From Escherichia coli (GTDB taxonomy: Bacteria > Pseudomonadota > Gammaproteobacteria > Enterobacterales > Enterobacteriaceae): DNA of 64,000 nt. The translations under genes were made by a program, and so were the position numbers. The stretch is taken from assembly GCF_024298765.1 (NCBI RefSeq), contig NZ_CP101211.1. One strand, 5' to 3'. Under the pieces are notes generated by a model. The model was not told where the DNA came from. It made no database searches and saw only the letters and a program-made list of their open reading frames with translations. The number at the start of each line of letters is the position of its first letter. Within the stretch, counting starts at the first letter, position 1. Below are positions 1 through 64,000 of the stretch, piece after piece.

Positions 1-765
1 GTGAAGATTGTAGAAGTTGTAAAGAGCCCCTGGTGCAGCCCCTTTCTTGAAGGCACGATGCTTCAAAAATCGCAGTTTGATATTGGTAAAAGCAACACTA
101 ATCAGCCAATGACAGCAACTGAAGCCGGATTTTACGATGTTCATCTTTGGGAGTTCCCAATCATGACAATGCTCAAATTACTGATTATTGGCGAGTGCAC
201 TGCTGAACCCTATATAGATGCCAGCCTGACCTATATAAGCGAAGTGGACCCTATGTGGGAAAGTGATCTGCTTACACTCGTCCTGAATCCCGAGGCAGTA
301 GTTTTTGCAAACCCAATTGCCTCAATGGTGTGCGCTGCTGACTGTGTAGCAGTAACAGCAGGAAAGGATAATCTCGCTGCATACTTTTGTGCCGGATGCG
401 ATGGCAACCTTTACCCATTAACCGGCCACATTTACGCAAATGATGACGCTGTAAGGACGAGTTCACTGATTACCCAGCGTCTTCTGACAAAACTACATCG
501 CCAAGGCATGCTGATGCGAACGATGGGAGCAGACGCAATGTGTGAGAAAACGTGGGAATACTTTACACCACGTTCCCAGTATCGGCTTTCAATGCTTTTC
601 CCTACTCCTGAGGCGAAGGGACCGGATTGCTGTCATCGTCTTGGTGATTCGGTACACGACTGGTCAACCCTTAAAGGTGGGCGCAAAAAAATAGGCAACG
701 ATAATTATGTCTATATGTTGTGGCGTTACAATGACTGTTGTGTTCGCTACGTTCCGGGCGTTTGA
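1..765 (+). CDS. trhU: Conjugative pilus assembly protein TraU/TrhU, C-terminal part (5' end lies outside window)
   Basis: ORF open at window edge; C-terminal blocks (EVDPMWESDLLT..LNPEAVVFANPIA..CAADC, KLHRQGMLM, YMLWRYNDC) match conserved Cys-containing blocks of F TraU as recalled. Confidence 0.55.
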   Translation: MKIVEVVKSPWCSPFLEGTMLQKSQFDIGKSNTNQPMTATEAGFYDVHLWEFPIMTMLKLLIIGECTAEPYIDASLTYISEVDPMWESDLLTLVLNPEAVVFANPIASMVCAADCVAVTAGKDNLAAYFCAGCDGNLYPLTGHIYANDDAVRTSSLITQRLLTKLHRQGMLMRTMGADAMCEKTWEYFTPRSQYRLSMLFPTPEAKGPDCCHRLGDSVHDWSTLKGGRKKIGNDNYVYMLWRYNDCCVRYVPGV

Positions 766-783
766 TTTCTAAGGAGAAAATAA

Positions 784-3700
784 GTGAAACTTAGAAAAAC
801 AATCACCTCAGCGATTATTGCATCAATGGTTGCCAATACTATGAGTTGGGCTTTTTATGTCACACTCATAAACATGGTAATGACACCACGTGTTTACGCT
901 GCTGACGCTATATTTGACCAGCTCGAAAATAATTTTAACCTTGCAAATCCTAACGCAAATCGCAATGCAACCACCAGTGCTCAGGACATTGTGGAGAAAT
1001 ACAAGAACGCGGATTCAGGCGAGAATGTCAGTGGGAAGATCACCGAGAAATACGTGGGTAAAGCCGAATCCGCTAATCTTAATCTCGGGAAGTATGGGGC
1101 AGGGAACTCTAATGAAAGTGTCATGAAAAATGCCGCATCCGATGGAAAGTCTATTGGTAGCGCCGTACAACTGCCGAGTATGTCTGGAGGGACAATCAAT
1201 TCAAACTACACCAAGGAAGGGGCAAAGCTGCTCTCTCGTGATGCTAATGGCAACATTGGTATAAGCAGTAATCCCAATACTACTCCTGGAACCAAAACAA
1301 ATACGGGAGAGATTTTCAGCTCAGAGCAAAAGCACAGCGATATAAAGTTCAACGCCGCAGATCGTTATGGGGATGAGGATGGCTTTGTTAACGATATAAA
1401 GAATCGGAAAAGCCAGTTATTTGATGCTCAAAGTTATGATGGCGTTGCCTACCGCACCCTCGTAAATGCTAACAAGGACAACCCGGCATCGTCTGTAAAG
1501 CCTAACGATCCCATGTTTACTGCGGGGAGAAATGAGATAACCAATGCTGTTGCTGGTACTGGAAACTGGCTTCAGAACTGTAATGTTGAGACCTCCAAAA
1601 AAACAGTAACCACACACTATCCTGATTACAAAGAGTTCTACTGTAACTCGCCTAAGCAAGATAACTTCAGCAGCTGCACGATAACTCGTGACTTCTCTGT
1701 TCCTGTATACATTTCAGGCGGAAACGGAGACATGTCGATGTGCGGCGATAATTGTGTGCGTATATGGTTTGGTCGCCGTGATGACAACTACTGGAGTGAC
1801 GGGGTATTTAATAACGAACTGACATTAAAATTCCATCCGGATGCAAAATTGGCCTCAGCAAAGATTGTTAACGCGGAGTGGGATGACCACATGCGGGTAA
1901 CACTTGATGGCACGCAGATTTTTGCTCACATAGATGGTGCATATCGAGAAAGTGACTATCCGGCTCCAAAGGGATCTTGGGAGTTAAAAAAATCGTGGAA
2001 ACTCGACAAAGTATACGATGTAACTGAAAAGGTCAGAAAATCAGTTTATGAAGAACCTGATCGTGAAGTGACAATGGCATCCAGAGTCTGGGTTGGTGGG
2101 GGAGGTGAAGGGTACTTTGAGGTTGAGCTGACGTTTGAAAATATGAAGCTCGAAGATAAGCACGTCCAGGAACCAGCTGGTTGTTACGATGCTGTACAAA
2201 CACCAAATACATTCTGCCGTTTCGATCGGTTTAAAGATATGGATGTTGGCACGAAGCGGCTTCCGGAAAGCGTGCTTTCTATGGCAAAGCCGCTGTATGA
2301 AGGCGATAAAGGCTTTCTTACCTGGAAGACTAACCTTGAAGGCTATTTTTGTGATCCATTGGCTAAAGACAAGATTTGCTCTTATGACGCTAGTGGGAAA
2401 ATTATGAAAGACGCTAATGGAAAGGACCTCTGTTACAACTACGAAGAAATTAAGAGTATGCCTGATGCATGTAGTTCTTATAAAAATGATGCAGCATGTG
2501 TACTCGATAAACAAACATGTGCAGAGGGTTGGTTCGATGAGGGCACTAACAGCTGCTACATGTATGAACAGAAATACACCTGTGACAGAGGTAAGGATGT
2601 AGTTCGTGAGGTTGAATCTTCTACAAATGCCTGTGTTGGCATGATCCCATGTTCTGGAGGAACATGCGAAACTGGGCCAAAGGAAGAGAACAACGATTTT
2701 GGAAAAGTTGCGGCTTATTCAAACATGGTTCAGTACATGCAGGGCGAAGCCAAATGCGAAGACCCTAACGATGCCAATTCCTGTTCTGTCTTTGAAGGAA
2801 AACCTGAATGGTGTGGTCGTTCAGTAGGCTTTGTAAATGGCCTGGCAAAGACGGACTGCTGCGAAGCACCGCAGGGAACCGCAGGAGCACTTGAAGGTAT
2901 CATGCTTGCCGGATCTATGATCAGAAACACTAACTGGACCAGAGTTAATGCTCAGCTAATAAAATGGACCGGCGGTGATACAGGTACATGGGCTTCTATG
3001 TCCAATGCGGTCGGTGAGTGGACTGCATCAGCTGGTAAAACAGTAGGGCAAATGTGGAACAATGTCACGAGCTCCTTAACGAGCGTATATGAAAACGTCG
3101 CTGGTAATCTAAGCAGGGCAGTTGGGTCTTCCGCAACTTCTGGAGGGGCAGGAGGTGCTGGCCAGTTGGCACAGGAAACAATGTCCAGCTTCGGTATAGG
3201 TCAGCTTAAGCAGATGGCAATGAAGAAAGCCTACGAATTGCTACCAGATACAGTTCGAGACTTTGTCTTTAAGAACGTTGCTACTACCGGAGGAGAGGTT
3301 GTCTTCTCGGCTGCGGTTCAAAACTTTATGCTTGCATTAAACGTGATCGGTTGGATTTATACAGCCTATCAGGTCACTAAAATGCTTTTAGAAATGTTGG
3401 TAGCATGCGACCAGAAAGAGATGGAAGCTTCTATTCATAAGAATCAAAAATCCTGTTTTACATTAGATACGGAACGATGCGTCAAATATCTGAATGTTGG
3501 TTTCACAAAGAAATGCGTTAAAAAAGCAACAGACATGTGCTGTTATAATTCCATGTTGTCACGCGTTATTATGCAACAAGCTTATCCGCAATTAGGAATA
3601 GACCCTGTCGCCTCTAATTGCGTGGGGCTATCAATAAAGCAAATACAGCAACTGGATTTCGATAAAATTGATCTGACGGAGTGGATTAATGATGCAGTTC

Positions 3701-3972
3701 AGGTAGGAGAAGTTCCTGATCAATATTCAAAATTCTCCGAAGAATCAATTGTGGAAAACTTACCATTCCAGAATGAGAACTATCAACTTCCATCAGAACG
3801 TACCAAGGAAGCAATGGGCGGTGAAGAAAATATGATAAAGGCCAGACAAGAAAATGCTCAGGCTATAAAAGAGGAAAATGTAGATTGTAGCTATTTACCT
3901 CGACCGGCCATATGTGAGGTAGGTTCAACTACGCTGGATCCGGTTACGGGCAAGCAGTTGCCGAAATATTGA
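784..3972 (+). CDS. trhN: Mating-pair stabilisation protein TraN/TrhN (large IncH-type form)
   Basis: 1062-aa ORF with RBS aaggagaaaa upstream, N-terminal signal-like segment, very Cys-rich central/C-terminal region; sits directly after traU-like gene as in F/IncH transfer operons. Confidence 0.6.
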   Translation: MKLRKTITSAIIASMVANTMSWAFYVTLINMVMTPRVYAADAIFDQLENNFNLANPNANRNATTSAQDIVEKYKNADSGENVSGKITEKYVGKAESANLNLGKYGAGNSNESVMKNAASDGKSIGSAVQLPSMSGGTINSNYTKEGAKLLSRDANGNIGISSNPNTTPGTKTNTGEIFSSEQKHSDIKFNAADRYGDEDGFVNDIKNRKSQLFDAQSYDGVAYRTLVNANKDNPASSVKPNDPMFTAGRNEITNAVAGTGNWLQNCNVETSKKTVTTHYPDYKEFYCNSPKQDNFSSCTITRDFSVPVYISGGNGDMSMCGDNCVRIWFGRRDDNYWSDGVFNNELTLKFHPDAKLASAKIVNAEWDDHMRVTLDGTQIFAHIDGAYRESDYPAPKGSWELKKSWKLDKVYDVTEKVRKSVYEEPDREVTMASRVWVGGGGEGYFEVELTFENMKLEDKHVQEPAGCYDAVQTPNTFCRFDRFKDMDVGTKRLPESVLSMAKPLYEGDKGFLTWKTNLEGYFCDPLAKDKICSYDASGKIMKDANGKDLCYNYEEIKSMPDACSSYKNDAACVLDKQTCAEGWFDEGTNSCYMYEQKYTCDRGKDVVREVESSTNACVGMIPCSGGTCETGPKEENNDFGKVAAYSNMVQYMQGEAKCEDPNDANSCSVFEGKPEWCGRSVGFVNGLAKTDCCEAPQGTAGALEGIMLAGSMIRNTNWTRVNAQLIKWTGGDTGTWASMSNAVGEWTASAGKTVGQMWNNVTSSLTSVYENVAGNLSRAVGSSATSGGAGGAGQLAQETMSSFGIGQLKQMAMKKAYELLPDTVRDFVFKNVATTGGEVVFSAAVQNFMLALNVIGWIYTAYQVTKMLLEMLVACDQKEMEASIHKNQKSCFTLDTERCVKYLNVGFTKKCVKKATDMCCYNSMLSRVIMQQAYPQLGIDPVASNCVGLSIKQIQQLDFDKIDLTEWINDAVQVGEVPDQYSKFSEESIVENLPFQNENYQLPSERTKEAMGGEENMIKARQENAQAIKEENVDCSYLPRPAICEVGSTTLDPVTGKQLPKY

Positions 3973-3976
3973 AGAA

Positions 3977-3998
3977 GGGGCCGTTAGGCCCCTTTTTT
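3977..3998. terminator. Bidirectional intrinsic terminator between convergent trhN and lipoprotein gene
   Basis: GGGGCC-gtta-GGCCCC hairpin followed by TTTTTT. Confidence 0.55.
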
Positions 3999-4000
3999 AA

Positions 4001-4873
4001 TTACTTGGCTTTCAATGTTTTTTCTGGGAAGCCTTTTTTACCGTATTCACCGGTAAAGAGGTAATAATCTTTTCCGTTGATGGAGGCTGCAACACCCCCT
4101 GGAGTTGTTGTATTTGGGCTATCAGAACGGAAAATGATACCCGAAAAATCAGCGCTTGTTTCGTTTCCTTTAAATGGGATGAACACATAACGAATTACAG
4201 CGTAATCACCAGCGGGAAGGTTTAGCTGAGGAATTTCGGTTCCTGTTGCGGGGCGAATCGCCTGAAAGCTGTACATTGAATCTGTAGGGAAAACATCAGC
4301 ATCAGGCTTAGAGGGCAGATCACAGGTACTCCATTTATTGACGACTGCCATATCAATTTTACATGTGGCCAGAGCTGCTTTCTGTTTTTCAGGGTTGTAT
4401 CCAAATGAGGCCTGAGTTGCTTTTGTATGCTCAAAAACATACTTAGCTCCTTCACGTACCAAACTTTCATCATTGTAAGGCAATTTTTTTGGATTGGGGA
4501 CGAACACTAGGTATTGATTGACCTGGATGTATTCGGCGTCAGAAGAACTGTACAAAGAGCCGAGGCTCATGATCCCAAAACCTTTTAGACCGCCTGTTAC
4601 GTAGCCCATCGAACTATTGATGAGATACTTAGAAAGAAAGTTGTCGGCATCCCCTCCAGGAGTAACCTCTTGCTCCTTAAAATTAACGTCGAAACCAGCA
4701 AACGAATAGGCATTCTTGGCGACAGAATCATTTGCTTTAGCATGCCAGTACTGGCCGTGACTGTACGCATTCAGAGCGGTGCCTGGCGTAGTGCCGGTGT
4801 CACCGGCACAACCCGATAGGGAAAAACCAATGACGACAGAAGAGACCAGAGATACTAAACGTAAAAGTTTCAT
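4001..4873 (-). CDS. Putative lipoprotein, unknown function
   Basis: 290-aa ORF; N-terminus MKLLRLVSLVSSVVIGFSLSGCAG has signal peptide plus lipobox (LSGC). Confidence 0.5.
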   Translation of the reverse strand: MKLLRLVSLVSSVVIGFSLSGCAGDTGTTPGTALNAYSHGQYWHAKANDSVAKNAYSFAGFDVNFKEQEVTPGGDADNFLSKYLINSSMGYVTGGLKGFGIMSLGSLYSSSDAEYIQVNQYLVFVPNPKKLPYNDESLVREGAKYVFEHTKATQASFGYNPEKQKAALATCKIDMAVVNKWSTCDLPSKPDADVFPTDSMYSFQAIRPATGTEIPQLNLPAGDYAVIRYVFIPFKGNETSADFSGIIFRSDSPNTTTPGGVAASINGKDYYLFTGEYGKKGFPEKTLKAK

Positions 4874-5052
4874 TTAAAGCCCTTTTTGTAATGTCTTTTG
4901 GAGATGGAACCATTATTCCATAGTCACGCGTTTCACAAACAACCTGATTGCATAAAAAAGGAAAAAAAGTGATTTCCAGTAGAACCAGCAGTACACAAGA
5001 AAAGCGCTTTTATAAAAATGTATAATTATTAAAACGAAGTAATGAGGTTGAA

Positions 5053-6837
5053 ATGGGTAAGCCAACAGAAGAGCAAAGACCTGTTATCGAGAATGCTAGC
5101 GCAAACAATATGGTGATAGCAGCGCCTGGATCAGGCAAATCATTCACCATGATAGAAGCGGTTATATCGATTCTCAAAAAGTATCCATATGCAAGAATCG
5201 GGATGGTGACCTTTACTCGCGCTGCAACAAACGCACTTGCAGCAAAGTTACAAAAGCGATTGAGCAAGAAGGATCTTGACCGGGTGCTGGTGGATACTTT
5301 TCACGGACTCGTTAAGAAGCAACTGGACATGATTCGCTGGCCGGGAAAGATGTTGATAGGGCCAGCACAGAGATCTGTCATTCACCGGGCTTTGAAAGAA
5401 TCCGGTGTAACGATGAAGTTTGCTGAAGCTGAATTCGTTATTGATGCTATCGGCAGAGAAATGGATACGGATGTGATTTCAGTTCGGCATAACAGACAAC
5501 AGATCCATTTATTTAATACCTATCAGGCGTTATGCCAGAAAGACCATGTGGCGGACCTCAATGCTCTTTCAAAATTTGTTGTCGGTCAAATGCATTCGGG
5601 AAAAATGCGCACGTTAGATTTGACACATTTGATAGTAGACGAAGTTCAGGATACTGACTCTATACAATTCTCATGGATAGCATTGCATACAAGAGCTGGA
5701 GTCTATACGAGTATAGTTGGAGACGATGATCAGGCCATCTACTCCTTCAGATCCTCAGGAGGAGTCAAAATATTTCAACAGTTTGAAAAACACTTCAGAC
5801 CTAACATATTTTACTTAAACACATGCTTTAGGTGTGAACCTGAAATTTTAGAGGTGGCCGGAGCACTGATAGGAAAGAATGTTTACCGTTATGCCAAAGA
5901 GTTACGCTCGGCAAAAAAGGGAGGAGGAAAGGTCACTTTTCGTTCATATGTAGATATGGAGGAACAGATACAGGGTATTTTAAGCCTTATAAATCAGGAT
6001 CCACATGGATGGGCAATTCTAAGCCGCAATAATGCTCACTTGGATGAGCTAGAAAGTTTGATCGAACAGCCAGTAATTCGTTACGGAGGTAAATCATTCT
6101 GGGATGAAAAAGAAACAAGCGATGTGTTAAGCCTTATGGCCTTTTTCCGACAATCAAATGATCCTCGCTTAATGAAGAGAGTATTGGCATTGTTTGGAGA
6201 ACAGGAATCAGTTTTGGATGAAGTGGCATTGAGTATGAGAGGAAGAAAAGTTACTTTTGGCGACCTTGCCATCCCGGAGGACAGTTCTCTCGAAACAAAA
6301 ACATTACATTCAAACTTCGTGCGCTTTACCCAGGAAAGTACTGATAAAGTTGAGATAGCAAAACGTTTCGCCAACCTTACGAAATGGATGGAATCGTCGT
6401 CAATCAAGATGAGGAGTAATAAAGGTACAGCAACCTTAACAAAAATTGCTTTAGACACTTGTAAACAGTGGGCAGAAAAGACTGGTTGGATGAATATGAT
6501 CAATCGTGCTGCTGCAATGTCATTAGGCCCTAGGAAGAAGGACGAGGAATACAGCCCAGAGAAAGTAGTCCTATCAACCTTGCATGGTTCAAAGGGTCTT
6601 GAGTGGAATAAAGTAATAATAATGAGTTGTAATGCGGATCAGATACCAAGTAAAAGATCAGTTGGGGAGGAGGCAATAGAAGAAGAAAGACGTTTGCTTT
6701 ATGTTGGATTTACGCGTGCAGAAAAGCAACTTTTTGTAATGTGGTATGGTGACCCTTCTTTCTTTTTAAGAGAATGCAGTGAAGAAAAGATAAAAGAAGC
6801 AGCTAATATTCGAATTTCTCCAGTTTATACAGAATAA
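5053..6837 (+). CDS. UvrD/Rep-family (SF1) DNA helicase-like protein
   Basis: 594 aa; Walker A APGSGKS near N-terminus, Walker B-like LIVDEVQD, C-terminal YVGFTRAEKQL motif typical of UvrD-like helicases; RBS gaggt upstream. Confidence 0.7.
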   Translation: MGKPTEEQRPVIENASANNMVIAAPGSGKSFTMIEAVISILKKYPYARIGMVTFTRAATNALAAKLQKRLSKKDLDRVLVDTFHGLVKKQLDMIRWPGKMLIGPAQRSVIHRALKESGVTMKFAEAEFVIDAIGREMDTDVISVRHNRQQIHLFNTYQALCQKDHVADLNALSKFVVGQMHSGKMRTLDLTHLIVDEVQDTDSIQFSWIALHTRAGVYTSIVGDDDQAIYSFRSSGGVKIFQQFEKHFRPNIFYLNTCFRCEPEILEVAGALIGKNVYRYAKELRSAKKGGGKVTFRSYVDMEEQIQGILSLINQDPHGWAILSRNNAHLDELESLIEQPVIRYGGKSFWDEKETSDVLSLMAFFRQSNDPRLMKRVLALFGEQESVLDEVALSMRGRKVTFGDLAIPEDSSLETKTLHSNFVRFTQESTDKVEIAKRFANLTKWMESSSIKMRSNKGTATLTKIALDTCKQWAEKTGWMNMINRAAAMSLGPRKKDEEYSPEKVVLSTLHGSKGLEWNKVIIMSCNADQIPSKRSVGEEAIEEERRLLYVGFTRAEKQLFVMWYGDPSFFLRECSEEKIKEAANIRISPVYTE

Positions 6838-7231
6838 TTCGATATGGGCATTTACTTATGCTTAAAGCTATAGTATAAAAACAATGAGCTTAAATATCAG
6901 CTCCCAAATTTGAGTAACTTTGCTTAAAGTTACTTTCGCGTTAAGCGTTGATTTAGCCGTGAAAAGCGGCCAGCTTAAACAAGCTGTAAGACACCACCGG
7001 CAAAATGTCACCTTTGTCGCTGGTGCACTTCCCATGCCTGAAAAAGGCAATCTGAATTTACCAAACCGTAACTAATTTAGCTCCTCCTGGAGCTATTTTT
7101 GTTGCGTACTTCTAATGCCAGATAGTATAAATCAGGCGGTTCATAGCTTACGGGAGATGAATGACAGGCTTTGCCTTCGTGTTGAAACAAAAAATTGTTT
7201 CTTCCTTCTTACTATATATAGGTGACCCCAA

Positions 7232-8104
7232 ATGTCTAAAAATAAAGCTCGCAGTAAAGCCCTTCATCAAACCTTTAGTGAAATTATTCCAGAGATGGAT
7301 AAGGCGCTAAACAAACAGCTCTTAGAAGTTCTGATGAAATATACAGAACGTGATAATGAACTGATTGTTATTTTGAATGAGGACGGCCCAAATATCATTG
7401 AACTTAAGTCTCTTAAGCCTGTGTCTTTGTTGGCCGAAAAGCTTTCTGCTTATTCAAGCTATTATCATGTGGATGTTGTGGAGCTCGTGGTCAAGAAAAT
7501 TGATTTCGAAGGAGCTTATAAGCTTCTTAAAGCTTCCCCAGATGTACCACTTTTTAAAAGCTTAACTGAACTGGATAAATATCTTGTTGAGGAGTTTGAA
7601 AAATTCGGATTAAATTCATTTCTTGACGTGGATAATCTGGATTACTCACTTGAAAAAGCCAGTGAACTCAAAAATGAGCAGTTAATAAATTGGGTTTCGG
7701 ACATCATTTGCAAACGTGAAAAATTAACTTTACGTAAGCGTTTTGATGTCGCAGTAAAGGCCCACTACGAAAATGTAGAAAAAATGTATGATACCATTCG
7801 TCCGTTAATGAAAAAACTGGGTTTCCCAGAAGATCTCATGACGCACACCTTTAGTGAGTTAAGCGTTTTTGAAACTAAAGGATGGGACCATGCAATAAAA
7901 TCGAAAATTGAGACTCTCGCTAAGCGTGAAACTCAATATTTAGATGATGCGGCTAAAGCAGAGAATCGACGTCTTGTAACAGAGAAGTTGGAGAACTCTT
8001 TAGCGATTGCACCAACTAAACCAACAAGAAATTGGTTACATATTGCCGGAATTGCCTGTTTGGTAGTCTGCACGTTCATGTATGTAACTAATAAATTTAT
8101 TTAA
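7232..8104 (+). CDS. Hypothetical protein with C-terminal transmembrane anchor
   Basis: 290-aa ORF, charged helical body, hydrophobic C-terminus (WLHIAGIACLVVCTFMYV). Confidence 0.4.
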   Translation: MSKNKARSKALHQTFSEIIPEMDKALNKQLLEVLMKYTERDNELIVILNEDGPNIIELKSLKPVSLLAEKLSAYSSYYHVDVVELVVKKIDFEGAYKLLKASPDVPLFKSLTELDKYLVEEFEKFGLNSFLDVDNLDYSLEKASELKNEQLINWVSDIICKREKLTLRKRFDVAVKAHYENVEKMYDTIRPLMKKLGFPEDLMTHTFSELSVFETKGWDHAIKSKIETLAKRETQYLDDAAKAENRRLVTEKLENSLAIAPTKPTRNWLHIAGIACLVVCTFMYVTNKFI

Positions 8105-8161
8105 TCCTGTTAAGGGGGAACCCTAACGGGGCTTCTCTTTGAACAAATCGAGGAGCGGAAA

Positions 8162-8539
8162 ATGTCATATCTTGAATATATCAATGAAGTAAAAGTGTCC
8201 GGGATAGTTATCAGTGCTGTGGAGAAAAAAATGACTGACCAGAGTATAGGTTTGTTAATAAAGCTCAAAAATAGGATGAAGACAGAAGTTGATGGTGAAA
8301 TCACTGAGAGAGAATTTTCAGTTCAAATCAAGGTGTCGCCTGAAATGTATTCAACCTGTTTCACTGGTATAAATCAGGGTGATGAGTTGATGGTCTCCGG
8401 TTATATTGTTGTCGATACTATTATGATTGAAGGGAGAGAACATCCTCTTGACTACATGAGAGTGGTAGCAACAAGTAAGTTGGCTCACATACCTAAACCT
8501 CTAAAAGGTTTTGGACAAAGTAGCTTTAATCAGATCTGA
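8162..8539 (+). CDS. Hypothetical small protein, possibly OB-fold (SSB/PriB-like pattern)
   Basis: 125-aa ORF with RBS gaggag; alternating beta-like segments (VKVSGIV, FSVQIKV, MVSGYIVV); perfect hairpin terminator immediately downstream. Confidence 0.35.
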   Translation: MSYLEYINEVKVSGIVISAVEKKMTDQSIGLLIKLKNRMKTEVDGEITEREFSVQIKVSPEMYSTCFTGINQGDELMVSGYIVVDTIMIEGREHPLDYMRVVATSKLAHIPKPLKGFGQSSFNQI

Positions 8540-8599
8540 CATTAAACCCACCCTAAAGGGGAGAAATCCCTTCATGGGATTTCTCCTTTTGGAGTCCCC

Positions 8600-9577
8600 A
8601 TGAAACAAAAATTTAGGGCTACTGCAATAAGTAGTAATCAACTTAGTTTTTTTTCTATACTCGATATAGATGAAGATGAAATAACGCAAATAGTTGATTC
8701 ACCCAAAGAGCATTTAAATGATGCTTACACGTCCGGATTAAACTTTAAATCAGAAGAAAGTAACATTTCTGAGATAAATTATGATTCTGAAAGGCGTGAA
8801 AATCACCTTTATGAAAAATCCAAATTACTTAAAAATCAGATTTTGCATACAATTAATTTTGCAACAGAAACAGATTATCTATATACGGTTGAAGAATATA
8901 ACCCAGATTTGGGTGGTCTGGTAATAGAATGGACCCCTGAGGATGTGTATGTTGTTTTTCTATCCGCTATGGAAGAGTCTTTGGAAATCATTAAAGAACT
9001 AGTGTTGAGGAGAAAGTTATTCTTCAAAGATGACAATGGTAATATCACAGTGAATCCACTTTTAGAAGCTGAAACACGGTGGTATATGTCAAAATCATTT
9101 GAATACACTTGTTTATCTCATGGACTTGATGCATGTGAATTTAGAGCGGAATTAAAATCATGGCTCTATTATCATTCGCATCGTTCGATTAGTGAAAACA
9201 CGAAATTAGCTGAATGCAGGAATGATGATGAAATCATTTTGCATGATTGCAATGACGATATGGGCTGGGACATCTTCTTTGATCAGGATTATTTAATGTC
9301 AGAAAAAAAACTGGCTGTTAAATGGACTGACAGGGAAATTATGGATGTTTACATAAAAGCTTTTAAATCCTCATTAGAGTTGTTTGACGAGCTTGTTTCA
9401 TGTGATCTGTTAACTAAACGAAACGCTTTTGGCAAGTTAGAAATCAATCCAATATTCGAAAATCATTTTGAATGGATCATGTCTGAAGCTTTTGAAATAG
9501 TGGGAAATCATCTTGGTTATAATGTGCCTCAAATCAGGAAACTGATGGCAACTATTTGCCAAATGAATCTCAAATAA
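8600..9577 (+). CDS. Hypothetical protein
   Basis: 325-aa ORF in the same-strand gene block; no recognisable motif. Confidence 0.35.
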   Translation: MKQKFRATAISSNQLSFFSILDIDEDEITQIVDSPKEHLNDAYTSGLNFKSEESNISEINYDSERRENHLYEKSKLLKNQILHTINFATETDYLYTVEEYNPDLGGLVIEWTPEDVYVVFLSAMEESLEIIKELVLRRKLFFKDDNGNITVNPLLEAETRWYMSKSFEYTCLSHGLDACEFRAELKSWLYYHSHRSISENTKLAECRNDDEIILHDCNDDMGWDIFFDQDYLMSEKKLAVKWTDREIMDVYIKAFKSSLELFDELVSCDLLTKRNAFGKLEINPIFENHFEWIMSEAFEIVGNHLGYNVPQIRKLMATICQMNLK

Positions 9578-9634
9578 AATGCCACTGGCAAACATCTGCC
9601 AGAGGGCGGTGTTTGCATTTTACCGGAGTTAAAA

Positions 9635-10693
9635 ATGTCTAATGCCGCTATGAAGTTAAATGAAACATCTTCTGATGCTTATGAAAAATTAGAAGCTCTT
9701 CTTTCCCCGGATGTTATAAAGTTAAAACATTATGTGGATAAAGGTGAGTATCTTTTAGTTCTAGCAAAGGACCTTTTTGGTATTCCAGAAATGGATCCAA
9801 AGATGGCTGTGCCTGTTTTCAAAACTAAAACCTCGTATCGAGCTCCGCTGAACAAAGACTACATACCAAATCCCCGAATACTTGAACAAGTGGTTAAACT
9901 GCTTATCAGTCCGGATATAGATTTAAGTGTGTGTCTTAAAGGTGAGTCCGGTTCTGGCAAGACTGAAATGGTAATGTACATTAGCCACATGATGAATTGG
10001 CCGCTGACAATTAAGCAGATCAACAGCAATATTCGAGTTGATGAGCTTGAAGGTGAGCGCAGTCTTAATGGTGGTAATACAGGTTTTGTACACAGCGATT
10101 TGGTAACGGGATTTCGTAATGGTCACCTCATTCTTCTGGATGAAGTGGACAAAATCGATCCTGATACGGCAGCAAAACTTCACATGCCCATTGAACGTAA
10201 GCCCTGGTCACTCAGTGCTAATGGTGGTGAGGTTATAACTGCTAATGGCTACACGCGATTTATTGGTACTGCAAACACAAACATGAGTGGAGGCGCTCGC
10301 CGGTTCGTTTCTTCTCAACGTCAAGATGCAGCTTTTATAAAGCGGTTCTTGATAGTTGAAATGGAGAAGCCCGACAAAGTTGCTTTAACCAATGTGCTTA
10401 CTAAACGATATAGCTCTTTGCCTTTTCAGGTCATTGAGAAGTTCGTAAGAGTAGCGATTGCAGTAAATGACTCTGGTACAGAAGACAGTGTGATGGATAT
10501 TCGTCAATTAGTAGCTTGGGTTGGCACGTCGATGACGTTAAAAACCTTTAGTCTTCTTGACACTTTCAAAATAGCTTTTGCTTCTGCTTTACCTTTACAT
10601 GTGGTCGATCTTGTTCTTCAAGCTATAGATCTTTCTCTTGGCGAAGACAAGGATAAATCGCTGGAGTATTTCACAGCAAAAAAGTCGAGTTAG
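9635..10693 (+). CDS. AAA+ ATPase, MoxR/CobS-like
   Basis: 352 aa; Walker A GESGSGKT, Walker B hhhhLLDEVD, size and layout of MoxR-class single-AAA proteins. Confidence 0.6.
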   Translation: MSNAAMKLNETSSDAYEKLEALLSPDVIKLKHYVDKGEYLLVLAKDLFGIPEMDPKMAVPVFKTKTSYRAPLNKDYIPNPRILEQVVKLLISPDIDLSVCLKGESGSGKTEMVMYISHMMNWPLTIKQINSNIRVDELEGERSLNGGNTGFVHSDLVTGFRNGHLILLDEVDKIDPDTAAKLHMPIERKPWSLSANGGEVITANGYTRFIGTANTNMSGGARRFVSSQRQDAAFIKRFLIVEMEKPDKVALTNVLTKRYSSLPFQVIEKFVRVAIAVNDSGTEDSVMDIRQLVAWVGTSMTLKTFSLLDTFKIAFASALPLHVVDLVLQAIDLSLGEDKDKSLEYFTAKKSS

Positions 10694-11049
10694 ATGGGAT
10701 TTGTTATGAAACCTCTGATATTTGTATCTCAGAGTTATCCCATCTTGAATTTAGTGCGTTTTTAAGTACGGATGGTGCTGCTACCATTGCTATAGCAAAA
10801 AACGGAACTAATTTTACTGGACTTATGCAACTGAATAACGACTATTCTTTATTGTTTTATCATGATGGTAAAATAAATATGGAAGGTCTGATTAAACAAA
10901 TGGAATTAAAAGGTTATATGTATCAGGGAGCAATGGGCAATGATGATGTTGTTGCTGAGTTTCCCGGTATTCTTTTAATTTCACCAGAGTAGCTTTAATA
11001 TCAACCCTATCGGGAAATCTTTCCCGTTGGGGAGGGTTTCCCCTTTTTT

Positions 11050-12189
11050 TTGGAGAAACCCATGACTTTAAATACTTCAATGCTTAACAAAGTATCTGCA
11101 AAACAAATCTCTGAGAATTTTGCAAAATCATATCCAGATTTACTGGAAGGTGCAGTTATAACAAAAATTGAAATAAGTGGCTGTCAAGGATCGCGTCGAA
11201 CCGATAAAATCGATTTGTCTTATGATGGAGATGATATTACGGATCAAAAAAGCGTATCTAAAAGCGAAGTACGCTGGATTGACATAAAAGCCCTTAGCTT
11301 CAAAAGTACGATTACCAGCAGAATATCAACTCTTTGCTCACGCTTGTGCATCCGCTATAGCAATATGTGGATTTTACCAGTATCCAGTATGGAAGAGTTT
11401 CTGGAAGGGGCCCAAGAGATTGAACGAGAGTTTCAGGCAGGTATTCAAAACGTTGTAGACAATTATGAGATGCATATTGAGGCTGAAAAAAATAGAAGCC
11501 CAAGAATGTCTTCTTTGATTGATCAGTTGAAATTAACTAAAGATGATTTCATAAAATCCTTTAGATTTAATATTGCTCACTTTATTCCTTTTACGCCTAT
11601 TAGCGTTGAAGGTGATGAAACCCAGGACTACTATCAGGAACAATTGATAACAGATCTGGCAGAAGAAGCAATGAAGGTTTATGAAAAAATTAGCAAAAAT
11701 AACAATTTGCGCTCAAGTACTATTGACCGACTGAAGCAAATGCAAAATAAGATCATTAGCTTCATGTTTATACATAAAGAGGCGGCAGTACTTGCAGAAG
11801 CTATAAAACACATAATGAATAATTTACCTAAAGGTGCCATTTCTGAACCTCGCGACGTTGCGGTGTTACAGCAGTGGTTTTATTTCATGAGTGATGCTTC
11901 AATGTTAAAGCGTATTATTTCAGGAGAGCAAAAGGTTACTGACTGGTTGGAATCTATTACCAGATCATTTAATCAAAGCTCACAAACAGAACCGAACGCG
12001 CTACAGAACACAGGTATTGAAGCTATTTTAGATTCAACAAATGTGTTCCAGGTTGAACCTGTCGTAGAGAACGATATAAATAACAGCACGTTTTCAAACA
12101 CTGATCCTGTAGCTGAACCTGAGAAATCAGTTTCGCAACAGGAAGACAATGTTGAAAATGGTTTTGATATCGAGCTCAAAGGCTGGTAA
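11050..12189 (+). CDS. Hypothetical protein
   Basis: 379-aa ORF between the AAA+ and vWA genes; hairpin/T-run upstream and downstream. Confidence 0.35.
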   Translation: MEKPMTLNTSMLNKVSAKQISENFAKSYPDLLEGAVITKIEISGCQGSRRTDKIDLSYDGDDITDQKSVSKSEVRWIDIKALSFKSTITSRISTLCSRLCIRYSNMWILPVSSMEEFLEGAQEIEREFQAGIQNVVDNYEMHIEAEKNRSPRMSSLIDQLKLTKDDFIKSFRFNIAHFIPFTPISVEGDETQDYYQEQLITDLAEEAMKVYEKISKNNNLRSSTIDRLKQMQNKIISFMFIHKEAAVLAEAIKHIMNNLPKGAISEPRDVAVLQQWFYFMSDASMLKRIISGEQKVTDWLESITRSFNQSSQTEPNALQNTGIEAILDSTNVFQVEPVVENDINNSTFSNTDPVAEPEKSVSQQEDNVENGFDIELKGW

Positions 12190-12266
12190 CTGTTTGCTTT
12201 ATTAAAAACCCCAGATGGGTACTTCACCATCTGGGTGAGTACCCCTTTTTTATAAAGAGGTATTCT

Positions 12267-14279
12267 ATGAAATTAGATCTTAAATCATCACCGCGCCATA
12301 TTAAGCGTTTACAGAATATAGCAAAAGTCATTAGCGGCTTAGGCGATGTAAGAGTTGTAATAGACGACAATACCAAAGGACCGTATTTTGATCCTGTAAA
12401 TAAAGTTTGTGTTTTACCAAACGGCGATTATAGCGATGATGACTTTGTCAGTCTGATTGAAGGTTTTACCTGTCATGAAGCTGGTCATGGTCGCTATACC
12501 GACAGCGAGGTTTACAGTGACGCCTTTAATAGTGTTCTCAAGTCATCTGAAGGGTTTACACGCTTCGATGACGGAATGAATGCAGAGTTTGAGAGCCTCG
12601 CTGAGAAACGTAAAGCTTATAGCAGGGCAAAACGTCTTACCGGGCTTATAAATCTGTTCGATGATGTACAGATGGAAGAGAAGGTTGGTAACGATTATCC
12701 GGATGCAAAGCGGCGGCTTGCAGCCACTTACGCACTGATGGTTAAAGCCGGAAGGATGACTCCTGATATATCTTCTCGTCCGGAAAATCCTGTCCTATTT
12801 ATTGAGTGGTATCTGCTTAACTCATTGCGAGTAAAAGTCCTTCAGCAGGCAGGTCACAAAGAAACACTCGATCCGTTTTTTGACTATGCCCAAAAGATAC
12901 TTTCTCCAGTAATTTCTGATGTTGAGGAAATTTTTCATGATGCTCTTGGTTGTGAAAATACTCAGGGCTGTGAATCCCTTGCTCGTAAGACCCTGGCTCT
13001 TTTAGAGAGACTGCGGGATGAGGCAAGGGAACAACAGCAGCAGACAGAGCAGGAGGAGCAGGAGGCATATGATGAATCCGAGACCGAGACCGAGACCGAT
13101 ACCGAATCAGAAGATAAATCGCTTGAGTCGACTGATAGTCGTGAGGATGATTCTGAGGACGATAGTGAAGGTCAGGCAGATACTTCCGATAACTCTGATC
13201 TTGCTCAAGAGGGATGTTCTGAGCCTTCAGAACTTGCTGAAGATAACGAGGGAAATAATGAACCCACCGGTGGCAATCCCACAGGTGATAACATTATTGA
13301 AGACGATACTGATGCGATTAACCCTTCCGAGAGTGAATCAGATGAAGCCAGTTCGACTAACGTTGAAGATGAAAGTAACTTTTCATCGGCTCAATGGGAG
13401 ATACTGGCAGATTTGTTGGATGCCTTTCTTGGCAGTGATGAGGATAGCGAAGATTATCACGATGCTTTGGCTAAAGAGATTGAAGGTATTGCATCAAAAG
13501 TATCCGATGACGTGAAAGCCGAATTCGGTGCTTCTGAATGGGATATCCCTGATCTCCTTATCGATTTGAATGTTTACAATGAGGCTTTGTCTCTGAGTCA
13601 TTCAATCGGTAGCGACTTGTCTGTTTTACAGCAGGTTAAAATGCGTGGCCGAAACAAAACTCATGAGCGTGGAATTACCTTCGATGGAAATCGATTAATT
13701 CTGTCACCAATGGGAGTTCGTGATGTCTTCAGAGCTCAAAGCGAATCTAAAAATAGAGGGCATGTTGGCCTCGTATTAGTTCGTGATATTTCAGCGTCAA
13801 TGGCTAATGATGAAAGATATATTCATGCCATTAAGTCAGATCTTGCTTTATCGATGGCCGCTGAAAGTTTGTCAAAAATGCATGTCTCCAATATAGTCTT
13901 TCCCTTCAAGGAAAGTGAATTTGAGATTATCAAAACGTTTGATCAAAGCGTTGAGGAATCTCTATCGAAATTCACTCTTGGATGTAAGGGTTATTATACC
14001 CCTACGGGATCGGCTTTAATGGCAGCTGTTGATCTGTTACTTGACAGCCAATTCGATAGGAAAATAATTTTTCTTATAACTGATGGTTATCCGAATAAAT
14101 CGGAATTTACTATCGGCGAAGTTATGGAAAAGGCTAAATGTAATGGAATAGAAATCGTTGGTGTTGGTATTAAGACTGATGAAATAATTGGTTTTGAAAC
14201 GGACACTTTCGTAACAGTTGATGATACTTCTTTATTGTCTATTGAAGTCAGTAAGCTAGTTCATCAAATACTTTCTTAA
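12267..14279 (+). CDS. vWA-domain protein with N-terminal HExxH motif and acidic linker (CobT-like architecture)
   Basis: 670 aa; HEAGH motif near residue 70, long D/E/S/T-rich low-complexity linker, C-terminal vWA with MIDAS-like DISAS and downstream TDG. Confidence 0.6.
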   Translation: MKLDLKSSPRHIKRLQNIAKVISGLGDVRVVIDDNTKGPYFDPVNKVCVLPNGDYSDDDFVSLIEGFTCHEAGHGRYTDSEVYSDAFNSVLKSSEGFTRFDDGMNAEFESLAEKRKAYSRAKRLTGLINLFDDVQMEEKVGNDYPDAKRRLAATYALMVKAGRMTPDISSRPENPVLFIEWYLLNSLRVKVLQQAGHKETLDPFFDYAQKILSPVISDVEEIFHDALGCENTQGCESLARKTLALLERLRDEAREQQQQTEQEEQEAYDESETETETDTESEDKSLESTDSREDDSEDDSEGQADTSDNSDLAQEGCSEPSELAEDNEGNNEPTGGNPTGDNIIEDDTDAINPSESESDEASSTNVEDESNFSSAQWEILADLLDAFLGSDEDSEDYHDALAKEIEGIASKVSDDVKAEFGASEWDIPDLLIDLNVYNEALSLSHSIGSDLSVLQQVKMRGRNKTHERGITFDGNRLILSPMGVRDVFRAQSESKNRGHVGLVLVRDISASMANDERYIHAIKSDLALSMAAESLSKMHVSNIVFPFKESEFEIIKTFDQSVEESLSKFTLGCKGYYTPTGSALMAAVDLLLDSQFDRKIIFLITDGYPNKSEFTIGEVMEKAKCNGIEIVGVGIKTDEIIGFETDTFVTVDDTSLLSIEVSKLVHQILS

Positions 14280-14350
14280 TAAACTCTACCCAATCGGGGC
14301 AAAAGGCCCCGGTGGGTCTTTTTGCTCCATGAAGGAATAAGGAGCAAAAT

Positions 14351-14572
14351 ATGACTCAGATAAAAACTTACCGTGTAGAACATGAAAAAGTCGGTGCGAT
14401 GCATAAAGTCCGTATTTTCGGACGTGTTGGTGAAGTTATAAGCAATGATAGCCCTCAGGAAAGAATCTTCCGCGAAGTCACTATAGCGGAGGGTAATAGC
14501 CAGCAGGCTGCGTTACTTGTAGATAACTACATACAGCGTCTTGAGAATAATGGCTTCACGACTGAAGCATAA
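14351..14572 (+). CDS. Small hypothetical protein
   Basis: 73-aa ORF with RBS aaggag upstream; palindrome terminator GAGGGCCCCCGGGCCCTC downstream. Confidence 0.3.
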   Translation: MTQIKTYRVEHEKVGAMHKVRIFGRVGEVISNDSPQERIFREVTIAEGNSQQAALLVDNYIQRLENNGFTTEA

Positions 14573-14613
14573 ATGTTGAGGGCCCCCGGGCCCTCTTTCT
14601 TAAATTCTGCGTT

Positions 14614-15918
14614 GTGGGTTTCTCCCTGTCTTCTGCACCGCAGAAGGCATTGAGAAACTCACAATGCCAGATAAGAGAGATCATCATGACTTATGCATCC
14701 CCGGCTCTTCGTCGTAATCCACAGGAAGTATCTGAACACTTTATTAAACTCGTTCATGCTCGAATTGCTGAAGTGTCTGGCTGGAAGTATATATTCGAAA
14801 GAATACCTGCTTTCAAAGACGCTTGTGCAAAAGCCCCGAGCCAGGTTCCTTGCCCGTTTACTGGCGCAGGGAAATCGAAGTTTCGTTTCCGACAAAAAGA
14901 CCTTTATACCGGATGTGCGATCCATAATGACTTTCCGGTAAATGAGTTTTGCGACGGAATTGATGTTCTGGCGAAATATTATGAATTAAGTAAAACGCAG
15001 ACTTGCAAAAAGATTCTCTCAGATTTTTTCGGGATGGATCTGCATGCTCCGTTAACTGACGCCGACATTGAAAATGAACGACGCTATAAATCAGCAGTTC
15101 GTGCCACAGAAACTCTTGACCGAGAGGAAGTGGCAAAGCGAATGCGAAAACTTGATGTGATGTATCACTATACCGGTGAAATCAAGCCTAATACTCCTGT
15201 TGCTTTGTACCTCCGTAATCGTGGGATCTCCCGCTTACTGAGTCACTTACCAAAGGATTTAGGCTTTAATAACCGGATCTACTATTGGGATAAAGATAAG
15301 CAGAAATCGATTATCTATCCGGGAATGATTGCGATCTATCGTGACACCCGAGGTCGGCCTCTGACTATTCATAGAACATACGTAGACAAAAATGGTGATA
15401 AGGCACCTGTAGAAAATCCAAAGCTGATGATGAAGCCTCCTGCCGATATGACAGGTGGCTCAATTCAGTTGTTTGACCCTCACTATGATTCAGGTAGTTC
15501 GACCTGGACACTGGGAGTGGCTGAAGGGATCGAGAACGCGCTTTCTGTTGTAGAAGCGACTTCAACACCATGCTGGGCAGCCAGCTCCGCATGGTGCCTT
15601 GAAAACGTTACTGTTCCTGATTTTTTACTGCCTCCGCCGGATGTAAAATCTATAAACTTTTATATCTGGGCGGATAAGGATATTGCTAACTCACAAGGCA
15701 CTCGTGCCGGTATTGAAGCTGCTCAGCGACTTCAAAGCCGCATGGTTGAGTTTTTGGCTAAACGATATCCCGCATCAAAGCTGACAATTGAAGTCTTCGA
15801 ACCAGCACAAGATATTCCTGATGGGAAAAAGGGTATCGACTGGAACGATGTTCTCCAGTTAACAGGGCAGGATGGATTCCCGATTCACTGGGCTCCTGAA
15901 TGTCTTAATCAGCTGTAA
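14614..15918 (+). CDS. Primase-like protein (P4-type primase zinc-binding motif plus Toprim-like segment)
   Basis: CPFTGAGKSKFRF resembles the CPxCGGxDRFRF Zn-binding motif of primase-helicases; later GVAEGIENALS resembles a Toprim acidic motif; true start may be internal ATG at 14686. Confidence 0.45.
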   Translation: MGFSLSSAPQKALRNSQCQIREIIMTYASPALRRNPQEVSEHFIKLVHARIAEVSGWKYIFERIPAFKDACAKAPSQVPCPFTGAGKSKFRFRQKDLYTGCAIHNDFPVNEFCDGIDVLAKYYELSKTQTCKKILSDFFGMDLHAPLTDADIENERRYKSAVRATETLDREEVAKRMRKLDVMYHYTGEIKPNTPVALYLRNRGISRLLSHLPKDLGFNNRIYYWDKDKQKSIIYPGMIAIYRDTRGRPLTIHRTYVDKNGDKAPVENPKLMMKPPADMTGGSIQLFDPHYDSGSSTWTLGVAEGIENALSVVEATSTPCWAASSAWCLENVTVPDFLLPPPDVKSINFYIWADKDIANSQGTRAGIEAAQRLQSRMVEFLAKRYPASKLTIEVFEPAQDIPDGKKGIDWNDVLQLTGQDGFPIHWAPECLNQL

Positions 15919-15950
15919 CAACGATAACTCCCCCGCTTTTTGCGGGGGGG

Positions 15951-15996
15951 GTTATCTTATCAATATTATATTTTAAAATTGTATTGATAAGATAAC
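15951..15996. promoter_or_regulatory. 46-bp perfect palindrome (15-bp arms GTTATCTTATCAATA / TATTGATAAGATAAC, 16-bp AT spacer)
   Basis: Read directly; lies in a 270-bp intergenic region after a GC hairpin terminator (CCCCCGC-ttttt-GCGGGGG). Confidence 0.4.
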
Positions 15997-16188
15997 CGCT
16001 TTCCTTCGTGATAATTACCTGCCTTTAAGGTCTTTTCACGGCTGAGATGCTTGCTCAGTTAAATAAATGTGCGGTACTACTGGCTATGGTCGGTTGTATG
16101 ACATGGTTATTCCATAAACTATTAAAACCCATAACGGGAGTATTACCGTTATGGTGATGCTCGTCGTTTTACATCGGAGAGCATTTTA

Positions 16189-16710
16189 ATGAATTTTCAA
16201 ATTAACGAAGTTTTTAATAAATTTGCTGCTGTTATAAAATCGCGCATCGTCAATGAACCATCGTCATGCTATTTGCTGCATGATAATGAGATAGATATAA
16301 CGATTTTGAAACATAGCATATTAGAAAATGACAGAAACCTGTTGTACGTAGTTCGTCCTTCAGGAACGTGTTTGTTGCGTTGTGACAAATATTTCTATCC
16401 GAAATATTATCTTCGTTGCCGTGGAGATTATAAGTCATTCATATATGTCCATCTTGATCTACATAGTGGTGAAGCTAAAGAAATCACATGGGAGCAAGCA
16501 GACGATATGCTGTCTAGTCCAGGAAAACCCCCATTAAAAGGGAATCTTGGACGATTTGAGTATATAAAAGTTGTGGTTGAGGACCTTCGTATTCGAGGTT
16601 ACGCTGATTATCTTCCTGCGTATAATCTTGATGACCTTCGCCGTTTTGCCTTACAGGACGACCGCCCATCCCTTGTCAGATACATTGACAATGTCATGGC
16701 AACGGTCTGA
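16189..16710 (+). CDS. Hypothetical protein
   Basis: 173-aa ORF with RBS ggagag. Confidence 0.35.
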   Translation: MNFQINEVFNKFAAVIKSRIVNEPSSCYLLHDNEIDITILKHSILENDRNLLYVVRPSGTCLLRCDKYFYPKYYLRCRGDYKSFIYVHLDLHSGEAKEITWEQADDMLSSPGKPPLKGNLGRFEYIKVVVEDLRIRGYADYLPAYNLDDLRRFALQDDRPSLVRYIDNVMATV

Positions 16711-16788
16711 TTGATTGCTAATTGATTTACATATTTTCCCTGATGGCCAACCTGCATCAGGGAGGCCTCAATAACGAATGGAGGCTGT

Positions 16789-17667
16789 ATGAAGTTAGCT
16801 ACGGACCTGGTAAAAGCTATTTTGATTAGAAATGGCGTTGAACCAGTAAATATAAGCGAATCATCTAAGTTATCTTTGAAACAACCACTGACAGAACTTA
16901 AATTCAGTTTATATTTGCGAACTGAGCATTTATCTCACTTCCTACCCGGTTATGTTTATTCTATAAAAGAATGTCCACTGTCATATGACATCGGGATCGA
17001 AATTCAGAAAATCTTCGAAAGTTTACATTTGTTAAACGAAGAATTTGAATCCCTCGGTTTTGTTTCTGTATGGATAGAAATGCATCAAAGCATTTTTGAA
17101 CAAAGTCGGTTTAAGAAAAGTAACTTTACTTTTCGGGAGGAAGAGGTCGAGCTTGCTAAAGGGCTTGTTTGTTCTCACAATTCACAAATAAGTAATGCGG
17201 CTTATTTCTGGCTTCAGCACTTTGAGGAGTTTATGATTTATGTTCGTAATAAGCTTATCGACCTCTTTCGAGAGGCCTATGACCTGATCCTTGGAATGCA
17301 GCAAGTATTTTTCATTCGGGAAAAGGAAGAGCTGTTGAAAACTATAAGTTATGGCGATGAGCTGTATGAGGTGAAATTCATGGCGGCTGAGCTTTACTCT
17401 ATCGAACAGAACTTAAAGTGTTCTGAATCGATAAGTACAAAATCTCAAGCTTCGGCATATATTAACCGCATCCGTGAGTTTGTGCGTTCGGGGTGGAGGC
17501 AGGGCTATATAGTCTGCCATCATAAGCGAAGTAATCAAATTTCATCATTGTCATTACCGATGTACTTGAAAGATACGTCAGGCCGAAGTGCTCGAAAGCG
17601 AGTAAAACGTCTTATATCTTCTACAGTTTGTGGTAGAAATAAAGATTTAGGTCTTACAGATTTTTAA
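16789..17667 (+). CDS. Hypothetical protein, member of tandem paralog array
   Basis: 292-aa ORF; shared N-terminal pattern (h-x-x-h-L-x-x-x-G) with neighbours; hairpin CCCTGATG..CATCAGGG upstream. Confidence 0.35.
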   Translation: MKLATDLVKAILIRNGVEPVNISESSKLSLKQPLTELKFSLYLRTEHLSHFLPGYVYSIKECPLSYDIGIEIQKIFESLHLLNEEFESLGFVSVWIEMHQSIFEQSRFKKSNFTFREEEVELAKGLVCSHNSQISNAAYFWLQHFEEFMIYVRNKLIDLFREAYDLILGMQQVFFIREKEELLKTISYGDELYEVKFMAAELYSIEQNLKCSESISTKSQASAYINRIREFVRSGWRQGYIVCHHKRSNQISSLSLPMYLKDTSGRSARKRVKRLISSTVCGRNKDLGLTDF

Positions 17668-17737
17668 TTAAATTATACCCATGTGGGGATCACACCCCAT
17701 ATGGGAGTGATCCCTTTTTTTATTGAGAGAGGATCAC

Positions 17738-18493
17738 ATGAAAATTATCGAAAAAATCATTAATGCCTTTTTGGTTGTTCAACATAAAAAAATACAGGTT
17801 AAAAACATTACATTTTTAGACAATGGGCAGGGCATGTTCTCTGGTATGTCTTTTGATGCTGATGTTTCACTGGAGTTTATGTATGAATCAGCAAAAGCAT
17901 ATAGTTCTTGTTTCTGTGATATTCCCTTTCCAGGTTTTGAAGATGCAAATCTGGAGGAAATTACGAAATTTCAATTAGATGCTCTGAAGCAAAGAAAGAA
18001 TCATTCTTTCTTTGTTAACCATTTGAGGTTTCCTATAGTTTTAAGGGAAGGGTGCAAAATCGAAAGAGGAGAAGTCTATTCAATTTCGAATTGCACTTAT
18101 AATAAAGAAAGATTGCAGTATCTTTTTTCTCAGGATATTTACGGTAAGTTGTATAATTCCTTAGAGAAAGAATTAAGCTCGTTTTTCTCATTTATCAATG
18201 TTGAGGTGCACGAGTTGTTAAAAGATGCTGTATGCTTTGCATTAAAAATCCTGAATAAGATATCTTTGGATACACCTGAAAGACTTATTAAAGCTTTTAA
18301 TTATCGTGACTGGTATTGTAGTTACGATGTTGAGCTTTTTAGGAAAGGCTTACCTGGTCATATTCTGGAAGAGCTCATTGCTCCAGATATCTTACTTTCA
18401 GACCTTAACGGTTGTAGAAAAATACTTAGAAATGCAAAACGATTTCTAAATGGACATACACAAACCAATTGTGTTTATATTAAATATGAATGA
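17738..18493 (+). CDS. Hypothetical protein, possible paralog-array member
   Basis: ATG preceded by RBS gagagagga (track gives TTG start at 17723); hairpin plus T-run immediately upstream. Confidence 0.35.
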   Translation: MKIIEKIINAFLVVQHKKIQVKNITFLDNGQGMFSGMSFDADVSLEFMYESAKAYSSCFCDIPFPGFEDANLEEITKFQLDALKQRKNHSFFVNHLRFPIVLREGCKIERGEVYSISNCTYNKERLQYLFSQDIYGKLYNSLEKELSSFFSFINVEVHELLKDAVCFALKILNKISLDTPERLIKAFNYRDWYCSYDVELFRKGLPGHILEELIAPDILLSDLNGCRKILRNAKRFLNGHTQTNCVYIKYE

Positions 18494-18741
18494 TGGTTGG
18501 GGCCTGTTGATACCTCACACTCAGCTAAGTTGATGTCTGACAAAGAAATTAATAACCGAAGTGACTTGAAGAATTTTTCAAAGGTCTTTTTCAAAGAGTG
18601 TTTAAGTTCTGGTAAGTCGGAATATGAAAACCATCTTAGTGAAAAAGAACATGCGCTTCGCTATAATTATTAATTAAAATTATTTTCTCCCATAGGGATT
18701 TCTCCCTATGGGAGAAATCCCTCTATTAAGAGGGTATTGAA

Positions 18742-19662
18742 ATGAATGCTATACAAAAGTTAGTTGAATCTATTCTTGTTAAAATGGGTTTTGTTGGCGC
18801 TGTAGTGGAAAATATATATTTGGATTCAAAACCATTTCGGCATATTCGATTTGTGGCTGATATTCCAGTAATATCTTTTCTACCTCATTTGGTGAAATAT
18901 CTTAAGGGTGCAGACCATCTTTACAGTGGTAACGATGATTTGCATCCTCTTTTCATTTATTTTTCCGAAGCGGCTACATTAAAAGCAGGTCCTGTAAATC
19001 TCGCGAACTTTCGTTTTGAAGTTTCTATAGCTTCAACTCATTTACGACTGGTCTCAGAGCAGCCTGATTTGCTTTTCAAAGGATTTAACCGGGATAATCT
19101 AGAATACGTTTATTACCGCTCAGATTTGGCCTCTAAGGATCTTATACTAGGCCTTGTTGAACACGGTTCTCCTTTCATAAAACATCTACATGGACTTATA
19201 CAAAAGCGAATTTTAAACGAGTTCTCTCTGATTTTTTCTGTTCTTGAAAAGATTTTAGAAAGCGCGAAGCCACAAATTCTTGCTTGCTTCCATAGTGTTG
19301 ATTATGAAATGAACGTAAAAATAATAGCCGAAGCTATACCTGAAACTGTATCTAATCAGATAGTCACATCTGATTATATAGTTAATTCTATATCAGATGC
19401 GGACAAGTTTATAAATCATGTTCGTCGCTATTTAGCAGGCAGGGTAATGAAGAGGCGGATATACGCTGAATTAGATGTTTGTGAAGAAACATCAAGTATT
19501 TCACTAGTGAACTTAGGATGCTTTACGTCTCCTCTGCTCGTTACGGAATATCAAATGTTTAAGCCACACTCTTCAGGGTTATATCGAAAAGCTATAAACA
19601 ACTCCTTAAAACAGTTCAAACCAGAAATGCATGTACCTTCTGAAGAACTCTTTTATAATTAA
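18742..19662 (+). CDS. Hypothetical protein, paralog-array member
   Basis: 306-aa ORF; nested perfect palindromes directly upstream. Confidence 0.35.
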   Translation: MNAIQKLVESILVKMGFVGAVVENIYLDSKPFRHIRFVADIPVISFLPHLVKYLKGADHLYSGNDDLHPLFIYFSEAATLKAGPVNLANFRFEVSIASTHLRLVSEQPDLLFKGFNRDNLEYVYYRSDLASKDLILGLVEHGSPFIKHLHGLIQKRILNEFSLIFSVLEKILESAKPQILACFHSVDYEMNVKIIAEAIPETVSNQIVTSDYIVNSISDADKFINHVRRYLAGRVMKRRIYAELDVCEETSSISLVNLGCFTSPLLVTEYQMFKPHSSGLYRKAINNSLKQFKPEMHVPSEELFYN

Positions 19663-19728
19663 TCTAACCCATCCGGGAACCTGCTTCCCGGTGGGAAGCA
19701 CTTCCTTTTTAGTCATGAGGTAGTGTAA

Positions 19729-20667
19729 ATGTTTAAAGAATCTGACCACGTGGAATTTGTTAGTGCCTTTCTTTATCAAAATTTAGGCCTTAATGTTTCC
19801 GCTGACGATATAACCGTTCAATTATCTGATACTTCGTTCGACAAAGTAACCTTTGATTACGATGTAGATATCGATAATTTAAATTGTATGTTGGATCTCT
19901 ACATATCTGAGCTAATAAAGCACAACGCATCTTACTCCGATTCTATTCTTTTGAAACAAAAAATAATTTATTTTCTTGGAGTATTTAAGAATTTCGGATT
20001 TTTTACGTTTGATATTCGCGGATATAGTAATACTTTAAGCCCAGTTAAAGTTATTGATATTGTTTCAATGATTATTAATGACTGTGAAGAGTTATCTAAA
20101 GCTAATTCTTCTACTGATGCTATAAGAAATCTTTATCTCGATAAAATGAAGGTGGATGGGAAAGTGTTAGTTGCGAAATTTGCACTTAAACAGTTTTTTC
20201 ATTCCGACTTTGGTGACTTTATCTCATTTGTCGAGAAAAGAATTACAGATTGTCTTAATGAAACTTTAAGGATTATCAAAGCTGTTGAACATGGCTTTGT
20301 ACGTGTAGGGCAGCATAAGATTAATCGCCGTATTAATGATGACTTAAAGTTATGCATTGATTTCAATACTGATGATTATCCGGCAAATATGCCAGATATA
20401 TATATTAAGTTTAACGATACATTTGATGGGAACGGGGCGTTATATTGTGACAATGATGCCCTCATATCCCTCTATACCGATGTTGCTTCAATTATCAATG
20501 TGCCGGTGATGATGGAAGTAAGATTGATCAATAAAAGAGGGCGTGTTGTCTGTGATTCTTCGCATTCAACTTACGTATCTCTCGAAAGTAATGACCGATA
20601 CAGAGTAACTGATCGCACATTACTAATAACTGAAGCTTTTGACGATTTTCGTAACGCGTCTCAATGA
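19729..20667 (+). CDS. Hypothetical protein, paralog-array member (intact sister of the IS1-split gene)
   Basis: 312 aa; N- and C-terminal blocks align with the 20833 gene (VLVAKFALKQFFHSDF vs VMIARFALQQFWDTHF); near-identical RBS gaggtagtgtaaatg. Confidence 0.4.
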   Translation: MFKESDHVEFVSAFLYQNLGLNVSADDITVQLSDTSFDKVTFDYDVDIDNLNCMLDLYISELIKHNASYSDSILLKQKIIYFLGVFKNFGFFTFDIRGYSNTLSPVKVIDIVSMIINDCEELSKANSSTDAIRNLYLDKMKVDGKVLVAKFALKQFFHSDFGDFISFVEKRITDCLNETLRIIKAVEHGFVRVGQHKINRRINDDLKLCIDFNTDDYPANMPDIYIKFNDTFDGNGALYCDNDALISLYTDVASIINVPVMMEVRLINKRGRVVCDSSHSTYVSLESNDRYRVTDRTLLITEAFDDFRNASQ

Positions 20668-21443
20668 TCCTTTTGCTTCAGTCCAAAAAAGTAACTTTGG
20701 TTGGCTGAAGACACTTGTCTATGACAATGTAAAATCTGTCGCTGGCATCTTCTTTTAGCTTAACCAAATTTTTATCTAACCCAGTGGGGAAGTCGCTTCC
20801 CTTCTGGGGCACTTCCTCTCAAATTCGAGGTAGTGTATATGACACATTCATCTGATGATAAAAACTATGTCCGAGCAGTTCTGAGTTATCTTGGCATAGA
20901 TTTTGATGAGGCGGATATAGTATTAAGTGTTTGCCATTGTCAAAGTGACGAGCTTTCTTTTACCTGTAATATCAAAGCTATTGAACTCAAGAATGCTGTT
21001 GATTTATATGTCGATAGTATCTCTGAGAATGAAATAGAAGCTTTAAACAGAGAATCTTTAAAATCGCGACTCTGTTACTTTCTTGAGGTGTTTGACGCAG
21101 TCTCTGGTCAGTACCTTGAAATTTCAGGAAAACACTTTGCAACTAGTCGTTTTGAATATGATGATGTTTGTAGTGAAGTTCTTAGCATGTCTAATGATGT
21201 TTCTCAGTCGAAAGGTTATGACCGGGATGAATATAACAGACTGATGCAGGTTGATGGTCAGGTTATGATTGCCCGTTTTGCTTTGCAACAGTTCTGGGAT
21301 ACTCATTTTATTGGACTAATAACATTTGTATCTGAGTCTATAACATCGAGCCTCTATAAAGCTTATGAAACTTTTAGTGATATTAGTTTGGCTTGCTATA
21401 AACTGAGTGAATATTCTTATTCACGCTCGGTAATGACTCCAAC

Positions 21444-21947
21444 TTATTGATAGTGTTTTATGTTCAGATAATGCCCGATGACTTTGTCATGCAGCTCCAC
21501 CGATTTTGAGAACGACAGCGACTTCCGTCCCAGCCGTGCCAGGTGCTGCCTCAGATTCAGGTTATGCCGCTCAATTCGCTGCGTATATCGCTTGCTGATT
21601 ACGTGCAGCTTTCCCTTCAGGCGGGATTCATACAGCGGCCAGCCATCCGTCATCCATATCACCACGTCAAAGGGTGACAGCAGGCTCATAAGACGCCCCA
21701 GCGTCGCCATAGTGCGTTCACCGAATACGTGCGCAACAACCGTCTTCCGGAGCCTGTCATACGCGTAAAACAGCCAGCGCTGGCGCGATTTAGCCCCGAC
21801 GTATCCCCACTGTTCGTCCATTTCCGCGCAGACGATGACGTCACTGCCCGGCTGTATGCGCGAGGTTACCGACTGCGGCCTGAGTTTTTTAAATGGCGGA
21901 AAATCGTGTTGAGGCCAACGCCCATAATGCGGGCGGTTGCCCGGCAT
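21444..21947 (-). CDS. insB: IS1 InsB (transposase made by frameshift fusion with InsA)
   Basis: 167-aa ORF matching IS1 InsB as recalled. Confidence 0.8.
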
Positions 21948-22141
21948 CCAACGCCATTCATGGCCATATCAATGATTTTCTGGTGCGTACCGGGTTGAGA
22001 AGCGGTGTAAGTGAACTGCAGTTGCCATGTTTTACGGCAGTGAGAGCAGAGATAGCGCTGATGTCCGGCGGTGCTTTTGCCGTTACGCACCACCCCGTCA
22101 GTAGCTGAACAGGAGGGACAGCTGATAGAAACAGAAGCCAC
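21866..22141 (-). CDS. insA: IS1 InsA
   Basis: 91-aa [46 protein letters not shown] matches IS1 InsA as recalled. Confidence 0.8.
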
Positions 22142-22611
22142 TGGAGCACCTCAAAAACACCATCATACACTAAATCAGTAAGTTGGCAGCATCACCTTCA
22201 CGCTCTATCAACAGTGAATTGACCCTTAATATTTCACTTAAAGAAAATGACTTCTGTGAGGACCTATCTGATTGCTATATGGAAGATGAGGCTTTACCTT
22301 CTGGTAGGGTAATTTCTCGACGCAACAATGACTCCATAATAAGTATTTATGAGAGCTATGCTGCGGCTTCTTATATTCCGATGATTGCATCTTTGGAAGT
22401 CGTTGATGAATACGGCGAAGTGGTTACTGACCTCTGCCATACCGTTTATGTTTCAGAGTTAACCGGTGGGCGGATTAAAATCCACGACCGTAATGACTTA
22501 GTATCTGAAGTTTTCGATAACCTAAGAAATTTAAATCTTGCAGTTGGAGATTCAGTTTCACAAGCTGCTTGATTCTTTCCCTGATTTTGATTTTTTCTCA
22601 CATACTCTTAT

Positions 22612-22637
22612 GGCACGGTTTCCGTGCCTTTTTTTTG
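22612..22637 (+). terminator. Intrinsic terminator after the paralog array
   Basis: GGCACGG-ttt-CCGTGCC hairpin followed by TTTTTTTT. Confidence 0.6.
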
Positions 22638-22835
22638 CCTCGCTTACAAGCGTCTACTCCTCTTCTACCTATCCCACCTTACATCACCACTTAAAATCTA
22701 TCTTTCTAATTCCATTATCCTTTTCGTAGCCTCTAATGCTCTGGTATGAACATACTCTTTAAACTCAAAAAAGTGCTATTAACGAAAAAAAATCCCTAAA
22801 GAGATTTGTATACTGTTCTCAACCAAGGAGAGCTC

Positions 22836-23111
22836 ATGAATGAACTAAAATCCAAAAACGAGAACAGTACCAAAAGCAACTTTCCCCCGGTTGATAATCA
22901 GTTTTGCTTTTACCATGTTGATTTCAGCATAGAACGACTACTTTCTACGGCCGAGGATCTCCAGCTTGAGTACATCTTCCAGAAACCTGGAAGTGAAGTA
23001 AGAAAGGATTTGGTTGAGCGATTCGAACGTGGAGAGCGCTTTGTTACAGCTTCACACTGTGACAATTTCTGTGAAATCCTTGGTTGTCAAGGCCATCAGG
23101 AAAATGCATAA
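22836..23111 (+). CDS. Hypothetical protein
   Basis: ATG with strong RBS aaggagag (track ORF begins at an upstream TTG, 22806). Confidence 0.35.
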   Translation: MNELKSKNENSTKSNFPPVDNQFCFYHVDFSIERLLSTAEDLQLEYIFQKPGSEVRKDLVERFERGERFVTASHCDNFCEILGCQGHQENA

Positions 23112-23155
23112 ACCCATAAACCTACATTTCCACTTTTAAGGATGTTCACTAAAGA

Positions 23156-23746
23156 ATGATTGGAGAAAGTATTTTTGACTGGGTAATTTACGGAATATCC
23201 ATTTTGATATTTGCCTCAGCACTAATTGAAGGAAAGACAACTCGCTACCCAGCACTTTTTTTCTATGGGAGTTTAATTTTAATGTTAATCCTGATAGTTG
23301 CTGGAGGCCTTAACTGGTGGTTCTACAGGTCAAAATATGGCGCAGTAATCGTTATCTTCACAGTGGTTTCTTTACTGATGACTCGATTCCGCCTGGTCAT
23401 ATATAAATTAAGATTAAGAAAGTTAGTTTCAGAGATCAGATTTCGTATAAAAACGGGTTTTCGTATAATTCTTGTTTTGTCGGATAATGAGGATGAGCGT
23501 AATGTTCTGCTGTCTATGCTTAGCAACGTATTGCCAGAGCAAACGCTTATTCACACGCGTGATGCTCTCGGACCTCATTCAGGGCCTATCCTAAAAGCTC
23601 TTGAGCTACATCATCAACAGGGAACAGGTTACATACTCGTCTGTGAACAACAAATCTCAGCGCGTACGTGGTTGAGTATCGTAGAAAATGGGAAACCTGA
23701 TACATCTATAGCTGTTAATTTTCATTCGATCCCAGAAATGGAGTGA
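23156..23746 (+). CDS. Hypothetical membrane protein
   Basis: 196 aa; several N-terminal hydrophobic helices. Confidence 0.35.
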   Translation: MIGESIFDWVIYGISILIFASALIEGKTTRYPALFFYGSLILMLILIVAGGLNWWFYRSKYGAVIVIFTVVSLLMTRFRLVIYKLRLRKLVSEIRFRIKTGFRIILVLSDNEDERNVLLSMLSNVLPEQTLIHTRDALGPHSGPILKALELHHQQGTGYILVCEQQISARTWLSIVENGKPDTSIAVNFHSIPEME

Positions 23747-23753
23747 TTTTTCA

Positions 23754-24011
23754 ATGAGTAGAACCGTTTCACAAAGTGTCACAGAAGATTGTCTTTTTGA
23801 TACCCGCACACAAGTCAGATTACAACTAAGTCGAAGCGTTCATAAAACGCTGGCATCTGCTAAAGAAATTTTACAGGGAAGGGGGGTTGATTCGGTCTCT
23901 ATTGAAGATCTTGTGCGAGCCTGTCTTGAAGAGAACCAGCCAATTGATCTCGCCTCACTTTACCTTGAAAATCTCTTAAAACAGAAAGGTACCAGCATTT
24001 GCGATTTTTAG
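23754..24011 (+). CDS. Hypothetical small protein
   Basis: 85-aa ORF tightly coupled to upstream gene. Confidence 0.3.
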   Translation: MSRTVSQSVTEDCLFDTRTQVRLQLSRSVHKTLASAKEILQGRGVDSVSIEDLVRACLEENQPIDLASLYLENLLKQKGTSICDF

Positions 24012-24084
24012 TGTTTTCAAACCTATTAGATAAAATGCCGGTTGTGTTTATATAACATCAATAATTTCATGCAACAGGTAAAAC

Positions 24085-24621
24085 ATGAGTACTCAAAAGC
24101 AACTTTCCAGAACAACCGGCACTGAACGTATGTTTAAGGAAGAGCTGGCGTTATCCTTAATTTGTTGGGTTTTCACCAGTCCATTTACCAACTGGACCGA
24201 TAAAGTCTTCAGTGGTATTGAAGTTCCGTCTGAAGGACCGTCAACATTACTGGGTGAGGCTGAAAAATTCTTTCGTTTTGTCGTTAATGAAGAAGGCTAC
24301 GACGCAGGAAGGGCTGCTCTTGGTCTTGACCTATGTTGTTTTTCACTTCCGTCGTGTTTGTTCCCGGACGCTGCCCTGTCTGAGGAAGAGGTTATGAGTA
24401 AGTTAACCGGAGAAGTTATCCATGGGATTCTTCTTTCCTTACCTGAATTTATTGATATGCCAGAAGTGCTCGCTTACCAGGTCAGGGATGAAATTCTTGC
24501 TTTTAACACTCGCTGTGGAGACGGGATCTTTCATGGTTGGAACACGGCTTCAGAATTGTGGAAGTTTGAAATCTTTCCCCGCACCACCATCATGATGCAG
24601 CATACTTCGGCAATACATTAA
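24085..24621 (+). CDS. Hypothetical protein
   Basis: 178-aa ORF. Confidence 0.3.
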   Translation: MSTQKQLSRTTGTERMFKEELALSLICWVFTSPFTNWTDKVFSGIEVPSEGPSTLLGEAEKFFRFVVNEEGYDAGRAALGLDLCCFSLPSCLFPDAALSEEEVMSKLTGEVIHGILLSLPEFIDMPEVLAYQVRDEILAFNTRCGDGIFHGWNTASELWKFEIFPRTTIMMQHTSAIH

Positions 24622-24637
24622 AATTAGGCGGGGCAGA

Positions 24638-25084
24638 ATGCATAAAAAACTTTTTCTTCTCGAATGGAAACCCTGTCAGAGCCGCGTATGGGCCGGTTGG
24701 ATGGCCCTGTGGTTGACTATCAGTTTTCTGATGTTATCTGCCTTGCTTATGACAGATCATCTCCTGAACAAAGTCATCCTGCCGCCAACATGGTTGTTGA
24801 TCTGGTTTTCGCCAATGCTGGGGTTTTTGATAAAAGTTCGCGTCGTCGAAACTCAACATTTCCTGGAGCATGACCTCTGTGTTGCAGGTTTCTCTTTTTA
24901 CCGCTGGAAGAGGTTAGTTTCTCCCGGGCTTTGGTCAGTTGACTGTATAAATGGTCGTTTTCGCCTCAATCGGATCACCCAGGTGGGTAAGACTATCCAC
25001 TATCCATGGCGTCTCCATTATCATCCTTTGTTCATGAGCCCTATCGAACATAAATCGCATGCTGTGAAAGCTGTTTCAAAATGA
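24638..25084 (+). CDS. Hypothetical membrane protein
   Basis: 148-aa ORF with two hydrophobic segments. Confidence 0.3.
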   Translation: MHKKLFLLEWKPCQSRVWAGWMALWLTISFLMLSALLMTDHLLNKVILPPTWLLIWFSPMLGFLIKVRVVETQHFLEHDLCVAGFSFYRWKRLVSPGLWSVDCINGRFRLNRITQVGKTIHYPWRLHYHPLFMSPIEHKSHAVKAVSK

Positions 25085-25156
25085 CTTCTTTAGAGGTTTA
25101 CATGACATTTATGTTCTGCAAGGTCAGCCAGGGCAGCAAAATTGATTTGAAATAAC

Positions 25157-26137
25157 ATGAGCCTGGAGAAACGTATGAGTTATGACGATTTGCCCTATTT
25201 TCGTGACCAGATTCTGGAACGTATCGACTCGCTTAAGTGTTTTCTTTCGAACACCCCCCCGCTGATGGCAAACCTGATGACTGTCTCCACCGTATCTCGA
25301 ACAGAAGAGCGACTGAAGCAGGTTAAACCCATCAGGGTTAGTGTTAAAGACGATGCTTCGGTTGAGGAAATTATTCAGGCACTTACTGACATCTGTGTGG
25401 ATGACATAGAGTCATTAAGTCATGATTCCACCAAAGTGACCACTAAATACCCGGGTCTTATCATTGTCCCAGAAAGAGCAGATCTTCTCGAAAGCTTGAT
25501 CACATCTATAAATGAAGCAAAAAATGATTTTGCTGCGGCAATGAGGCGTATCGATAATAAAAAGAATGTCCGTTTTGATAAAGTGCACAAGAAGCTCCCG
25601 GGCCTTGTCGCTATGCACTCAACAAGAAATGTCCTTTTCATCAAGTCCCAGCTTAAAAAAGTTACTTTTTCATGGCGGCTAAACCGAAACCAGGAAGTTA
25701 AAACAGCAGAGCAACTTGTGAGTTTGTTGGAGCGCAGGAGAGCCTCAGAAGTAAAAAATGTAGCAACTACCAATTTGAATGTCGTGTCTAATATCGATAA
25801 GGCTTTACACCGTCTTGAATTTCACCCACTGAAGCAGGGCGAATCTTATCGCCTTTGTCGAACTAACTCTTTCCCTGTTCCGATTGCTCACATTTTTGCA
25901 TTTAGGCCTGAAGGGCAGGAACGAAACGGGAATAAATATGCTGAGACTGATTATTCAGTAGTAAAAGCATCCTTGCCCATTTTCGCAGCAGGCAACATAC
26001 CTCAATTAAAAACGCTCTCTGACTGGGCTCCTGAAAACAGCCAGGGCCCGTCCAACCAACGGAAGCTGAGCCTGAAATATACAGAACTCGTGCCGGGGGC
26101 TGAGCTGGGCATTTTCATTGTCAGCCCCGAAAATTAA
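25157..26137 (+). CDS. Hypothetical protein
   Basis: 326-aa ORF. Confidence 0.35.
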   Translation: MSLEKRMSYDDLPYFRDQILERIDSLKCFLSNTPPLMANLMTVSTVSRTEERLKQVKPIRVSVKDDASVEEIIQALTDICVDDIESLSHDSTKVTTKYPGLIIVPERADLLESLITSINEAKNDFAAAMRRIDNKKNVRFDKVHKKLPGLVAMHSTRNVLFIKSQLKKVTFSWRLNRNQEVKTAEQLVSLLERRRASEVKNVATTNLNVVSNIDKALHRLEFHPLKQGESYRLCRTNSFPVPIAHIFAFRPEGQERNGNKYAETDYSVVKASLPIFAAGNIPQLKTLSDWAPENSQGPSNQRKLSLKYTELVPGAELGIFIVSPEN

Positions 26138-26146
26138 GGAACAACA

Positions 26147-27052
26147 ATGCAATGGATTTCCACAGCCAGCCAGAAAATCGATGAGCGTCTCTATCGTGTC
26201 TGTGTCTGGGTAAAAAAATATCACGCTGATGCGATTAACCGCGTTGTGCTTACCGTTGATCTAAGTAAAGCCCGACATGACCCTGACGAGGACCAGGTAA
26301 GAGCAGAGCTGCTGTGCGGCCATTATTTTTTGCTTCGTAAGGAAAACGCTTCGAACTCTGCGCCTGACGATCAAAAGTTTGCTTTCCTGCCTGACGGGCG
26401 CAATCTGTGTTGGCAGACCGCAACCCCGGTGCTTCAGCATCTCCTGCTCAATAAAAACGTTCCTGAGTCGCTGAGGTTGCTTACGGACTACATACATATG
26501 CGTCTGGCCAGGCTGACAATGGTACCAATGTCCGGAACCATCATGAACGAGGCTCTGCTGGACAGCATCAGCTGGGTTAAGGTGGATTTGACCTACTTCT
26601 GGCAGTACGAACAGCTCAGCTCTCATCTGGGACCCATCCAGATAACCCACAAGGCACTAGTACGCTTCGGGCATCTGGCAAAGAATGATGAAAACTCCAG
26701 TGCCATAAGAATCCTGCGTCAGCGTCTGTCTTCAGAATTCTTACAAGAATTTCAGATGGCTGAGGATGAGCTAAAGCGCAAACAGTCGTTGATGGGCACC
26801 ATGGACGTGAAAATGCTGTTTCATGCTCATTACCCCAGCCAGAAGATGCTGGTGGCTCGATATAAAAATGGTTGGGTAATGGTGGATTGTTTTCTGTTTC
26901 ATCATACCAAACCTAAGAAAAAAGCAAAAAACAAAACTACTGTGGCTAAGCCTCAACTTAAAGAGACTAAAAGAGAAGGGAGTGAAAATGGAACTGGGCA
27001 TTATGGTGTGCATCGTGTTGTTACTCTCCGTGGCGGCGGCGTGGATCAGTAA
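26147..27052 (+). CDS. Hypothetical protein
   Basis: 301-aa ORF; lysine-rich C-terminal tail overlapping next ORF. Confidence 0.35.
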   Translation: MQWISTASQKIDERLYRVCVWVKKYHADAINRVVLTVDLSKARHDPDEDQVRAELLCGHYFLLRKENASNSAPDDQKFAFLPDGRNLCWQTATPVLQHLLLNKNVPESLRLLTDYIHMRLARLTMVPMSGTIMNEALLDSISWVKVDLTYFWQYEQLSSHLGPIQITHKALVRFGHLAKNDENSSAIRILRQRLSSEFLQEFQMAEDELKRKQSLMGTMDVKMLFHAHYPSQKMLVARYKNGWVMVDCFLFHHTKPKKKAKNKTTVAKPQLKETKREGSENGTGHYGVHRVVTLRGGGVDQ

Positions 27053-27332
27053 TAAGACAGTTGATTTGCTCGAAAGATTCTATTTCAAGCGTCCGCTGAG
27101 CATGGAGTACGCGGCATGGCTACGTGTAATGTGTGCAGGCTTGTTATTGGTTTTTATTCAGGTTGCTCCACAATTTACACTTCTGTATACCCTTAAACTT
27201 GTCACGCTTATTAATCTTGGAATCCAGACAATGAAATTAAATGGCGTGTACAAATATAAAAGAACGGGAATTTTGCCTCCGGGAGGGGCACTCTCTAATC
27301 TCACCAGACTTAACCCGTTCAAGAAAAAATAA
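26988..27332 (+). CDS. Hypothetical small membrane protein
   Basis: ATG preceded by RBS gaagggag; two hydrophobic helices; overlaps the 3' end of the previous ORF. Confidence 0.3.
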   Translation: MELGIMVCIVLLLSVAAAWISNKTVDLLERFYFKRPLSMEYAAWLRVMCAGLLLVFIQVAPQFTLLYTLKLVTLINLGIQTMKLNGVYKYKRTGILPPGGALSNLTRLNPFKKK

Positions 27333-27353
27333 AGTTATGCGCCCGTGAGGGCG

Positions 27354-28538
27354 CTATTCATCAAAGGCATTTCGCATAAGCTTGATCATTGCTTTTTTAC
27401 CAGCTTCAATATTACGAATGTAGCGCATAACCATTTCTTCATTCGACCAGTTCCCCATTTCCATAATCTGTGGTAGCGAGTAACCTTCAATATTTAGCTG
27501 TATCGCTCCGCCTACACGAACGCTGTGCCCTGTCCAGTAACGAGTTTTAGTCTCATTTGGATAAAGCTCATTCCACATCTCTTTAAATGCTCGTAAAAGG
27601 GAATTTTTGCTGAGCATACCGGCATCGTCCACAGTGTCTTCTTCATCTTCATCGTTCAGAAGACTTTGCTTAGCACGATAGGGTAGGTTATGCCTTTTAA
27701 GAAGTTCAGATAGCTCATTCCCCTTACTCCGAAGCTTCCAGCCGGGTGGCATATAGCCTGTATCATGGAAATTTACGGCCTGGAAAAGGAATTCATCCGG
27801 ATGACTGTGCTGATCCATTTTCACGAGGTTCATCAATCTCAAGAGGCAGTTAGTTAACTGACGTGTCAGCCGGTAGGTAAGAAGTGTACTAATGTTCGTT
27901 TTTGTACGGTATACCGTCAGGTTAAATTCACCGGTCATACTATCCAGAGACAGATCTTTCAGACGTATACGTCGAATTTCGGATGAACGGAGCAGTGTTT
28001 CAAAGCCTGTCCAGATCAGGCACAGGTCACGAAGTTTACGAACTGAGTTTGTAGTACTGCGTAACTTTATCAGAGCCTTGAGATCGCCAATAAGAAAGGG
28101 AGTTGCCTGTTTAGTCGTCTTTCGCTTCCGGGCTTCCGATTGTTTTAAGGCTTCCAGCATGTACCATGCTTCAGACGTAATAATCCCGGGCAGGTTAAGC
28201 CCTTTTTTATGGATACTATTTAAGGCCTGAAGACAGCTGTTTATGCTGCTTCGTGACAATTTGCCTTCAAGATGCCCCATAAACGCAAGCAGAGCGTCCT
28301 CAGACACGGGGAGCGAACTTACTGGCCAGTCTGTATGCAACCGGGCATTCGCCAGATACCATTCGTTCCATACTCGTAGCCAGTGCAGATAGGTTTTAGC
28401 AGTGTTGTATCTCAGATGGGAAAAGTAACGGATCAAGCGTGAAAGCTGTTTATCATGGTTGCCGAACGTTTCCAGCTGCTGATGCAATTCGCTTTCCGAA
28501 AACTGTCTGATCACTGATTGATTCTTCATCCTGCTCAC
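27354..28538 (-). CDS. Tyrosine site-specific recombinase (phage-integrase family)
   Basis: 394 aa; C-terminal catalytic-type blocks (LRSSEIRRIRLKDL; HSVRVGGAIQL; MRYIR) typical of the family. Confidence 0.65.
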   Translation of the reverse strand: MSRMKNQSVIRQFSESELHQQLETFGNHDKQLSRLIRYFSHLRYNTAKTYLHWLRVWNEWYLANARLHTDWPVSSLPVSEDALLAFMGHLEGKLSRSSINSCLQALNSIHKKGLNLPGIITSEAWYMLEALKQSEARKRKTTKQATPFLIGDLKALIKLRSTTNSVRKLRDLCLIWTGFETLLRSSEIRRIRLKDLSLDSMTGEFNLTVYRTKTNISTLLTYRLTRQLTNCLLRLMNLVKMDQHSHPDEFLFQAVNFHDTGYMPPGWKLRSKGNELSELLKRHNLPYRAKQSLLNDEDEEDTVDDAGMLSKNSLLRAFKEMWNELYPNETKTRYWTGHSVRVGGAIQLNIEGYSLPQIMEMGNWSNEEMVMRYIRNIEAGKKAMIKLMRNAFDE

Positions 28539-28699
28539 CGGGATACACTGGTTTTAATTACAGGTCATTTTAGCACTCATGTACCTGGTTATGAACAGGG
28601 TGGAAACAACGAAAAAGGTTGTGAAATCGTTAGGCTTAAGTGAAAAATGATATTAAGATTATCCCTGGCCAGTTGAGGCCTGTCTAAAGAAGGTTGATT

Positions 28700-28912
28700 A
28701 TGTCTGACACAAAGCAGTCTTATTTAATGAAATTCCGTAAGTGTAGTTCGTTCGAAACGCTCGAAAAAGTATTTGAAAGGTTATGTGAAAAAAACTCGGG
28801 TGTCGCCTCTCTTGAAATTTCTGGTGCTTATGATCATCGTAAAGCCGAACTGACAATGAAAAAGTTATATGACAAAGTTCCTGCGAGTGTGTGGACCTTT
28901 GTTCGCGAGTAA
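28700..28912 (+). CDS. Small hypothetical protein
   Basis: 70-aa ORF from ATG with RBS aaggttg. Confidence 0.25.
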   Translation: MSDTKQSYLMKFRKCSSFETLEKVFERLCEKNSGVASLEISGAYDHRKAELTMKKLYDKVPASVWTFVRE

Positions 28913-29119
28913 TTATTAATATTGGCACAACAAAAAGACTGTGCCTGGATTTGAAAATAGTTTATGCCCCTTTCGGGGCTAAAGGCATTGTAATAGCCTG
29001 TCTTTTAAAGTTGTTTATTAAGTTCGGAGAAAAACTTTAATCATAAGCCAAGCCCACTGCTAAATACATCCGATATTCTCCTTCATTTTATTAGAAGTGA
29101 TAAAAGTTACTTTACCTAA

Positions 29120-31709
<2,590 letters not shown>

Positions 31710-31714
31710 CTGAT

Positions 31715-32314
31715 ATTGAATATGAAATCAGTCAGGTGCAGCTCGGGCGACGTAAAACAACATACAGTGAGTGCATTGAAAGCCTGATCATTGATGAGAC
31801 CAGTTCCCGGGAATGGCTATATCATCCATTAATGCATGAACTTGAATCTGAACCTCTTCAGGAGTATCGGGGACGGGAGCCTTCAGAGGAAGGGCCTCTT
31901 CTTCAGCGCCTTGCTGACTGTAAGATGAAATTGCCTGATATCCTTCCGGGCAGTCATAACGCGCTAGTCAGGTTACAGCAGGATACGATTGTATGTCTGT
32001 GTCGGTTAACGGTTCGGGCTTATGACATCGCTCAGACCGATGAATTTCCTTTGTTCCTTCGCTATTTCAGGTTGCACTGCCTGGAAAACAGCGAACATGT
32101 CAGTTACGAAAGACTGATCTGCTGGCAGGAAATGATTTCAAAAACCCAGGAAGGCCAGTCCTTGACACAAAACGAACTTGAATATCTTCATGAGATTGTC
32201 CGCATCGCCTTTTACAATCACCGGCTTAACAATGTCAGTATTTCAGATGTTAAAAACCATGACACTGGAAAGAAGAGCGGCAGGGTAGAGTCACAAAACT
32301 ATTCACTTTTATAA
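31715..32314 (+). pseudogene. 3' part of the IS100-interrupted CoiA-like gene
   Basis: In-frame continuation (..DLPD|IEYEISQVQLGRR..) of the 29243 ORF after excising the IS. Confidence 0.5.
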
Positions 32315-32480
32315 ATAACTTGGGCTTTGCGCATTAAACCCTTGCCGCAGGCGGTGTACCGCATATCCGGCACAGACAGTCAGTTTTTTCTGGCAGCTTA
32401 AATTTGACACTGCTTAATATAGTGATTCATTAAACAGGTTCAGTATGCTGCCAGAACGTTTTAGTCGTAATGGGCGTCCG

Positions 32481-34034
32481 TTAGTTTTCAACTAACTGAA
32501 CGACGACCAGCCTGCCGCCTTCCTCCTTTGACAGAACAAACTGAGCGTTATTCGTCAGTTCAATTTTTTCCCCAATGGCAATCTGTCGTTTATCCGGTAA
32601 TGACATAAGCCCATTTATGCCTTCATTTACTAACCACCACTGATCGTTATGGAAAACAAAATACCCAACTCGTTTCCTTTGTGCATCGGTTGTGCGCTCA
32701 TTTGGCGCAATGAGGCGATTCACATGCCACGCATAGATTGACTGCCCGCTCCACACCATCAACCGGTGGTCGTCAGGACGATAACTGCCTTCCTTTCGGG
32801 ATGAATATAAATTTAGAACCGGTAATTTACCCTTGTATGGCGTACCGCAGTAGGGACAAACCGGCTTTGTCTTACCTGAGAAAACGTACCATTTCTGTTC
32901 ACACGCCTTGTTCTGGCAGGGCTGTATCAGATCGACTGTTTTAACCAGGGCACTTTCCCACTCATCGGCGGTCGGGCGTTTATTGGCATCGTGTAAGCCA
33001 TCAATAAAGGCGCGTTCAAACAAAGGCGTCAAATAAGGGCCCATGATGGTGTAAGGAATTTTCTCCGGGTCAGCCCAGGGCAGTGAAAAGGAGGATAGCT
33101 GACTGACTTTGACTGCATTGCTTTTGTCTGTCGGATGTTCAATGAAGAGTGCCTTCTCACCCATAGATAAGGTCTCATCACGTACTTCATCCGACATGTC
33201 ATGTATTTTTCCGCCACGTAGCGGATGACGGAAGAACAGATACATGTAGATAAGCACCGACAGCGCATGACGGTCAGTAGAAATGCTTGGCAATACGCGG
33301 TTCGGATCCTCTTTGGAAAGATGGCTGGTTTTCACCACTTCCGGAGCGATAAAATCCGGGGTGCCCACGACGTCGGGAGGATACTTTCCAGGGACAACCA
33401 GGCCGTCTACGTCAATGATGCAGGCATGTCCCATTTCTGGATCGATAAGCACGTTTTTATAGCTTAGATCGCTGTGACAGAGACCTGCCGCATGCATCCT
33501 TCTGACGGCTCTTGTTAGCAGCAGACAGACCTTGAGATAGGTAAGCGTATTGCCTCGTTCACGTGGGTCGAGAAATTTATTCTGGTTGCTGGCGCTGGCA
33601 AACCATTTGCCTTCCTTTTCACGGCCTTTTATGCCAAGAAAATCATCGTTTTTAGAGCCGTATTTAAAGAAAAAGTAGCTTTTGTAGGTTGGAACCACGA
33701 TGCCGATTTTATCCCCATGCTCAACAACGTGGGTCGGCCAGCAAAACAGGTCCTTCCAGTATTCACCTCCGGACTGGCCAAAAATGTTTTGCCTGTAGCG
33801 TCCGGTGATCATATCAATCCGATCCCGGGCCTGCTCGTTCTGCGGTTTATGATAAAAAGCGACGACGTATGATTTATCAGGCGAGAAGTAAACATCCTTC
33901 ATCGAGCCCGAACCAATTACCTCGTCAACATACTGGACTGTTTCGCCGTCCTTTGTTTTGCACGTAACAATATTTGCCATATTGATCACCGAAGAAGCGT
34001 ATCCCTTACCACAACACCGCAATAGTGCGGTCAT
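32481..34034 (-). CDS. Ser/Thr protein kinase with C-terminal Zn-ribbon (kinase of the ter-linked kinase/phosphatase/vWA triad)
   Basis: Gly-rich loop GSGSMKDVY, catalytic loop HSDLSYKNVLID, DVDG, APE-like FIAPE; C-terminal CQNKAC..CPYC. Confidence 0.7.
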   Translation of the reverse strand: MTALLRCCGKGYASSVINMANIVTCKTKDGETVQYVDEVIGSGSMKDVYFSPDKSYVVAFYHKPQNEQARDRIDMITGRYRQNIFGQSGGEYWKDLFCWPTHVVEHGDKIGIVVPTYKSYFFFKYGSKNDDFLGIKGREKEGKWFASASNQNKFLDPRERGNTLTYLKVCLLLTRAVRRMHAAGLCHSDLSYKNVLIDPEMGHACIIDVDGLVVPGKYPPDVVGTPDFIAPEVVKTSHLSKEDPNRVLPSISTDRHALSVLIYMYLFFRHPLRGGKIHDMSDEVRDETLSMGEKALFIEHPTDKSNAVKVSQLSSFSLPWADPEKIPYTIMGPYLTPLFERAFIDGLHDANKRPTADEWESALVKTVDLIQPCQNKACEQKWYVFSGKTKPVCPYCGTPYKGKLPVLNLYSSRKEGSYRPDDHRLMVWSGQSIYAWHVNRLIAPNERTTDAQRKRVGYFVFHNDQWWLVNEGINGLMSLPDKRQIAIGEKIELTNNAQFVLSKEEGGRLVVVQLVEN

Positions 34035-35646
34035 CGTGGTTCCCTGTGGAGAAAAAGTTAAGCCAGTCGCCTAACCTCTCAGGCGCAATACTGGCGTCTG
34101 TAAGGACAGGGATGAGCTCATCAAGGAGACGGGTCCATTTTTCGTCACTGCGAAGCCCGTTATCTGTCTCAAACAGAGGGTCTGATACGCCATCTGTCAT
34201 GAGGATCAAGTGAGATACATCATTCCATTTACCCACGCTGATGCGGCCGCTAAACGAGGGGTCTGCGATAATGCTCTGGTCAAGAAAGCGGGTTTGTCCT
34301 GCGTATTCTCCGCTATCGGGATTTCCCAGTATCCTGACTTTACCGGAAGGGCTGTATGCACCTATCGCACCATCACCAAGCCAGAATGCAGCCGCAAACA
34401 GCTCGTTATCAGTTCGTAGCGCTACAGTTGCCAGTAGGGTTGTTGAATAGGATTTCACAGGTTGTTCTGCACAAATGGCTTCGTTCTGGATACTGTTGAC
34501 CGCGAGCGTAGCTGCCTGTTTAAAATGATGAAGCATGGCGTTTATGGTTGCCTGCTGATCGCTCCCTTCCCACGCCGTGATGTGCTGCTTTAGATGGACG
34601 CCTTTCAAACCACTGAGCTGATTGAAAAGGTAATCGCCAGCCGTTTGGACTGCAATCCGGGAGCCTTCCCGGGAATTTACCGCACTACCGGCCCCGTCTG
34701 CGACCAGCATGACAGACCATCCTGTTTCCTGGCAGTGGTTGATATAGAAGTCGTCATCTCTGAAGCTCCCGGCATGCTCATGAGATCGTCCCCGGCGACT
34801 GGCGGCAGCAATACGTATGTCACCCCTGACCAGGCCAGCAGCGTCCAGATGGGACTTAGGGTAGGAAGCGTCTGCTGGTGGCTCTACCACCTTCCACAGG
34901 CTTCTCGGATCGGGATTGACTATAAAAAGCTGTTTTGTTTCGCATTCGTCGTGCGAAGCGCATGACCAGAGTACTGAAAGCTCTATATCGCCGCTTTCGG
35001 TGGGTGTACCTGTCAGCAACTTATGCTCTTTGTCAAAGGTCAGGCCAATGTTCCTGGGAAAGACAACGTCCCTGACAGTAGCCTGCTGGCCCTCATCCAG
35101 AACTATAGCAACCGGCGAAGAGAAACGTTCGCCTGCGCGGGCGTTGGGAATAACTATTTTAGCTCTCGGGGGAACGGCAGGTGGCACAGCTAATCCGGCC
35201 CGCTGCTGGCCTGTCGGTATCTGCCCGGGTTTTAATACCAGGGAAGACAGGTTTTCGTCTTCCCTCTGTGCTGGTTTATCAAATTCGTAATAAGGCATCA
35301 GCTTCCAGAACGGAGGATGAGGTTCATTTTCTGGCAGGGGTTGCAGTAATGGTGTATCGGTAGCGTCAATGCCCGGGTTATCAGCATCACTTACGACCGT
35401 TTGTTGCTGATCGGAAAGGCTGGATGCTGACGAGGGGGCGATCTCTGCGTCGTTATAACCTTCGCTAACCCGCGCAGATAAACCCTGTGCAAGGCTCTCA
35501 ATCCGCTCTTTAAGCCGCATAATCTCTTCAGTAAGGGAAGGGTCGTGCGATAGAAGAAAAAGCCGCTCACCTTCTACAGGGTGGCCCAGCTCAGACAGCA
35601 CTAAGCGGATAATCTTCTCTTCAAGTAAAACATTTTGCGACATCAA
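34006..35646 (-). CDS. PP2C-family Ser/Thr protein phosphatase with long N-terminal extension
   Basis: PP2C-like blocks RGRSHEHAGSFRDDD, MLVADGAGS, LMTDGVSD; start overlaps end of the upstream vWA gene. Confidence 0.65.
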   Translation of the reverse strand: MMSQNVLLEEKIIRLVLSELGHPVEGERLFLLSHDPSLTEEIMRLKERIESLAQGLSARVSEGYNDAEIAPSSASSLSDQQQTVVSDADNPGIDATDTPLLQPLPENEPHPPFWKLMPYYEFDKPAQREDENLSSLVLKPGQIPTGQQRAGLAVPPAVPPRAKIVIPNARAGERFSSPVAIVLDEGQQATVRDVVFPRNIGLTFDKEHKLLTGTPTESGDIELSVLWSCASHDECETKQLFIVNPDPRSLWKVVEPPADASYPKSHLDAAGLVRGDIRIAAASRRGRSHEHAGSFRDDDFYINHCQETGWSVMLVADGAGSAVNSREGSRIAVQTAGDYLFNQLSGLKGVHLKQHITAWEGSDQQATINAMLHHFKQAATLAVNSIQNEAICAEQPVKSYSTTLLATVALRTDNELFAAAFWLGDGAIGAYSPSGKVRILGNPDSGEYAGQTRFLDQSIIADPSFSGRISVGKWNDVSHLILMTDGVSDPLFETDNGLRSDEKWTRLLDELIPVLTDASIAPERLGDWLNFFSTGNHDDRTIAVLW

Positions 35647-36683
35647 CCTCTCCCTCTGTTTACGTCGAAGTTAGTGTTTCCGCCATCATTGCTGAATGAC
35701 AGACCTGTTTCACACCACGGGCAGATCACGTCATCCGGGCCGTCAATGCACAGCAATTTTCCGCATGAGCACAGGGCAAACGCACTGGCATTACCGCAGT
35801 GAGGGCAACCCGGTACGCCATGCAGTTCGCTGGTGTTTACCTGCAAACCGGTAGCGGTGGCATCTGACCATGCAAAATAGTCTTCATCGATGGGATAGCA
35901 TCCGGCAATATTAAAGCTGTTCAGGTTCAGGCTGAAATCGAGCCCGGAAATCCTTGCTGGTGGCCGTTCATACTTCATCAGATACGGACGACGGGTCTTG
36001 CTGCAACGGCCGGTAAGCGTAACGCAGTTTTCGTCGTACGCTTTTACTGGCTCGTCCTTGGCCAGCCGGACTATGTATTCAGTCTGGCTGAGCTCAGGTT
36101 GTTTGTCGTCTCCGACGCTGCGGCTGTGCGCCGTAACCGAGGCTGTGATCCATTTGATGAAGCGGGTAAAGTCCCCTTCCTGAGACTCGGTGAACAGCAT
36201 GACATTCTCTGTCAGTTGCCGCAGGGTATTCAGGTCCGCTGACGGCCCCAGGCCAACGGCAATGAGATTCACTTTACTCGCGTAGTGATCCTTCCAGCGC
36301 TTCACTTCTGCGGTTGTGTCGTCAGTCGGACGTCCGTCGGTAAGGAGATACACGACGGGTTTCCAGTCGCCTTTAGCCTCATGAGTGGTTTTTCTGACCT
36401 GGGTATCAATTTGTACGGTCAGCTCACGCAATGCGGCCCCAAGGCTCGTACCGCCGCCAACGGGAAGGCGGGGAGGGTAGAACGAGGCAATTTCGTGAAG
36501 AGGTACAATCGTACGGGCTACACCGGCAAATGCGATTACCGAAACCCAGGCTGTTTCAAGTGCGTGTGGATCCTTTCTTAAATCTCCGATGATCATTTGC
36601 AGACCATCAGTCATTTTTTTCAGGTTTTCACCAATCATGGACTCTGAACAGTCCAGGACAAAAAACACGGGAAGGCGTCTCAT
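35643..36683 (-). CDS. vWA-domain protein with C-terminal Zn-ribbon (TerY-like member of the triad)
   Basis: Starts MRRLPVFFVLDCSESM (MIDAS DxSxS) with RBS gaggaaaatt; later LLTDGRPTDD; C-terminal CPHCG..CSCG..CPWC; the 414-aa track ORF has a spurious upstream extension. Confidence 0.65.
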   Translation of the reverse strand: MRRLPVFFVLDCSESMIGENLKKMTDGLQMIIGDLRKDPHALETAWVSVIAFAGVARTIVPLHEIASFYPPRLPVGGGTSLGAALRELTVQIDTQVRKTTHEAKGDWKPVVYLLTDGRPTDDTTAEVKRWKDHYASKVNLIAVGLGPSADLNTLRQLTENVMLFTESQEGDFTRFIKWITASVTAHSRSVGDDKQPELSQTEYIVRLAKDEPVKAYDENCVTLTGRCSKTRRPYLMKYERPPARISGLDFSLNLNSFNIAGCYPIDEDYFAWSDATATGLQVNTSELHGVPGCPHCGNASAFALCSCGKLLCIDGPDDVICPWCETGLSFSNDGGNTNFDVNRGRG

Positions 36684-36768
36684 AATTTTCCTCGTACGGC
36701 TGGTACGGCCAGCAGAAAACGTTGCTGTACAGAAAGGTGCTGCCCGGAAAGCAGCACCTTTCTGTCTG

Positions 36769-37410
36769 TCAGAGCACCAGCTGGATTTCTGGTGGAGGAG
36801 GGGGAAGGGTATCAGTTCCGTTATTGATCCCCGCGCTTGTGCTGCCGGAAGACACGCTGGCCGATACCCATTTAAAGAAACCTGCAAACGCGGTTGAATC
36901 TAGCGTCTCCAGAGACACAACCTTATCGGTGAGCTGTTTTAAGTGCTCATGGCCTGCTTTAGGACCAACGGCGCAGGCAATGATGGATCCGAATCCCCGG
37001 CCGCGAATCGCTTTTACCGCTTCACCGTACGCCAGGGCATCAGAAGGGGTTCCATCAGTCATCAGGAATACCAGAGGACGCCAGTCTCCTTTTGTATCAC
37101 CATCTGAGCGACGTACATCCCGTTCAACACACTGCATCAGACATTCAAGGGCAGCACCGGTGAACGTCCCGCCTGCGCTTGGCACAACGATGTCAGAAAA
37201 CTGGAAGTCTTCCAGCGGCGTGAGAGGAATGAACTCACGCGCCTCATTGTCATAGGTGATAATGGAGATATGAACGCTTTCGAGGGCGTAGGGATCCTGG
37301 CGAAGAGCGCTAAGCATCGCCTGAATTCCAACGTTAACGGAATGGATGGACTCACCGCGCATCGAGCCGGATGTGTCGATAACAAGGTAAACAGGCAGGC
37401 GGCGCATCAC
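36769..37410 (-). CDS. terY: Tellurite resistance vWA protein TerY
   Basis: 213 aa; MMRRLPVYLVIDTSGSM .. FLMTDGTPSD vWA/MIDAS; immediately upstream of terX. Confidence 0.7.
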   Translation of the reverse strand: MMRRLPVYLVIDTSGSMRGESIHSVNVGIQAMLSALRQDPYALESVHISIITYDNEAREFIPLTPLEDFQFSDIVVPSAGGTFTGAALECLMQCVERDVRRSDGDTKGDWRPLVFLMTDGTPSDALAYGEAVKAIRGRGFGSIIACAVGPKAGHEHLKQLTDKVVSLETLDSTAFAGFFKWVSASVSSGSTSAGINNGTDTLPPPPPEIQLVL

Positions 37411-38048
37411 ATGTAATTCCTCAGGTGCGAGACAAACGAATCTGATTCTGAAGGCTCACCAATTGCCCTGAGTTTCCAGCCTGTAGCCTCGCGTATCAGC
37501 TCGGCAAAAACCATGGAGCGCTGGCTGGCGAAGGCGGGTCCGCCAGAAAGATCGAATCGTGCCATTTCAATATTACGGGCATCTACTGCCCGGATGAAGG
37601 CATTCTGAACTTTACCAAAGTGCTGCTGGAGCTTTTCACCATTGTAGATCTGAACGATGAACACAATTTTCTCGTACTGAGCGTCAAGGGAATTCAGGCG
37701 CACAATAATTTGCTCATCGTCACCATCACCGGCTCCGGTTCGGTTATCGCCCGTCAGCCAGATATTTCCTGACTTATGGCGAAGGCTGTTGAAAAAGATG
37801 ATATCGCCATTCACAAGCGTTGGTTTACCATTTTCCACATTGCCGAGATCGGTCACCTTTCCGGCTGAATTACACAGGAAAGCGATCACATCAAGGTCGT
37901 ATTCTTCTTCTTTTTTACCAAAGATCCCGCCGAGGAAACCTTTCTTTTCCTCATTAATATCCCAACCCAGGCCGATAGTAACGGACGAGAGATCGTATTC
38001 ATTTTTTTTCAGGCTTACGCCCTGGCCTTTGCTCAGACTGACAGACAT
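37407..38048 (-). CDS. terX: TerD-family protein TerX
   Basis: 213 aa; [21 protein letters not shown] and GDNRTGAGDGDDE hallmark blocks of the TerD/TerZ/TerE family. Confidence 0.7.
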   Translation of the reverse strand: MSVSLSKGQGVSLKKNEYDLSSVTIGLGWDINEEKKGFLGGIFGKKEEEYDLDVIAFLCNSAGKVTDLGNVENGKPTLVNGDIIFFNSLRHKSGNIWLTGDNRTGAGDGDDEQIIVRLNSLDAQYEKIVFIVQIYNGEKLQQHFGKVQNAFIRAVDARNIEMARFDLSGGPAFASQRSMVFAELIREATGWKLRAIGEPSESDSFVSHLRNYM

Positions 38049-38070
38049 GACATCCCCTTAATTAATAAAA

Positions 38071-38709
38071 TTATAAGACCACGTTTACTTCTGGCGGCGG
38101 CGGTGGCAGGTCTTCAAGACCGATCACTTCTTTTTTGCTGGACTCCACTTTCTGACTGCCTACCGAAATGCTCGCACTGACCCATTTAAAGAAAGCTTTA
38201 ATCGTCGAACTGTCAGCTGTATCGAGCTGAACCACGATTTCAGTGATTTCTTTGAGGACGCTGGTATCGGCATCATGCCCGGCTGCACATGCCACAACAA
38301 CGCCGGTTCTGGCCGCTTTAAAGTCATTCAGGCCTTTACGCCAGTCATCATTCGGACTTCCATCCGTCATCAGGAATACAAGGGGACGCCAGTCACCTTT
38401 AGTGTCAGCCGTCGTTTTCTGTACTTCTTTGGCAATGGAGCTGGCCGTGAGGGAAAGCGCTTCGCCAAGAGAGGTGGTGCCGCTGGCTGTTAGTGCTGGC
38501 ATCTGGAAACTCAGGAGGTCTGTCAGGGGGACTGCCTGTCGGGCTGAAGAATCAAAGGTGATCACTGACACGTAAGCCGTTTCGAGTGCATACGGATCCT
38601 GTTTCAGCGTGGTAAGCAGCGTCTGAACGCCATTCTTAACCGCTTCGATAGGCTCTCCGTGCATAGAGCCGGACGTGTCGAGTAGCAGATATACGGGTAA
38701 GCGTCTCAA
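38071..38709 (-). CDS. terY: Tellurite resistance vWA protein TerY (second copy)
   Basis: vWA with RRLPVYLLLDTSGSM .. FLMTDGSPND; probable TTG start after RBS aaggaa giving ~212 aa (track ORF extends to 38790). Confidence 0.6.
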   Translation of the reverse strand: MRRLPVYLLLDTSGSMHGEPIEAVKNGVQTLLTTLKQDPYALETAYVSVITFDSSARQAVPLTDLLSFQMPALTASGTTSLGEALSLTASSIAKEVQKTTADTKGDWRPLVFLMTDGSPNDDWRKGLNDFKAARTGVVVACAAGHDADTSVLKEITEIVVQLDTADSSTIKAFFKWVSASISVGSQKVESSKKEVIGLEDLPPPPPEVNVVL

Positions 38710-39171
38710 ATGTAATTCCTTCTTAAGAGATCGGAAGAGGAGAGTAGTTTCAGGAAGAGGCCAGAGTTTGTAGATTTGATAAAACGGCACGACATCTGTC
38801 GGGTGGAGATTAAATACTCAGAAGCGGCATTAAAGAAATAAGTTAACCACCATTGAATTACCGACATGTGAATGGCCTCTTATCAGAGAAAAAAATTCAG
38901 ACCGTACTGGAATATAAATTTCTGAAAAAAACTCCGGCAAAAATAAACTTTCTTATGTATGAAAATCATCATACATCACAGATCTGCATGAATGGAGTGT
39001 AAATCGCCCAAAGATTGATGTGTAGCACAAGAGGATGTCAAGACACCAGGTTTTGTAGGCAGAAAGGCGCTGCTGACATTGCGGGAGGAGAATAGATCAA
39101 AACTCCGTCACGCAGATACAGAGGTGAAATATGACAAAACCGGGGTTTTCACCCCGGTCTGAGATTTAGCG

Positions 39172-39639
39172 TCAGGACTTTTTAGCGCTGTATTCTTTTA
39201 TCAGTTCATCAACGGAGTGCAGAGCCAGCTTCTCTACCGCTTCACTTCGGGTCGAGCCACTCAGCGCAGCCAGACGGTCAATTTTTCTTAAAATCCGCAT
39301 GCGTAGCGATAATGACACGGCTGTTTTTTTATCCTTATCGAGTACGACCTTCCCTGTGGACTCACCGGTTTTCAGTTCAGCATTCTGTGCGAGCGCTTCA
39401 TTCATCCGGCGAAGGGTCTTTTTATCCAGCTGGCCCGGATTAACGAGATGGTAGGAATGACCTGCCTTGCTGTATTTGATCTCCGCAGAATATGACTCGC
39501 GTAGCTCTTTGAGTGCCCGGGTTAATGTCGGCTCTGAGCATTCCAGACTGGTTATAATGTCGGCAGCGGAAACGGGCTTGCCGGTGCCCAGTAAGTTGGC
39601 AAGCTTAAAAATCCGGGCCTGTCTGGTATTTAATTGCAT
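39172..39639 (-). CDS. terW: Putative DNA-binding regulator TerW
   Basis: 155-aa basic ORF with HTH-like N-terminal segment, at the position terW occupies beside terY/terX in known ter islands. Confidence 0.5.
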   Translation of the reverse strand: MQLNTRQARIFKLANLLGTGKPVSAADIITSLECSEPTLTRALKELRESYSAEIKYSKAGHSYHLVNPGQLDKKTLRRMNEALAQNAELKTGESTGKVVLDKDKKTAVSLSLRMRILRKIDRLAALSGSTRSEAVEKLALHSVDELIKEYSAKKS

Positions 39640-39656
39640 CGTAAGATTTAGCCTGC

Positions 39657-40865
39657 TTAAAGGGTTAGTGGTTCAATAGGCTGAAAAATGAAGGTACTGC
39701 TCATCTTTCGAATAACCGGGTGATCGCCTAACGCTTCAACCGGATCAATGTGTTCTAAGCCTGCAAAATTTACTGACGACATCTGGCTGCGACTGCATTT
39801 GCAGGACAGGATATACTCATCCTCCAGATAGCCGGTCCGCTTACTGACCCGTTGCGTAAAGCCTGACACAATCACGTTGTCGAACGGTAGCGTATGTAAA
39901 ACGATACCGACCAGGCGGAACAAGCAGCCATGGACGTGGCGGGCATAGTTTTCGCGTACGGCTTTTTGCGTCATGGCTTTTTCCGTCAGCTCCGTGCCCC
40001 GGGCATTAACGCCGTAAATCTTATCAGGGAAATCTTCAATCTCAGCTAAATCAACATCCAGCAGGACTGCTGATAGCTCCGGCTTTACTTCAAATGCAAC
40101 AAGCGTTTCACGCGGCCATTCAGTTTCTGCCAGCACACCCGCCAGGTATGATTCGAAAAACGCGGCGTCTGTCCGGAACTGCTGCCGGGCATCTGCCTGA
40201 GCCGTGGCGAGCCGTTTTTCATGTTCTTCAGCCTCAAACTTCCAGTTTGCATACTGTTCGGCCCAGGCCGTCCGTTGTTGCTGGTACCGGTGCTGTCGAA
40301 GGGTATTCTCACGCTCCACATCAATCAGCTCCTGCTGCCACCGGCGAAGATTTTCGGCGTGGCGCTCAGCTTTAGCTGATTCCGATTCAAACCATTTACC
40401 CAGAAAACTAATGCCTTCGCTCTCGGCAGGCTTTTCCGGCAATGCAAGATAGTCTGGCTTTTCTGGACGCACCGGTGCCGGAACCTGAAAAGGCGACGTT
40501 CTGTTATGCAGGTATACTGCTTCCAGCTCTGCCCAGCTGATGCCTGTTTTAGGATCCGGCGTCAGCTCGTGAATATTACGGATTGCGGTCACCGCTGACA
40601 TGAGATCAGCGGCTTCCTCCTCAAGCGCCTGTCTGAGCCCCGGGTCGGTAGCCGTCCGGTTCCCACCTCCGGAACGCGCGGCCCGATCAAGCCGGGTACG
40701 GTAACTCAGCCCGGTACCGGGCAAGCCCAGATTGGCATAGGTCCCCCGGCTTCCAAAAGAAACAGAAGCACCTCTCGGCCCGACACTCAGGCTCGGTGCA
40801 CCGTTACTCAGGTTGAGGCGAACACCAGGAATAATGTTGATCGACTTTCTGAATCTGAACCCCAT
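39657..40865 (-). CDS. Hypothetical ter-associated protein with coiled-coil core
   Basis: 402 aa; N-terminus MGFRFRKSINIIPGVRLNLSNG..; central R/Q/E-rich helical region. Confidence 0.4.
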   Translation of the reverse strand: MGFRFRKSINIIPGVRLNLSNGAPSLSVGPRGASVSFGSRGTYANLGLPGTGLSYRTRLDRAARSGGGNRTATDPGLRQALEEEAADLMSAVTAIRNIHELTPDPKTGISWAELEAVYLHNRTSPFQVPAPVRPEKPDYLALPEKPAESEGISFLGKWFESESAKAERHAENLRRWQQELIDVERENTLRQHRYQQQRTAWAEQYANWKFEAEEHEKRLATAQADARQQFRTDAAFFESYLAGVLAETEWPRETLVAFEVKPELSAVLLDVDLAEIEDFPDKIYGVNARGTELTEKAMTQKAVRENYARHVHGCLFRLVGIVLHTLPFDNVIVSGFTQRVSKRTGYLEDEYILSCKCSRSQMSSVNFAGLEHIDPVEALGDHPVIRKMSSTFIFQPIEPLTL

Positions 40866-40875
40866 TATGATTTCC

Positions 40876-41835
40876 TTAATGATGCTGGGTCACGGTAAGT
40901 AATCTGATTCCATCAGCGCTTTGCTCGTTCTGTAACCCATAAAAACGAGCTCTGTCCAGAATGCCAGCCGCCCAGCGGCGATGTGTGGCGGGTTCACACA
41001 TTGCTCCCTGCGACTTAAACACGGCCTGGGTAGAGTTCAGGATCCGCAGAGCGTCAGAATGCTCACCCTGAGTGACCATCAGCGCGTTTTGAATGACCTC
41101 TATCTGACCCGGGTGAATGGCCGTTTTCCCAACAAGCCCATGTGCCATATCAAGAGCCAGCTCTCTGGCCATTACGGCATGATCGTCAATATGCTCACAT
41201 ACGGGCGCGGTCAGGGCAAAATCACGCGGGCCGAAGACCGAAACGAGCATTTTGATGACGTAGCCCATCGGGCTGTCATACAGCGTCAGGTCCCGGGGAC
41301 GGCGAAGCGACACAACGTTCATAAGATCGTTGCCGCCGATTCGAAGCGCAATAATGCGGTCGTGGCAGGGATGTTCCACCAGACGGGTGGCCAGCTCCCG
41401 CATCTGAACCACGTCAAAGACGTCTTCTGTTTCCAGCGTTGGCATCATGCACAGGTGAGTCCCGCCCATGATATCCCACCATTCAGCTAACGAACTGAGG
41501 GTAAATTTCGGCAACACAAACCCGTCGACAGCGGAAAGATCATAATGCGCTTTTAACCATCTGCCCATTTCGGCATGCCGGGGGCGAATGAACACCAGAG
41601 GCCAGTCATTTTTACCCAGGCTATGCATGCTGTTACTGAGCTCGTGCAGCAGGTGCTCCAGATTTTTGAGGGCGACGGGGATGTCTGCTTCACTGACAGC
41701 ATCCTCCAGGCAAATCACCAGAGAGCGCAAACCCGGGATTTTCCCGTGCAGGACGGCATCAGCAATATCTTCCCGTGTTGCAGGCATGTATAGCGTGGCT
41801 CCCAGATTCCAGGGAGAAAGACGATTTTTCATCAA
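40876..41835 (-). CDS. HpcH/HpaI aldolase / citrate lyase beta (CitE)-like TIM-barrel protein
   Basis: 319 aa; N-terminal LYMPATRED and later RIGGNDL blocks resemble the CitE family. Confidence 0.55.
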   Translation of the reverse strand: MMKNRLSPWNLGATLYMPATREDIADAVLHGKIPGLRSLVICLEDAVSEADIPVALKNLEHLLHELSNSMHSLGKNDWPLVFIRPRHAEMGRWLKAHYDLSAVDGFVLPKFTLSSLAEWWDIMGGTHLCMMPTLETEDVFDVVQMRELATRLVEHPCHDRIIALRIGGNDLMNVVSLRRPRDLTLYDSPMGYVIKMLVSVFGPRDFALTAPVCEHIDDHAVMARELALDMAHGLVGKTAIHPGQIEVIQNALMVTQGEHSDALRILNSTQAVFKSQGAMCEPATHRRWAAGILDRARFYGLQNEQSADGIRLLTVTQHH

Positions 41836-42911
41836 AGTACCTTCTTGATAATGGTTACAGCCCGATACTGGCCGAGGGTTCCCCCCATTTCTGTAACAAC
41901 TATTCCCTTTTCACGAGCAAGCCCTACAAGCAAGGCAACGTCCGGGTCGTCAATAGAACGCACAAATACATGGTCCGGTACCCGACGTAATACAGCCCGG
42001 GTTGCTTCAGCAATACCGGGTTTTATACGATTGACGCTGTCCACTTTAAATTCATCGGCCAGGAACGCGATAACGTCGCGACTTGTCTGCCATAAGATCC
42101 GGGCTGACTCCGTATTCCAGCTCAGGGGAGCGAGGGATGACGGGGTTAACTTCTTACGGAAATGAGCGACGGTATCGACAAGCATCCGGCTGCATTCGAA
42201 TTCACTGAGATGCTCGCAAACCATGCACCCGTGTAATCCTTCAGAGGACCACACTGACCGGGAGATCAGGCCTGACACCGGCGCACCCATGATGCCAAAA
42301 GGAATGAGCCAGTCATCATCACTGGCTGCAAGCCAGGAGCAGCCACAGGGATCGGCCAGGACAACCAGTCGCGGCTGCTCAGGATAGCCCGGGCGATCTT
42401 TCAGTGCGCGTACAAGCTCTCCGGTAATTGCGCCTTTACCTGTCCATCCGTCAACAAAGACAATACCGCTGGTACCATGCCGCTCTTCAATGACGTCGAG
42501 GGCTGCACCGTCAATTCCACGATCCCGGATAATGCTGATACCGTAATGCCATGAGGTTTTCCCCATGTCACGCAGGGCCTGGTGCAGCATAACGCCGAGC
42601 GGCACGCCAGCCCTGACAAGACTGGCCAGTACAATGGGCTCATCACCAAAGCGTTTGGCCAGAGCAATAGCGAGCTGTGTGACTTCTTTTGCAAGTCTCT
42701 CTGCGCCCCGATCCAGCGCCCGGTGAAACAAATCAAGATGCCATTGTGTTGGCGCTGGCTCCTGACTGAGCATGTCCGAATAATGTTTCTTCCCTGACTG
42801 AATCAGCTCTTCTTTTTGCTCAACCGGCGTCATCTCAATGACAACCGGCTTTAGCAGAAATTCCACGTCACCGGGCTGGTATGAGCCGGTAAATGTGTCA
42901 TGTGGCTGCAT
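41832..42911 (-). CDS. Ter-associated protein (family sometimes annotated cysteine protease StiP)
   Basis: ORF at the position of this family within ter biosynthetic modules; start set at internal ATG overlapping the HAD stop (track start 42977). Confidence 0.4.
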   Translation of the reverse strand: MQPHDTFTGSYQPGDVEFLLKPVVIEMTPVEQKEELIQSGKKHYSDMLSQEPAPTQWHLDLFHRALDRGAERLAKEVTQLAIALAKRFGDEPIVLASLVRAGVPLGVMLHQALRDMGKTSWHYGISIIRDRGIDGAALDVIEERHGTSGIVFVDGWTGKGAITGELVRALKDRPGYPEQPRLVVLADPCGCSWLAASDDDWLIPFGIMGAPVSGLISRSVWSSEGLHGCMVCEHLSEFECSRMLVDTVAHFRKKLTPSSLAPLSWNTESARILWQTSRDVIAFLADEFKVDSVNRIKPGIAEATRAVLRRVPDHVFVRSIDDPDVALLVGLAREKGIVVTEMGGTLGQYRAVTIIKKVL

Positions 42912-42912
42912 T

Positions 42913-43686
42913 TTAATTTTCTCCAAAAATTCGCTGTGAAATGGCATCTGCAAACTGACTCTGACGCGGGATGCCAAACCAGCTGCACAGTTTCATAAAA
43001 CGATGATCGCTCAGGCTGTCGCCCAGGCCAATTACGGGGAAGACTCCGCGTTCAGCCCGAAGTTTTTCAAGCAGCCATCTGACGGCCAGCCCTTTCTCAA
43101 CCGGGGTGGGAAGCCAGGCCACGTTATTACTGTTGCGGTGGATGTAGAAGCCCTCGGTCGGAAACACCGTTTCTATCTCATCTGCAATGGCATTGAGCTC
43201 GTCAAGGCGGGTGCTGTCGCGGTGCTTCATCACCATATAAACCGCCGTTTCACCGTATTCGAAGTTCAGCCTTGCCCAGGCATTGATCCCTTTTGCGTCC
43301 ATCATTTCAGTGATCAGACGCTGCATCGATGTCAGCTTTTCCTGGTAGGGAGCCAGCTGGCCAAGCATATGGGCCTTCCACTCCTCGTCGGGTTTGCCTT
43401 CAGGCGTGAGAATGACGGCCCCGTGCGTGGTGATTGCCCAGGAGTGGAAAGGGATCCGGACGCGGCTGATTTCTTCAGTTCCCCGGGCGGTAACAGGTAT
43501 GAGTTCAGCCTGCTCCAGGAGCCAGTCCACCAACATGGACTGTTCTTCCGTCATAAAGCTTCGTGGATTCAGGGTGCGATCAACGGCACCGGTACGGAAT
43601 GGCTCCAGGGCCAGCTCGTCCACCATTTTACGACGGGTCTGAAAGAGCGTGTCGTCAAGGTCGCTCAGAACAACGGGTTTATTCAT
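42913..43686 (-). CDS. HAD-superfamily hydrolase
   Basis: Starts MNKPVVLSDLDDTLF (HAD motif I DxDxT); the 112-codon upstream extension in the track lacks an RBS and overlaps the next gene. Confidence 0.65.
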   Translation of the reverse strand: MNKPVVLSDLDDTLFQTRRKMVDELALEPFRTGAVDRTLNPRSFMTEEQSMLVDWLLEQAELIPVTARGTEEISRVRIPFHSWAITTHGAVILTPEGKPDEEWKAHMLGQLAPYQEKLTSMQRLITEMMDAKGINAWARLNFEYGETAVYMVMKHRDSTRLDELNAIADEIETVFPTEGFYIHRNSNNVAWLPTPVEKGLAVRWLLEKLRAERGVFPVIGLGDSLSDHRFMKLCSWFGIPRQSQFADAISQRIFGEN

Positions 43687-44827
43687 AGGTAACAATCTCC
43701 ACGACGGGCGCAACCTCAGCCAGGGCTTTAAGAAGCTGCGTGTCAATACTTTCTGCGGGTGTCTCAGTACACACAAGAATACGGTCAAACTGCTGGTGGG
43801 CGACGTTATAGACAAAATTGGGGATGCCCAGCCCGTAGTTATCCGTAAAGGAAATGGCGGACTCAATGGCATAACCAACGGCGATAGGGGAGCGGGTGGT
43901 CGAACCATAAAGTGCCTGTGCTCCGGCAGCTTCGAGCCGTTCAGCAAGCAGGAACGGCTCCCAGACGAATTCCCCGGTCCCGAGAACCAGAATACGTTCC
44001 CCCTTGCGGACGGAGACCTCATGGCCGAGATCGGCCGCAGGTGCGAGCATCCCCAGTCGACCCCAGGACTGTTTTCCCAGGATGTCCCATTCTCCGCGTG
44101 AAGTTACGTTGACTTTCGGCATGTCCGGGACAGGTGCATCAGGTAATGGGGTCCATCCCCACTGACCGCTTACAAGCGAAACCGAAGTGACGGGCAAGGA
44201 TGTGCGCTCCGACAGGGCGTTGCTACTCCAGTCGGTAAGCGTAACGGCGATAACCTGTTCAATATGTTGAAGCTTGCCGGTATTACGCAGGGCAGAAAGC
44301 AGGTTAATAAAGGTATTACCGGTGGTTGCCTCGTCATCAATCAAAACCAGCGTTCGTGCGTTGGTAACACGACGTCTTTTCTCTTCATCATCTGGCAGAT
44401 AGATCAGATGATCGGTGGCGTGGCTGTGTTCTTCCTTGAACTCGCAAAGTAACGTGCCATCAACCGGGTGACGGGTAGAGGTCAGATAGACAGATTCACG
44501 ATGCTGGTGGCGCACTTCATCAAACACACCGGCCCCTAGCCCAACGGCGGTTTCAGCCATACCGATAAAAAGTACGGGCCCTGTCAGCGTTGCGGGGAAC
44601 TGGCTGGCAAGCTGTCTGTAGGCCTGCCGCATGACTGAGGGTGGCACGGGAATGTGCCTGCCGAGTACTTTGCTGACAAACAGAAAGGCGCGTTTCGGGT
44701 TACGTCTTTCAGCGATATCAAACAGGTCATCGAGCGAAACATCACCCTGGTCGCGGGTTACCTGTATCGTACCGCATGAGAGGGTACGGCGATAAATCAT
44801 ATCTTCGAGGGTATCAGACATAAACAC
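43679..44827 (-). CDS. Phosphoribosyltransferase-domain protein
   Basis: 382 aa; PRPP-binding motif VLIDDEATTGNT typical of type I PRTases. Confidence 0.65.
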   Translation of the reverse strand: MFMSDTLEDMIYRRTLSCGTIQVTRDQGDVSLDDLFDIAERRNPKRAFLFVSKVLGRHIPVPPSVMRQAYRQLASQFPATLTGPVLFIGMAETAVGLGAGVFDEVRHQHRESVYLTSTRHPVDGTLLCEFKEEHSHATDHLIYLPDDEEKRRRVTNARTLVLIDDEATTGNTFINLLSALRNTGKLQHIEQVIAVTLTDWSSNALSERTSLPVTSVSLVSGQWGWTPLPDAPVPDMPKVNVTSRGEWDILGKQSWGRLGMLAPAADLGHEVSVRKGERILVLGTGEFVWEPFLLAERLEAAGAQALYGSTTRSPIAVGYAIESAISFTDNYGLGIPNFVYNVAHQQFDRILVCTETPAESIDTQLLKALAEVAPVVEIVTYE

Positions 44828-44830
44828 GCC

Positions 44831-45889
44831 TTAATTCAGATGGTTAGAGAGTGATTCCGGGTAAACGATGACATCTGTGATGGATCTCACTGCAACCGGA
44901 GAAAAGGTATTTCTGGCGCTCTGGATCACCGCATCTTCAGACATCAGACCGAGCTTAAAGGCAGCAAACAACCCGGGAAGGTTCACCCCGCTGTGAAGGG
45001 TATAACCCACCCCGCCTGACGGACGCATGTTGGTTTCAAGCAGCACCGGGTTGCCATTCACATCGTTTCGCGTCTGAACATTCACCAGCCCGTCGGCCTT
45101 CATAACCCGGGCGCAGTCACAAGCCAGTTCCCAGGCGCTTCCTTCGTTTACCAGATACTGGATAGCCCCTTCCTTACGGCGTCCCACGGCTGCGAGTATT
45201 TCGCCCTTATCCGCGAGGATATCGACGGAAAATTCCGGGCCTGGCAGGTACGGCATCAAAACAAGGGGTTTAAACGACTCAGAAGCCGATGCTGCTGCAA
45301 TATACTGTTGCGGACTGACCAGACGATGTTCGGGATGATTAAAGACGGCCATGGGCGAAGCACTGTCATCAAAGCGCCAGAATCCCATGCCATAGATACC
45401 CGTCACCGGCTTCACGCATACCGGGCTGTCCGAGAACGGCGGGGCCGCGAGGTGCGTCTTTAATTCTGCCAGCGTATTCACCCGCCAGGACGGTACGACC
45501 GGGAGCCCGTTTTGCTCCATAAACTGAGCAAAAGTAACTTTTTCGTCAGCCAGAGTTAACCAGTCGACGCCTGTTGCACCGGTAGTAAGGGTGGCTCCGG
45601 TCGATTCAATGGCTGAACGGTGTTCTTCAAACCACTGGCTGTTACGGCCAGTATGAATATGGTGGATGCCGTAGGTCTGAATGGTTTCCTGAATAAACTG
45701 AAGACGTTTTTGAGGATCTTCAGGTTCAGTCAAAGAATAATCGGCAACGGAAAGAATTTCATGTCTTTCGTTACGGTGGGAGGCAAATACGGTAATAGCA
45801 AAATTATTTTTTTGTGCAAATGATTTTACCCCCTGAATAATATCTCGCTGGGAGGACAAACCTTCCATAAACCAAATTTTCTTGTTCAT
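44831..45889 (-). CDS. ATP-grasp-fold ligase-like protein
   Basis: 352 aa; size, position and Gly-rich segments consistent with the ATP-grasp gene found beside PRTase in ter islands. Confidence 0.5.
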   Translation of the reverse strand: MNKKIWFMEGLSSQRDIIQGVKSFAQKNNFAITVFASHRNERHEILSVADYSLTEPEDPQKRLQFIQETIQTYGIHHIHTGRNSQWFEEHRSAIESTGATLTTGATGVDWLTLADEKVTFAQFMEQNGLPVVPSWRVNTLAELKTHLAAPPFSDSPVCVKPVTGIYGMGFWRFDDSASPMAVFNHPEHRLVSPQQYIAAASASESFKPLVLMPYLPGPEFSVDILADKGEILAAVGRRKEGAIQYLVNEGSAWELACDCARVMKADGLVNVQTRNDVNGNPVLLETNMRPSGGVGYTLHSGVNLPGLFAAFKLGLMSEDAVIQSARNTFSPVAVRSITDVIVYPESLSNHLN

Positions 45890-46212
45890 TTTTTTTAATT
45901 ATCCGGAACGCCATGCAAATTTATGATTGAGAAGTGAGTCTATGAGTGTCTACGCTACATGTCAATCATAATATGATTAATAACTTCAGTGGTTATGGAG
46001 TGCGTCAGTGTTTTTTTTAGTGCCTTATAACGTATTGATATTTAAATTAAAAATAGAAAAATGAACACCATGAAAAGGATTTATTTTTGTGTTTTTGAAG
46101 AAAACTACCAAAATTTCCCTTGTCAGAGAACTTCATCATGATATGATTTTCTTCGTCAGTTACTAAATATACCTTTGATTGTCTCGGTCATTACCATTTT
46201 AAGGAATAAAAC
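45890..46212. promoter_or_regulatory. AT-rich divergent intergenic region between ATP-grasp (-) and terZ (+); presumed promoters
   Basis: 323-bp AT-rich non-coding stretch between divergent operons; RBS aaggaat before terZ. Confidence 0.35.
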
Positions 46213-46794
46213 ATGGTTTCATTAGTTAAGAACCAGACGGTATCACTCAGCAAAGAATCATCTGCATTAAGCCAGCTTCATTTCGGTCTCGGTTGGGATC
46301 CGGTTAAGAAAAAAGGTCTTCTTGGAGGATTGTTTGGAGGCAACGACTCAATCGATCTCGATGCTGGCTGCGTATTAATGGACAGCACCGGTAAAACAAT
46401 TGACACCATCTGGTTCCGCAAACTGGAATCCACCTGCGGCGCTGTTGTGCACAGTGGCGATAACCTGACCGGTGAGGGTGACGGTGACGATGAGGTGATT
46501 AAGGTCAACCTCTCCCGACTGCCTGCAAACGTTGAATACCTGGCGTTTACGGTAAACAGCTTCCGTGGTCAGTCGTTCAATGACGTCGAAAACGCGTTCT
46601 GCCGCGTTGTCGATCAAACCGGCAAAGAGCTGGCTCGCTACAAGCTGACTGAGCAGGGCTCACATACCGGGATCGTTATTTCTTCGCTGCGCCGTAATAA
46701 CGGCAACTGGGACTTTACCGCCCTTGGCCATGCCTGTCGCGGCCGCACAATTGACGATATGCACTCCGATATCGTTTCAGCGGTTATTCGCTAA
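46213..46794 (+). CDS. terZ: Tellurite resistance protein TerZ (TerD family)
   Basis: 193 aa; FGLGWD and [13 protein letters not shown] blocks. Confidence 0.8.
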   Translation: MVSLVKNQTVSLSKESSALSQLHFGLGWDPVKKKGLLGGLFGGNDSIDLDAGCVLMDSTGKTIDTIWFRKLESTCGAVVHSGDNLTGEGDGDDEVIKVNLSRLPANVEYLAFTVNSFRGQSFNDVENAFCRVVDQTGKELARYKLTEQGSHTGIVISSLRRNNGNWDFTALGHACRGRTIDDMHSDIVSAVIR

Positions 46795-47951
46795 TGAACC
46801 TGACGCCGGGGGGCAATGCCCCCGTTCCAGCCCAGGAGTTGCGGGTCCGGATCACCTCGGGCGGCCAGGTGGATGCTTCGGCGTTTCGCCTGTATGCCGA
46901 CGGGAAGGTGCAGGGTGATGCGGACATGGTGTTTTATGGTCAGCCACGTAACGATGATGGTACCGTCAGCCTGGTCAGTGAAGGCCAGTACTCAACCTTT
47001 ACTGTCGCGCTCAACCGGCTGAAACCTGATGTCCAGAAAATTGCGTTCACCGTGACCTGTGACGGTGGGCAGACGGTGTCCGGTCTTCGTAATCTTTCCA
47101 TCGACGTGGAGCAAGGGGCTACCGGCCTGGTTAGCGGCAGTGTCGAACTGAGCGGCCGTCAGGAAGCAGCCTTAATTCTGGGTGAATTTTACCGTCGTAA
47201 TAATGACTGGAAATTCCGCTTCGTTGCGCAGGGGTTCAACGGTGGACTTAAACCGCTGGCAGAGCATTTCGGCGTAAATATTGCCGACGAACCGGCTCCC
47301 GCAGCCCCGACTCCTCCGGTTGTAACCCCTCCGCCAGTTGAGACAAAAATCAGCCTGAGCAAGGTATCGCTGACAAAAGAGAAGCCTGCAATCAGCCTGA
47401 CCAAACGGGATAACTTCGGTGAAATCCGGATCAACCTGAACTGGCACCGGGGCAGCGGCAAATCAGGCTTTGCAGGCATGTTCGGCTCCAAAGGAATCGA
47501 CCTGGATCTGGGGGCCTTTGTTGAGCTTCAGGACGGGTATAAATCGGTCATTCAGGCGCTCGGTAATGCATTCGGTAATTATCGCGATGAACCGTATGTT
47601 CAGCTCAAGGGCGATGACCGGACGGGTGATGTATCAGACGGCGAGTGGCTGCATATCAATGGACGTGAATGGAAGCATATCCGCGAAGTGCTGATTTACG
47701 CCTTTATTTATGAAGGTGTTCCCAGCTGGGACAAGACTGATGGTGTGGTCACCATTCATGTGCCGGATCAACCGCCCATTGAGACCCGCCTGACCGAAGG
47801 TGAAAACCGTCGCACATTGTGCGCCATTGCCAGACTCGTAAACGAAAACGGCGCAATTAAAGTCGAGCGAATTAACCAGTACTTCAAAGGCCAGGACGAA
47901 ATGGACCGGGCATTTGGCTGGGGATTTCGCTGGAGCGCCGGTTCTAAATAA
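46794..47951 (+). CDS. terA: Tellurite resistance protein TerA
   Basis: 385 aa; start overlaps terZ stop; TerD-like N-terminal domain plus C-terminal extension. Confidence 0.75.
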   Translation: MNLTPGGNAPVPAQELRVRITSGGQVDASAFRLYADGKVQGDADMVFYGQPRNDDGTVSLVSEGQYSTFTVALNRLKPDVQKIAFTVTCDGGQTVSGLRNLSIDVEQGATGLVSGSVELSGRQEAALILGEFYRRNNDWKFRFVAQGFNGGLKPLAEHFGVNIADEPAPAAPTPPVVTPPPVETKISLSKVSLTKEKPAISLTKRDNFGEIRINLNWHRGSGKSGFAGMFGSKGIDLDLGAFVELQDGYKSVIQALGNAFGNYRDEPYVQLKGDDRTGDVSDGEWLHINGREWKHIREVLIYAFIYEGVPSWDKTDGVVTIHVPDQPPIETRLTEGENRRTLCAIARLVNENGAIKVERINQYFKGQDEMDRAFGWGFRWSAGSK

Positions 47952-47973
47952 CACAGCAACAAAGGAAACAGGT

Positions 47974-48429
47974 ATGAGCTTTTTCGACAAGGTAAAAGGT
48001 GCCATTAACTCTGGCCGGGACGAACTGACCCGCCAGGTTGGTCGTTTCAAAAACAAAAAATTTATGCACGGCACCGTTGCTGTATGTGCCCGTATTGCCG
48101 TATCGAGTGACGGCGTGAGTTCGGAAGAAAAGCAGAAAATGATGGGCTTTCTTCGCTCTTCAGAAGAGCTGAAGGTCTTCGATACCAATGAGGTGATCGA
48201 GTTCTTCAATAAACTGGTTTCAAGCTTCGATTTCGATGTTGAAATCGGCAAGGGCGAAACCATGAAATACATCCTGGCGCTGAAAGATCAGCCTGAGGCC
48301 GCTCAGCTGGCCTTACGTGTTGGTATTGCCGTTGCGAAAAGTGACGGTAACTTCGATCAGGACGAGAAACTGGCCTCCCGCGAGATCGCTATCGCGTTGG
48401 GCTTCGACCCGGCTGAATTTGGCCTCTGA
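47974..48429 (+). CDS. terB: Tellurite resistance protein TerB
   Basis: Starts MSFFDKVKGAIN with RBS aaggaaacagg; 151 aa (track ORF begins 60 nt upstream inside terA end). Confidence 0.75.
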   Translation: MSFFDKVKGAINSGRDELTRQVGRFKNKKFMHGTVAVCARIAVSSDGVSSEEKQKMMGFLRSSEELKVFDTNEVIEFFNKLVSSFDFDVEIGKGETMKYILALKDQPEAAQLALRVGIAVAKSDGNFDQDEKLASREIAIALGFDPAEFGL

Positions 48430-48451
48430 TCCACATCCCTAAGGGTAAAAT

Positions 48452-49492
48452 ATGGTTTCCACACACATCGGCTTCCCGACTGAAACGGTCATTGTTTTCA
48501 TTGCGCTTTCAGTCGGTGCCATCTTTATTGACCTGTTTATGCACCGTGATGACAAGCCCATTTCCCTGAAGAGTGCGGCGCTCTGGTCCGTATTCTGGGT
48601 TGTGGTTGCGATGGCATTTGCCGGTTTCCTCTACATCCACCACGGTGCTGAGGTTGCCAGCCTGTTTGTAACGGGTTATGCGCTGGAGAAAGTGCTGTCG
48701 GTCGACAACCTGTTTGTCATGATGGCCATCTTCTCCTGGTTCGCCGTTCCTGATCGTTACCGCCACCGTGTTCTCTACTGGGGGATCATTGGTGCCATCG
48801 TCTTCAGGGGCATCTTTGTCGCCATCGGTACGAGCCTGCTGAGTCTGGGGCCGTATGTTGAAGTTGTCTTCGCTATCATCGTCGCCTGGACGGCGGTCAT
48901 GATGCTTAAAAGCGGTGATGACGATGATGAAATTGAGGATTATTCCCAGCATCTGGCTTACCGCATGGTTAAACGCTTCTTCCCTATCTGGCCGAAGCTC
49001 AGAGGTCATGCTTTCCTGCTTAACCAGAAGGAAGTGGATGCCGAACTGGCGAAACCAGAAAACAGCGATGTCACCATTGGCCGTGGTAAAAAGGCGGCGC
49101 TGTATGCGACCCCTCTGTTCCTGTGTGTGGCCGTGGTTGAACTCTCGGATGTTATGTTTGCGTTTGACTCGGTACCGGCAATCATTGCCGTCAGTCGTGA
49201 ACCGCTTATCGTCTATAGTGCCATGATGTTTGCTATCCTGGGCCTGCGTACTCTGTACTTTGTCCTTGAAGCACTGAAACAGTACCTGGTTCATCTGGAG
49301 AAGGCCGTTATCGTGCTGCTGTTCTTCATCGCGGCAAAACTGGGCCTGAATGCGACCGATCACATTTGGCATCATGGTTACAGCATCGCGGCGACAACCA
49401 GCCTGTATGTTGTACTGGGTGTTTTGGCGCTGGGCATTCTCGCAAGCGTCATGTTCCCGGGCAAACCTGAATCTGAGGAAAAGGGGAGCTGA
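48452..49492 (+). CDS. terC: Integral membrane protein TerC
   Basis: 346 aa, multiple transmembrane helices; position in operon. Confidence 0.8.
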   Translation: MVSTHIGFPTETVIVFIALSVGAIFIDLFMHRDDKPISLKSAALWSVFWVVVAMAFAGFLYIHHGAEVASLFVTGYALEKVLSVDNLFVMMAIFSWFAVPDRYRHRVLYWGIIGAIVFRGIFVAIGTSLLSLGPYVEVVFAIIVAWTAVMMLKSGDDDDEIEDYSQHLAYRMVKRFFPIWPKLRGHAFLLNQKEVDAELAKPENSDVTIGRGKKAALYATPLFLCVAVVELSDVMFAFDSVPAIIAVSREPLIVYSAMMFAILGLRTLYFVLEALKQYLVHLEKAVIVLLFFIAAKLGLNATDHIWHHGYSIAATTSLYVVLGVLALGILASVMFPGKPESEEKGS

Positions 49493-49540
49493 TCCCCTGA
49501 AGTGTTAACCTGAACAATTACTAATCGAAGAGGTTATTTT

Positions 49541-50119
49541 ATGAGTGTTTCTCTTTCCAAAGGCGGGAACGTCTCCCTGAGTAAAGCAGCTCCGTCAATG
49601 AAAAACGTCCTGGTGGGCCTTGGCTGGGATGCGCGTTCAACAGACGGTCAGGACTTTGACCTGGATGCTTCAGCATTCCTGCTGGCCGCAAATGGCAAAG
49701 TGCGCGGCGATTCAGATTTCATCTTCTATAACAACCTGACGTCATCTGACGGTTCCGTAACCCATACCGGTGATAACCGTACCGGTGAAGGTGATGGTGA
49801 TGATGAATCGCTGAAAATTAAACTGGACGCCGTCCCGTCTGATGTTGACAAGATCATCTTCGTTGTCACTATCCATGATGCTCAGGCTCGTCGCCAGAGC
49901 TTTGGTCAGGTATCCGGTGCGTTTATTCGCCTGGTCAATGACGATAACCAGACTGAAGTCGCTCGCTACGATCTGACCGAAGATGCGTCCACTGAGACTG
50001 CCATGCTGTTCGGCGAGCTGTATCGCCACAATGGTGAGTGGAAATTCCGCGCAGTGGGCCAGGGTTATGCTGGTGGTCTGGCATCTGTATGTGCTCAGTA
50101 CGGCATTAACGCGTCCTGA
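49541..50119 (+). CDS. terD: Tellurite resistance protein TerD
   Basis: 192 aa; [33 protein letters not shown]. Confidence 0.85.
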
Positions 50120-50186
50120 TCGAAAAGTAACTTTTCACCCGGGGCTGTTAATGCAGCCCTCATTCAACTGTTTGCAGGAGCTAAAA

Positions 50187-50762
50187 ATGGCAGTTTCTCT
50201 CGTAAAAGGCGGCAACGTATCTCTGACCAAAGAAGCACCAACCATGAATATCGCTATGGTTGGCCTCGGCTGGGATGCCCGTGTAACTGACGGTCAGGCT
50301 TTTGACCTGGACGCTTCCGTGTTCGCAGTAGGCGAAGACGGTAAAGTGCTGTCAGATGCGCATTTCATTTTCTTCAATAACAAAACCAGCCCTGATGGCG
50401 CGGTAGAGCACCAGGGCGACAACCGTACCGGTGAAGGCGACGGTGACGATGAGCAGGTCAAAATCGATCTGACCAAAGTCTCAGCAGATATCAAAAAACT
50501 GGTGTTTGCCGTTACCATCTATGATGCAGAAGCGCGTAAACAAAACTTCGGCATGGTGAGCAACAGCTTCATGCGCGTTTACAACAACGACAACGGCACG
50601 GAAATTGCCCGTTTCGATCTGTCTGAAGATGCCTCAACCGAAACCGCTATGGTCTTCGGTGAACTGTATCGTCATGGCGCTGAGTGGAAGTTTAAAGCTG
50701 TCGGTCAGGGCTTTGCCGGTGGCCTGGCGGCTCTTGCCTCCCAGCACGGCGTTAACATCTAA
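50187..50762 (+). CDS. terE: Tellurite resistance protein TerE
   Basis: Starts [15 protein letters not shown] with RBS gcaggag; 191 aa; paralog of terD. Confidence 0.8.
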
Positions 50763-50779
50763 AACAACGCTGAATCATA

Positions 50780-50804
50780 CCCCGGCAATGCCGGGGTTTT
50801 TTTT
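50780..50804 (+). terminator. Intrinsic terminator after terE
   Basis: CCCCGGCAATGCCGGGG hairpin followed by TTTTTTTT. Confidence 0.65.
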
Positions 50805-51190
50805 GGTTGCGATCCGCTTTCAGGAGGGAGTAGTAGAAAGGGGACTGGAAATTTCAGAAAGCAGGTCATGTTAATTCAGACCTGAGCCTTTTAAAGGCAG
50901 GAAACGGATTTATCTCTGGTTGCTGGTTAAAGCCGGTATTCCGTGCCTTTTATCAACAGAATGCCCCTCTGATATATGTTACTTTTGCGGTTTATGAAGG
51001 AACGGGATCTGGAACATAAGATACCCGGTCAATCAAAATTCCAGTTCAACAGGTATAGAAACTTCAGCGTGATGAAATATGGTGTCACACCATATATACG
51101 CCTCACCAGAAATCCAGCGTCCTGAACTAAGCCTGGGGAACATATATAAGCGCTGCGCTTTAAAAATAATCAAAAATCAGGAGAGTTAAT

Positions 51191-52432
51191 GTGAATCTAC
51201 AATCCGGACAAAACATACCGCTTCAGCAATCTGCGATCAGGCTGAATCTTCAGTACCCTGCCAAATCCGGCTTTAAAGGCGAACCCGATACCTGCCTCTT
51301 CCTGCTTAATGCTCAGGGAAAGGTAACCGGCGATTCTGACTTTATCTTTTATAATAATCTGTCTTCTCCTGAAGGGGCAGTAAAGCTCGTTACCGGTTCT
51401 CAGCAGTCCAGCATTGAGATAGCACTGGATCGTGTTCCGGCGAACGTCAGTAAGATTGCGATCACCGTTGTCATTGATGGTGAAGATACTATCAGTGGGC
51501 TCAGTTTATTGAGCATTCAGGCTCCTGGTATCGCTGATTTTCAGGCTGAGACTCAGGGCCGCAGTGAGAAAGCAATCATCCTGGGTGAAGTATATCGGCA
51601 CAATGGCGCCTGGAAGCTTCGTGCGCTCGGGCAGGGTTTCAACGGTGGTCTTGAGCCTCTGGCCATTAGCTTTGGCGTTGATGTCGCACAGCCAGCTCCG
51701 CAGCCAGCAAAGCCTGCTCGTATCAGTCTGGAAAAGAAACTTGAAACCAGATCTCCGCGCCTCGTAAGCCTCGCTAAAAAAGCCTCGGTCAGTCTCACTA
51801 AAAATAAACTGGACACCCTTGAGGCAGCGGTTGCATTTGTACTTGACGCATCCGGCTCAATGAGTGGCCAGTTCAGTAAGGGCAACGTTCAGTCTGTGCT
51901 GGACCGCATCGCCGTTCTTGCCGCCCAGTTCGACGACGACGGTGAAATGGATGTCTGGGGATTTGGAGAGAAGCACAAGAAGTATCCAAACGTCACACTG
52001 GACAACCTGGACACATATATTCAGTCCATTCGCGGGTCTGGAAAGCGTTCAGCCTGGGAGAACCTGCCGGGACTTGGTGGGACAAACAATGAGCCCCCTG
52101 TGATGGAAGAAATTGTCGACTACTTTAAGGACTCGAAAATCCCGGTATATGTTGTATTTATTACCGATGGCGGGATCAGCAAGACCCGGGCGATTAAAGA
52201 TGCAATCCGGCGTTCTGCCAACTACCCCATCTTCTGGAAGTTTGTCGGCCTGGGTGGTTCAAGCTACGGTATCCTCAAAAATCTGGATGACTTTACTGAC
52301 CGCCGGGTTGATAACACCCACTTCTTTGCCATGGATGATTTCGGTTCGATCAGCGATGAAAAGTTATATGATAATTTACTGGAAGAATTCAGACCGTGGA
52401 TCGATGAAACAAAAAGGTTAGGCATCCTGTAA
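51191..52432 (+). CDS. terF: Tellurite resistance protein TerF (TerD-like N-domain plus vWA-like C-domain)
   Basis: 413 aa, GTG start after RBS aggagag; C-terminal DASGSM and ITDGG blocks. Confidence 0.65.
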
Positions 52433-52994
52433 TACGCACAGTTTTCGCATGGTTAAAGGAGCTCTACAGCAGCTTAATACTGTAGAGCCTTTGTTCACTG
52501 GAAATCGTACAGGGAGGAGCATATGGACCGCATCAAGTACCTGAAATGGATAGCTGAAGAATCACCAACTGATGATGAAATCGACAACTACGATAGTATC
52601 ATTAGTCGGGGCGCAGAAAGGGCCGAGAAGGTTCAGTTGTCTTTAAGACGTTAATATACGGGAGTTTAAATGTTCGCAGAAATCAAAGATAATTATTCGT
52701 TAGGTGGATAAAGAAAGGTTGCCATTACCAGCTTTCGACGAGTCGAAAATAAAAACCTTATTTATAGTGACAGGGAGTATGAGCTGACGCTTGCCAATGG
52801 AACAATAATTAAAAATGTACTTAGAAAAGAAGAGTGGGAACTGTTAGAAAGCAATTCAATTAAGGTTATATTATAACGAAAATATATTTACAGTTTTGGA
52901 TAGGTTTCAAACGAGTCCGGACATTTGTACCTGAAGTATCTGACATTACAGTTAAGTGACGATTATGCCAGCACGTCTGTTGCTGGCAGCTTAG

Positions 52995-53276
52995 CTATCG
53001 GTCTAAAAGCTGATCCATTAATAATTCTTCGTAAAGCCCAGAGGTATCGGGCTTTATTACAATATCCGTTATTTCGAAGCGTTCAAGTACAAATTGCAGA
53101 TATTCCGGAGTAACGTAGTAGGGATCAGGTTCAGCCAGATTAGTATAGAGTGGGTCTTCTGCTGCATTAATGTCATAATCAATGCACATATGAAACCACT
53201 GCAAAGGTGGATCCCAGCCTAACATCACCTGAACAATTCCCTGATTGCTTTTCACCTCATACCAGTGCTGGCTCAT
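52995..53276 (-). CDS. Hypothetical small protein
   Basis: 93-aa ORF. Confidence 0.25.
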   Translation of the reverse strand: MSQHWYEVKSNQGIVQVMLGWDPPLQWFHMCIDYDINAAEDPLYTNLAEPDPYYVTPEYLQFVLERFEITDIVIKPDTSGLYEELLMDQLLDR

Positions 53277-53325
53277 ACTTAGTCCTTAAGAAAATTTGTC
53301 ATCGGAAAATAACACGAAGCCTGCA

Positions 53326-53517
53326 TCATCGAGGCGCATAACCTTCTTCCCTTAACGCCTGTTGTAATTTATCAACTGCGCTTTTCATTACCCAGGCTTC
53401 TTCGTCACTCACAGCACAACCACGTAGATCGCTCCAGCTCAGACGTTTAACAAATTGAGCAAGGGCCATAGTTTCGTTCTCATCAAGCCGCAAACTCAGT
53501 GTCTCAATACCTTCCAC
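53326..53517 (-). CDS. Hypothetical small protein
   Basis: 63-aa ORF. Confidence 0.2.
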   Translation of the reverse strand: MEGIETLSLRLDENETMALAQFVKRLSWSDLRGCAVSDEEAWVMKSAVDKLQQALREEGYAPR

Positions 53518-53608
53518 AATCTAACCTCCCTTATAATGAAAAATGGCGCTTTACTTCTGACCAGATGCCGAAGCCTTGAATGCAGCCGGAACTGTCGTTG
53601 TTTCTACT

Positions 53609-53980
53609 TTACAGAAATGGAATTAAAAAGTGGTGATGCTGGGCACGTTTCTTTTCCAGCCGGGGTTTAAGCCAGAGCTGAAACTCATTCAACTTCTCAG
53701 CAGCCAAAACCGCTTCAACGGGGAAAACTTTATATTTACCCTGTTGCTGAGGTTCACCCAGCCATCGCCTGATGGCTCCGTCAGTCCATAAACGAGTCTC
53801 TTTTAGCCTAGTTACAGTGACCCATTTTCTGGACCATTCATCAAATTGTCGCTGGCGATCCCGATAACGTTGTTCTTCCTGCTGCCGAAGCCACTCGCGA
53901 TCAACAGCAAATTTTCGGTATCCAACAAAGAGCCCTTGTACTTTGGCCATGTCATATTCCGGTTGCTTAGAGTTACTCAT
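53609..53980 (-). CDS. Hypothetical protein
   Basis: 123-aa ORF. Confidence 0.3.
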   Translation of the reverse strand: MSNSKQPEYDMAKVQGLFVGYRKFAVDREWLRQQEEQRYRDRQRQFDEWSRKWVTVTRLKETRLWTDGAIRRWLGEPQQQGKYKVFPVEAVLAAEKLNEFQLWLKPRLEKKRAQHHHFLIPFL

Positions 53981-54283
53981 TCAACCAAAACCTAAACGTC
54001 GATACAAACTCTGTTTCATAACCAGGGTTTTATCCTTACCGCGACAGTAAGTAACAGGGGCTGCATAAACCGGTCATTTAGTCCGTTATGCAAAAATTAT
54101 TGAGGATCCGGGCTGTTAAACTGTTCTTCCTCTTTCGCTTCCGGTGAAAAGGGGAGGTGTCACCCTGCGAGCCCGTGTAGTGAAAGGGATTCGTCGTAAT
54201 ACAGGCCAAAGGCTAACATGACCGCAAAGGACGCCCGGGCGACCGGATACCTGCCGGGTTGTGCGATGTAAAATCCGGAAGCA

Positions 54284-54715
54284 GTGATAACACAAACAGG
54301 CCCCTACAGCGTAAGGATTGTGATGGACGATAAAGAGCAGTTTACGAATCTTGTGGCAAAGCATGCCTCCGGACTCACCGAAGAGCAGCTGGCCGGGTAC
54401 GATGCCTGTTCCCTGGATGGTGAATGCGTCACGCCTTCATACGAGGTTTTCCGGGGGTATCGTACCCGCCACACACTGGATGAATTTCTGGAGATGGCCA
54501 TATCGCTGAATGCCATCCACCCGGATGAATATTTAACGGATATGCTGCTGAAGCCTCATGAGGTGATCGGCGCTCTGGCCGATGAAGGCGACCAGCTGAA
54601 CAACGCCACCCCGGTTTATTTCTTTCCGGATACCGGCGTCTATGCAGCGGCCGTTAGTGAAACCCGGGTGCTCGATGCCTGGCTTTGCTGGCCATGCTAC
54701 CCGGCGAACTGGTAA
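54284..54715 (+). CDS. Hypothetical protein
   Basis: 143-aa ORF. Confidence 0.3.
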   Translation: MITQTGPYSVRIVMDDKEQFTNLVAKHASGLTEEQLAGYDACSLDGECVTPSYEVFRGYRTRHTLDEFLEMAISLNAIHPDEYLTDMLLKPHEVIGALADEGDQLNNATPVYFFPDTGVYAAAVSETRVLDAWLCWPCYPANW

Positions 54716-55315
54716 CGCGGCCGTTGGAATTGCACCGGCCGGATACGAATTTAACCGATCCCGTGGCGGGAAGGCTATCAGAGTTGCATGTCCTCATCCC
54801 TCAAGCCCCCTGCCAGGCCCCAACGTGCTGTCAGGCTTCGCCTGATTCCCGATCTGCGCCGATACTTCAGCCGATAACTTTTTGTTTTCTTTTTATTTTC
54901 TTCCCATTTCCTCAAAAATCGCGGGCGGCGTGGACAGGGCACCATTGCCGCATGTGGGGTCTTAATAAGGGCAGGGTGGTCAGTTTTGCTCGATGCCATG
55001 GGTAGGCCCTCCCCTTCATGGGATGAGGACATGCAAGTAAGCTAACTATCTGAAATGACGAAGGTTCATTTGGTGAATGTCGCTTCATATTAATGTTGTG
55101 TCACTTATGATCGTATGTAGCTGGTTGCAAAGAGGAGCGATGAGACAATAAAGTTGTATCGCTAACAAGATTTATGCTGCCACATAGTAACAGCCTAAAA
55201 GTTGTACGCCCTATTTAACAGCTTTTAGGCTGTTAATTTGATATTACAGCTTTTAGGGTGTATGTTTAGGAAACAGCCTGCAAGGTGTATCAGAGGAAAC
55301 TACTGAGGCCAGCTT

Positions 55316-55612
55316 ATGATCAATAATGATTACCCGTTAAACACGCTCAACCAGCTGCGTCCCTTGCTCATTGGTTTTCGCAAGGCGAATGGCCTGACGC
55401 AAAAAGACCTGTCCGAAAGGTTAGGCGTCACTCAACAGACATACTCACGTCTGGAAGCCAACCCTGCCAGTGCGAGCATTGAACGGCTATTCAAGGTGTT
55501 TTCCATCCTGGGCGTAAAAATCAGCTTCTCCTCGGCAACCACCTCTTCAGAGAGGAAGCAGACGGAAGAAATGCTTAAATCAAACTCACCTGCACGACAG
55601 GAGGATTGGTAA
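55316..55612 (+). CDS. hipB: XRE-family HTH antitoxin HipB
   Basis: 98 aa; HTH LSERLGVTQQTYSRLE; immediately upstream of hipA. Confidence 0.7.
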   Translation: MINNDYPLNTLNQLRPLLIGFRKANGLTQKDLSERLGVTQQTYSRLEANPASASIERLFKVFSILGVKISFSSATTSSERKQTEEMLKSNSPARQEDW

Positions 55613-55616
55613 CGAT

Positions 55617-56942
55617 ATGAGCCGGAAACAGCAACGTCTGGTAATTTGGATGAACGGCATCAAAGTCGGGTACTGGGAAAAAAGCAAAGGGGTAGACAGC
55701 TTAGAATACCTTCCTGAATGGGTTGCTGACGAACAGGGAAGGCCGCTGTCATTGTCCCTTCCTTTTACTCCCGGGAACCAGGTCTGGCGTGGAAATGTGG
55801 TACGTGACTATTTTGATAATTTACTGCCGGACAGCGAAGGCATACGCAGACGTCTGGCAATGCGTTACAAGGCCGATAGCCTGGAGCCTTTTGATCTGCT
55901 GACGGAGCTGGGAAAAGACTGCGTGGGCGCGATACAGCTGCTTCATGACGGAGATGAACCCACTGATTTATATTCCGTGAAGTATCACCCGCTTACTGAA
56001 TCAGAAATTGCGGCAACTTTGCGTAATACCACGGAGACATTGCTACCGGGCAGGCCAGAAGATAACGACGACTTACGTTTATCTATTGCCGGTGCTCAGG
56101 AGAAAACAGCCCTACTGTGGCATGAAGATCGGTGGTGTATGCCGGAGGGTAATACACCAACGACGCATATATTCAAGCTACCGCTCGGACTTGTGGGGAA
56201 CATGAAAGCCGACATGAGCTCGTCGGTTGAAAATGAATGGCTCTGCTCGGTACTTCTCGGCCAGTACGGGCTCCCCGTGGCAAGAACGCAGATTGCTCAC
56301 TTTGAAGATCAGAAAGCGCTGGTGGTAGAACGTTTTGACCGAAAATGGTCAGGAGACGGACAATGGATCATTCGTTTACCCCAGGAGGATATGTGTCAGG
56401 CCCTGGGCGTTTCGCCATTACGAAAATATCAGGCGGACGGCGGGCCAGGTATATCGGAAATTATGGAGGTTCTGAGTAATTCAGACCGTGCTGAGCGTGA
56501 CAAAGCGCAGTTTTTTATGACGCAGATAATTTTCTGGATGATGGCCGCAACAGATGGCCACGCTAAAAATTTCAGTATTTCTATTGGGCCACAGGGACGT
56601 TATCACCTTACACCAAACTATGATGTGTTGTCGGCATGGCCGGTGATCGGTCATGGGAACAATCAGATATCCTGGCAGAAGTGCAAACTGGCGATGGCCG
56701 TACGTGGCAGTAGCAACTATTACCAGATATATCGAATACAACGACGCCACTGGATCAGGCATGGTGAGATAACCGGCCTGAGTAAACAGCAGACAGAGGC
56801 GATGATAGAGGAAATCATCGCCAGAACCCCGGGTGTCATTGAACGTGTTAGCGGGCTTCTTCCGGACCAGTTCCCCCAGCAGCTTGCGGAAAGTATTTTT
56901 GATGGAATGAGGCAGCAATGCAGGCGCCTGGCTGAGAAATGA
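55617..56942 (+). CDS. hipA: HipA-family Ser/Thr kinase toxin
   Basis: 441 aa; conserved blocks FDNLLPDS, SIAGAQEKTAL, ERFDR, RLPQEDMCQ, TDGHAKNFS shared with E. coli HipA as recalled. Confidence 0.75.
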   Translation: MSRKQQRLVIWMNGIKVGYWEKSKGVDSLEYLPEWVADEQGRPLSLSLPFTPGNQVWRGNVVRDYFDNLLPDSEGIRRRLAMRYKADSLEPFDLLTELGKDCVGAIQLLHDGDEPTDLYSVKYHPLTESEIAATLRNTTETLLPGRPEDNDDLRLSIAGAQEKTALLWHEDRWCMPEGNTPTTHIFKLPLGLVGNMKADMSSSVENEWLCSVLLGQYGLPVARTQIAHFEDQKALVVERFDRKWSGDGQWIIRLPQEDMCQALGVSPLRKYQADGGPGISEIMEVLSNSDRAERDKAQFFMTQIIFWMMAATDGHAKNFSISIGPQGRYHLTPNYDVLSAWPVIGHGNNQISWQKCKLAMAVRGSSNYYQIYRIQRRHWIRHGEITGLSKQQTEAMIEEIIARTPGVIERVSGLLPDQFPQQLAESIFDGMRQQCRRLAEK

Positions 56943-57002
56943 CAGCCGCAATTTATAGTGTGCATGTTTTCAGAATAGCTGATGTAAGCGTGAGGATTCA
57001 GT

Positions 57003-57209
57003 ATGACTGAAGAACAAAAAAGAATAGAGCGGGCTATTGAGTTGGCTTGTCGTTACGGCGGAACCGATGAAATGCATCATCTGCAATGGGTCGTGGATCA
57101 GATGGTAAGAGAACTTGCTGGAGAACGTTATGCACAGATTGTAGCTGATGCCACCAGCGGAGAAGATGGGCCTGATACTTACAAATGGAGTGTTGGGATC
57201 GCGCCTTAA
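57003..57209 (+). CDS. Small hypothetical protein
   Basis: 68-aa ORF. Confidence 0.25.
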   Translation: MTEEQKRIERAIELACRYGGTDEMHHLQWVVDQMVRELAGERYAQIVADATSGEDGPDTYKWSVGIAP

Positions 57210-57310
57210 CAGCTGTCGGTCTGGGGGTGAAAACGTATTCTTCATTCAGCGAATTCCCAGGCTTCACATTAAGACTAAAGCGGCGGCCGCAGTAACGTAA
57301 GAGAAAATAA

Positions 57311-57721
57311 ATGGCTATTTTAGCAATCATTGCAGTTATCGCCCTGGGTGGGTACGCCTACGGATTTATTAAAACCCGTGAGCTGAGCGCTTTGCGTAAA
57401 GAAATGAAACTATACGTGGATCGCATGGAAGCGGCGGAGCTGGACTTACACGCAATCAGAAGTGTAGCGGAGCACCGGTTGCACGGTGCAGGTAAACAGT
57501 TTGCCGACCTTTACAGCCGTATCGACGGTGCAACTGTGACGCTGACACCCGAAGATCAGCTGTTACTGGCAACGATGCCATTTAATATTCAGGATGTAGA
57601 AGACATCGTAAACGAGCGCGGTCCAAAGACAATTAGCGGCCGTCCATTCTGGGAAGTTGAGCCAGGCCCGCATGATTATGAATATGGCCCGCAATATCCG
57701 TATTTCCCAGACCAGCGCTAG
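57311..57721 (+). CDS. Hypothetical protein with N-terminal transmembrane helix
   Basis: 136 aa; N-terminus MAILAIIAVIALGGYAYGFI. Confidence 0.3.
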   Translation: MAILAIIAVIALGGYAYGFIKTRELSALRKEMKLYVDRMEAAELDLHAIRSVAEHRLHGAGKQFADLYSRIDGATVTLTPEDQLLLATMPFNIQDVEDIVNERGPKTISGRPFWEVEPGPHDYEYGPQYPYFPDQR

Positions 57722-57733
57722 GAAGAGATCAAG

Positions 57734-58549
57734 ATGAGAGAGCCAAGACCACGCCATACCTTGCAGGTCATTCGTGTACCTTCTCTGGAGGTTCAGGACC
57801 TGGGGCTGACCAGCTTTGATAGCTGGCTTGACGAGCACGGGTATGACAAAACGAATGCCAGAAATAACCGTACCATCTGGGCGAGAGAAGGCGGATGGCA
57901 TCTGAAACGTTGCAGAAATCTTGAAACTGGCACGGACGATTTCTGGTTTATCGCTTTCGATGGTAAAGGCGGGAAGATTTACCCGCTGAAAACCCAAAGA
58001 GACTACCGGGCTGCATATCGTAAGCTGGAAGCAGAAGGTTATGCGCCTGCGGTCATCGAGCAAATGACCACAGGCGCAGCATATAACCTGGCCTATCCAC
58101 GTTCCACCCTAAAACAAGCTGAGACGGCCACCAGCGAGCCAATTCGGAAACCTGACGTAGATATCCAGGGTGAGCACTGCGAGCGCGTAGTGACGCAACG
58201 TAGTGGCGTGGCACAGGGTAAATTCAAAGCTCTGCTCATCGAGAATTTCGCAGGCCGTTGTGCGGTAACCGGTTGGGTTAATGGAGGTGTCCTGGATGCG
58301 GCACACATTGAACATGGAACCCGGTACAATCCGTCTAATGGCATCCTGATGACTCCAACAATGCATGCGCTGTTTGATGCCGATCTTATGGGCATAGATC
58401 CGGCCACCCTGACCGTTCATTTTAAGCCAGGCATTGAGGTGGGCGAGCTGTTTGAAGGCCGTAAAATCACACCGCTGGTGTACGATCTGGACTTAGAGCG
58501 GCTGGCCGTACGCTGGGCAGAATACCAGGGCCTTGCTCAGGACCAATGA
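57734..58549 (+). CDS. HNH endonuclease-domain protein
   Basis: 271 aa; C-terminal CAVTG..AAHI..NGILMTPTMHALFD..IDP is an HNH-type motif. Confidence 0.55.
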   Translation: MREPRPRHTLQVIRVPSLEVQDLGLTSFDSWLDEHGYDKTNARNNRTIWAREGGWHLKRCRNLETGTDDFWFIAFDGKGGKIYPLKTQRDYRAAYRKLEAEGYAPAVIEQMTTGAAYNLAYPRSTLKQAETATSEPIRKPDVDIQGEHCERVVTQRSGVAQGKFKALLIENFAGRCAVTGWVNGGVLDAAHIEHGTRYNPSNGILMTPTMHALFDADLMGIDPATLTVHFKPGIEVGELFEGRKITPLVYDLDLERLAVRWAEYQGLAQDQ

Positions 58550-58802
58550 AGGGTGACAGCCAGGTTGTGCCTAAACCTGGCAGTAAAACCTGCATGCCAC
58601 AAACCTTTAAATTCTGACTCAAGAGCCTGGCACAAGATAAAAGCGAAATGAAAAGGTTAAAACCGGTGCACCAGACCTCTTAGGTTTAATACCTGAGCCA
58701 GTATACTGGCAGTCTCAGGTAAGTGGGTATCATACACTTCAGAAATATCCACACCGAGATAACCGCAACAGTTAAAGAGCTAAAAAGGACGGTTTTAATT
58801 TT

Positions 58803-59228
58803 ATGAATAAAACAGCTTTAATTATGATTCTGGGAATCCTCGGATGTGGTAAAGCATTTGCAGCCACTGAATTACAGCTCCAGCAAAAACGCGTTATGCA
58901 TTTCTGTGCCAATGCCAGCCTTCCGTTGTTGATTGCCGGTACAACTTATGCGAATACGTCTGACAATGGACGACCAGAAAAAGAAAGAGTGGCAATCCTG
59001 AAAAATTCAGTTGCAAGCTCGACAGCTTATAAAATGGCATCTCCCGGAGTTCAGATGGCCATGATGAGCGTGGTGGAAGATATTGCCGATCCGAAAGAAT
59101 TAGCTCTACATCAAAAAGAAGTTAGACGTCTTGGGGCTAGTTATCTTTCCGACAGCGGTGTTTCATGGGCTTCAAAAACTGTTTCACCATTTACAGCCTG
59201 GTGTAACTTTAACCGTTTAGAAAGTTAA
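58803..59228 (+). CDS. Hypothetical secreted protein
   Basis: 141 aa; signal peptide MNKTALIMILGILGCGKAFA. Confidence 0.35.
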   Translation: MNKTALIMILGILGCGKAFAATELQLQQKRVMHFCANASLPLLIAGTTYANTSDNGRPEKERVAILKNSVASSTAYKMASPGVQMAMMSVVEDIADPKELALHQKEVRRLGASYLSDSGVSWASKTVSPFTAWCNFNRLES

Positions 59229-59776
59229 GGCTGGCAAGGCGGTTTCTGTTCAGGAAAGTTACTTTCCGTGCGGGGACCGTAAGATACAGATAAAGCTTAA
59301 GGCCTTTGAATTTTTGGAAAGCATTTGAAAATTTCATTGCGCTTGTCTGATATGAAACAGCCCCTGCATTTCTGCAAAGGCTGAAAGAGTGTGTACGGAC
59401 TTTGGAAGGAGTGATGATATACGCCTGAGCCATCCCATCACCGCAGACAGGGTAATTAACCCTGACTAAAGCTTTCACCTATTCCGTCGCTCGCAAGCGG
59501 CTTTCGCACACTAACGAAGGTATGGCCTTTCGTCGGTGTTAAATTTTTCAAACTTTGCTTACTTTGTCAAGGAAGGTGACCGCAGTAGCAGGCACAACTA
59601 CTTTAATCTGTATGAATAATAAGGTAGAACCGGCCAGTGAATGAATGCTTACCCTGAAATCAGGCGGACAACCTTCAGGAATATTGATAGCAAGACTGAA
59701 TCTCTCGCTGCGGCGATAAACATTTCGCCATAACCCTGAACGAGAGTGGTTCATCCATCATATACAGGAGCGTTAC

Positions 59777-60085
59777 ATGCGCAAATTTAAGTACATAATC
59801 TGTCACCAGTGCGAAGGCCACGGGACCATGGAAAACCCGGCCTTTGAAAATGGATTCACCCAATCAGAAATGGCTGAGTGGGAGCCAGAAATGCGTGAAA
59901 AGTATTTTGCCGGAGCATTTGATGTTCGCTGTAACGTTTGTGCCGGTGACGGTAAGCTCAGCGTACCAAACGTAGCGGCTATGTCTTTTTCAGAACGACG
60001 GGTTCTGGCAGCACGGCGGCGTGATGAGCGTCTTCAGGCTGCTGATGAACGGCTGTCCCGCCAGGAACGAGCAATGGGGTACTGA
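59777..60085 (+). CDS. Hypothetical Zn-ribbon protein
   Basis: 102 aa; CHQCEGHG .. CNVCAGDG paired Cys motifs. Confidence 0.3.
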   Translation: MRKFKYIICHQCEGHGTMENPAFENGFTQSEMAEWEPEMREKYFAGAFDVRCNVCAGDGKLSVPNVAAMSFSERRVLAARRRDERLQAADERLSRQERAMGY

Positions 60086-60100
60086 GGTGCTACAGCAAAG

Positions 60101-60958
60101 ATGAAAATGACGAAGCCAAAACCGGTAAGCCGGATGAAAAGACCGTTTATTAGTGAGCTTGCAGAGCTGGGTTTATCGGGTGAAATTCTTTCAATTCGAA
60201 CTGACGGCATGCAGGGGACGCTCATACCCGATCTTACCGCAGGGGTGAGTGAAGCAGGCCGTGTGAAAACCGGCAACTGGGTAATCTCTGACAAGAGAAC
60301 CTTCGACCATGTCGTTCTGTGTGTTGAAAGACAAGATGAGAACCATGATGTGTACGTAGGTAAATTCATCCAGTTACATGTAGCCGCTAATAAGAGCCTT
60401 AAGATCGTCGAAATGGGCGATGTGAAACTGGTGGCCATAACCAGCTCGATTCCTACCACTTTTAATGGTGGGATAAAGAGATACAAAGGGGTTACGTATG
60501 TGTCACTTTCCCAAACAGCTCAAACCACTATCGACTTCCCGAAGCGTATCTACAAAGAGGGCCAGGAATGTACTTCTGTCACCAGTCCTGACCAAGGTCC
60601 TTTCGCCCGGGATGTTAGGTTGAATTGCTACGGGCGATGTGTTGTCACCGGCGTAAGGTCCCCCTGGCGTACTGAGGCCGCGCACTTAACGCCACGTCAT
60701 GAAGAAGGCATTCCCGACGTAACGAACGGAATTTTACTTCGCCGTGATATCCATACACTGTTCGACAATGACCATTGCGCCATAAACCCTGACACTATGA
60801 AAATTTACTTCAGCCGGGAGGCCCGGGAGTTGGATGATGATCTCCTGAAATGGCATGGGAATGAGATAGAGACGACACGCATGCAGGTTCCGGTTAACAT
60901 CGAAAACCTTCGGATACGATGGCAAAAATTTAAGGCTAAGGATCGTCAGCGTAAATAA
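60101..60958 (+). CDS. HNH endonuclease-domain protein (paralog of the 57734 gene in the HNH region)
   Basis: 285 aa; CVVTG..AAHL..NGILLRRDIHTLFD..INP matches the same HNH-type motif with a different N-terminal domain. Confidence 0.55.
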   Translation: MKMTKPKPVSRMKRPFISELAELGLSGEILSIRTDGMQGTLIPDLTAGVSEAGRVKTGNWVISDKRTFDHVVLCVERQDENHDVYVGKFIQLHVAANKSLKIVEMGDVKLVAITSSIPTTFNGGIKRYKGVTYVSLSQTAQTTIDFPKRIYKEGQECTSVTSPDQGPFARDVRLNCYGRCVVTGVRSPWRTEAAHLTPRHEEGIPDVTNGILLRRDIHTLFDNDHCAINPDTMKIYFSREARELDDDLLKWHGNEIETTRMQVPVNIENLRIRWQKFKAKDRQRK

Positions 60959-61019
60959 AGCCATAAGCTGAACCACGGCGAGGATTAGTCTTGTTCACTA
61001 AATGACAGCGAGAGATTAA

Positions 61020-61223
61020 ATGCAAACCCAAAAAGAAATTACAGTTGGCCAGATCTGGGAAGAAGTGGATCCAAGACTGATCCGGAAAGTGCGGGTTGTT
61101 GAGGTGGCCTCGTTAGAAGGGCCCAAAGGCATCCTTATCGAAAACGTGGAGTCTGGTCGTAAGAACTGGGCGTCGTCATCCCGCTTTAATGGAAAGCGTG
61201 GAGGGTATCGTCTTATTTCCTGA
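61020..61223 (+). CDS. Small hypothetical protein
   Basis: 67-aa ORF. Confidence 0.2.
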   Translation: MQTQKEITVGQIWEEVDPRLIRKVRVVEVASLEGPKGILIENVESGRKNWASSSRFNGKRGGYRLIS

Positions 61224-61309
61224 CGGTTTTGCCAATATGGGAAACTGAAGAGGTTGAAACCATCCCGGTGAGGGAGCATATCTGGTAAAGAAGAGTCTTT
61301 AAAAAGGTT

Positions 61310-61561
61310 TTACGCGACCTGGGATAATAAACGGGAAAACGATACCCAAAAAAAGAATACAGCGATGATAACGATAAGGAATGGTAAGGGCTTCAATATT
61401 TTGAGAAATGCCCTGGCTTCCTTTGCATCTGCATTTCTAATCAAACTGTCCACATAGGGATCACAGCTCTTAGGTTCTGAATTTTTCATATGTTCTGTAC
61501 CTGAAATTGATTCCGTATGAGAAAAGGCCACCGAAGTGGCCTCTATCAAAACTGGTGGCAA
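61310..61561 (-). CDS. Small hypothetical membrane protein
   Basis: 83 aa; C-terminal hydrophobic helix. Confidence 0.25.
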   Translation of the reverse strand: MPPVLIEATSVAFSHTESISGTEHMKNSEPKSCDPYVDSLIRNADAKEARAFLKILKPLPFLIVIIAVFFFWVSFSRLLSQVA

Positions 61562-61564
61562 AAG

Positions 61565-61848
61565 TTAGATCAGGAAATCATCAAGACTTTTACCGGCTGC
61601 AATTTGTTCTGCCAGAGCTTTGGGGGTACGGCCCTGTCCAGTCCACGTTTTTGTTTCGCCATTTTCATCAGTAAATGAGTATTTGGCCGGGCGTGGTCCA
61701 CGGCTTTTCTTGGTAGCCGTAGATTTGGCCTGGAATGAGCCAAGCAGCTCTTCCGGGTTGATACCATCTTCTTCCATTAACTTACGCAGGGCGTCAAGTT
61801 TCTCCTGACGAGCTTGCAGTTCGGCAGCTTTGGATGATTCTTCCTGAC
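61565..61848 (-). pseudogene. hns: H-NS-family nucleoid protein gene, 5' end truncated by IS26
   Basis: Encodes the H-NS C-terminal DNA-binding region ([33 protein letters not shown]); reading frame runs into the IS26 inverted repeat at 61849, N-terminal domain absent. Confidence 0.7.
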
Positions 61849-62668
61849 GGCACTGTTGCAAATAGTCGGTGGTGATAAACTTATCATCCCCTTTTGCTGA
61901 TGGAGCTGCACATGAACCCATTCAAAGGCCGGCATTTTCAGCGTGACATCATTCTGTGGGCCGTACGCTGGTACTGCAAATACGGCATCAGTTACCGTGA
62001 GCTGCAGGAGATGCTGGCTGAACGCGGAGTGAATGTCGATCACTCCACGATTTACCGCTGGGTTCAGCGTTATGCGCCTGAAATGGAAAAACGGCTGCGC
62101 TGGTACTGGCGTAACCCTTCCGATCTTTGCCCGTGGCACATGGATGAAACCTACGTGAAGGTCAATGGCCGCTGGGCGTATCTGTACCGGGCCGTCGACA
62201 GCCGGGGCCGCACTGTCGATTTTTATCTCTCCTCCCGTCGTAACAGCAAAGCTGCATACCGGTTTCTGGGTAAAATCCTCAACAACGTGAAGAAGTGGCA
62301 GATCCCGCGATTCATCAACACGGATAAAGCGCCCGCCTATGGTCGCGCGCTTGCTCTGCTCAAACGCGAAGGCCGGTGCCCGTCTGACGTTGAACACCGA
62401 CAGATTAAGTACCGGAACAACGTGATTGAATGCGATCATGGCAAACTGAAACGGATAATCGGCGCCACGCTGGGATTTAAATCCATGAAGACGGCTTACG
62501 CCACCATCAAAGGTATTGAGGTGATGCGTGCACTACGCAAAGGCCAGGCCTCAGCATTTTATTATGGTGATCCCCTGGGCGAAATGCGCCTGGTAAGCAG
62601 AGTTTTTGAAATGTAAGGCCTTTGAATAAGACAAAAGGCTGCCTCATCGCTAACTTTGCAACAGTGCC
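61849..62668 (+). mobile_element. IS26 (IS6 family), 820 bp
   Basis: 14-bp terminal inverted repeats GGCACTGTTGCAAA / TTTGCAACAGTGCC at both ends; tnp26 inside. Confidence 0.9.
61912..62616 (+). CDS. tnpA: IS26 transposase Tnp26
   Basis: 234 aa from [21 protein letters not shown], matching IS26 transposase as recalled. Confidence 0.9.
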
Positions 62669-62909
62669 TTTCACCCTCGATGCCAACCACGTCAGGTGGC
62701 AAATTTTCGACATTAACCGCGACGATGCTAAATTTCATGGAGAAGTGCGTGGGTGAAATAGCCGGTCGTCAGTCATAAAGGGCAGGGGAGTACCGTTGGC
62801 CCGGCGTTCGATAGTACCGTCCGGATACTGCCAGATATCGGCGTCCAGGGAGATGTCCTGAAGCGCGGTGTCCGGAATTTCAGGTTTGTGTCTCTACAAA
62901 GACTAACTA

Positions 62910-63725
62910 TCAGAAAAACTCATCGAGCATCAAATGAAACTGCAATTTATTCATATCAGGATTATCAATACCATATTTTTGAAAAAGCCGTTTCTGTAAT
63001 GAAGGAGAAAATTCACCGAGGCAGTTCCATAGGATGGCAAGATCCTGGTATCGGTCTGCGATTCCGACTCGTCCAACATCAATACAACCTATTAATTTCC
63101 CCTCGTCAAAAATAAGGTTATCAAGTGAGAAATCACCATGAGTGACGACTGAATCCGGTGAGAATGGCAAAAGCTTATGCATTTCTTTCCAGACTTGTTC
63201 AACAGGCCAGCCATTACGCTCGTCATCAAAATCACTCGCATCAACCAAACCGTTATTCATTCGTGATTGCGCCTGAGCGAGACGAAATACGCGATCGCTG
63301 TTAAAAGGACAATTACTAACAGGAATCGAATGCAACCGGCGCAGGAACGCTGCCAGCGCATCAACAATATTTTCACCTGAATCAGGATATTCTTCTAATA
63401 CCTGGAATGCTGTTTTCCCGGGGAGCGCAGTGGTGAGTAACCATGCATCATCAGGAGTACGGATAAAATGCTTGATGGTCGGAAGAGGCATAAATGCCGT
63501 CAGCCAGTTTAGTCTGACCATCTCATCTGTAACATCATTGGCAACGCTACCTTTGCCATGTTTCAGAAACAACTCTGGCGCATCGGGCTTCCCATACAAT
63601 CGATAGATTGTCGCACCTGATTGCCCGACATTATCGCGAGCCCATTTATACCCATATAAATCAGCATCCAGGTTGGAATTTAATCGCGGCCTCGAGCAAG
63701 ACGTTTCCCGTTGAATATGGCTCAT
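62910..63725 (-). CDS. aph(3')-I: Aminoglycoside 3'-phosphotransferase APH(3')-I (kanamycin/neomycin resistance)
   Basis: 271 aa MSHIQRETSCSRPRLNS..HGDFSLDNLIFDEGKLIGCIDVGRVGIADRYQDLAILWNCLGEFSP matches APH(3')-Ia-type enzyme as recalled. Confidence 0.9.
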   Translation of the reverse strand: MSHIQRETSCSRPRLNSNLDADLYGYKWARDNVGQSGATIYRLYGKPDAPELFLKHGKGSVANDVTDEMVRLNWLTAFMPLPTIKHFIRTPDDAWLLTTALPGKTAFQVLEEYPDSGENIVDALAAFLRRLHSIPVSNCPFNSDRVFRLAQAQSRMNNGLVDASDFDDERNGWPVEQVWKEMHKLLPFSPDSVVTHGDFSLDNLIFDEGKLIGCIDVGRVGIADRYQDLAILWNCLGEFSPSLQKRLFQKYGIDNPDMNKLQFHLMLDEFF

Positions 63726-63848
63726 AACACCCCTTGTATTACTGTTTATGTAAGCAGACAGTTTTATTGTTCATGATGATATATTTTTATCTTGTGCAAT
63801 GTAACATCAGAGATTTTGAGACACAACGTGGATTTGTTGAATAAATCG

Positions 63849-64000
63849 GGCACTGTTGCAAAGTTAGCGATGAGGCAGCCTTTTGTCTTATTCAAAGGCC
63901 TTACATTTCAAAAACTCTGCTTACCAGGCGCATTTCGCCCAGGGGATCACCATAATAAAATGCTGAGGCCTGGCCTTTGCGTAGTGCACGCATCACCTCA
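63849..64000 (-). mobile_element. Second IS26 copy, inverted relative to the first, running off the window end
   Basis: Starts with GGCACTGTTGCAAA and continues as the reverse complement of the 3' end of the first IS26 copy (62570-62668). Confidence 0.85.

Follow-up and report, generated by a model that had tools for sequence, protein, structure and literature searches.

A Ter-linked enzyme operon on IncHI2-type DNA of Escherichia coli and its proposed role in making a PRPP-derived riboside

The Ter system influences resistance to tellurite, zinc, phages, and colicins as well as gut fitness, and its mechanism has been obscure for decades. Its least studied half is an enzyme operon, whose genes most experimental papers leave unnamed. 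A five-gene version was reportedly described in 2012 by Anantharaman, Iyer, and Aravind (Mol Biosyst 8:3142) as the “Ter-linked biosynthetic module,” for which Pfam models have been named (ATPgrasp_Ter, PRTase_2/TRSP, PELOTA_1, and C-C_Bond_Lyase). The locus analyzed here, part of a 64,000-nucleotide stretch of Escherichia coli DNA (the window), is one of the classical enterobacterial examples of that module; it has the same five families and the same TerB/TerD/TerC association and shows no essential difference, save for an extra DUF4236 gene between the lyase gene and terW. A nucleoside-like metabolite was predicted computationally for the module in 2012, as summarized in two later articles (PMC11994780; PMC7824862). 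Papers from 2021 to 2025 still call the cluster putative and give no product, and no experimental identification of the product was found in the literature searched up to 2026; an earlier sequence-only reading of this DNA was correct in treating such a product as a computational proposal. terZ-F alone gives tellurite resistance to E. coli K-12 (PMC8115787), and the classical phenotype can therefore arise without the module. The identity of the product would tell whether Ter uses a small-molecule signal, like many newer defence systems.

One established way of making a riboside from PRPP takes two steps, catalysed by a PRTase-fold enzyme and a HAD phosphatase (PMC10299916). CriT/CrpP of Haemophilus influenzae Bcs3 follow this logic, with a PRPP-using PRTase-fold enzyme and then a HAD-type phosphatase taking off the 5-phosphate, and they and a ribofuranosyltransferase of Thermobacillus composti (PDB 8A0C, 7SHG) are the best structural neighbours of our StiP model. 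However, these enzymes modify a growing polysaccharide and are encoded in capsule loci, whereas the window locus is without glycan machinery and encodes two PRTase-fold proteins, a C-C lyase, an ATP-grasp ligase, and an RNA-binding-type domain. PyrR, a bifunctional UPRTase and attenuator that binds pyr mRNA, offers a further comparison; there the RNA is bound by the PRTase domain itself, whereas StiP is predicted to carry its L7Ae-like domain as a distinct unit and to be extended by helices at its N-terminus. Also comparable is the “trehalose 6-phosphate phosphatase” of Pseudomonas aeruginosa (PDB 6D3V, 6CJ0), whose gene stands in the same PRTase-HAD-StiP-lyase order beside TerD/TerB/TerC, but which was deposited and studied as a trehalose enzyme.

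Six contiguous, tightly packed ORFs occupy the minus strand at 39657-45889, as had been noted before, and all are intact CDS in the PGAP annotation, with neither frameshifts nor internal stops. With the PGAP gene limits, which differ slightly from the longest ORFs, gene 1 encodes an ATP-grasp ligase (ATPgrasp_Ter; 44831-45889; PF15632, E = 1.7e-37) and is followed after a 9-nt gap by the gene for a type I phosphoribosyltransferase (PRTase_2) with a C-terminal TRSP domain (43679-44821; PF15609, E = 5.7e-64; PF12500, E = 1.4e-23). The latter overlaps by 8 nt with the gene for a HAD-IIB-type phosphatase (42913-43686), which is separated by 1 nt from that for a StiP family protein (41832-42911; PF11202, E = 3.9e-89; PELOTA/L7Ae-like domain PF15608, E = 2.3e-25). 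A 1-nt TGATG overlap leads to the gene for a CitE/HpcH-like TIM-barrel C-C lyase (40876-41832; PF15617, E = 8.2e-114), a 10-nt gap to DUF4236 (39657-40865; PF14020, E = 1.2e-21, residues 3-56), and a 17-nt gap to terW (39172-39639), named by PGAP and encoding an HTH regulator with weak HTH_11 and WYL-type HTH matches. The ATP-grasp and lyase genes lie within one contiguous run, in which no gap or overlap between enzyme genes exceeds 10 nt. Directly after terW, a hairpin at 39137-39160 (minus strand) with a 10-bp stem, 6 G-C pairs, and a T-rich tail matches the terminator consensus; the transcription unit, predicted to end there, would comprise seven genes, namely the six-gene set and terW. The six genes proposed earlier as one set are indeed contiguous and tight, but that set left out terW and included DUF4236, which lies outside the conserved enzyme set. 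The divergent partner operon terZABCDEF (46213-52432, plus strand) is placed by PGAP as the sequence-only reading had it, and it adjoins the module in Enterobacterales loci.

The locus is an intact copy of a known and common enzyme gene set already described beside ter genes on IncHI2 plasmids. Positions 39100-46300 are 100% identical to E. coli IncHI2 plasmids such as NZ_AP023198.1, and this stretch has a match in 956 of 5426 complete E. coli genomes (~18%). Identity to NZ_AP023198.1 is 99.99% over window positions 27100-58300, and positions 1-27219 are not positionally collinear with that reference plasmid. Plasmids of Klebsiella, Salmonella, and Enterobacter carry the ter cluster too, and in Yersinia, Proteus, and others it is chromosomal.

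Pfam and further family matches bear out the assignments made from the letters alone (ATP-grasp, type I PRTase, HAD, StiP-like, and CitE/HpcH-like TIM barrel), and no unrelated profile was assigned to the ORFs. PRTase_2 contains the motif VLIDDEATTGNT picked out earlier; its PRPP-binding loop LVLIDDEATTGNT has the canonical type I form (four hydrophobic residues, two acidic residues, and xxx-T-G-x-T) with invariant D, D, E, T, G, and T, and the protein resembles nucleobase PRTases. The HAD protein, whose longest ORF has 369 aa and reaches 44022, the PGAP start being shorter, carries the LSDLDDTLF motif as claimed. Its D9, D11, T13, T66, K198, and G222-D223-S224..D227 are invariant in 74 homologues, leaving the DxDxT and GDSxxD motifs intact; matches to TIGR01486 and TIGR01484 (HAD-IIB) fall under the cut-off, and a full-length alignment with PDB 6D3V/6CJ0 (E = 2.7e-43, 45% identity by residue count) accompanies its membership in a sugar-phosphate phosphatase subfamily. 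The lyase matches RipC (1.7e-8), CitE (2.6e-4), and the citrate lyase PDB 3QLL (0.0036) weakly, and its E43, D44, R83, E134, and D169 are invariant in an alignment of 45 diverse sequences. In the ATP-grasp protein, K160, E285, N287, and R289 are invariant in 57 homologues. Sequence searches of the PDB yielded no useful match for StiP or DUF4236 and marginal matches only for PRTase_2, the lyase, and the ATP-grasp protein. None of the enzymes is disrupted, and conservation extends to their predicted catalytic motifs.

The family assignment of StiP stands, and to it can be added that the structure model predicts a second PRTase-fold protein with an L7Ae/Pelota-like domain of RNA-binding type, not a protease fold. 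The reading of StiP as a cysteine protease, after its PGAP/Pfam name, finds no support here, there being no invariant cysteine across the family and no protease fold in the model. The StiP loop IVFVDGWTGKG holds one acidic residue only, and its spacer is two residues shorter than in the canonical PRPP loop; because of this shortening (VDGWTGKG), StiP may be non-catalytic. Despite the short loop, D154, G155, W156, G158, K159, and G160 are invariant, as are the PPi-loop-like SLxRxGxPxG motif and the TGKG phosphate loop.

Both divergent operons have promoter-like sites next to a shared motif. A consensus match for the enzyme operon, TTGACA-17-TAGACT (45937-45965, minus strand; 10 of 12 consensus positions), has its -35 hexamer abutted by a perfect 15-bp palindrome, AATCATAATATGATT (45964-45978), which is a candidate TerW operator. 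A second copy, CATCATGATATGATT (46134-46148), with 2 mismatches, lies over the -10 of a terZ promoter-like site (46120-46147), also a consensus match. In an alignment of intergenic regions from 54 species, both blocks are conserved, the first at 90% or more. In Pectobacterium, a TerW-protected palindrome has been placed in the intergenic region between terZ and the enzyme operon, and RNA-seq showed the five enzyme genes to be one operon that shares its regulation with terZABCDE (PMC7843439). The third TerW-type palindrome, reported there before terY1 (PMC7843439), is absent from the window at up to 3 mismatches.

A profile built from a 14-sequence alignment found 80 species loci, and the presence/absence figures, counted over 77 of them, are taxonomically narrow because the loci are mostly from Enterobacterales. 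Gene order beside the ter genes is kept in the 80 species loci, and distant metagenomic loci show it as well. Nearly all of the 77 have PRTase_2, StiP, and the lyase, HAD occurs in 70/77, and terW follows the lyase in 70/77. The ATP-grasp gene is missing from 23 of the 77, or from 24 when a remnant is counted as a loss (~30%); the earlier inclusion of this family in the module holds, with the added detail that it is dispensable in many lineages. Fusions in other organisms join StiP-PELOTA-lyase, lyase-PRTase_2-TRSP, and lyase-HAD (E = 1e-21), and the module is linked to TerD paralogues, TerB, and TerC here, in Enterobacterales, and in distant loci. The genes are tied together by these fusions and by this constant neighbourhood.

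The reading we prefer, with a probability of about 60%, is that the region is a seven-gene operon serving as the biosynthetic side of the Ter system for stress and phage resistance and making a PRPP-derived riboside; the enzyme set probably makes a small ribose-containing molecule from PRPP. In the proposed scheme, PRTase_2 would move ribose-5-phosphate from PRPP to a base-like acceptor. The CitE-like lyase may produce or trim this acceptor, and the ATP-grasp ligase, where present, may amidate it, both the acceptor and the role of the lyase being guesses. The HAD phosphatase would then take off the 5′-phosphate to give a nucleoside-like riboside, a step that matches the synthase-phosphatase logic of other HAD-IIB systems. 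StiP may be a second, divergent PRPP-binding enzyme or sensor that contacts RNA via its L7Ae-like domain. TerW, encoded last, would repress both divergent promoters via the two palindromic operators and so co-regulate the enzymes with terZABCDEF. In the least supported step, the product may act on, or be sensed by, a TerB/TerD/TerC membrane complex, a receptor link suggested by gene neighbourhood only. Points that weigh against this reading are the tellurite resistance given by terZ-F alone, the report of trehalose-6-phosphate phosphatase activity for a HAD relative, the short PRPP loop of StiP, and the loss of ATP-grasp in ~30% of species and of HAD in a few. A search of the seven proteins against PADLOC-DB 2.0 gave no significant defence-model match, the marginal ones being PRTase_III-A (8.5e-4) and the WYL HTH region (4e-5).

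More speculatively, though rather improbably, the product may be no conventional free nucleoside: either both PRTase-fold proteins and HAD would assemble an unusual riboside whose acceptor comes from the lyase and is not a nucleobase, or StiP, by way of its L7Ae-like domain, would deliver the ribosyl compound to a specific RNA or sense it there. If true, phage or metal stress would see translation coupled in either case to a signal derived from PRPP. A related but unlikely explanation is that the module as a whole works on or through RNA, the StiP/PELOTA protein being a PyrR-like nucleotide or PRPP sensor that binds kink-turn-like RNA to control translation or RNA fate, or else transferring a (phospho)ribosyl or base moiety to RNA. 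However, Rfam searches of the window, and of the locus with a relaxed cut-off, turned up no RNA family and thus no candidate RNA partner for the PELOTA domain, the fusion of StiP to the lyase in some organisms suits a pathway enzyme better than a regulator, and the invariance of the PPi-loop-like motif and the phosphate loop of StiP also speaks against it.

That the PRTase-fold and HAD pair puts an O-linked ribofuranose on a sugar, a polyol, or an envelope glycan in the manner of CriT/CrpP, with envelope modification as the output and no nucleoside, we consider improbable. There is hardly any chance that the annotations are to be taken literally, with StiP a cysteine protease and HAD a trehalose-6-phosphate phosphatase, so that proteolysis and trehalose metabolism would share a locus and no single pathway. 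This is suggested by the PGAP name “cysteine protease StiP family protein” and by the deposition of 6D3V/6CJ0 as trehalose phosphatase; moreover, the Acinetobacter baylyi StiP was reportedly described as a protease required for tellurite resistance (Reichert, 2013), and a HAD family member is said to have trehalose-6-phosphate phosphatase activity (Cross et al., 2018), the sole biochemical report on the family. Neither a T6P synthase nor any other trehalose gene lies in the window locus or in the Pseudomonas locus encoding the 6D3V-type protein, and since a trehalose partner is thus missing from both, T6P may be a surrogate substrate. For identifying the product, useful starting points exist: a minimal set can be read from the four-gene variants that occur in nature, one member of the module already has a crystal structure under another name, and StiP can be approached as a predicted PRTase with an RNA-binding domain, not as a protease.

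DUF4236 is an accessory, variable insert. Of the 77 species loci, 4 have it at full length and two more have partial copies, and in one locus (L002) it has a 323-bp internal deletion. Its N-terminus is matched by several phage families in PHROGs, which matched no other module protein, and a homologue with 41% identity lies between TerD genes in Psychromonas.

The enzyme genes on the minus strand beside terZABCDEF form an intact, conserved and co-regulated set that is tied physically and evolutionarily to TerD, TerB, and TerC. The locus is already known, since it matches the five-gene "biosynthetic module" of the Ter system computationally described in 2012, and the copy in the window is a common plasmid allele; the Pfam families of the enzyme set bear names from this module. 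The sequence-only reading is supported, and the nucleoside-like product, which it had mentioned as a computational proposal, is exactly that, a 2012 prediction that later papers repeat without testing (PMC11994780, PMC7824862, PMC8115787), and no identification of the module's product was found in the searched literature. The refinements added here are the separation of core from accessory genes, the fold of StiP, the identity of a PDB "trehalose phosphatase," gene fusions, and paired candidate operators, and the question of the module's product is now more directly testable.

ORF calls bore out the six contiguous minus-strand ORFs claimed at 39657-45889, with no frameshifts and no internal stops. 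In operon order these are the ATP-grasp gene (44831-45889, PGAP name "ATP-grasp"), the PRTase_2 gene (43679-44821, "phosphoribosyltransferase"), the HAD gene (42913-43686, "hypothetical protein"), the StiP gene (41832-42911, "cysteine protease StiP family"), the lyase gene (40876-41832), and the DUF4236 gene (39657-40865, "DUF4236"), followed on the same strand by terW (39172-39639, "terW"), whereas terZABCDEF runs on the plus strand from 46213 (PGAP), so that the claimed divergence also holds. The tight spacing and overlaps noted earlier hold, with no junction among the six exceeding 10 nt. Going from ATP-grasp to terW, successive genes are 9 nt apart, overlap by 8 nt, are 1 nt apart, overlap by 1 nt (TGATG), and lie 10 nt and finally 17 nt apart. 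A consensus scan placed a hairpin with a 10-bp G+C-rich stem and a T tail directly 3′ of terW (39160-39137, minus strand). Because of the tight junctions through terW and this hairpin, the transcription unit is likely to comprise seven genes including terW, not six. This operon call is drawn from gene spacing and consensus scans, with support from Pectobacterium, in which RNA-seq shows the five enzyme genes acting as a single operon (PMC7843439).

The divergent intergenic region spans 323 bp and contains two promoter-like sites by consensus scan, TTGACA-17-TAGACT for the enzyme operon and TTGTCA-16-TATGAT for terZ. A 15-bp palindrome occurs twice in the same region: one copy (AATCATAATATGATT, 45964-45978) abuts the -35 hexamer of the enzyme-operon site and the other (CATCATGATATGATT, 46134-46148) lies over the terZ -10 hexamer. 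In a 54-species alignment, no blocks conserved at ≥90% are longer than these two. A TerW-protected palindrome has been placed in the intergenic region, with both operons co-repressed (PMC7843439), and we infer that TerW binds both palindromes in the window plasmid.

The claimed families (ATP-grasp, PRTase, HAD, and StiP-like, with the CitE-like protein as a C-C_Bond_Lyase member) were recovered by strong Pfam matches, or for HAD by PDB and NCBIfam, and the two motifs quoted for PRTase and HAD are both present in the proteins. The Pfam matches were ATPgrasp_Ter (1.7e-37), PRTase_2 with TRSP (5.7e-64 and 1.4e-23), StiP with PELOTA_1 (3.9e-89 and 2.3e-25), C-C_Bond_Lyase (8.2e-114), and DUF4236 (1.2e-21, N-terminal 55 residues only). 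Across homologues, the catalytic residues of the PRTase_2 PRPP loop DDEATTGNT, HAD motifs I-IV, the Lys and E-x-N-x-R motif of ATP-grasp, and the candidate lyase residues E43, D44, R83, E134, and D169 are invariant. None of the seven proteins significantly matched catalogued defence systems (PADLOC-DB 2.0).

One genome per species was scanned with degenerate peptides, the lyase being the query, which yielded 80 loci, mostly of Enterobacterales; gene presence was counted on the 77 that include the ter side. PRTase_2 is full-length in all 77, as by construction is the lyase, followed by StiP (75, plus two partial), HAD (70), TerW (70, plus one partial), ATP-grasp (53, plus one internally deleted), and DUF4236 (4, plus two partial). 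ATP-grasp has been lost repeatedly from a five-gene ancestor, because loci without it have a terZ-PRTase gap of just 300-600 bp, remnants of ~60 codons are kept in three species, and an internal deletion occurs in one. The losses, by clean deletion or with remnants, affect the related loci L010, L028, L038, and L077 and ~19 loci of Xenorhabdus, Proteus, and Shewanella; the remaining four enzyme genes are intact, giving natural four-gene variants, and several Xenorhabdus species are also without a recognisable HAD.

The DUF4236 protein had been counted in the biosynthetic gene set, but with full-length copies in 4/77 loci its gene is an insertion between lyase and terW, a gap of <400 bp in most of the 73 loci having both genes. 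In a 97% identical Citrobacter locus (L002, about 11557) it has a 323-bp internal deletion. Furthermore, Psychromonas ingrahamii (L090) has a 41%-identical full-length relative flanked by TerD genes, without an enzyme module in the vicinity, and a full-length relative in Truepera lacks any ter context. DUF4236 therefore stands outside the enzyme set, although it is Ter-associated in some lineages. Over its first 60 residues the protein matches several families of phage proteins that lack a known function.

The "hypothetical" protein at 42913-43686 is a HAD-IIB-type phosphatase (sub-threshold NCBIfam; PDB 6D3V/6CJ0, E=2.7e-43), with a full-length alignment to 6D3V/6CJ0 at about 45% identity, counted from the alignment. 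Plasmid CP109686.1 of P. aeruginosa encodes a protein 99.6% identical to 6D3V/6CJ0 (L089 8992-9750) in the order PRTase, "trehalose phosphatase," StiP, HpcH lyase, HAD-IB, TerD ... TerB, TerC, TerD, TerD, with ATP-grasp upstream. Since this gene sits between PRTase_2 and StiP beside TerD/TerB/TerC, the crystal structure is that of a Ter-module enzyme. Cross et al. 2018 reportedly found Mg-dependent hydrolysis of trehalose-6-phosphate (T6P). As no trehalose genes occur in either the window locus or the CP109686.1 locus, T6P may be a surrogate for a glycoside-phosphate substrate of HAD. The "trehalose phosphatase" name now stands as a gene annotation on CP109686.1. Likewise, the name "cysteine protease StiP" (NCBI PGAP, Pfam; 41832-42911) is carried in thousands of records. 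A cysteine protease is very unlikely for StiP, whose predicted fold is a PRTase plus an L7Ae-like domain, with no invariant cysteine in 29 family members; its PRPP loop, VDGWTGKG, is atypical, so that the protein may lack catalytic activity.

In metagenomic relatives at 31-38% identity the same enzyme set adjoins TerD/TerB/TerC, in one order as PRTase_2, HAD, StiP, lyase, then TerD-TerB-TerC-TerD, and in a second as TerD-TerD, then ATP-grasp, PRTase_2, HAD, StiP, lyase. Moreover, StiP-PELOTA-lyase, lyase-PRTase_2-TRSP, and lyase-HAD fusion proteins were found, the last confirmed at E=1e-21. They provide independent evidence that the enzymes work together, and the lyase is the partner shared by all three. 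The lyase family is not exclusive to Ter modules, since a 31%-identical member (L083 10001-10876, L084 2971-3846) stands without Ter, PRTase_2, or StiP genes, adjoining an unannotated 291-aa ORF and an OprD-type porin.

In the proposed mechanism, PRTase_2 would link the ribose-5-phosphate of PRPP to a base-like acceptor, which the CitE-like lyase would make or trim, itself or as a precursor, and ATP-grasp could optionally amidate; HAD would then strip the 5′-phosphate to give a riboside, and StiP would either be another enzyme that depends on PRPP or act as a sensor that contacts RNA. A PRTase step followed by a HAD step is experimentally established for CriT/CrpP, a precedent that also shows acceptors other than nucleobases to be possible (PMC10299916). 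Gene neighbourhood by itself suggests that the product might signal to TerB/TerD/TerC. Because terZ-F alone is enough for tellurite resistance in K-12 (PMC8115787), the enzyme genes must have some other function, or a modulatory one.

Many E. coli IncHI2 plasmids carry the segment 39100-46300 at 100% identity, and of 5426 complete E. coli genomes, 956 have matches at ≥90% identity (698 on chromosomes, 287 on plasmids). Positions 27100-58300 match pMTY18780-1_IncHI2 at 99.99% identity. Window 1-27099 (G+C 35-46%) is not collinear by position with NZ_AP023198.1, the reference plasmid to which the remainder of the window corresponds (39% positional identity), and the two must differ by an indel or a rearrangement; the corresponding region of the plasmid carries the IncHI transfer genes trhU, trhN, and trhI and many hypothetical genes. 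On the enzyme-gene strand, 3′ of the putative terW terminator, a second Ter accessory cluster (32481-38709) encodes a vWA protein (terY), TerD-family terX, another vWA protein, a TerY-C metal-binding protein, a PP2C phosphatase, and a helix-hairpin-helix protein, a predicted phosphorylation-switch module of Ter. At 29273-32314, an IS100 copy (istA/istB, 29842-31643) is flanked by a 180-aa CoiA-family fragment and a 210-aa hypothetical ORF, as if it had inserted into a CoiA-like gene and split it. Some 3 kb past terF, an HTH antitoxin-like gene is followed by a HipA-family kinase toxin (55319-56942, a type II toxin-antitoxin pair), and after this pair comes an HNH-motif gene at about 57734.

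What the first reader, a model, noticed from the sequence alone, without database searches (positions are those of the whole stretch)
55316..56942. hipBA toxin-antitoxin module
A complete HipB and HipA pair with conserved HipA blocks sits between the ter island and the HNH genes. On a plasmid it likely contributes to maintenance or persistence.
Basis: partly seen in the sequence, partly recalled or inferred. Interest (0 to 1): 0.3.

Follow-up and report, generated by a model that had tools for sequence, protein, structure and literature searches.

The report
IncHI2 plasmid hipBA toxin-antitoxin module
This is an intact, ordinary hipBA toxin-antitoxin operon (a growth-arresting kinase and its repressor antitoxin) that belongs to the conserved backbone of IncHI2 resistance plasmids; it is already annotated and named in over a thousand public plasmids.

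Summary
Two same-strand ORFs lie exactly where reported: hipB (55316-55612, 98 aa) and hipA (55617-56942, 441 aa), 4 nt apart. HipA matches E. coli HipA crystal structures over its full length (E=1e-100, 41% identity). HipB is a Cro/C1 HTH protein whose best solved relatives are all HipB, and it keeps the conserved C-terminal Trp.

The DNA is 100% identical in hundreds of IncHI2 plasmids and present in 1186 PLSDB plasmids. PGAP already calls the kinase a 'type II toxin-antitoxin system HipA family toxin'. Several papers list hipAB as an IncHI2 backbone stability module. I found no direct functional test of this plasmid copy.

One detail may be undescribed. Four ACAGC-N6-GNTGT palindromes lie 27-28 bp apart upstream of hipB, straddling the only sigma-70-like promoter match. 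They replace K-12's four TATCC-N8-GGATA operators. They are conserved as a footprint in ten HipB-orthologue loci, from Enterobacterales to Ralstonia and Massilia.

Verdict: real and correctly interpreted, but already known. Its role in plasmid maintenance or persistence is inferred, not shown.

The parts
55190..55205 (.). Operator-like palindrome 1 (ACAGCCTAAAAGTTGT), centred about -118 from the hipB ATG
   Evidence: Pattern ACAGC-N6-GNTGT gives 5 matches (4 sites; site 2, a perfect palindrome, is counted on both strands) in the 64-kb window against 0.46 expected, all of them here. The half-site cores are invariant in the 6-locus alignment A1.
55218..55233 (.). Operator-like palindrome 2 (ACAGCTTTTAGGCTGT), a perfect 10/10 palindrome that extends to TAACAGC/GCTGTTA
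55246..55261 (.). Operator-like palindrome 3 (ACAGCTTTTAGGGTGT), lying in the spacer of the promoter-like site
55273..55288 (.). Operator-like palindrome 4 (ACAGCCTGCAAGGTGT), just downstream of the -10-like hexamer
55238..55266 (+). Sigma-70-like promoter match (TTGATA, 17 nt, TATGTT; 9/12). It is the only such match within the palindrome array and nearest hipB (a second 9/12 match, TTCATA-16-TATGAT at 55084-55111, lies upstream of the array); consensus match only.
55316..55612 (+). hipB: a 98-aa Cro/C1-type HTH antitoxin/repressor. The HTH spans residues 22-70 (nt 55379-55525). A C-terminal tail of about 25 residues ends in Trp98.
55532..55609 (+). The HipB C-terminal tail (residues 73-98, ATTSSERKQTEEMLKSNSPARQEDW). 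It is the counterpart of K-12's 16-residue Lon-degron tail ending in W88.
   Evidence: Alignment. The K-12 tail's function is from PMC3376134. Degron function here is inferred.
55617..56942 (+). hipA: a 441-aa Ser/Thr kinase toxin with an N-terminal Couple_hipA subdomain and a HipA_C kinase core
56082..56108 (+). Codons for S156 and the Gly-rich loop IAGAQEKT (K-12 S150, 151-158)
56553..56570 (+). Codons for the catalytic motif DGHAKN (D313, H315, N318; K-12 D309, H311, N314)
56622..56624 (+). Codon for the Mg2+-binding Asp336 (K-12 D332)

Best explanation
This is a canonical two-gene type II hipBA toxin-antitoxin operon on the IncHI2 plasmid backbone.

Shown from sequence:
- hipB and hipA are adjacent on the same strand, 4 nt apart.
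- HipA is a full-length homologue of E. coli K-12 HipA with all four kinase motifs intact.
- HipB is an Xre/Cro HTH protein with the conserved C-terminal Trp.
- An array of four palindromes, 27-28 bp apart, overlaps the only promoter-like site that lies within the palindrome array (a second 9/12 match sits upstream of it at 55084-55111) and is conserved across distant orthologous loci.

Inferred by homology to K-12 HipBA:
- A HipB dimer binds each palindrome and represses the operon.
- HipA binds HipB as co-repressor and is held inactive.
- When HipB is degraded, probably by Lon through its disordered C-terminal tail, or is no longer resynthesised after plasmid loss, free HipA phosphorylates an aminoacyl-tRNA synthetase. 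This is most likely GltX at Ser239, as for E. coli and K. pneumoniae HipA.
- Uncharged tRNA then accumulates, the stringent response is triggered and growth stops.
- HipA autophosphorylation on Ser156 would later switch the kinase off.

On a 200-300 kb low-copy plasmid the expected net effects are post-segregational growth arrest of plasmid-free segregants and, possibly, more antibiotic-tolerant cells. Neither effect has been measured for this copy.
For: - The ORFs sit at the exact coordinates.
- Pfam HipA_C 174.3 bits, Couple_hipA 75.9 bits, HTH_3 55.9 bits. TIGR03071 93.5 bits against a cut-off of 27.8.
- PDB: HipA E=1.4e-100 to 2wiu_A over residues 7-431; the five best HipB matches are all E. 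coli HipB.
- All catalytic, ATP, Mg and autophosphorylation residues are conserved. So are G22, D88 and D291, the positions of the hipA7 and related high-persistence alleles (recalled).
- The HipB C-terminal Trp is conserved. It is described as universally conserved in PMC3376134.
- Four ACAGC-N6-GNTGT sites occur only here in 64 kb (5 matches against 0.46 expected), and site 3 lies inside the promoter-like spacer.
- The same array appears upstream of hipB in 10 loci, including Ralstonia and Massilia. The background is 0.10 sites per 200 bp, and the invariant alignment columns are the half-site cores.
- K-12 has the analogous 4 x TATCC-N8-GGATA array with 28/39/28-bp spacing (PMC3920265).
- Purifying selection: against the Cronobacter orthologue, synonymous sites are saturated while dN=0.26 (hipA). 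Between the two IncHI2 lineages dN/dS=0.33.
- The locus is present in 1186 plasmids, identical in hundreds, and PGAP names the kinase a HipA family toxin. In E. coli, 287 of 291 places are on plasmids.
- The literature lists hipAB as an IncHI2 backbone stability module and reports it as transcribed and differentially expressed.
- K. pneumoniae HipA is toxic, is rescued by HipB and phosphorylates GltX S239.
Against: - I found no toxicity, neutralisation, DNA-binding or plasmid-stability experiment for the IncHI2 copy. The papers assert the role from annotation only.
- HipB scores below NCBIfam's curated cut-offs for the K-12 HipB equivalog (41.5 against 79) and for the Y4mF subfamily (41 against 71.65). 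It is therefore a separate HipB clade, with 32% identity over 57 residues.
- HipA is only 41% identical to K-12 HipA and has a 2-residue deletion in the activation-loop region. The substrate cannot be read from sequence.
- One reported IncHI2 plasmid lacks HipBA, and an IncF plasmid carries hipB with a deleted hipA. The module is therefore dispensable.
- The promoter call is a 9/12 consensus match, and the region yields 5 such matches against 3.2 expected.
Confidence: 0.9

Rival explanations
1. It is the same hipBA module, but HipA's main substrate is not GltX. It could be another aminoacyl-tRNA synthetase or several targets, as with HipT (TrpS) or Caulobacter HipA2 (recalled). The downstream physiology would then differ from K-12.
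For: There is only 41% identity to K-12 HipA, with a 2-residue deletion next to the activation loop. Hip kinases with the same four motifs are known to have diverged in target (PMC8262856 and PMC10627512).
Against: The protein aligns colinearly with K-12 HipA over its full length at E=1e-100. It scores far better against K-12 HipA than against Shewanella HipA (E=3e-21) or against YjjJ/HipH (25 bits against a 401-bit cut-off). K. pneumoniae HipA, another diverged enterobacterial HipA, still targets GltX S239.
Confidence: 0.15
2. The module's selected function is abortive-infection-type phage defence, or exclusion of competing plasmids, rather than post-segregational stabilisation or persistence.
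For: TA modules in general have been linked to phage defence (PMC8262856 abstract). HipA gives weak matches to a PADLOC candidate family (PDC-M03A, E=4e-5, 21 bits), and HipB matches HTH components of defence systems. The module sits among ter and HNH genes, a stress/defence-flavoured region.
Against: The PADLOC matches are weak and partial (residues 170-340 only), and the HTH matches are generic. No defence-specific partner gene travels with the module: the Cronobacter, Ralstonia and Rahnella orthologues have unrelated neighbours.
Confidence: 0.1
3. It is an inactive remnant: the genes are intact as ORFs, but HipA is no longer toxic or the operon is silent, and it simply hitch-hikes on the IncHI2 backbone.
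For: The very high identity among IncHI2 copies reflects recent common ancestry, so it does not by itself prove selection. Decay does happen: hipA carries internal deletions in p12MO13m20 and in Rahnella p2, and one E. coli plasmid holds only the 3' half.
Against: Every catalytic and regulatory residue is intact. At the deeper comparison synonymous sites are saturated while dN is 0.26, and the four operators are conserved. hipA/B transcripts are reported as differentially expressed from an IncHI2 plasmid (PMC13183382).
Confidence: 0.04

Closest known systems
E. coli K-12 HipBA (b1507/b1508; structures 2WIU, 3DNV, 3HZI, 4YG7)
   Same: Gene order is hipB then hipA, in a tight operon. HipA has the same length (441 against 440 aa) and domain layout. 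All four kinase motifs, the autophosphorylated Ser and the hipA7 positions G22 and D291 are conserved. HipB is an Xre HTH protein with a disordered tail ending in Trp. Four palindromic operators lie in the promoter region, with 28-bp spacing between neighbours.
   Different: HipA is 41% identical and HipB 32% identical over 57 aligned residues. The operator sequence is ACAGC-N6-GCTGT, not TATCC-N8-GGATA; no K-12-type site occurs between 54532 and 57336, which includes the whole hipB upstream region, even with 2 mismatches. Spacing is an even 28/28/27 bp against 28/39/28 bp. The HipB tail is about 25 residues, not 16. The genes are 4 nt apart, whereas in K-12 they overlap by 1 nt. This copy is plasmid-borne rather than chromosomal.
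hipAB of IncHI2 plasmids (R478, pHXY0908, pSTM6-275 and others) as named in the literature and RefSeq
   Same: This is the same locus. It is 100% identical over 2.3 kb to pSTM6-275 and hundreds of others, and 97.8% identical to the second IncHI2 lineage.
   Different: Nothing of substance differs. RefSeq starts hipB one codon later (window 55319) and names it only 'helix-turn-helix transcriptional regulator'.
Klebsiella pneumoniae chromosomal HipBA (PMC11717353)
   Same: It is an enterobacterial HipA shown to be toxic, to be partly rescued by HipB, to autophosphorylate at S150/T158 and to phosphorylate GltX S239. The equivalents of both autophosphorylation residues are present here (S156, T164).
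   Different: The paper describes it as highly homologous to E. coli HipA, with homologues up to about 70% identical in E. coli. The plasmid protein is only 41% identical to K-12 HipA, so it probably belongs to a more distant subclade. I did not compare the two directly.
Tripartite HipBST (E. coli O127:H6, Legionella)
   Same: It has the same kinase core motifs and an HTH HipB.
   Different: HipT lacks the N-terminal subdomain, which is instead encoded separately as HipS (PMC8262856). Here that subdomain is fused to the kinase (Couple_hipA, residues 9-108), so this is a bipartite HipBA.

Membership tests
HipA kinase toxin (Pfam HipA_C/Couple_hipA; criteria of Gerdes et al. 2021, PMC8262856) | HipA_C kinase core above the curated threshold | tested here: met
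   174.3 bits against a cut-off of 30.5, residues 155-405.
HipA kinase toxin (Pfam HipA_C/Couple_hipA; criteria of Gerdes et al. 2021, PMC8262856) | N-terminal subdomain 1 fused to the kinase (separates HipA from HipT, HipH and others) | tested here: met
   Couple_hipA 75.9 bits against 22.5; TIGR03071 93.5 bits against 27.8; residues 8-108.
HipA kinase toxin (Pfam HipA_C/Couple_hipA; criteria of Gerdes et al. 2021, PMC8262856) | Gly-rich loop with an adjacent autophosphorylated Ser | tested here: met
   S156-IAGAQEKT aligns to K-12 S150-VAGAQEKT.
HipA kinase toxin (Pfam HipA_C/Couple_hipA; criteria of Gerdes et al. 2021, PMC8262856) | Catalytic motif (Asp309, His311, Asn314) and ATP-binding Lys181 | tested here: met
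   D313, H315, N318 and K187.
HipA kinase toxin (Pfam HipA_C/Couple_hipA; criteria of Gerdes et al. 2021, PMC8262856) | Mg2+-binding Asp (K-12 D332) | tested here: met
   D336 in NYDVLSA against FYDIISA.
HipA kinase toxin (Pfam HipA_C/Couple_hipA; criteria of Gerdes et al. 2021, PMC8262856) | Activation loop after the ATP-binding Lys | tested here: inconclusive
   The region is present but diverged, with a 2-residue deletion: KLPLGLV--GNMKADMSSS against KLPIGEIRQPNATLDLSQS.
HipA kinase toxin (Pfam HipA_C/Couple_hipA; criteria of Gerdes et al. 2021, PMC8262856) | Adjacent gene for a DNA-binding antitoxin | tested here: met
   An HTH_3 protein is encoded 4 nt upstream on the same strand.
HipA kinase toxin (Pfam HipA_C/Couple_hipA; criteria of Gerdes et al. 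2021, PMC8262856) | Growth arrest on expression, neutralised by HipB; phosphorylation of GltX Ser239 | not testable with these tools
   This needs wet-lab work. I found no published test of the IncHI2 copy.
HipB antitoxin (broad sense) | Xre/Cro-type HTH whose closest solved relatives are HipB | tested here: met
   HTH_3 55.9 bits. The top five PDB hits are E. coli HipB; the next HipB hit is Legionella HipB.
HipB antitoxin (broad sense) | C-terminal Trp at the end of an unstructured tail | tested here: met
   It ends ...ARQEDW. The Trp is conserved in all ten orthologues examined and in K-12. PMC3376134 calls W88 universally conserved.
HipB antitoxin (broad sense) | Multiple palindromic operators in its own promoter region | tested here: met
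   Four palindromes at 55190-55288 are statistically unique in the window and phylogenetically footprinted. Binding itself was not tested.
K-12 HipB equivalog (NCBIfam NF007271) / Y4mF subfamily (TIGR03070) | Score above the curated equivalog or subfamily cut-off | tested here: not met
   41.5 bits against 79, and 41.0 bits against 71.65. I therefore file it as a HipB of a separate clade, not as the K-12 equivalog. This explains the generic PGAP name.
K-12 HipB equivalog (NCBIfam NF007271) / Y4mF subfamily (TIGR03070) | Operator consensus TATCC-N8-GGATA | tested here: not met
   No such site occurs between 54532 and 57336, even with 2 mismatches; the nearest, at 54514-54531, lies inside the upstream ORF. 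K-12 has four exact sites.
IncHI2 plasmid backbone | Near-identity to typed IncHI2 plasmids, with the ter cluster alongside | tested here: met
   100% identity to IncHI2A-typed, MOBH, MPF_F plasmids. Window 42000-64000 matches NZ_CP068042.1 in a single 100%-identical piece.

The most novel reading that the evidence does not exclude
The most novel reading the evidence allows has two parts.

(a) This HipB clade uses its own operator code, TACAGC-N6-GCTGTA, but keeps the 27-28 bp phasing and the four-site layout seen in K-12. That would imply that higher-order repression, with HipA bridging HipB dimers on adjacent operators, is ancestral and independent of the DNA sequence recognised.

(b) Solo hipB genes of this same clade sit on other large plasmids: IncHI1 p1810-MDR, Pantoea pPSP-a3e, K. 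pneumoniae pKP-13-14-NDM-9 and E. hormaechei p1_045001. Each has only two operators and no hipA. They might act as anti-addiction antitoxins that neutralise IncHI2 HipA during plasmid competition, rather than being mere remnants.
Probability: 0.25. Interest if true: 0.35.

Novelty: already known. Interest (0 to 1): 0.1.

Why it matters
IncHI2 plasmids are major carriers of mcr-1/mcr-9, ESBL, carbapenemase and metal-resistance genes. Their stability modules help explain why they persist without selection, and a HipA kinase could also raise antibiotic tolerance in their hosts. This locus is already recognised and routinely annotated, so confirming it adds little. The useful residue is practical: a defined operator array and promoter for anyone who wants to test regulation, plus the observation that the module's function on IncHI2 plasmids still seems to rest on annotation rather than experiment.

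Tried and rejected
- Rfam scan of 53500-58000 at E<=0.1 found nothing, so no known RNA element or RNA antitoxin is present.
- PADLOC gave only weak, partial HipA matches (PDC-M03A, 21 bits) and generic HTH matches, so there is no support for a known defence system.
- A search for a second hipB or hipA copy in the window by tblastn found none.
- A search for K-12-type operators (TATCC-N8-GGATA, up to 2 mismatches) found none in the hipB upstream region.
- The intrinsic-terminator scan found no convincing terminator after hipA. The 'terminator' at 55215-55236 is operator palindrome 2.
- Antisense ORFs inside hipA (56481-56951, 56720-56965) were disregarded as likely by-products of the coding frame opposite, not tested: I did not scan them against family libraries; no public record examined annotates a gene there.
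- The 271-aa ORF at 62910-63725 was checked as a possible paralogue of the 271-aa HNH gene. It is unrelated, an APH phosphotransferase.
- Structure prediction was not run. A full-length E=1e-100 match to solved HipA structures makes it unnecessary.

Full report
**Observation.** The mechanical ORF list gives 55316..55612 (+, ATG, 98 aa) and 55617..56942 (+, ATG, 441 aa), exactly the reported span. The genes are 4 nt apart. GAGG lies 7 nt before the hipB ATG and GGAGG 12 nt before the hipA ATG. That is the layout of a translationally linked two-gene operon.

**Identity of the proteins.**
- The 441-aa protein carries Pfam Couple_hipA (residues 9-108, 75.9 bits, cut-off 22.5) and HipA_C (155-405, 174.3 bits, cut-off 30.5).
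- It matches E. coli HipA crystal structures over residues 7-431 at E=1.4e-100.
- I fetched the real K-12 hipBA from NC_000913.3 and aligned it. Identity is 41%.
- Every functional position is conserved: S150->S156 (autophosphorylation), Gly-rich loop VAGAQEKT->IAGAQEKT, K157->K163, K181->K187, D309/H311/N314->D313/H315/N318, and D332->D336. G22, D88 and D291, the positions of high-persistence alleles, are conserved too.
- The activation-loop region is present but diverged, with a 2-residue deletion.
- The 98-aa protein is a Cro/C1 HTH (HTH_3, 55.9 bits). Its five best PDB matches are all E. coli HipB. It is 32% identical to K-12 HipB over 57 residues.
- Like K-12 HipB, it ends in a Trp after a low-complexity tail. 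PMC3376134 describes that Trp as universally conserved and shows the K-12 tail to be a Lon degradation tag.
- HipB falls below NCBIfam's cut-offs for the K-12 HipB equivalog and the Y4mF subfamily. It is thus a separate HipB clade, which explains why PGAP calls it only 'helix-turn-helix transcriptional regulator'.

**Replicon and prior knowledge.**
- The 2.3 kb around the locus is 100% identical to IncHI2A-typed conjugative plasmids such as pSTM6-275. It occurs in 1186 PLSDB plasmids: 687 at >=99% identity and 498 at 95-99%, the latter being the second IncHI2 lineage at 97.8%.
- Among 5426 complete E. coli genomes, 284 carry it, and 287 of 291 places are on plasmids.
- Papers already list hipA/hipB as a backbone 'stabilisation' module of IncHI2 plasmids and use hipA as a PCR marker (PMC4855149; PMC6617520; PMC6657070). 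One reports hipA/B as differentially expressed from an IncHI2 plasmid (PMC13183382).
- In five literature searches I found no direct toxicity, regulation or stability experiment on this copy.

**Regulatory region.**
- Upstream of hipB there are four palindromes fitting ACAGC-N6-GNTGT, at 55190, 55218, 55246 and 55273, spaced 28, 28 and 27 bp apart.
- The pattern occurs nowhere else in the 64-kb window: 5 matches (4 sites; site 2, a perfect palindrome, is counted on both strands) against 0.46 expected, and 0 of 100 shuffles reach 5.
- The sigma-70-like match nearest hipB, and the only one within the palindrome array (TTGATA-17-TATGTT, 55238-55266; another 9/12 match lies upstream at 55084-55111), has site 3 in its spacer, site 4 just downstream and site 2 just upstream.
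- K-12 has four exact TATCC-N8-GGATA operators at -134, -106, -67 and -39 (consensus and four-site cooperativity in PMC3920265 and PMC3376134).
- No K-12-type site lies upstream of the plasmid hipB, even with two mismatches.
- I tested the operator idea by comparison across ten loci that encode HipB orthologues: two IncHI2 lineages, Cronobacter pCrono684-1, IncHI1 p1810-MDR, Pantoea pPSP-a3e, Rahnella p2, K. pneumoniae pKP-13-14-NDM-9, E. hormaechei p1_045001, a Ralstonia megaplasmid and a Massilia plasmid.
- All ten carry arrays of the same palindrome type, 27-28 bp apart, directly upstream of hipB. The background is 0.10 sites per 200 bp.
- In an alignment of six loci, the invariant columns are precisely the ACA.C ... 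GT half-site cores, while spacers and flanks vary freely.
- This is strong comparative evidence for HipB operators. Binding itself remains inferred.

**Selection and decay.**
- Against the Cronobacter orthologue, synonymous sites are saturated while dN is 0.26 for hipA and 0.37 for hipB. Between the two IncHI2 lineages dN/dS is 0.33 (hipA) and 0.50 (hipB), based on few changes.
- Decay, where seen, hits the toxin and spares the antitoxin. The IncF plasmid p12MO13m20 keeps hipB but has two internal deletions in hipA. Rahnella p2 keeps hipB and a hipA remnant.
- Four plasmids carry solo hipB with no detectable hipA.

**Mechanism.**
- Shown: gene organisation, the intact kinase and HTH, the conserved Trp tail, and the conserved operator array over the promoter-like site.
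- Inferred from K-12 and K. pneumoniae HipBA: HipB dimers repress at the palindromes with HipA as co-repressor. Loss of HipB, through Lon or through plasmid loss, frees HipA. HipA then phosphorylates GltX, or possibly another aaRS, which halts translation and induces the stringent response. Autophosphorylation at S156 finally limits the kinase.
- On a large low-copy plasmid this would penalise plasmid-free segregants and could raise tolerance. This last step is the least supported.

**Rivals.** I considered a different kinase substrate (0.15), a defence or plasmid-competition role (0.10) and an inactive remnant (0.04). The first two are variations on the same module, not alternatives to its identity.

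**Verdict.** The finding is real and correctly interpreted, and it is an already known, routinely annotated element. The operator array with its own sequence code, and the solo hipB genes on other plasmids, are modest additions that I could not find described.

Noticed in passing
L007:2989-3288; L008:3001-3297; L010:2004-2300; L011:2004-2300: Solo hipB orthologues sit on other large plasmids (IncHI1 p1810-MDR, next to Tn7-like tnsD; Pantoea pPSP-a3e; K. pneumoniae pKP-13-14-NDM-9; E. hormaechei p1_045001). They are 55-66% identical in protein, have the same recognition helix TQQTYARLEANP and the same C-terminal Trp, and have no hipA within 2-3 kb by tblastn. They may be anti-addiction antitoxins or remnants.
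   Followed up: partly
window 55190-55288 compared with L004, L005, L007-L013: Operator number tracks hipA. There are four palindromes where hipA is present or recently decayed (both IncHI2 lineages, Cronobacter, Rahnella remnant, Ralstonia, and Massilia with a shifted half-site ACAYC/GATGT). There are only two in the four solo-hipB loci. With n=10 this is suggestive only.
   Followed up: partly
L006:1946-3129 (Enterobacter asburiae p12MO13m20, IncFIB/IncFII): The IncHI2-type hipBA was transferred to an IncF plasmid. hipB is intact there, but hipA has two internal deletions of roughly 35 and 100 nt. The toxin has decayed while the antitoxin is retained.
   Followed up: partly
window 55316-55321: RefSeq/PGAP starts hipB at window 55319 (97 aa, apparently codon ATC), one codon after the ATG at 55316, which has GAGG 7 nt upstream. 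The PGAP start lines up with the Met of the Cronobacter orthologue, so it is probably a homology-driven start call. The ATG at 55316 looks the more natural start.
   Followed up: partly
window about 55167: Similarity between the two IncHI2 lineages begins only at window 55167, 23 bp before the first palindrome. Upstream DNA is unrelated: the window has a 143-aa ORF at 54284-54715 plus about 450 bp of non-coding DNA, while the other lineage has a large hypothetical gene. This marks the left boundary of the hipBA module as an exchangeable unit.
   Followed up: no
window 57003-57209 and 57311-57721: Two small ORFs of unknown function (68 and 136 aa, no Pfam hit) follow hipA. The 136-aa ORF is annotated in both IncHI2 lineages and on the IncF plasmid with the decayed hipA; the 68-aa ORF is annotated only in the two IncHI2 lineages. 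Neither follows the Cronobacter, Ralstonia or Rahnella orthologues. No convincing terminator separates them from hipA.
   Followed up: partly
window 57734-58549 and 60101-60958: Two HNH_2-domain proteins (271 and 285 aa; E=3e-7 and 2e-12) lie 1.5 kb apart, with an unannotated 141-aa ORF carrying a signal-peptide-like N-terminus (58803-59228) between them. Their function on the plasmid is unknown.
   Followed up: no
window 53326-53517 (- strand): A 63-aa ORF matches DUF7706 strongly (E=1e-25). It sits in a block of small minus-strand ORFs between terF and hipB whose GC skew is opposite to its surroundings (GC skew -0.15 to -0.19 at 53000-54000).
   Followed up: no
window 62910-63725 (- strand): An APH-family aminoglycoside phosphotransferase gene (Pfam APH, E=1e-33) marks the start of an accessory resistance region at the right end of the window.
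   Followed up: no

Follow-up and report, generated by a model that had tools for sequence, protein, structure and literature searches.

Two genes on the backbone of a large IncHI2 resistance plasmid, here called HNH-A and HNH-B, appear on balance to encode two separate single-polypeptide nucleases with the architecture of the NTP-independent type IV, modification-dependent endonucleases of the TagI/VcaM4I class. In this architecture a putative N-terminal sensor is followed by a linker, whose helix ends in a GQxxFR-type motif, and then by a C-terminal HNH_2 nuclease of the beta-beta-alpha-metal type; if HNH-A and HNH-B act as VcaM4I and TagI do, the nuclease would dimerise and make double-strand breaks near the sites that the sensor recognises. 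The sensor of HNH-B would be a predicted PUA-like barrel and that of HNH-A a putative, aromatic-rich orphan domain; with two sensors that differ, the IncHI backbone would have two specificities. Because the hosts of the plasmid are Dam+ Dcm+ enterobacteria, we infer that the targets would be DNA modifications which these hosts do not make, namely hypermodified bases of phages or, on incoming DNA, foreign patterns of methylation.

Nuclease domains and their nearest relatives

An earlier note on this DNA had described the two genes as paralogues which share a C-terminal HNH motif and have unrelated N-terminal regions, and our comparisons bear this out. Both proteins match the Pfam family HNH_2 (PF13391), HNH-A with 30.6 bits (E = 3.2e-7) and HNH-B with 47.3 bits (E = 1.8e-12), against a gathering score of 21 bits. 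In a BLASTP comparison they are 31% identical across ~134 C-terminal residues (E = 3e-12), and no similarity was found between their N-terminal halves; profile-profile alignment of the two N-domains with hhalign gave a probability of 0.45%. Given this C-terminal match and two HNH_2 scores over the threshold, the similarity of HNH-A to HNH-B lies far beyond chance.

The common motif (C.VTG..AAH..NGIL..H.LFD) includes the catalytic residues. All of the roles that we looked for (the catalytic His as general base, the structural Asn, the metal-ligand His/Asp and the second acidic ligand) are filled in both nuclease domains, by H191, N202, H211 and D215 in HNH-A and by H195, N209, H218 and D222 in HNH-B. 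These positions align with H224, N241, D250 and D254 of VcaM4I and are invariant or nearly so in both family alignments (A1 and A2), with orthologues down to ~41% identity. Between IncHI2 HNH-A and its IncHI1-type orthologues, dN/dS was 0.07-0.09 at a dS of ~1.8, which is near saturation; on this measure, HNH-A is evidently under purifying selection. The full-length pair is retained in several diverged lineages, and the HNH-B of IncHI1 is truncated at its N-terminus.

For both proteins, the nearest solved structures are those of the type IV modification-dependent endonucleases TagI and VcaM4I, although family profiles were needed to reach VcaM4I in the PDB, single-sequence searches having given no match. 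It is to members of this class that the HNH domain is structurally closest, and the linker helix characteristic of the class precedes it. Each nuclease is also, like the members of the class, the product of a stand-alone gene, with no cognate methyltransferase and no conserved partner gene beside it; the neighbourhood contains no methyltransferase gene.

The known enzymes nevertheless differ from HNH-A and HNH-B in several respects. In the VcaM4I/TspA15I EVE-HNH group (PDB 6yex; PMC7897488, PMC6765204), the EVE domain lacks sequence similarity to either of our N-domains, and VcaM4I carries D250 at the second metal-ligand position, where HNH-A (H211) and HNH-B (H218) have the canonical His. VcaM4I prefers 5hmC. 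TagI and ScoA3IV (Sco5333) belong to the SRA-HNH type IV endonucleases (PDB 6ghs); the reader of TagI is an SRA domain that recognises 5mC or 5hmC specifically, and the enzyme poisons Dcm+ E. coli (PMC6765204). Since the plasmid that encodes HNH-A and HNH-B thrives in Dcm+ hosts, neither can have the specificity of TagI at comparable activity. EcoKMcrA (PDB 6ghc) is a more distant HNH match than TagI and VcaM4I, with an alignment limited to the HNH part, and its NEco domain resembles neither N-domain. For the phosphorothioate-dependent SBD-HNH enzymes ScoMcrA and SprMcrA (NCBIfam NF045808; PDB 5zmm), the nuclease part alone matches. We rejected a sulfur-binding enzyme on the basis of the NF045808 profile, which scored 13.7 and 17.2 bits where the cut-off is 180, in the HNH part only, and gave no evidence of a sulfur-binding domain in HNH-A or HNH-B. 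The matches in PADLOC-DB were partial and to generic 'HNH' models only (PDLC04132, E = 2.2e-8 and 7e-4; PDLC03546, E = 0.0034), and a literature search found no publication on either nuclease and no reported phenotype. Our best reading is that the enzyme class is an already known one, of which HNH-B would represent a known kind and HNH-A a variant with an unmatched N-domain.

N-terminal domains

In HNH-A, the orphan N-domain (residues ~15-110) is followed by a poorly modelled linker (110-156, pLDDT <50), a helix bearing the QxxF motif (158-171) and HNH_2. In HNH-B, a predicted PUA-like beta-barrel (~20-136) is followed by a linker that is again poorly modelled (139-163, pLDDT <50), a helix (166-175) and HNH_2. 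The barrel is predicted to be of the EVE/YTH/ASCH type, the resemblance of the model to these domains being generic only. PUA-like barrels are the usual readers of modified bases, which the fold flips out and reads. A Pfam scan of every member of the HNH-B N-domain family at E <= 10 returned zero PUA, EVE or ASCH matches, and the profile of this domain retrieved same-family fragments only from a large database.

The N-domain of HNH-A is aromatic-rich, yields a poor model and has no fold or family match. A test for membership in the PUA superfamily was negative, and the domain resembles none of the known modification readers. When its profile was searched exhaustively against 1.84 billion representative proteins, there were 20 matches at E <= 0.001, the strong ones being either short same-family fragments or the same domain followed by HNH_2. 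As the domain was seen only in front of HNH_2, there is no fusion evidence for a modular sensor. The term "domain-swapped", which the earlier note had applied to the two genes, is fair for the HNH_2 family overall but does not extend to this N-domain. Neither N-domain profile had a match in the PDB, and neither domain matches an ordinary housekeeping protein. A (D/E)LGL(T/S) motif near residue 22, common to both N-domains, was considered and set aside as not significant.

Plasmid setting and neighbouring genes

The window, by which we mean the whole 64,000-nucleotide stretch of DNA that was analysed, is IncHI2 plasmid backbone, in which the HNH pair is flanked by the ter cluster on one side and by the hns gene of the plasmid on the other. 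Nine genes with short gaps between them occupy one strand of the locus (Table 1), each at the position previously given for it. The hns gene is the downstream, convergent neighbour of the pair and is kept in all plasmid lineages examined; here it is a remnant whose 5′ end was removed by IS26, which begins, with its inverted repeat, at 61849. An Rfam scan of the window returned zero RNA families, and promoter and terminator counts were at the level of shuffled sequence and therefore uninformative.

Table 1. Genes of the HNH locus, with positions in the window
Feature	Position	Strand	Length	Remarks
hipB	55316-55612	+		HTH_3, E = 4.5e-15
hipA	55617-56942	+		HipA_C, E = 3.6e-51; Couple_hipA, E = 3.7e-21
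orf68	57003-57209	+		
orf136	57311-57721	+		small protein; hydrophobic helix at N-terminus
HNH-A	57734-58549	+	271 aa	
orf141	58803-59228	+		between both nuclease genes; predicted exported or lipoprotein-like
orf102	59777-60085	+		small protein; two CxxCxGxG (DnaJ-type) zinc-finger motifs
HNH-B	60101-60958	+	285 aa	
orf67	61020-61223	+		
hns-family gene remnant	61565-61848	-		Histone_HNS and partial Histone_HNS_N matches

Plasmid records that match the stretch from 55000 to 61300 number 1,199, and in 464 the match spans at least 80% of the stretch. Many of the records hold just part of the HNH-A or HNH-B gene, and conjugative plasmids that are otherwise intact often carry incomplete HNH genes. 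The order HNH-A, HNH-B, hns was found again in IncHI1 and in three further sampled contig lineages. Across five plasmid/contig lineages, these three genes alone keep their order, and two of the five also have hipBA. The identity of hipBA, which the earlier note had placed beside the nucleases, is confirmed by the Pfam matches in Table 1. hipBA adjoins HNH-A in IncHI2 and also in L021, a second lineage; it is missing from the IncHI1 L017, L011, L015 and L023 loci. hipBA is a type II toxin-antitoxin pair, probably independent of the adjacent nucleases and most plausibly a plasmid-maintenance module.

The remaining neighbours were compared by all-against-all BLAST over the neighbours in five other loci. 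orf68, orf136, orf141, orf102 and orf67 had zero homologues in the compared loci (L011, of IncHI1 type, L015 and L006), and for orf136 and orf102 none was found in L002, L006, L008, L011 or L015. At the position of orf102, L006 has an unrelated gene of 86 aa, and the genes beside the nucleases in L021 are different again. Family scans gave no match for orf136 or orf141, the latter having an N-terminus, MNKTALIMILGILGCGKAFAA, that reads as signal-peptide or lipoprotein-like; orf102 has a weak DnaJ_CXXCXGXG match (E = 0.0013) under the Pfam cut-off. The stop codon of orf136 lies 12 nt upstream of the HNH-A start and that of orf102 15 nt upstream of the HNH-B start. Judged by these comparisons, orf136, orf141 and orf102 are lineage-specific neighbours, none of them a conserved partner. 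The same BLAST led us to reject a conserved partner gene, the 389-aa and 401-aa genes upstream at some loci being mutually unrelated. Both nuclease families have relatives that stand alone on chromosomes or integrative elements, and some of those outside plasmids adjoin integrases and defence genes.

Alternative explanations and consequences

The earlier note had read the locus as a small defence or exclusion cluster. Defence stands to the extent that the nearest characterised relatives, TagI and VcaM4I, are defence enzymes; that the nucleases form one unit together with hipBA and the secreted and Zn-finger proteins is not supported, as these neighbours are not conserved. Taken at its fullest, such a cluster would be one multigene system in which the kinase toxin and the small proteins regulate or trigger both nucleases. 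The same-strand run of nine closely spaced genes, the small gaps in front of HNH-A and HNH-B and the recurrence of hipBA beside HNH-A in L021 all point this way, yet we consider it improbable: the five small ORFs are without homologues in L011, L015 and L006, IncHI1, L015 and L023 are without hipBA, stand-alone genes are known for both nuclease families, and TagI and VcaM4I act as single proteins (PMC7897488, PMC6765204). We give slightly less credence still to the idea that the HNH proteins are DNase toxins, each restrained by a small immunity protein or antitoxin (orf136 for HNH-A, orf102 for HNH-B) with which it would form an addiction or contact-independent toxin module. A small ORF does lie closely upstream of each nuclease gene in the window, and the HNH domain of VcaM4I is, in isolation, a toxic non-specific nuclease (PMC7897488). 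However, these ORFs are swapped for unrelated genes or for none in L006, L011, L015 and L021, and Pfam, NCBIfam and PADLOC scans gave neither nuclease a match to any toxin family. Moreover, both nucleases have a large N-domain and linker helix of their own, and it is these elements that provide auto-inhibition in VcaM4I.

It is conceivable, although we think it unlikely, that the N-domains recognise a DNA sequence, a DNA structure or a protein partner and that the nucleases serve plasmid biology directly, by attack on competing plasmids, DNA processing at establishment or after conjugation, recombination or repair. An N-domain in HNH-A that resembles no known modification reader would fit such a role, as would the synteny of the HNH genes in IncHI1 and IncHI2 backbones, beside the gene for a nucleoid protein; in the PUA-HNH screen of Lutz et al., moreover, some proteins were merely nicking enzymes or weakly active (PMC6765204). 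Against this, every one of the nearest structural relatives is a modification-dependent enzyme, relatives occur also outside plasmids, near integrases and defence genes, and the frequency of partial HNH genes in intact conjugative plasmids argues against a core plasmid function. Those partial genes, the truncated HNH-B of IncHI1 and a literature search that turned up no phenotype are, in turn, what decaying or functionless passengers might show, e.g., former homing or selfish HNH genes on a successful backbone. This last explanation strikes us as the least credible of all, given the invariant catalytic residues, the low dN/dS of HNH-A (even with dS near saturation) and the retention of the full-length pair in several diverged lineages; the genes sit outside any intron, intein or phage, and their HNH domain does not belong to the homing type.

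In Salmonella, E. coli and Enterobacter, IncHI2 and IncHI1 plasmids rank among the chief vehicles of resistance to multiple drugs, colistin and heavy metals, and mcr-1-type and other MDR plasmids occur among IncHI. If HNH-A and HNH-B are active type IV-like enzymes, as in the reading that we prefer, carriage of the plasmid would alter phage host range, including that of therapeutic T-even-like phages with modified DNA, and would alter the entry of foreign DNA, shielding the host and keeping out rivals. We further suggest, tentatively, that the HNH-A N-domain (~100 residues, found in enterobacterial mobile elements only and always with HNH_2) might be an unrecognised reader of DNA modifications or another kind of invader sensor, and that the conserved pair might equip IncHI1 and IncHI2 resistance plasmids with a built-in, two-specificity restriction barrier to phages with hypermodified DNA or to plasmids with foreign methylation. 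Were this so, the barrier would shape phage susceptibility and plasmid competition in the hosts of mcr-1-type and other MDR IncHI plasmids. If the enzymes are active, the HNH-A sensor would be a new modified-DNA-binding module and possibly a source of epigenetic tool enzymes, which was the aim of published PUA-HNH screens. If the proteins are inactive or not modification-dependent, they are merely two more uncharacterised 'HNH endonuclease' annotations.

A functional tie to the ter operon was also considered and was rejected, there being no ter genes near the IncHI1, L006 or chromosomal locus. One diverged HNH-B homologue directly follows a terF-like gene; since ter genes are missing from those other loci, shared ancestry is the better explanation for this arrangement.

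The two nuclease genes and their surroundings

The evidence supports the view that HNH-A and HNH-B are independent enzymes, each a single chain laid out as sensor, linker, and HNH domain in the manner of the type IV class, which was defined biochemically from TagI, VcaM4I, and their relatives (PMC6765204, PMC7897488). By its predicted architecture, HNH-B is of the PUA-like-HNH type IV kind, and HNH-A is a variant of that layout whose putative sensor domain matches nothing. The enzyme class is already known, and both genes are annotated as HNH endonuclease (the RefSeq label is just “HNH endonuclease signature motif containing protein”); no publication that studies either gene came up in full-text searches. 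The two genes lie on a backbone that is among the clinically most important of plasmid backbones and have stayed together as a pair on both IncHI1 and IncHI2 plasmids, one of them with a sensor domain without any match.

Features of the nuclease region and of the adjoining resistance segment
Feature	Coordinates	Strand	Remarks
hipB	55316-55612	+
hipA	55617-56942	+
orf68	57003-57209	+
orf136	57311-57721	+
HNH-A	57734-58549	+	271 aa; Pfam HNH_2
orf141	58803-59228	+	signal-like N-terminus
Gene-free gap	59229-59776		~550 bp, between orf141 and orf102
orf102	59777-60085	+	two CxxCxGxG motifs, DnaJ zinc-finger type
HNH-B	60101-60958	+	285 aa; Pfam HNH_2
orf67	61020-61223	+
H-NS-family gene	61565-61921	-	apparent 118-aa ORF, downstream of orf67
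IS26	61849-62668		inverted repeat GGCACTGTTGCAAA begins at 61849
aph(3')-Ia	62910-63725	-
Further IS26 end	63849

All nine ORFs in the list for 55.3-61.2 kb lie on the plus strand. A family search confirmed the identity of hipBA, and orf141 and orf102 are as the earlier note described them. orf102 has an Arg-rich C-terminal helix and gave no confident family match; of the loci compared, only those of the IncHI2 lineage have it. The gap upstream of it has no Rfam match, but its minus strand can form a strong hairpin with a T-run behind it (59383-59358).

Matches to the 6.3 kb from 55000 to 61300 occur in 1,199 plasmid records; in 464, a single match spans at least 80% of the interval at 95-100% identity. 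These plasmids, mostly large and conjugative, have chiefly Escherichia, Salmonella, and Enterobacter hosts; a representative was typed as IncHI2A, MOBH, MPF_F. In the window, the Tra2 genes trhU, trhN, and trhI are followed by hha, a tellurite cluster (terW...terZABCDE plus a terF-like vWA gene), the HNH region, and finally an IS26/aph(3')-Ia resistance insertion. The IS26-flanked segment (61849-64000) is the border of the conserved backbone. IS26 has cut the 5' end of the H-NS-family gene, so that the apparent ORF opens with ~24 codons of IS26 sequence; the H-NS N-domain model is matched at positions 38-78 only, and IncHI1 relatives are 134 aa long. The same junction occurs in plasmid NZ_CP028537.1.

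Nuclease halves and N-terminal domains

Both proteins exceed the gathering score of Pfam HNH_2 (PF13391; 30.6 bits for HNH-A and 47.3 for HNH-B, against 21), and they share 31% identity over their last ~134 residues (BLASTP, E=3e-12). Their N-terminal halves show no BLASTP similarity, and the profile-profile probability for the two N-domains is 0.45%, which bears out the earlier description of paralogues with a common C-terminal motif and unrelated N-terminal regions. Family alignments (33 sequences for HNH-A, 17 for HNH-B) gave the signature Q..F(R)...C.(V/I)TG...A(A)H...NG(I/L)L...H.LFD, in which H191, N202, H211, and D215 of HNH-A and H195, N209, H218, and D222 of HNH-B are invariant or nearly so. 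The EVE-HNH type IV enzyme VcaM4I (6yex) is the one solved protein that both family profiles match significantly (E=2.9e-11 and 1.2e-8). The residues coincide exactly with its general base, structural Asn, and two metal ligands, published as H224, N241, D250, and D254 (PMC7897488), except that the position of D250 is the canonical His in both HNH-A and HNH-B. Because the catalytic residues thus align on the VcaM4I active site, none is missing, contrary to a possibility that the earlier note had raised, and both proteins look capable of catalysis.

Among 5.8 billion proteins, the HNH-B N-domain profile matched only its own small enterobacterial family, no member of which has a Pfam match, even at E<=10. 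AlphaFold2 models were computed from the family alignments. That of HNH-B has a mean pLDDT of 74 (nuclease core, 80-94; N-domain, ~65-86), with a poorly modelled linker (139-163). In Foldseek, it aligned independently, over its full length, with VcaM4I (E=4e-5) and TagI (E=2.5e-4); the list also includes Lon N-domains, which are PUA-like. The HNH-A model (mean pLDDT, 63) is good in the nuclease core and poor in the N-domain (48-73) and linker (110-156).

When 1.84 billion representative proteins were searched exhaustively with an HMM of the HNH-A N-domain, 20 reached E<=0.001 and 12 of these reached E<=1e-30; in all strong full-length matches the domain lies directly upstream of HNH_2. HNH-A is therefore an orphan-sensor variant; the NEco domain of EcoKMcrA, likewise family specific, provides a precedent. 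The invariant aromatics of the HNH-A domain (W31, Y37, W49, W55, W71, Y91, Y95, Y117, and Y121) are compatible with a base-binding pocket, without proving one. Four relatives (P0154 and P0158-P0160; 464-540 aa) carry a Lys-rich, probably disordered N-terminal extension of 180-260 residues, and in another (P0161, 426 aa) the same N-domain precedes two tandem HNH_2 domains.

Conservation, loss, and alternative explanations

On IncHI1 plasmids (L011-L014 and L017, the latter typed IncHI1A), HNH-A (79% identity) and HNH-B (55%) are adjacent and upstream of hns, which lies on the opposite strand. Loci L015, L016, and L023 encode both at full length (80 and 53%), and in L021 and L022 hipB-hipA is followed by HNH-A (271 aa) and, after two small unrelated genes, by HNH-B (73%) and then hns. 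L006 has HNH-B (55%) alone, adjoining hns behind a Tn3-family transposase, with an unrelated gene in the place of orf102. The IncHI1-type HNH-B (L011-L014, 5001-5711; L017, 7379-8089) is a 236-aa form that lacks the first ~70 residues, and with them roughly half of its predicted reader barrel; it is very common (2,419 blocks of the collection).

One could imagine hipBA, the small genes, and both nucleases as one integrated system, or a toxin-immunity arrangement in which a nuclease is paired with a small partner gene. When all neighbors were compared by BLAST, only an orf143/130 gene, HNH-A, HNH-B, and hns were common to the loci, and orf68, orf136, orf141, orf102, and orf67 had no counterparts. 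Small partner genes thus do not accompany the nucleases, which argues against toxin and immunity. Moreover, there are more distant homologues that are solitary: one of HNH-A (42%) has an HTH gene on one side and an integrase on the other, next to Lamassu-like genes, and one of HNH-B (46%) is chromosomal in Leclercia. Since hipBA and the small genes are not conserved and the nucleases also occur alone, an integrated system is probably not the explanation; of the small defence or exclusion cluster previously suggested, the defence-type nucleases stand, but hipBA probably does not belong with them. Decay of the two genes is a further alternative, and individual copies clearly are often lost. In many IncHI2 records only part of a nuclease gene is matched: for HNH-B, 45% of the length at 100% identity, most of these records having another match elsewhere, and for HNH-A, 53% in two matches. 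IS disruptions, insertions, or deletions are the suspected cause, which suggests frequent inactivation and that the genes are dispensable. Against decay, the active sites are invariant and HNH-A is under purifying selection, with a dN/dS of 0.07-0.09 in both halves between the IncHI2 and IncHI1 types (at a dS of ~1.8, near saturation); HNH-B is too divergent for dS to be estimated. The plasmids with partial matches (H51-H54 for HNH-A and H75-H80 for HNH-B) are otherwise near-identical IncHI2 plasmids.

Proposed mode of action and wider context

If HNH-A and HNH-B are indeed type IV enzymes, the N-domain would bind some feature of invading DNA, in HNH-B most likely a modified base flipped into a PUA-type pocket, and dimeric HNH domains would then cleave both strands near the bound site. 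Beyond the architecture and catalytic residues demonstrated here, dimerization, auto-inhibition, and modification dependence are presumed from the homologues. Hosts of IncHI plasmids are Dam+ Dcm+. Such hosts are poisoned by SRA-HNH enzymes whose reader recognizes Dcm sites (PMC6765204), from which we infer that HNH-A and HNH-B target modifications foreign to enterobacteria. The sensor, above all that of HNH-A, may instead recognize something other than a modification and serve in competition between plasmids or in DNA processing. The phage inhibition classically seen with R478, which maps to the ter genes according to Whelan 1995 as cited in PMC11058233, is neutral with regard to both nucleases.

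In L020, a further solitary HNH-B homologue (5001-5855, 41%) follows, after 148 nt, a terF-like vWA gene that closes a diverged terZABCDE operon in a separate ter element; in the window, ~7.7 kb separate the end of the ter operon from HNH-B downstream. Common ancestry or a functional link between ter and this nuclease could account for the arrangement. Outside IncHI, HNH-A relatives are found in surroundings of the defence-island type, beside Lamassu-like conflict genes (CTD7/MC3/LmuB_C in L002, 8661-12306; AAA_23/MC5/CTD9 in L019, 1-2134), with an integrase also in the neighborhood. Finally, the linker and HNH half of HNH-A are matched by PHROG 23050, 20585, and 21425 (function not assigned) and, at 32-37% identity, by the C-terminal half of a protein of the Salmonella phage 7-11 group (H91-H93, ~86.6-87.2 kb), which is annotated in one record as “ParB-like partition protein.”

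Follow-up and report, generated by a model that had tools for sequence, protein, structure and literature searches.

A probable non-functional 3' remnant of the IncHI2 backbone hns gene at an IS26 boundary

DNA that is rich in A+T is the kind of DNA targeted by H-NS proteins. Site 1 of H-NS is the surface through which the protein dimerizes head to head, and it is also the surface bound by Hha. H-NST of EPEC and UPEC, together with the classical dominant-negative derivatives of H-NS, retains the N-terminal site 1 and lacks DNA binding, and H-NST is furnished with expression signals of its own. Within H-NS, site 1 extends over residues 1-44, site 2 over residues 52-82, the linker over residues 84-93 and the DNA-binding domain over residues 93-137 (PMC6411929), and a synthetic peptide corresponding to residues 56-82 reduces DNA bridging by H-NS in vitro (PMC5647153). 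The H-NS homologues of IncH plasmids make up the 'HppH' clade of Fitzgerald et al. 2020 (PMC7544231). The insertion sequence IS26 contributes only a -35 element to hybrid promoters (PMC7986276). Here, we describe a plasmid locus of Escherichia coli in which what is left of such an hns gene adjoins an IS26, located within a 64,000-nucleotide stretch of contig NZ_CP101211.1 that is referred to below as the window. Very likely, the feature is a 3' piece of the IncHI2 backbone hns gene that has lost its function, was created by an IS26-mediated rearrangement and yields little or no protein.

The open reading frame (ORF) listing places a chimeric frame of 118 codons on the minus strand at 61565..61921, in exact agreement with the coordinates of the first-pass annotation, which had called it a plasmid hns-like gene truncated by IS26. 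That description is borne out, as the fragment is H-NS and ends exactly at the IS26 end. A search against Pfam matched the H-NS C-terminal domain PF00816 over its whole length (profile positions 1-38 of 38, E 2.9e-16). The match to PF22470, the N-terminal domain of H-NS, is restricted to profile positions 38-78 of 79 (E 4.2e-10), and the TWTGQGRTP loop of the DNA-binding domain can be read in the ORF, as expected of an H-NS C-terminus. With the 94 residues that do not come from the insertion sequence as a database query, full-length relatives of 134 amino acids were recovered, and tblastn of the reconstructed 134-amino acid protein against PLSDB returned 100% identical intact genes in many plasmids typed as IncHI2A. 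Our intact reference locus was NZ_LT795115.1 (L002), in which hns occupies L002:8001-8405. From hns nucleotide 121 onward, L002:8121-9395 aligns with window positions 61849..60575 at 100% DNA identity, which puts the breakpoint between hns and IS26 at hns nucleotide 120/121, with codons 1-40 lost and codons 41-134 kept. Codons 25-118 of the ORF are codons 41-134 of the intact 134-amino acid IncHI2 hns gene, with 100% identity in both protein and DNA; this comparison with plasmids carrying intact hns had been proposed as a check in the first-pass annotation, and it leaves no room for the fragment not being H-NS-like. DNA identity of 100%, tblastn and Pfam together define the 3' remnant of the IncHI2 backbone hns gene as 61565..61849 on the minus strand, consisting of codons 41-134 and the stop codon at 61565-61567; base 61849 is common to the remnant and to the IS26 terminus, leaving an ambiguity of 1 nucleotide in the junction. 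The other 24 codons (61850..61921, minus strand) are a leader derived from IS26 and not from H-NS, lying antisense to the left end of IS26 and the start of its transposase gene tnp26. The ATG of the ORF at 61921 is located 73 nucleotides inside IS26, antisense to the first tnp26 codons, and the start of the ORF overlaps the tnp26 coding sequence by 10 nucleotides on the opposite strand. The ORF had been described as running straight into the IS26 inverted repeat, and it does adjoin IS26, but rather than stopping there it crosses the repeat and starts inside the element. The 118-amino acid "protein" is a chance fusion, and the ORF exists only through an in-frame ATG within IS26.

In the RefSeq annotation produced by PGAP, the chimera is WP_065311124.1, named "H-NS family nucleoid-associated regulatory protein" and carrying no partial or pseudogene flag (L001 and L003), and the ORF is treated as a normal coding sequence in many records. 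Taken at face value, this would make it a genuine and complete member of the H-NS family whose N-terminus has diverged, an account that is extremely improbable given that the first 24 codons are 100% IS26 read antisense, that an intact 134-amino acid allele is known with identical downstream DNA, and that the N-terminal Pfam domain is matched only from profile position 38. A complete gene with a divergent N-terminus is ruled out by the alignment to intact hns and to IS26. The feature is an ordinary pseudogene remnant that is already catalogued in public databases. Surveys based on annotation would score plasmids of this kind as H-NS-positive, which almost certainly they are not.

The plasmid H-NS aligns without gaps to residues 1-81 of Salmonella H-NS (PDB 3NR7), and its C-terminus aligns to the NMR structures of the StpA and H-NS DNA-binding domains (2LRX and 1HNR). 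Projected onto these alignments, the remnant keeps 94 of 134 residues, comprising the whole of site 2, the linker and the DNA-binding domain, and site 1 alone is destroyed. A complete N-terminal oligomerization domain, made up of site 1 and site 2, is not present, residues 1-40 being replaced by IS26-derived sequence. The view that only the C-terminal DNA-binding part remains is therefore not borne out, as the central dimerization site 2 and the linker are also kept, and the proposed loss of the oligomerization domain holds for site 1 but not for site 2 when the 3NR7 alignment is read with the published limits (PMC6411929). A full N-terminal domain can be recovered neither in any reading frame nor elsewhere in the window, and tblastn with the missing hns codons 1-40 across all 64 kb gave chance matches only (best E 1.6).

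The element that ends the gene is a complete IS26 of 820 bp (61849..62668, plus strand), found by repeat search and matching annotated IS26 at 100%. It is bounded by perfect 14-bp terminal inverted repeats, with GGCACTGTTGCAAA at 61849-61862 and the inverted copy at 62655-62668; this repeat has three matches in the window versus 0.06 expected. The ORF of its tnp26 transposase (61912..62616, plus strand, ATG at 61912) consists of 234 codons and a stop, and the same protein is WP_001067855.1 in identical plasmids, where the annotation is IS6-like element IS26 family transposase. A length of 820 bp, 14-bp inverted repeats and a single 234-amino acid DDE transposase are all features of the IS26 family. 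To the right lies the resistance gene aph(3')-Ia (62910..63725, minus strand, by ORF and annotation), which is transcribed towards IS26 and the hns remnant, followed by a second IS26 (63849..64000, minus strand, by repeat and alignment) whose tnp26 is opposite to that of the first copy and which runs off the end of the window. The two inverted IS26 copies, at 61849..62668 and 63849..64000, bracket aph(3')-Ia. A 241-bp segment (62669-62909) separates the first IS26 from the 3' end of aph(3')-Ia, and owing to its presence the module is not the minimal IS26-aphA1-IS26 unit. Beside the second IS26, at 63830-63848, lies what is left of an IS903 inverted repeat, ggatttgttgaataaatcg.

No 8-bp target-site duplication surrounds the IS26 at 61849..62668, the flanks reading TTCCTGAC versus TTTCACCC, and the DNA to the right of the element is unrelated to hns. 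In plasmid pR18.0877_278k (NZ_CP037959.1; L003), which is 100% identical over window positions 56000-64000 and of which we examined 93-193 kb, the hns promoter, codons 1-40 and two small genes (the last 1.4 kb) are absent from that interval. The upstream backbone L002:1-6738, which encodes a cytosine methyltransferase, DUF1173 and other proteins, is present in inverted orientation at L003:35994-42731, 34-41 kb from the hns remnant, and ends at IS1B. The inverted 6.7-kb block is stranded between two resistance regions in pR18.0877_278k, and its IS1B end lies next to sul3. Judged by its arrangement in the sequence, the inverted block is evidence of large IS-mediated inversions in the plasmid lineage. 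The absence of a target-site duplication and the inversion of the former upstream backbone together indicate that the junction is the product of a rearrangement and not of a simple insertion. Across PLSDB, the hns 5' region is found in 744 records (722 covering at least 80% of the query) versus 718 for the intact-gene region, and as these counts are about equal, the truncated plasmids appear generally to lack the 5' piece. We propose that inversion and/or deletion mediated by IS26 removed the 5' end of hns during growth of the resistance region, in which case hns would have been collateral damage at the left edge of an IS26-rich multiresistance region.

The native hns promoter, ribosome-binding site (RBS) and start codon are all gone from the remnant, which is left with no expression signals of its own. 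A consensus scan of 61200-64000 detected, on the minus strand inside IS26 or adjacent to it, no sigma-70-like site of at least 9/12 that faces the remnant, at a threshold that already gives approximately 4 chance sites per 2.8 kb. No Shine-Dalgarno sequence precedes any of the three in-frame starts of the remnant; pairing with the 16S tail gives duplex energies of -1.7 kcal/mol at ATG 61921, +0.4 kcal/mol at TTG 61861 and -0.9 kcal/mol at ATG 61777, in comparison with -7.6 kcal/mol at the RBS of native hns and a mean of -2.1 kcal/mol across the window. Read by hand, the outward -35 of IS26 (TTGCAA, 61861..61856) is followed by a 16-bp spacer and then by AATCAT in the flank as the -10, a hybrid candidate that scores 8/12 and so falls below the threshold. 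This -35 faces the hns remnant 7 nucleotides from the IS end and lies 60 nucleotides downstream of the chimeric ATG, and because of that position an IS26 hybrid promoter cannot express the 118-amino acid ORF. The first start codon after it is ATG 61777 (Met65), which has no Shine-Dalgarno sequence and would give a 70-amino acid piece with half of site 2.

Read-through transcription into the remnant has aph(3')-Ia as its only plausible source. A promoter-like site is located ahead of that gene (63805..63776, minus strand), and from there to the remnant the consensus scan of 61200-64000 reported nothing resembling a terminator. Folding identified a GC-rich hairpin with a U-run just past the stop codon of hns (61523..61544, minus strand; 9-bp stem GAGGCCAC...GUGGCCUU, z = -2.3), which the consensus terminator scan did not report and which is probably the retained native hns terminator. 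Several observations count against the remnant being dead. Antisense read-through across IS26 could give an mRNA containing the chimeric ORF; the retained site 2, linker and DNA-binding domain form a structurally coherent module; the outward -35 of IS26 has a weak -10 in the flank to pair with; absent consensus signals do not prove absent expression; and an RNA-seq study reported high h-ns expression from an IncHI2 plasmid, from a copy that may or may not be intact. Nevertheless, the remnant is most likely silent and makes little or no protein. The lack of a promoter, of a Shine-Dalgarno sequence and of the native start would leave little or no product, and the truncated lineage would in consequence be without functional plasmid H-NS.

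The first-pass annotation had also raised the prospect of altered silencing or of a dominant-negative fragment. This is permissible as speculation, but it finds no support in the sequence, in which promoter, RBS, start and Shine-Dalgarno are lacking. In its developed form, the proposal is that the fragment is expressed, either as the 118-amino acid chimera by read-through from aph(3')-Ia or as the 70-amino acid Met65 product from the hybrid promoter, and acts on silencing as a chain-capping dominant-negative or as a weak two-headed DNA binder, pairing tail to tail with host H-NS or StpA so that filament growth is terminated. The architecture lends itself to this, as site 2, the linker and the DNA-binding domain are all kept and the remnant contains the 56-82 segment shown to be inhibitory as well as a DNA-binding domain; so does the surrounding DNA, in that the path from aph(3')-Ia to the remnant is free of terminator-like sites, IS26 ends can supply a -35 for hybrid promoters (PMC7986276), and the hairpin, taken as the native terminator, is retained. 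We nonetheless consider the proposal quite improbable, because each route lacks a Shine-Dalgarno sequence at its start, the hybrid promoter reaches only 8/12 with its -35 downstream of the chimeric ATG, the Met65 product would hold just half of site 2, and all copies are identical, making any signal of selection unreadable. If it were expressed, the fragment would be an unusual modulator of H-NS, with site 2 present and site 1 absent.

The truncated gene is by no means confined to this contig. PLSDB contains 121 records that match the 701-bp junction exactly (100% identity) and 116 that match its 8-kb context, and the junction occurs in 60 of 5,426 complete E. coli genomes. Among the hosts of the 8-kb context are Salmonella, E. 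coli, Enterobacter, Klebsiella, Shigella and E. albertii; a majority of these records are predicted to be conjugative. Contexts downstream of the junction vary among these records, and in pQnrB4_020042 the IS26 is itself cut after 301 bp; this variation implies that the junction predates diversification, and by sequence all copies probably descend from one ancestral event. Each of the three truncated plasmids in the tblastn sample has a single H-NS-like place, arguing that these plasmids (n=3) carry no compensating second copy. The spread of an identical junction among successful conjugative plasmids shows that loss of intact plasmid H-NS is tolerated. A search of the literature collection used here for an earlier description of this particular hns truncation in IncHI2 plasmids found none, the matches being to IncX hns or chromosomal hns.

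In order to estimate hns status more broadly, we took an evenly spaced sample of 60 rows from the 950 PLSDB records matching L002:7601-8800. Essentially intact hns was present in 46 of the 60, hns started exactly at nucleotide 121 in 8 (approximately 13%), and 6 (approximately 10%) were without hns. Records of the last kind show a recurrent break approximately 350 bp past the stop codon, at L002 position ~8752 within a small gene (WP_001194555.1). Going by this sample, intact hns thus seems to be missing from roughly one in four sequenced IncHI2-type plasmids, widely disseminated conjugative multiresistance plasmids among them, and such frequent loss bears on how essential a "stealth" H-NS is for large AT-rich plasmids.

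Four different junctions fall within 14 nucleotides of hns (nucleotides 108-121), three of them seen as chimeric "H-NS" proteins in the protein database. An IS903 end joins hns at nucleotide 108 (L005:1-130), the end of another mobile element joins it at nucleotide 109 on a Salmonella chromosome (CP043765.1; L006:2950-3130), an IS3-family end that is IS629-like by its orfA start joins it at nucleotide 115 (L007:1-80), and IS26 joins it at nucleotide 121 (window 61834-61849 region). Assuming that breakpoints are spread evenly across the first 41 codons, a rough post-hoc estimate made by hand puts the probability of such clustering at ~0.006, from a sample of four junctions that is tiny and shaped by ascertainment through ORF calling and clustering at 90% identity. 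Nucleotides 108-121 of hns may be an insertion hot-spot or a target of recurrent selection. The clustering could hint at selection for the fragment, and to that extent it counts against the remnant being dead. None of the L005, L006 and L007 junctions was found in PLSDB, where the single near match is an IS903B approximately 200 bp upstream of intact hns, and BLAST of the element upstream in L006 against the related loci collected here gave no match. The N-terminal 82 residues as a query returned mainly frameshift variants, together with one break near codon 61 (P0141, which departs from the H-NS sequence beyond residue 61). In addition, other IncHI2 plasmids have IS903B and IS1B a short way upstream of an intact hns.

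These data bear on two further explanations. One holds that the remnant is dead and that the loss of hns was itself adaptive, for instance through the release of transfer or resistance genes from repression. The share of IncHI2-type records in the 60-row sample that are truncated here (~13%) or without hns (a further ~10%) fits with this idea, as do the other insertion sequences that independently join hns at nucleotides 108, 109 and 115, with one more in the promoter region, and the presence of truncated plasmids, mostly predicted to be conjugative, in many genera. However, public plasmid sets are strongly biased to multiresistant lineages of clonal origin, physical linkage to a large resistance region under strong selection could have let the truncation hitch-hike, approximately 75% of records in the same sample retain an intact gene, and each of the other three junctions was seen once and never in PLSDB; we therefore think adaptive loss unlikely. 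The other explanation, which strikes us as very improbable indeed, is that a low level of fragment (residues 41-134), transcribed by aph(3')-Ia read-through or from a weak IS26 hybrid promoter, caps filaments of host H-NS or StpA tail to tail as a plasmid-borne anti-silencer, and that the clustered IS junctions reflect repeated selection for such fragments rather than a target hot-spot. Our preferred reading remains a silent remnant left by rearrangement.

The backbone that flanks the remnant in the window is 100% identical to that of plasmids typed as IncHI2A. An hha-like gene of the Hha/YmoA family, encoding 72 amino acids, is present at 28694..28912 (plus strand; tblastn with E. coli Hha, 50% identity, E 1.4e-18). 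It is kept although hns is truncated, and its usual surface on H-NS, site 1, is part of what IS26 removed. The truncated lineage presumably relies on host H-NS and StpA together with the retained plasmid Hha-like protein. An AT-rich backbone block occupies window positions 6000-20000, with 35-39% G+C in 2-kb windows versus 45-54% elsewhere. In the immediate neighborhood of hns, the IncHI2 backbone contains two genes with HNH-endonuclease signatures (window 59777-60958; L001:4735-5550), with a PF13391 match at 60101-60958, and a small CxxC-rich ORF at 59777-60085. The gene at 60101-60958 is shortened or interrupted in some relatives, and L002 carries a helicase-containing insertion.

How this locus relates to described systems can be stated for the parent gene, the fragment and the element in turn. 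The intact 134-amino acid parent is 80% identical to the homologue on S. Typhi plasmid pHCM1, which we take to be an IncHI1 plasmid (its PLSDB typing lists other replicons). By sequence, the parent would belong with the IncH-plasmid clade of H-NS proteins (Sfh/R27/HppH-like), and like the Sfh and R27 proteins it is encoded on a conjugative plasmid, here typed as IncHI2A, and has the same two-domain architecture and DNA-binding motif. Unlike Sfh, what is present here is codons 41-134 only, without promoter, RBS or start, and the stealth and silencing function of Sfh is not to be assumed. The remnant resembles H-NST in being a partial H-NS with one self-association surface that might, in principle, assemble into mixed complexes with the full-length protein, but its architecture is the reverse, site 1 being lost and site 2 and the DNA-binding domain kept, and no expression signals are detectable, which sets it apart from H-NST-like proteins. 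The IS26 end resembles the hybrid promoters described for aphA7, blaSHV-2a and blaKPC in having a TTGCAA -35 in its terminal repeat, and differs from them in that the flank offers only AATCAT as a -10 and a transcript would begin in hns-derived sequence, downstream of the annotated start. In itself the finding matters little, being a routine IS26 boundary scar that more than 100 public plasmids share byte for byte. IS26 present in multiple copies and in both orientations, an IS26-bracketed aph(3')-Ia, the lack of a target-site duplication and the inverted or deleted backbone are all shared with known IS26-bounded resistance regions (PMC7986276). Compared with other regions of this type nothing here is unusual, and the sole particular is that the truncated gene encodes a nucleoid-associated silencer.

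Follow-up and report, generated by a model that had tools for sequence, protein, structure and literature searches.

The IS26-bounded aph(3')-Ia (aphA1) gene at the end of the window (the whole 64,000-nucleotide stretch of Escherichia coli DNA analyzed here) very probably constitutes the left edge of the multi-resistance region carried by an IncHI2 conjugative plasmid. Two copies of IS26 in mutually inverted orientation enclose the gene, and the outer flank of one of them is a truncated hns gene. The arrangement is already known, in identical sequence, from dozens of published plasmids, and all of its components come from thoroughly described families.

Plasmid lineage

The 4 kb containing the feature (60000-64000) are 100% identical to dozens of complete plasmids, so the arrangement is no chance resemblance. 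At least 76 plasmid records carry the order hns'-IS26-aph-IS26, with at least 80% of these 4 kb covered in one piece. The last 25 kb of the window are likewise 100% identical to many conjugative plasmids typed as IncHI2A, MOBH and MPF_F. These plasmids come from E. coli, Salmonella, Enterobacter, Klebsiella, Shigella and E. albertii, recovered from sources such as humans, poultry, cattle, pets, fish and wastewater; pR18.0877_278k (Salmonella Goldcoast) and pG17-1 (Enterobacter hormaechei) are examples. Apparent 36-kb matches in two pieces, also returned for the last 25 kb, arise where the search tool joined distant IS26 copies, and represent no rearrangement.

The unique backbone to the left of the first IS26 (59000-61848) matches 991 plasmid records. 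The backbone belongs to IncHI2, with ter, hipA, an HNH endonuclease gene and hns, all common to R478-type plasmids. Beyond the second IS26, pR18.0877_278k, pG17-1 and pEC21Z137-237K continue with the 3' end of a Tn3-family tnpA gene. This tnpA fragment ends in ...CTTAGCGTACGATTTTTTCCGAATTCTGCGGGCTCCCC, which we take to be the terminal repeat of Tn1721. The resistance region of pG17-1 contains floR, strAB, tet(A), sul3, aadA22, lnu(F), blaCTX-M-55, qnrS1, mph(A) and others.

Architecture of the aphA1 segment

The features of the segment and its flanks are collected in Table 1.

Table 1. Positions of the features in and around the IS26-bounded aphA1 segment, counted from the first letter of the window.
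Feature	Position	Strand	Remarks
hns 3' remnant (codons 41-134 and stop)	61565..61848	-	Cut by IS26 #1
IS26 #1, complete	61849-62668	+	820 bp; IRL 61849-61862, tnp26 61912-62616, IRR 62655-62668
Passenger with aphA1, 1180 bp	62669-63848	-	Klebsiella michiganensis-type aphA1 region and IS903 tip
C45/AAT-family peptidase gene end (last 28 codons and stop)	62669..62756	+	Convergent with aphA1; truncated by IS26 #1
aph(3')-Ia (aphA1) phosphotransferase gene, 271 aa, allele WP_000018321.1	62910-63725	-	Profile and structure matches
Native aphA1 promoter (predicted)	63798..63826	-	-35 TTGTGT 63826-63821, 17-nt spacer, -10 TACATT 63803-63798
IS903-group tip, 19 bp, GGATTTGTTGAATAAATCG	63830..63848	.	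104 bp upstream of the aphA1 start codon; cut by IS26 #2
IS26 #2, first 152 bp (IRR end)	63849-64000	-	Runs past the window edge; probable end 64668, from relatives

The first insertion sequence (IS26 #1) has all the attributes of IS26: a length of 820 bp, a perfect 14-bp terminal inverted repeat at both ends (GGCACTGTTGCAAA) and a single DDE transposase gene, tnp26, encoding 234 aa. In a profile search this tnp26 matches the IS6-family model (E = 2e-82), and the element as a whole is 100% identical to the IS26 copies annotated in R478 and many other plasmids. The second copy (IS26 #2) opens with 40 bp that exactly repeat, in reverse complement, the last 40 bases of IS26 #1. The IRR ends of both copies point at the passenger, and the two are therefore mutually inverted.

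The remainder of IS26 #2 was followed through related plasmids used as proxies. In pG17-1, whose sequence is that of the window at 61776-64000, IS26 #2 matches IS26 #1 at 100% identity over its whole length; this proxy was rebuilt from stretches of the record together with the window, and is approximate at the assumed window start, where the window mismatched. IS26 #2 is a complete 820-bp element in the four proxies read in detail (pR18.0877_278k, pG17-1, pXJW9B277-HI2-N and pEC21Z137-237K), and the second IS26 is equally complete in two plasmids that carry the segment in flipped orientation. Among the top hits to 60000-64000, 30 of 30 have a full-length second tnp26 annotated under the match. 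Together, these comparisons suggest that IS26 #2 is complete in the source molecule and has the outer flank seen in the relatives. By the same extension, the unit IS26-passenger-IS26 would total 2820 bp.

The original prediction had placed an aph(3')-I gene between a complete IS26 and an oppositely oriented copy running off the window. The terminal repeats, the open reading frame and the reverse-complement IRR end bear out this description, and the start given for it, 61849, is exact. A second element that is only a fragment had been named as a possible refutation; in the relatives this fails, as the second copy measures 820 bp in all those examined.

The hns junction and the flanks of the IS26 copies

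The intact 134-aa hns gene of pIMP-20710 places the break caused by IS26 #1 after codon 40. The protein encoded by the remnant fits the StpA/H-NS models of NCBIfam from model position 39 onward, and contains the Pfam H-NS C-terminal domain together with a partial N-terminal domain. The annotation pipeline runs the remnant on into IS26, giving a fusion ORF of 118 aa (61565-61921). The 5' half of hns was not found across the whole of the proxy pG17-1, nor was any further H-NS gene found on it. Missing from pG17-1 is a 1374-bp piece of backbone, corresponding to pIMP-20710 5351-6724, that holds the hns 5' end and three small ORFs; the backbone of pG17-1 restarts about 40 kb away, inverted, adjoining IS1 and sul3.

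The original prediction had also called for a search for 8-bp target duplications in extended sequence, and this search, carried through the proxies, found no duplication flanking the unit. The 8-bp flanks of IS26 #1 are TTCCTGAC on the outer side, inside hns, and TTTCACCC on the inner side; those of IS26 #2 are ATAAATCG on the inner side and, taken from the proxies, CCGTTCAG on the outer side. The two outer flanks, TTCCTGAC and CCGTTCAG, do not match. Similarly, among the 22 flanks of the 11 IS26 copies in the rebuilt pG17-1, none matches another in direct or inverted orientation. Such a lack of duplication is expected after deletion, inversion or recombination, and is thus no argument against the identity of the elements as IS26. 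Taken together with the missing 1.37 kb of backbone, it shows that IS-mediated deletion, inversion or recombination came after the original insertions. Because the target duplication is lacking and the other half of hns is missing, the feature is better read as the margin of a complex rearranged region than as a discrete transposon inserted in hns.

These flanks also bear on whether a copy of Tn6023 entered hns as a unit and had one flank rearranged later, which we consider unlikely. According to second-hand descriptions, Tn6023 (GU562437) consists of aphA1 with inversely oriented IS26 and lies in an IncHI2 plasmid, pSRC125; "Tn6023-like" units are reported in other plasmids. The size described for Tn6023 is 2.6 kb, against 2820 bp for the unit here. 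As described, Tn6023 is located inside Tn5393, upstream of strAB, whereas the unit here lies between hns and the presumed Tn1721 tnpA fragment and has no duplication. The margin of a rearranged multi-resistance region is the reading that we prefer.

The truncation of hns might itself have consequences, although we regard the following chain as distinctly improbable. IS26 #1 would have removed the only H-NS gene of this very widespread lineage, and the fusion ORF would represent H-NS lacking the first 40 residues of the N-terminal oligomerization domain with the DNA-binding domain kept. If expressed, such a protein might work as a dominant negative, or as an altered nucleoid protein, and change the fitness cost of the plasmid or gene silencing. 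Flipping of aphA1 could then alter transcription into the fusion ORF.

Origin of the passenger

Segments carrying aphA1 have been traced to chromosomes of Klebsiella michiganensis (Moran and Hall PMC12670165; Harmer and Hall PMC12802963). The passenger between the two IS26 copies here reaches 123 bp from the aphA1 start codon on the promoter side, of which 104 bp are native and 19 bp are the tip of an IS903-group element. Against the corresponding segment of PTnaphA1-R478, from R478, the archetype of IncHI2 plasmids, it aligns in two pieces, with bases 188-1139 at 99.2% and bases 1-198 at 98.0% identity; the alignment is split by the catA1 insertion site of R478, across which bases 1-198 align.

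In pNDM33-1 the whole 1180-bp passenger is present without interruption, at 100% identity, inside a longer region. On the promoter side of that region, the 19-bp tip runs on for 126 bp that match an annotated IS903B end at 98-100%, and this IS903 stretch is then cut by a Tn5393-type end adjoining strB. On the other side, an entire ORF of 303 aa follows without a break; it belongs to the C45/AAT peptidase family (Pfam PF03417, E = 7e-36). Consistent with the identity of the tip, another IncHI2 plasmid has a complete IS903B abutting aphA1 at the exact position of the 19-bp tip. By its continuity on both sides, pNDM33-1 preserves a longer precursor region of the passenger.

The order in the precursor is an IS903 remnant, aphA1 and the C45-peptidase gene, ultimately derived from a K. 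michiganensis chromosome. Two separate IS26 events very probably cut the passenger out of this longer aphA1 region. One of the two elements lies 19 bp into the IS903 remnant. The other lies inside the peptidase gene, and its outer flank is now the truncated hns.

The inverted pair could in principle have been made in one step, by intramolecular replicative (copy-in) transposition of IS26 in trans, with inversion of the intervening DNA. Tnp26 is able to invert adjacent DNA by a replicative route (PMC4894685; PMC7986276), and the plasmid also has a large inverted block of backbone. This route predicts an inverted 8-bp duplication, with one copy on the passenger side of one IS26 and the second on the far side of its partner. 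The observed flanks (TTCCTGAC/TTTCACCC against ATAAATCG/CCGTTCAG) contain no reverse-complement match, and none was found among the 11 copies of pG17-1. Further, the passenger is collinear with the pNDM33-1 precursor on both sides, as expected from two independent cuts. A one-step origin is therefore very unlikely, and excision of the passenger by two independent IS26 events is the scheme that we retain.

The aphA1 gene and its expression

The aphA1 product is an aminoglycoside 3'-O-phosphotransferase, and resistance to kanamycin and neomycin is the established function of its family. The assignment of the gene here holds at the level of the allele: the protein scores 643.6 bits against NCBIfam NF051474 (APH(3')-Ia; cut-off 625) over residues 1-271. 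Among solved structures it matches AphA1 4FEU and 4EJ7 (E ~1e-187), and the identical gene is listed at 100% identity by PLSDB/AMRFinder. It differs at five residues from the allele of R478 (K27R, D48N, L101I, A126V and S137C) and at four from the allele found in an IS903B context. With its ORF intact and its promoter retained, the gene probably confers kanamycin and neomycin resistance here.

The predicted promoter, TTGTGT-[17]-TACATT, is that proposed for TnaphA1-pIE545 (PMC12670165). A consensus scan returned a second candidate, GTTACA-18-TATCAT, at 63805-63776. In PTn4352, PTn6020 and PTn6179, the native -35 element has given way to the upstream IS26 (PMC12802963). An IS26-hybrid promoter of this kind was considered at the junction with IS26 #2 and rejected: TTGCAA followed by a 17-nt spacer leads to AACAAA, a poor -10 element, and the consensus scan did not report the combination. 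As the hybrid -10 is poor and the IS26 is too distant, the native promoter is the likelier driver of aphA1. The gene would then be expressed from its own retained promoter, and not from one of the IS26-hybrid type found in PTn4352 and PTn6020.

Inversion and mobility of the segment

The presence of the opposite isomer in nature was examined with a synthetic query, composed of the hns remnant, IS26, the reverse-complemented passenger and IS26, run against the plasmid collection. Six IncHI2 plasmids contain this flipped isomer in one piece, at 100% coverage and identity. In the two of these six that were read in detail, pPK5074-MCR1 and pMTY18780-1, the neighbors on both sides are as in the plasmids with the orientation of the window. 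The adjoining segment of about 10 kb, from IS26 #2 to the next full and opposite IS26, also has opposite orientations in pXJW9B277-HI2-N and pG17-1.

These six sister plasmids, with the segment flipped between the same outer flanks, support the original proposal that the segment can invert. The isomers may partly reflect choices made in assembly, since short reads cannot orient 1.2 kb between 820-bp inverted repeats. RecA-dependent recombination between the two 820-bp inverted copies would flip the passenger, and such homologous recombination is most simply taken as the route to inversion.

Movement as an IS26 unit is a different matter. In pseudo-compound transposons of IS26, among them PTn4352 and PTn6020, and for the translocatable units that they release, the IS26 copies must be directly oriented; if they are inverted, transposition gets no further than the cointegrate (PMC7986276). 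A second source likewise states that a pseudo-compound transposon needs direct copies (PMC12802963). The reactions of Tnp26 comprise replicative deletion or inversion and a conservative reaction between two existing copies, and translocatable units come from deletion between, or beside, directly oriented copies (PMC4894685).

The copies here are inverted, and the segment is not a pseudo-compound transposon by orientation. The orientation of the pair suggests that it cannot release a translocatable unit of IS26 and aphA1 or complete pseudo-compound transposition. The original prediction had called the segment a classic IS26-mobilized unit that can move as well as invert. Neither the label nor the movement finds support: the copies are inverted, no duplication is present and half of hns is missing.

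The five IS26-bounded aphA1 passengers in Table 1 of PMC12670165 are 4364, 2296, 1254, 1040 and 931 bp long. That the segment is nevertheless a classic pseudo-compound transposon of the Tn4352 or Tn6020 type, moving as one IS26 and aphA1 translocatable unit, is extremely improbable: aphA1 and IS26 are both shared and the named elements are common, but those elements have direct IS26 where the 152 bp present here show an inverted copy, the 1180-bp passenger fits none of the five lengths, the upstream junction is 123 bp away from the ATG and includes an IS903 tip, against 87 bp in R478, and no target duplication is found.

As the inverted pair appears unable to release a unit, aphA1 would be expected to move only within a larger, directly bounded unit or with the whole plasmid. 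Such a larger unit could consist of IS26 #1 together with a downstream copy in the same orientation. Conjugation of the whole plasmid could also spread the gene.

In general terms, inverted pairs of IS26 serve as substrates for recombination that flips DNA, unlike the mobile pseudo-compound transposons formed by direct pairs. As they are not mobile in this sense, spread of aphA1 is predicted to proceed from the plasmid and from larger directly bounded units, not from the small unit. The window belongs to a widely spread multidrug-resistance IncHI2 lineage, whose Salmonella, E. coli, Enterobacter and Klebsiella hosts have come from people, livestock, pets and water. Within it, a kanamycin/neomycin resistance gene on the border of a large, IS26-rich resistance region has a routine practical meaning, and the feature opens no new question.

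Comparison with known systems

The feature itself recurs, identical in sequence and arrangement, in the multi-resistance regions of IncHI2 plasmids with this backbone. In pR18.0877_278k, pG17-1 and pPK5074-MCR1 the backbone is 100% identical, including the hns::IS26 junction, and sister plasmids differ only in the orientation of the passenger, an IS21 insertion and content deeper in the resistance region.

Among named elements, PTn4352, PTn6020, PTn6179 and PTnaphA1-R478 share the aphA1 family and IS26 with the unit described here. PTnaphA1-R478 also resides on an IncHI2 plasmid, and the passenger here is 98-99% identical to the R478 segment. In all four, however, the IS26 copies are direct rather than inverted, and the length of the passenger and both junctions differ. 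The unit here also keeps the native promoter and the 19-bp IS903 tip, in contrast to the IS26 hybrid promoter of aphA1 pseudo-compound transposons, and has no target duplication.

Tn903 and Tn602 resemble the unit on the promoter side: as here, 104 bp separate the aphA1 start codon from an upstream IS903-group terminal repeat, and the native promoter region is present. In contrast to those transposons, the unit retains only 19 bp of the IS903-group element and is bounded by IS26, and the downstream sequence is the K. michiganensis C45-peptidase context, not sequence of the Tn903 type.

Tn6023, located in Tn5393e of pSRC125, also resembles the arrangement: by the second-hand descriptions, inverse IS26, an aphA1 passenger and an IncHI2 host are features of both. 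The same descriptions set the two apart, with Tn6023 being 2.6 kb long and inside Tn5393, and the unit here 2.82 kb and between hns and the tnpA fragment attributed to Tn1721. "Tn6023-like" is the fairest label for the unit.

Truncation of the plasmid hns gene

The plasmid hns gene is interrupted after codon 40 by the complete IS26 copy at 61849-62668, leaving an annotated fusion ORF whose initial 24 codons lie within the insertion sequence. A second H-NS gene was not found on pG17-1, a proxy plasmid rebuilt from record stretches and the window, and therefore the widespread IncHI2 lineage to which the window belongs apparently has no intact H-NS encoded on the plasmid.

Features of the hns and aphA1 region
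Feature	Position	Strand	Product	Source
hns'-IS26 fusion ORF	61565-61921	-	118 aa, WP_065311124.1	annotation-pipeline call
aph(3')-Ia	62910-63725

Also absent from the proxy is 1374 bp of ancestral IncHI2 backbone, comprising the hns 5' end and three small ORFs, which corresponds to positions 5351-6724 of pIMP-20710, a sister plasmid with an intact hns. Past this gap the backbone returns inverted, as aligned to pIMP-20710 over at least 1.1 kb; there it adjoins IS1 and sul3 and divides two resistance regions.

Within positions 5066-6521 of pQnrB4_020042 this truncated hns fusion ORF is also annotated, but there a DUF1158-ramA segment, not aphA1, comes directly after it. This suggests a greater age and a wider distribution for the hns::IS26 junction than for the adjoining aphA1 module.

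Probable origin of the aphA1 passenger

The 1180-bp aphA1 passenger occurs at 100% identity, without flanking IS26, within positions 3177-5290 of pNDM33-1. On one side it runs on into IS903, of which 126 bp remain before a truncating Tn5393-type end adjoining strB; on the opposite side it runs on into a complete C45/AAT peptidase gene. This arrangement looks like a surviving precursor configuration of the passenger in the window. The encoded aph(3')-Ia differs at five residues (27, 48, 101, 126 and 137) from the allele of R478, the archetypal IncHI2 plasmid, and at four from an allele in an IS903B context.

Inversion and insertion in related plasmids

The ~10-kb segment extending from the second IS26 copy to the next full copy in opposite orientation contains an M14 peptidase, an AAA ATPase, ramA, a glutathione synthase and IS4321. 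In pXJW9B277-HI2-N this segment is inverted, as seen by comparing its positions 3032-7001 with pG17-1 102929-106898, which is a second case of flipping between inverted IS26 copies.

Elsewhere, positions 21428-22196 (769 bp) are 100% identical to part of the resistance region of Salmonella Goldcoast pR18.0877_278k. Because the counterpart there overlaps an annotated IS1B, this match probably represents an IS1 copy in the window. The Goldcoast plasmid differs by a ~2.1-kb IS21 insertion, which the window lacks at ~53636-53641.
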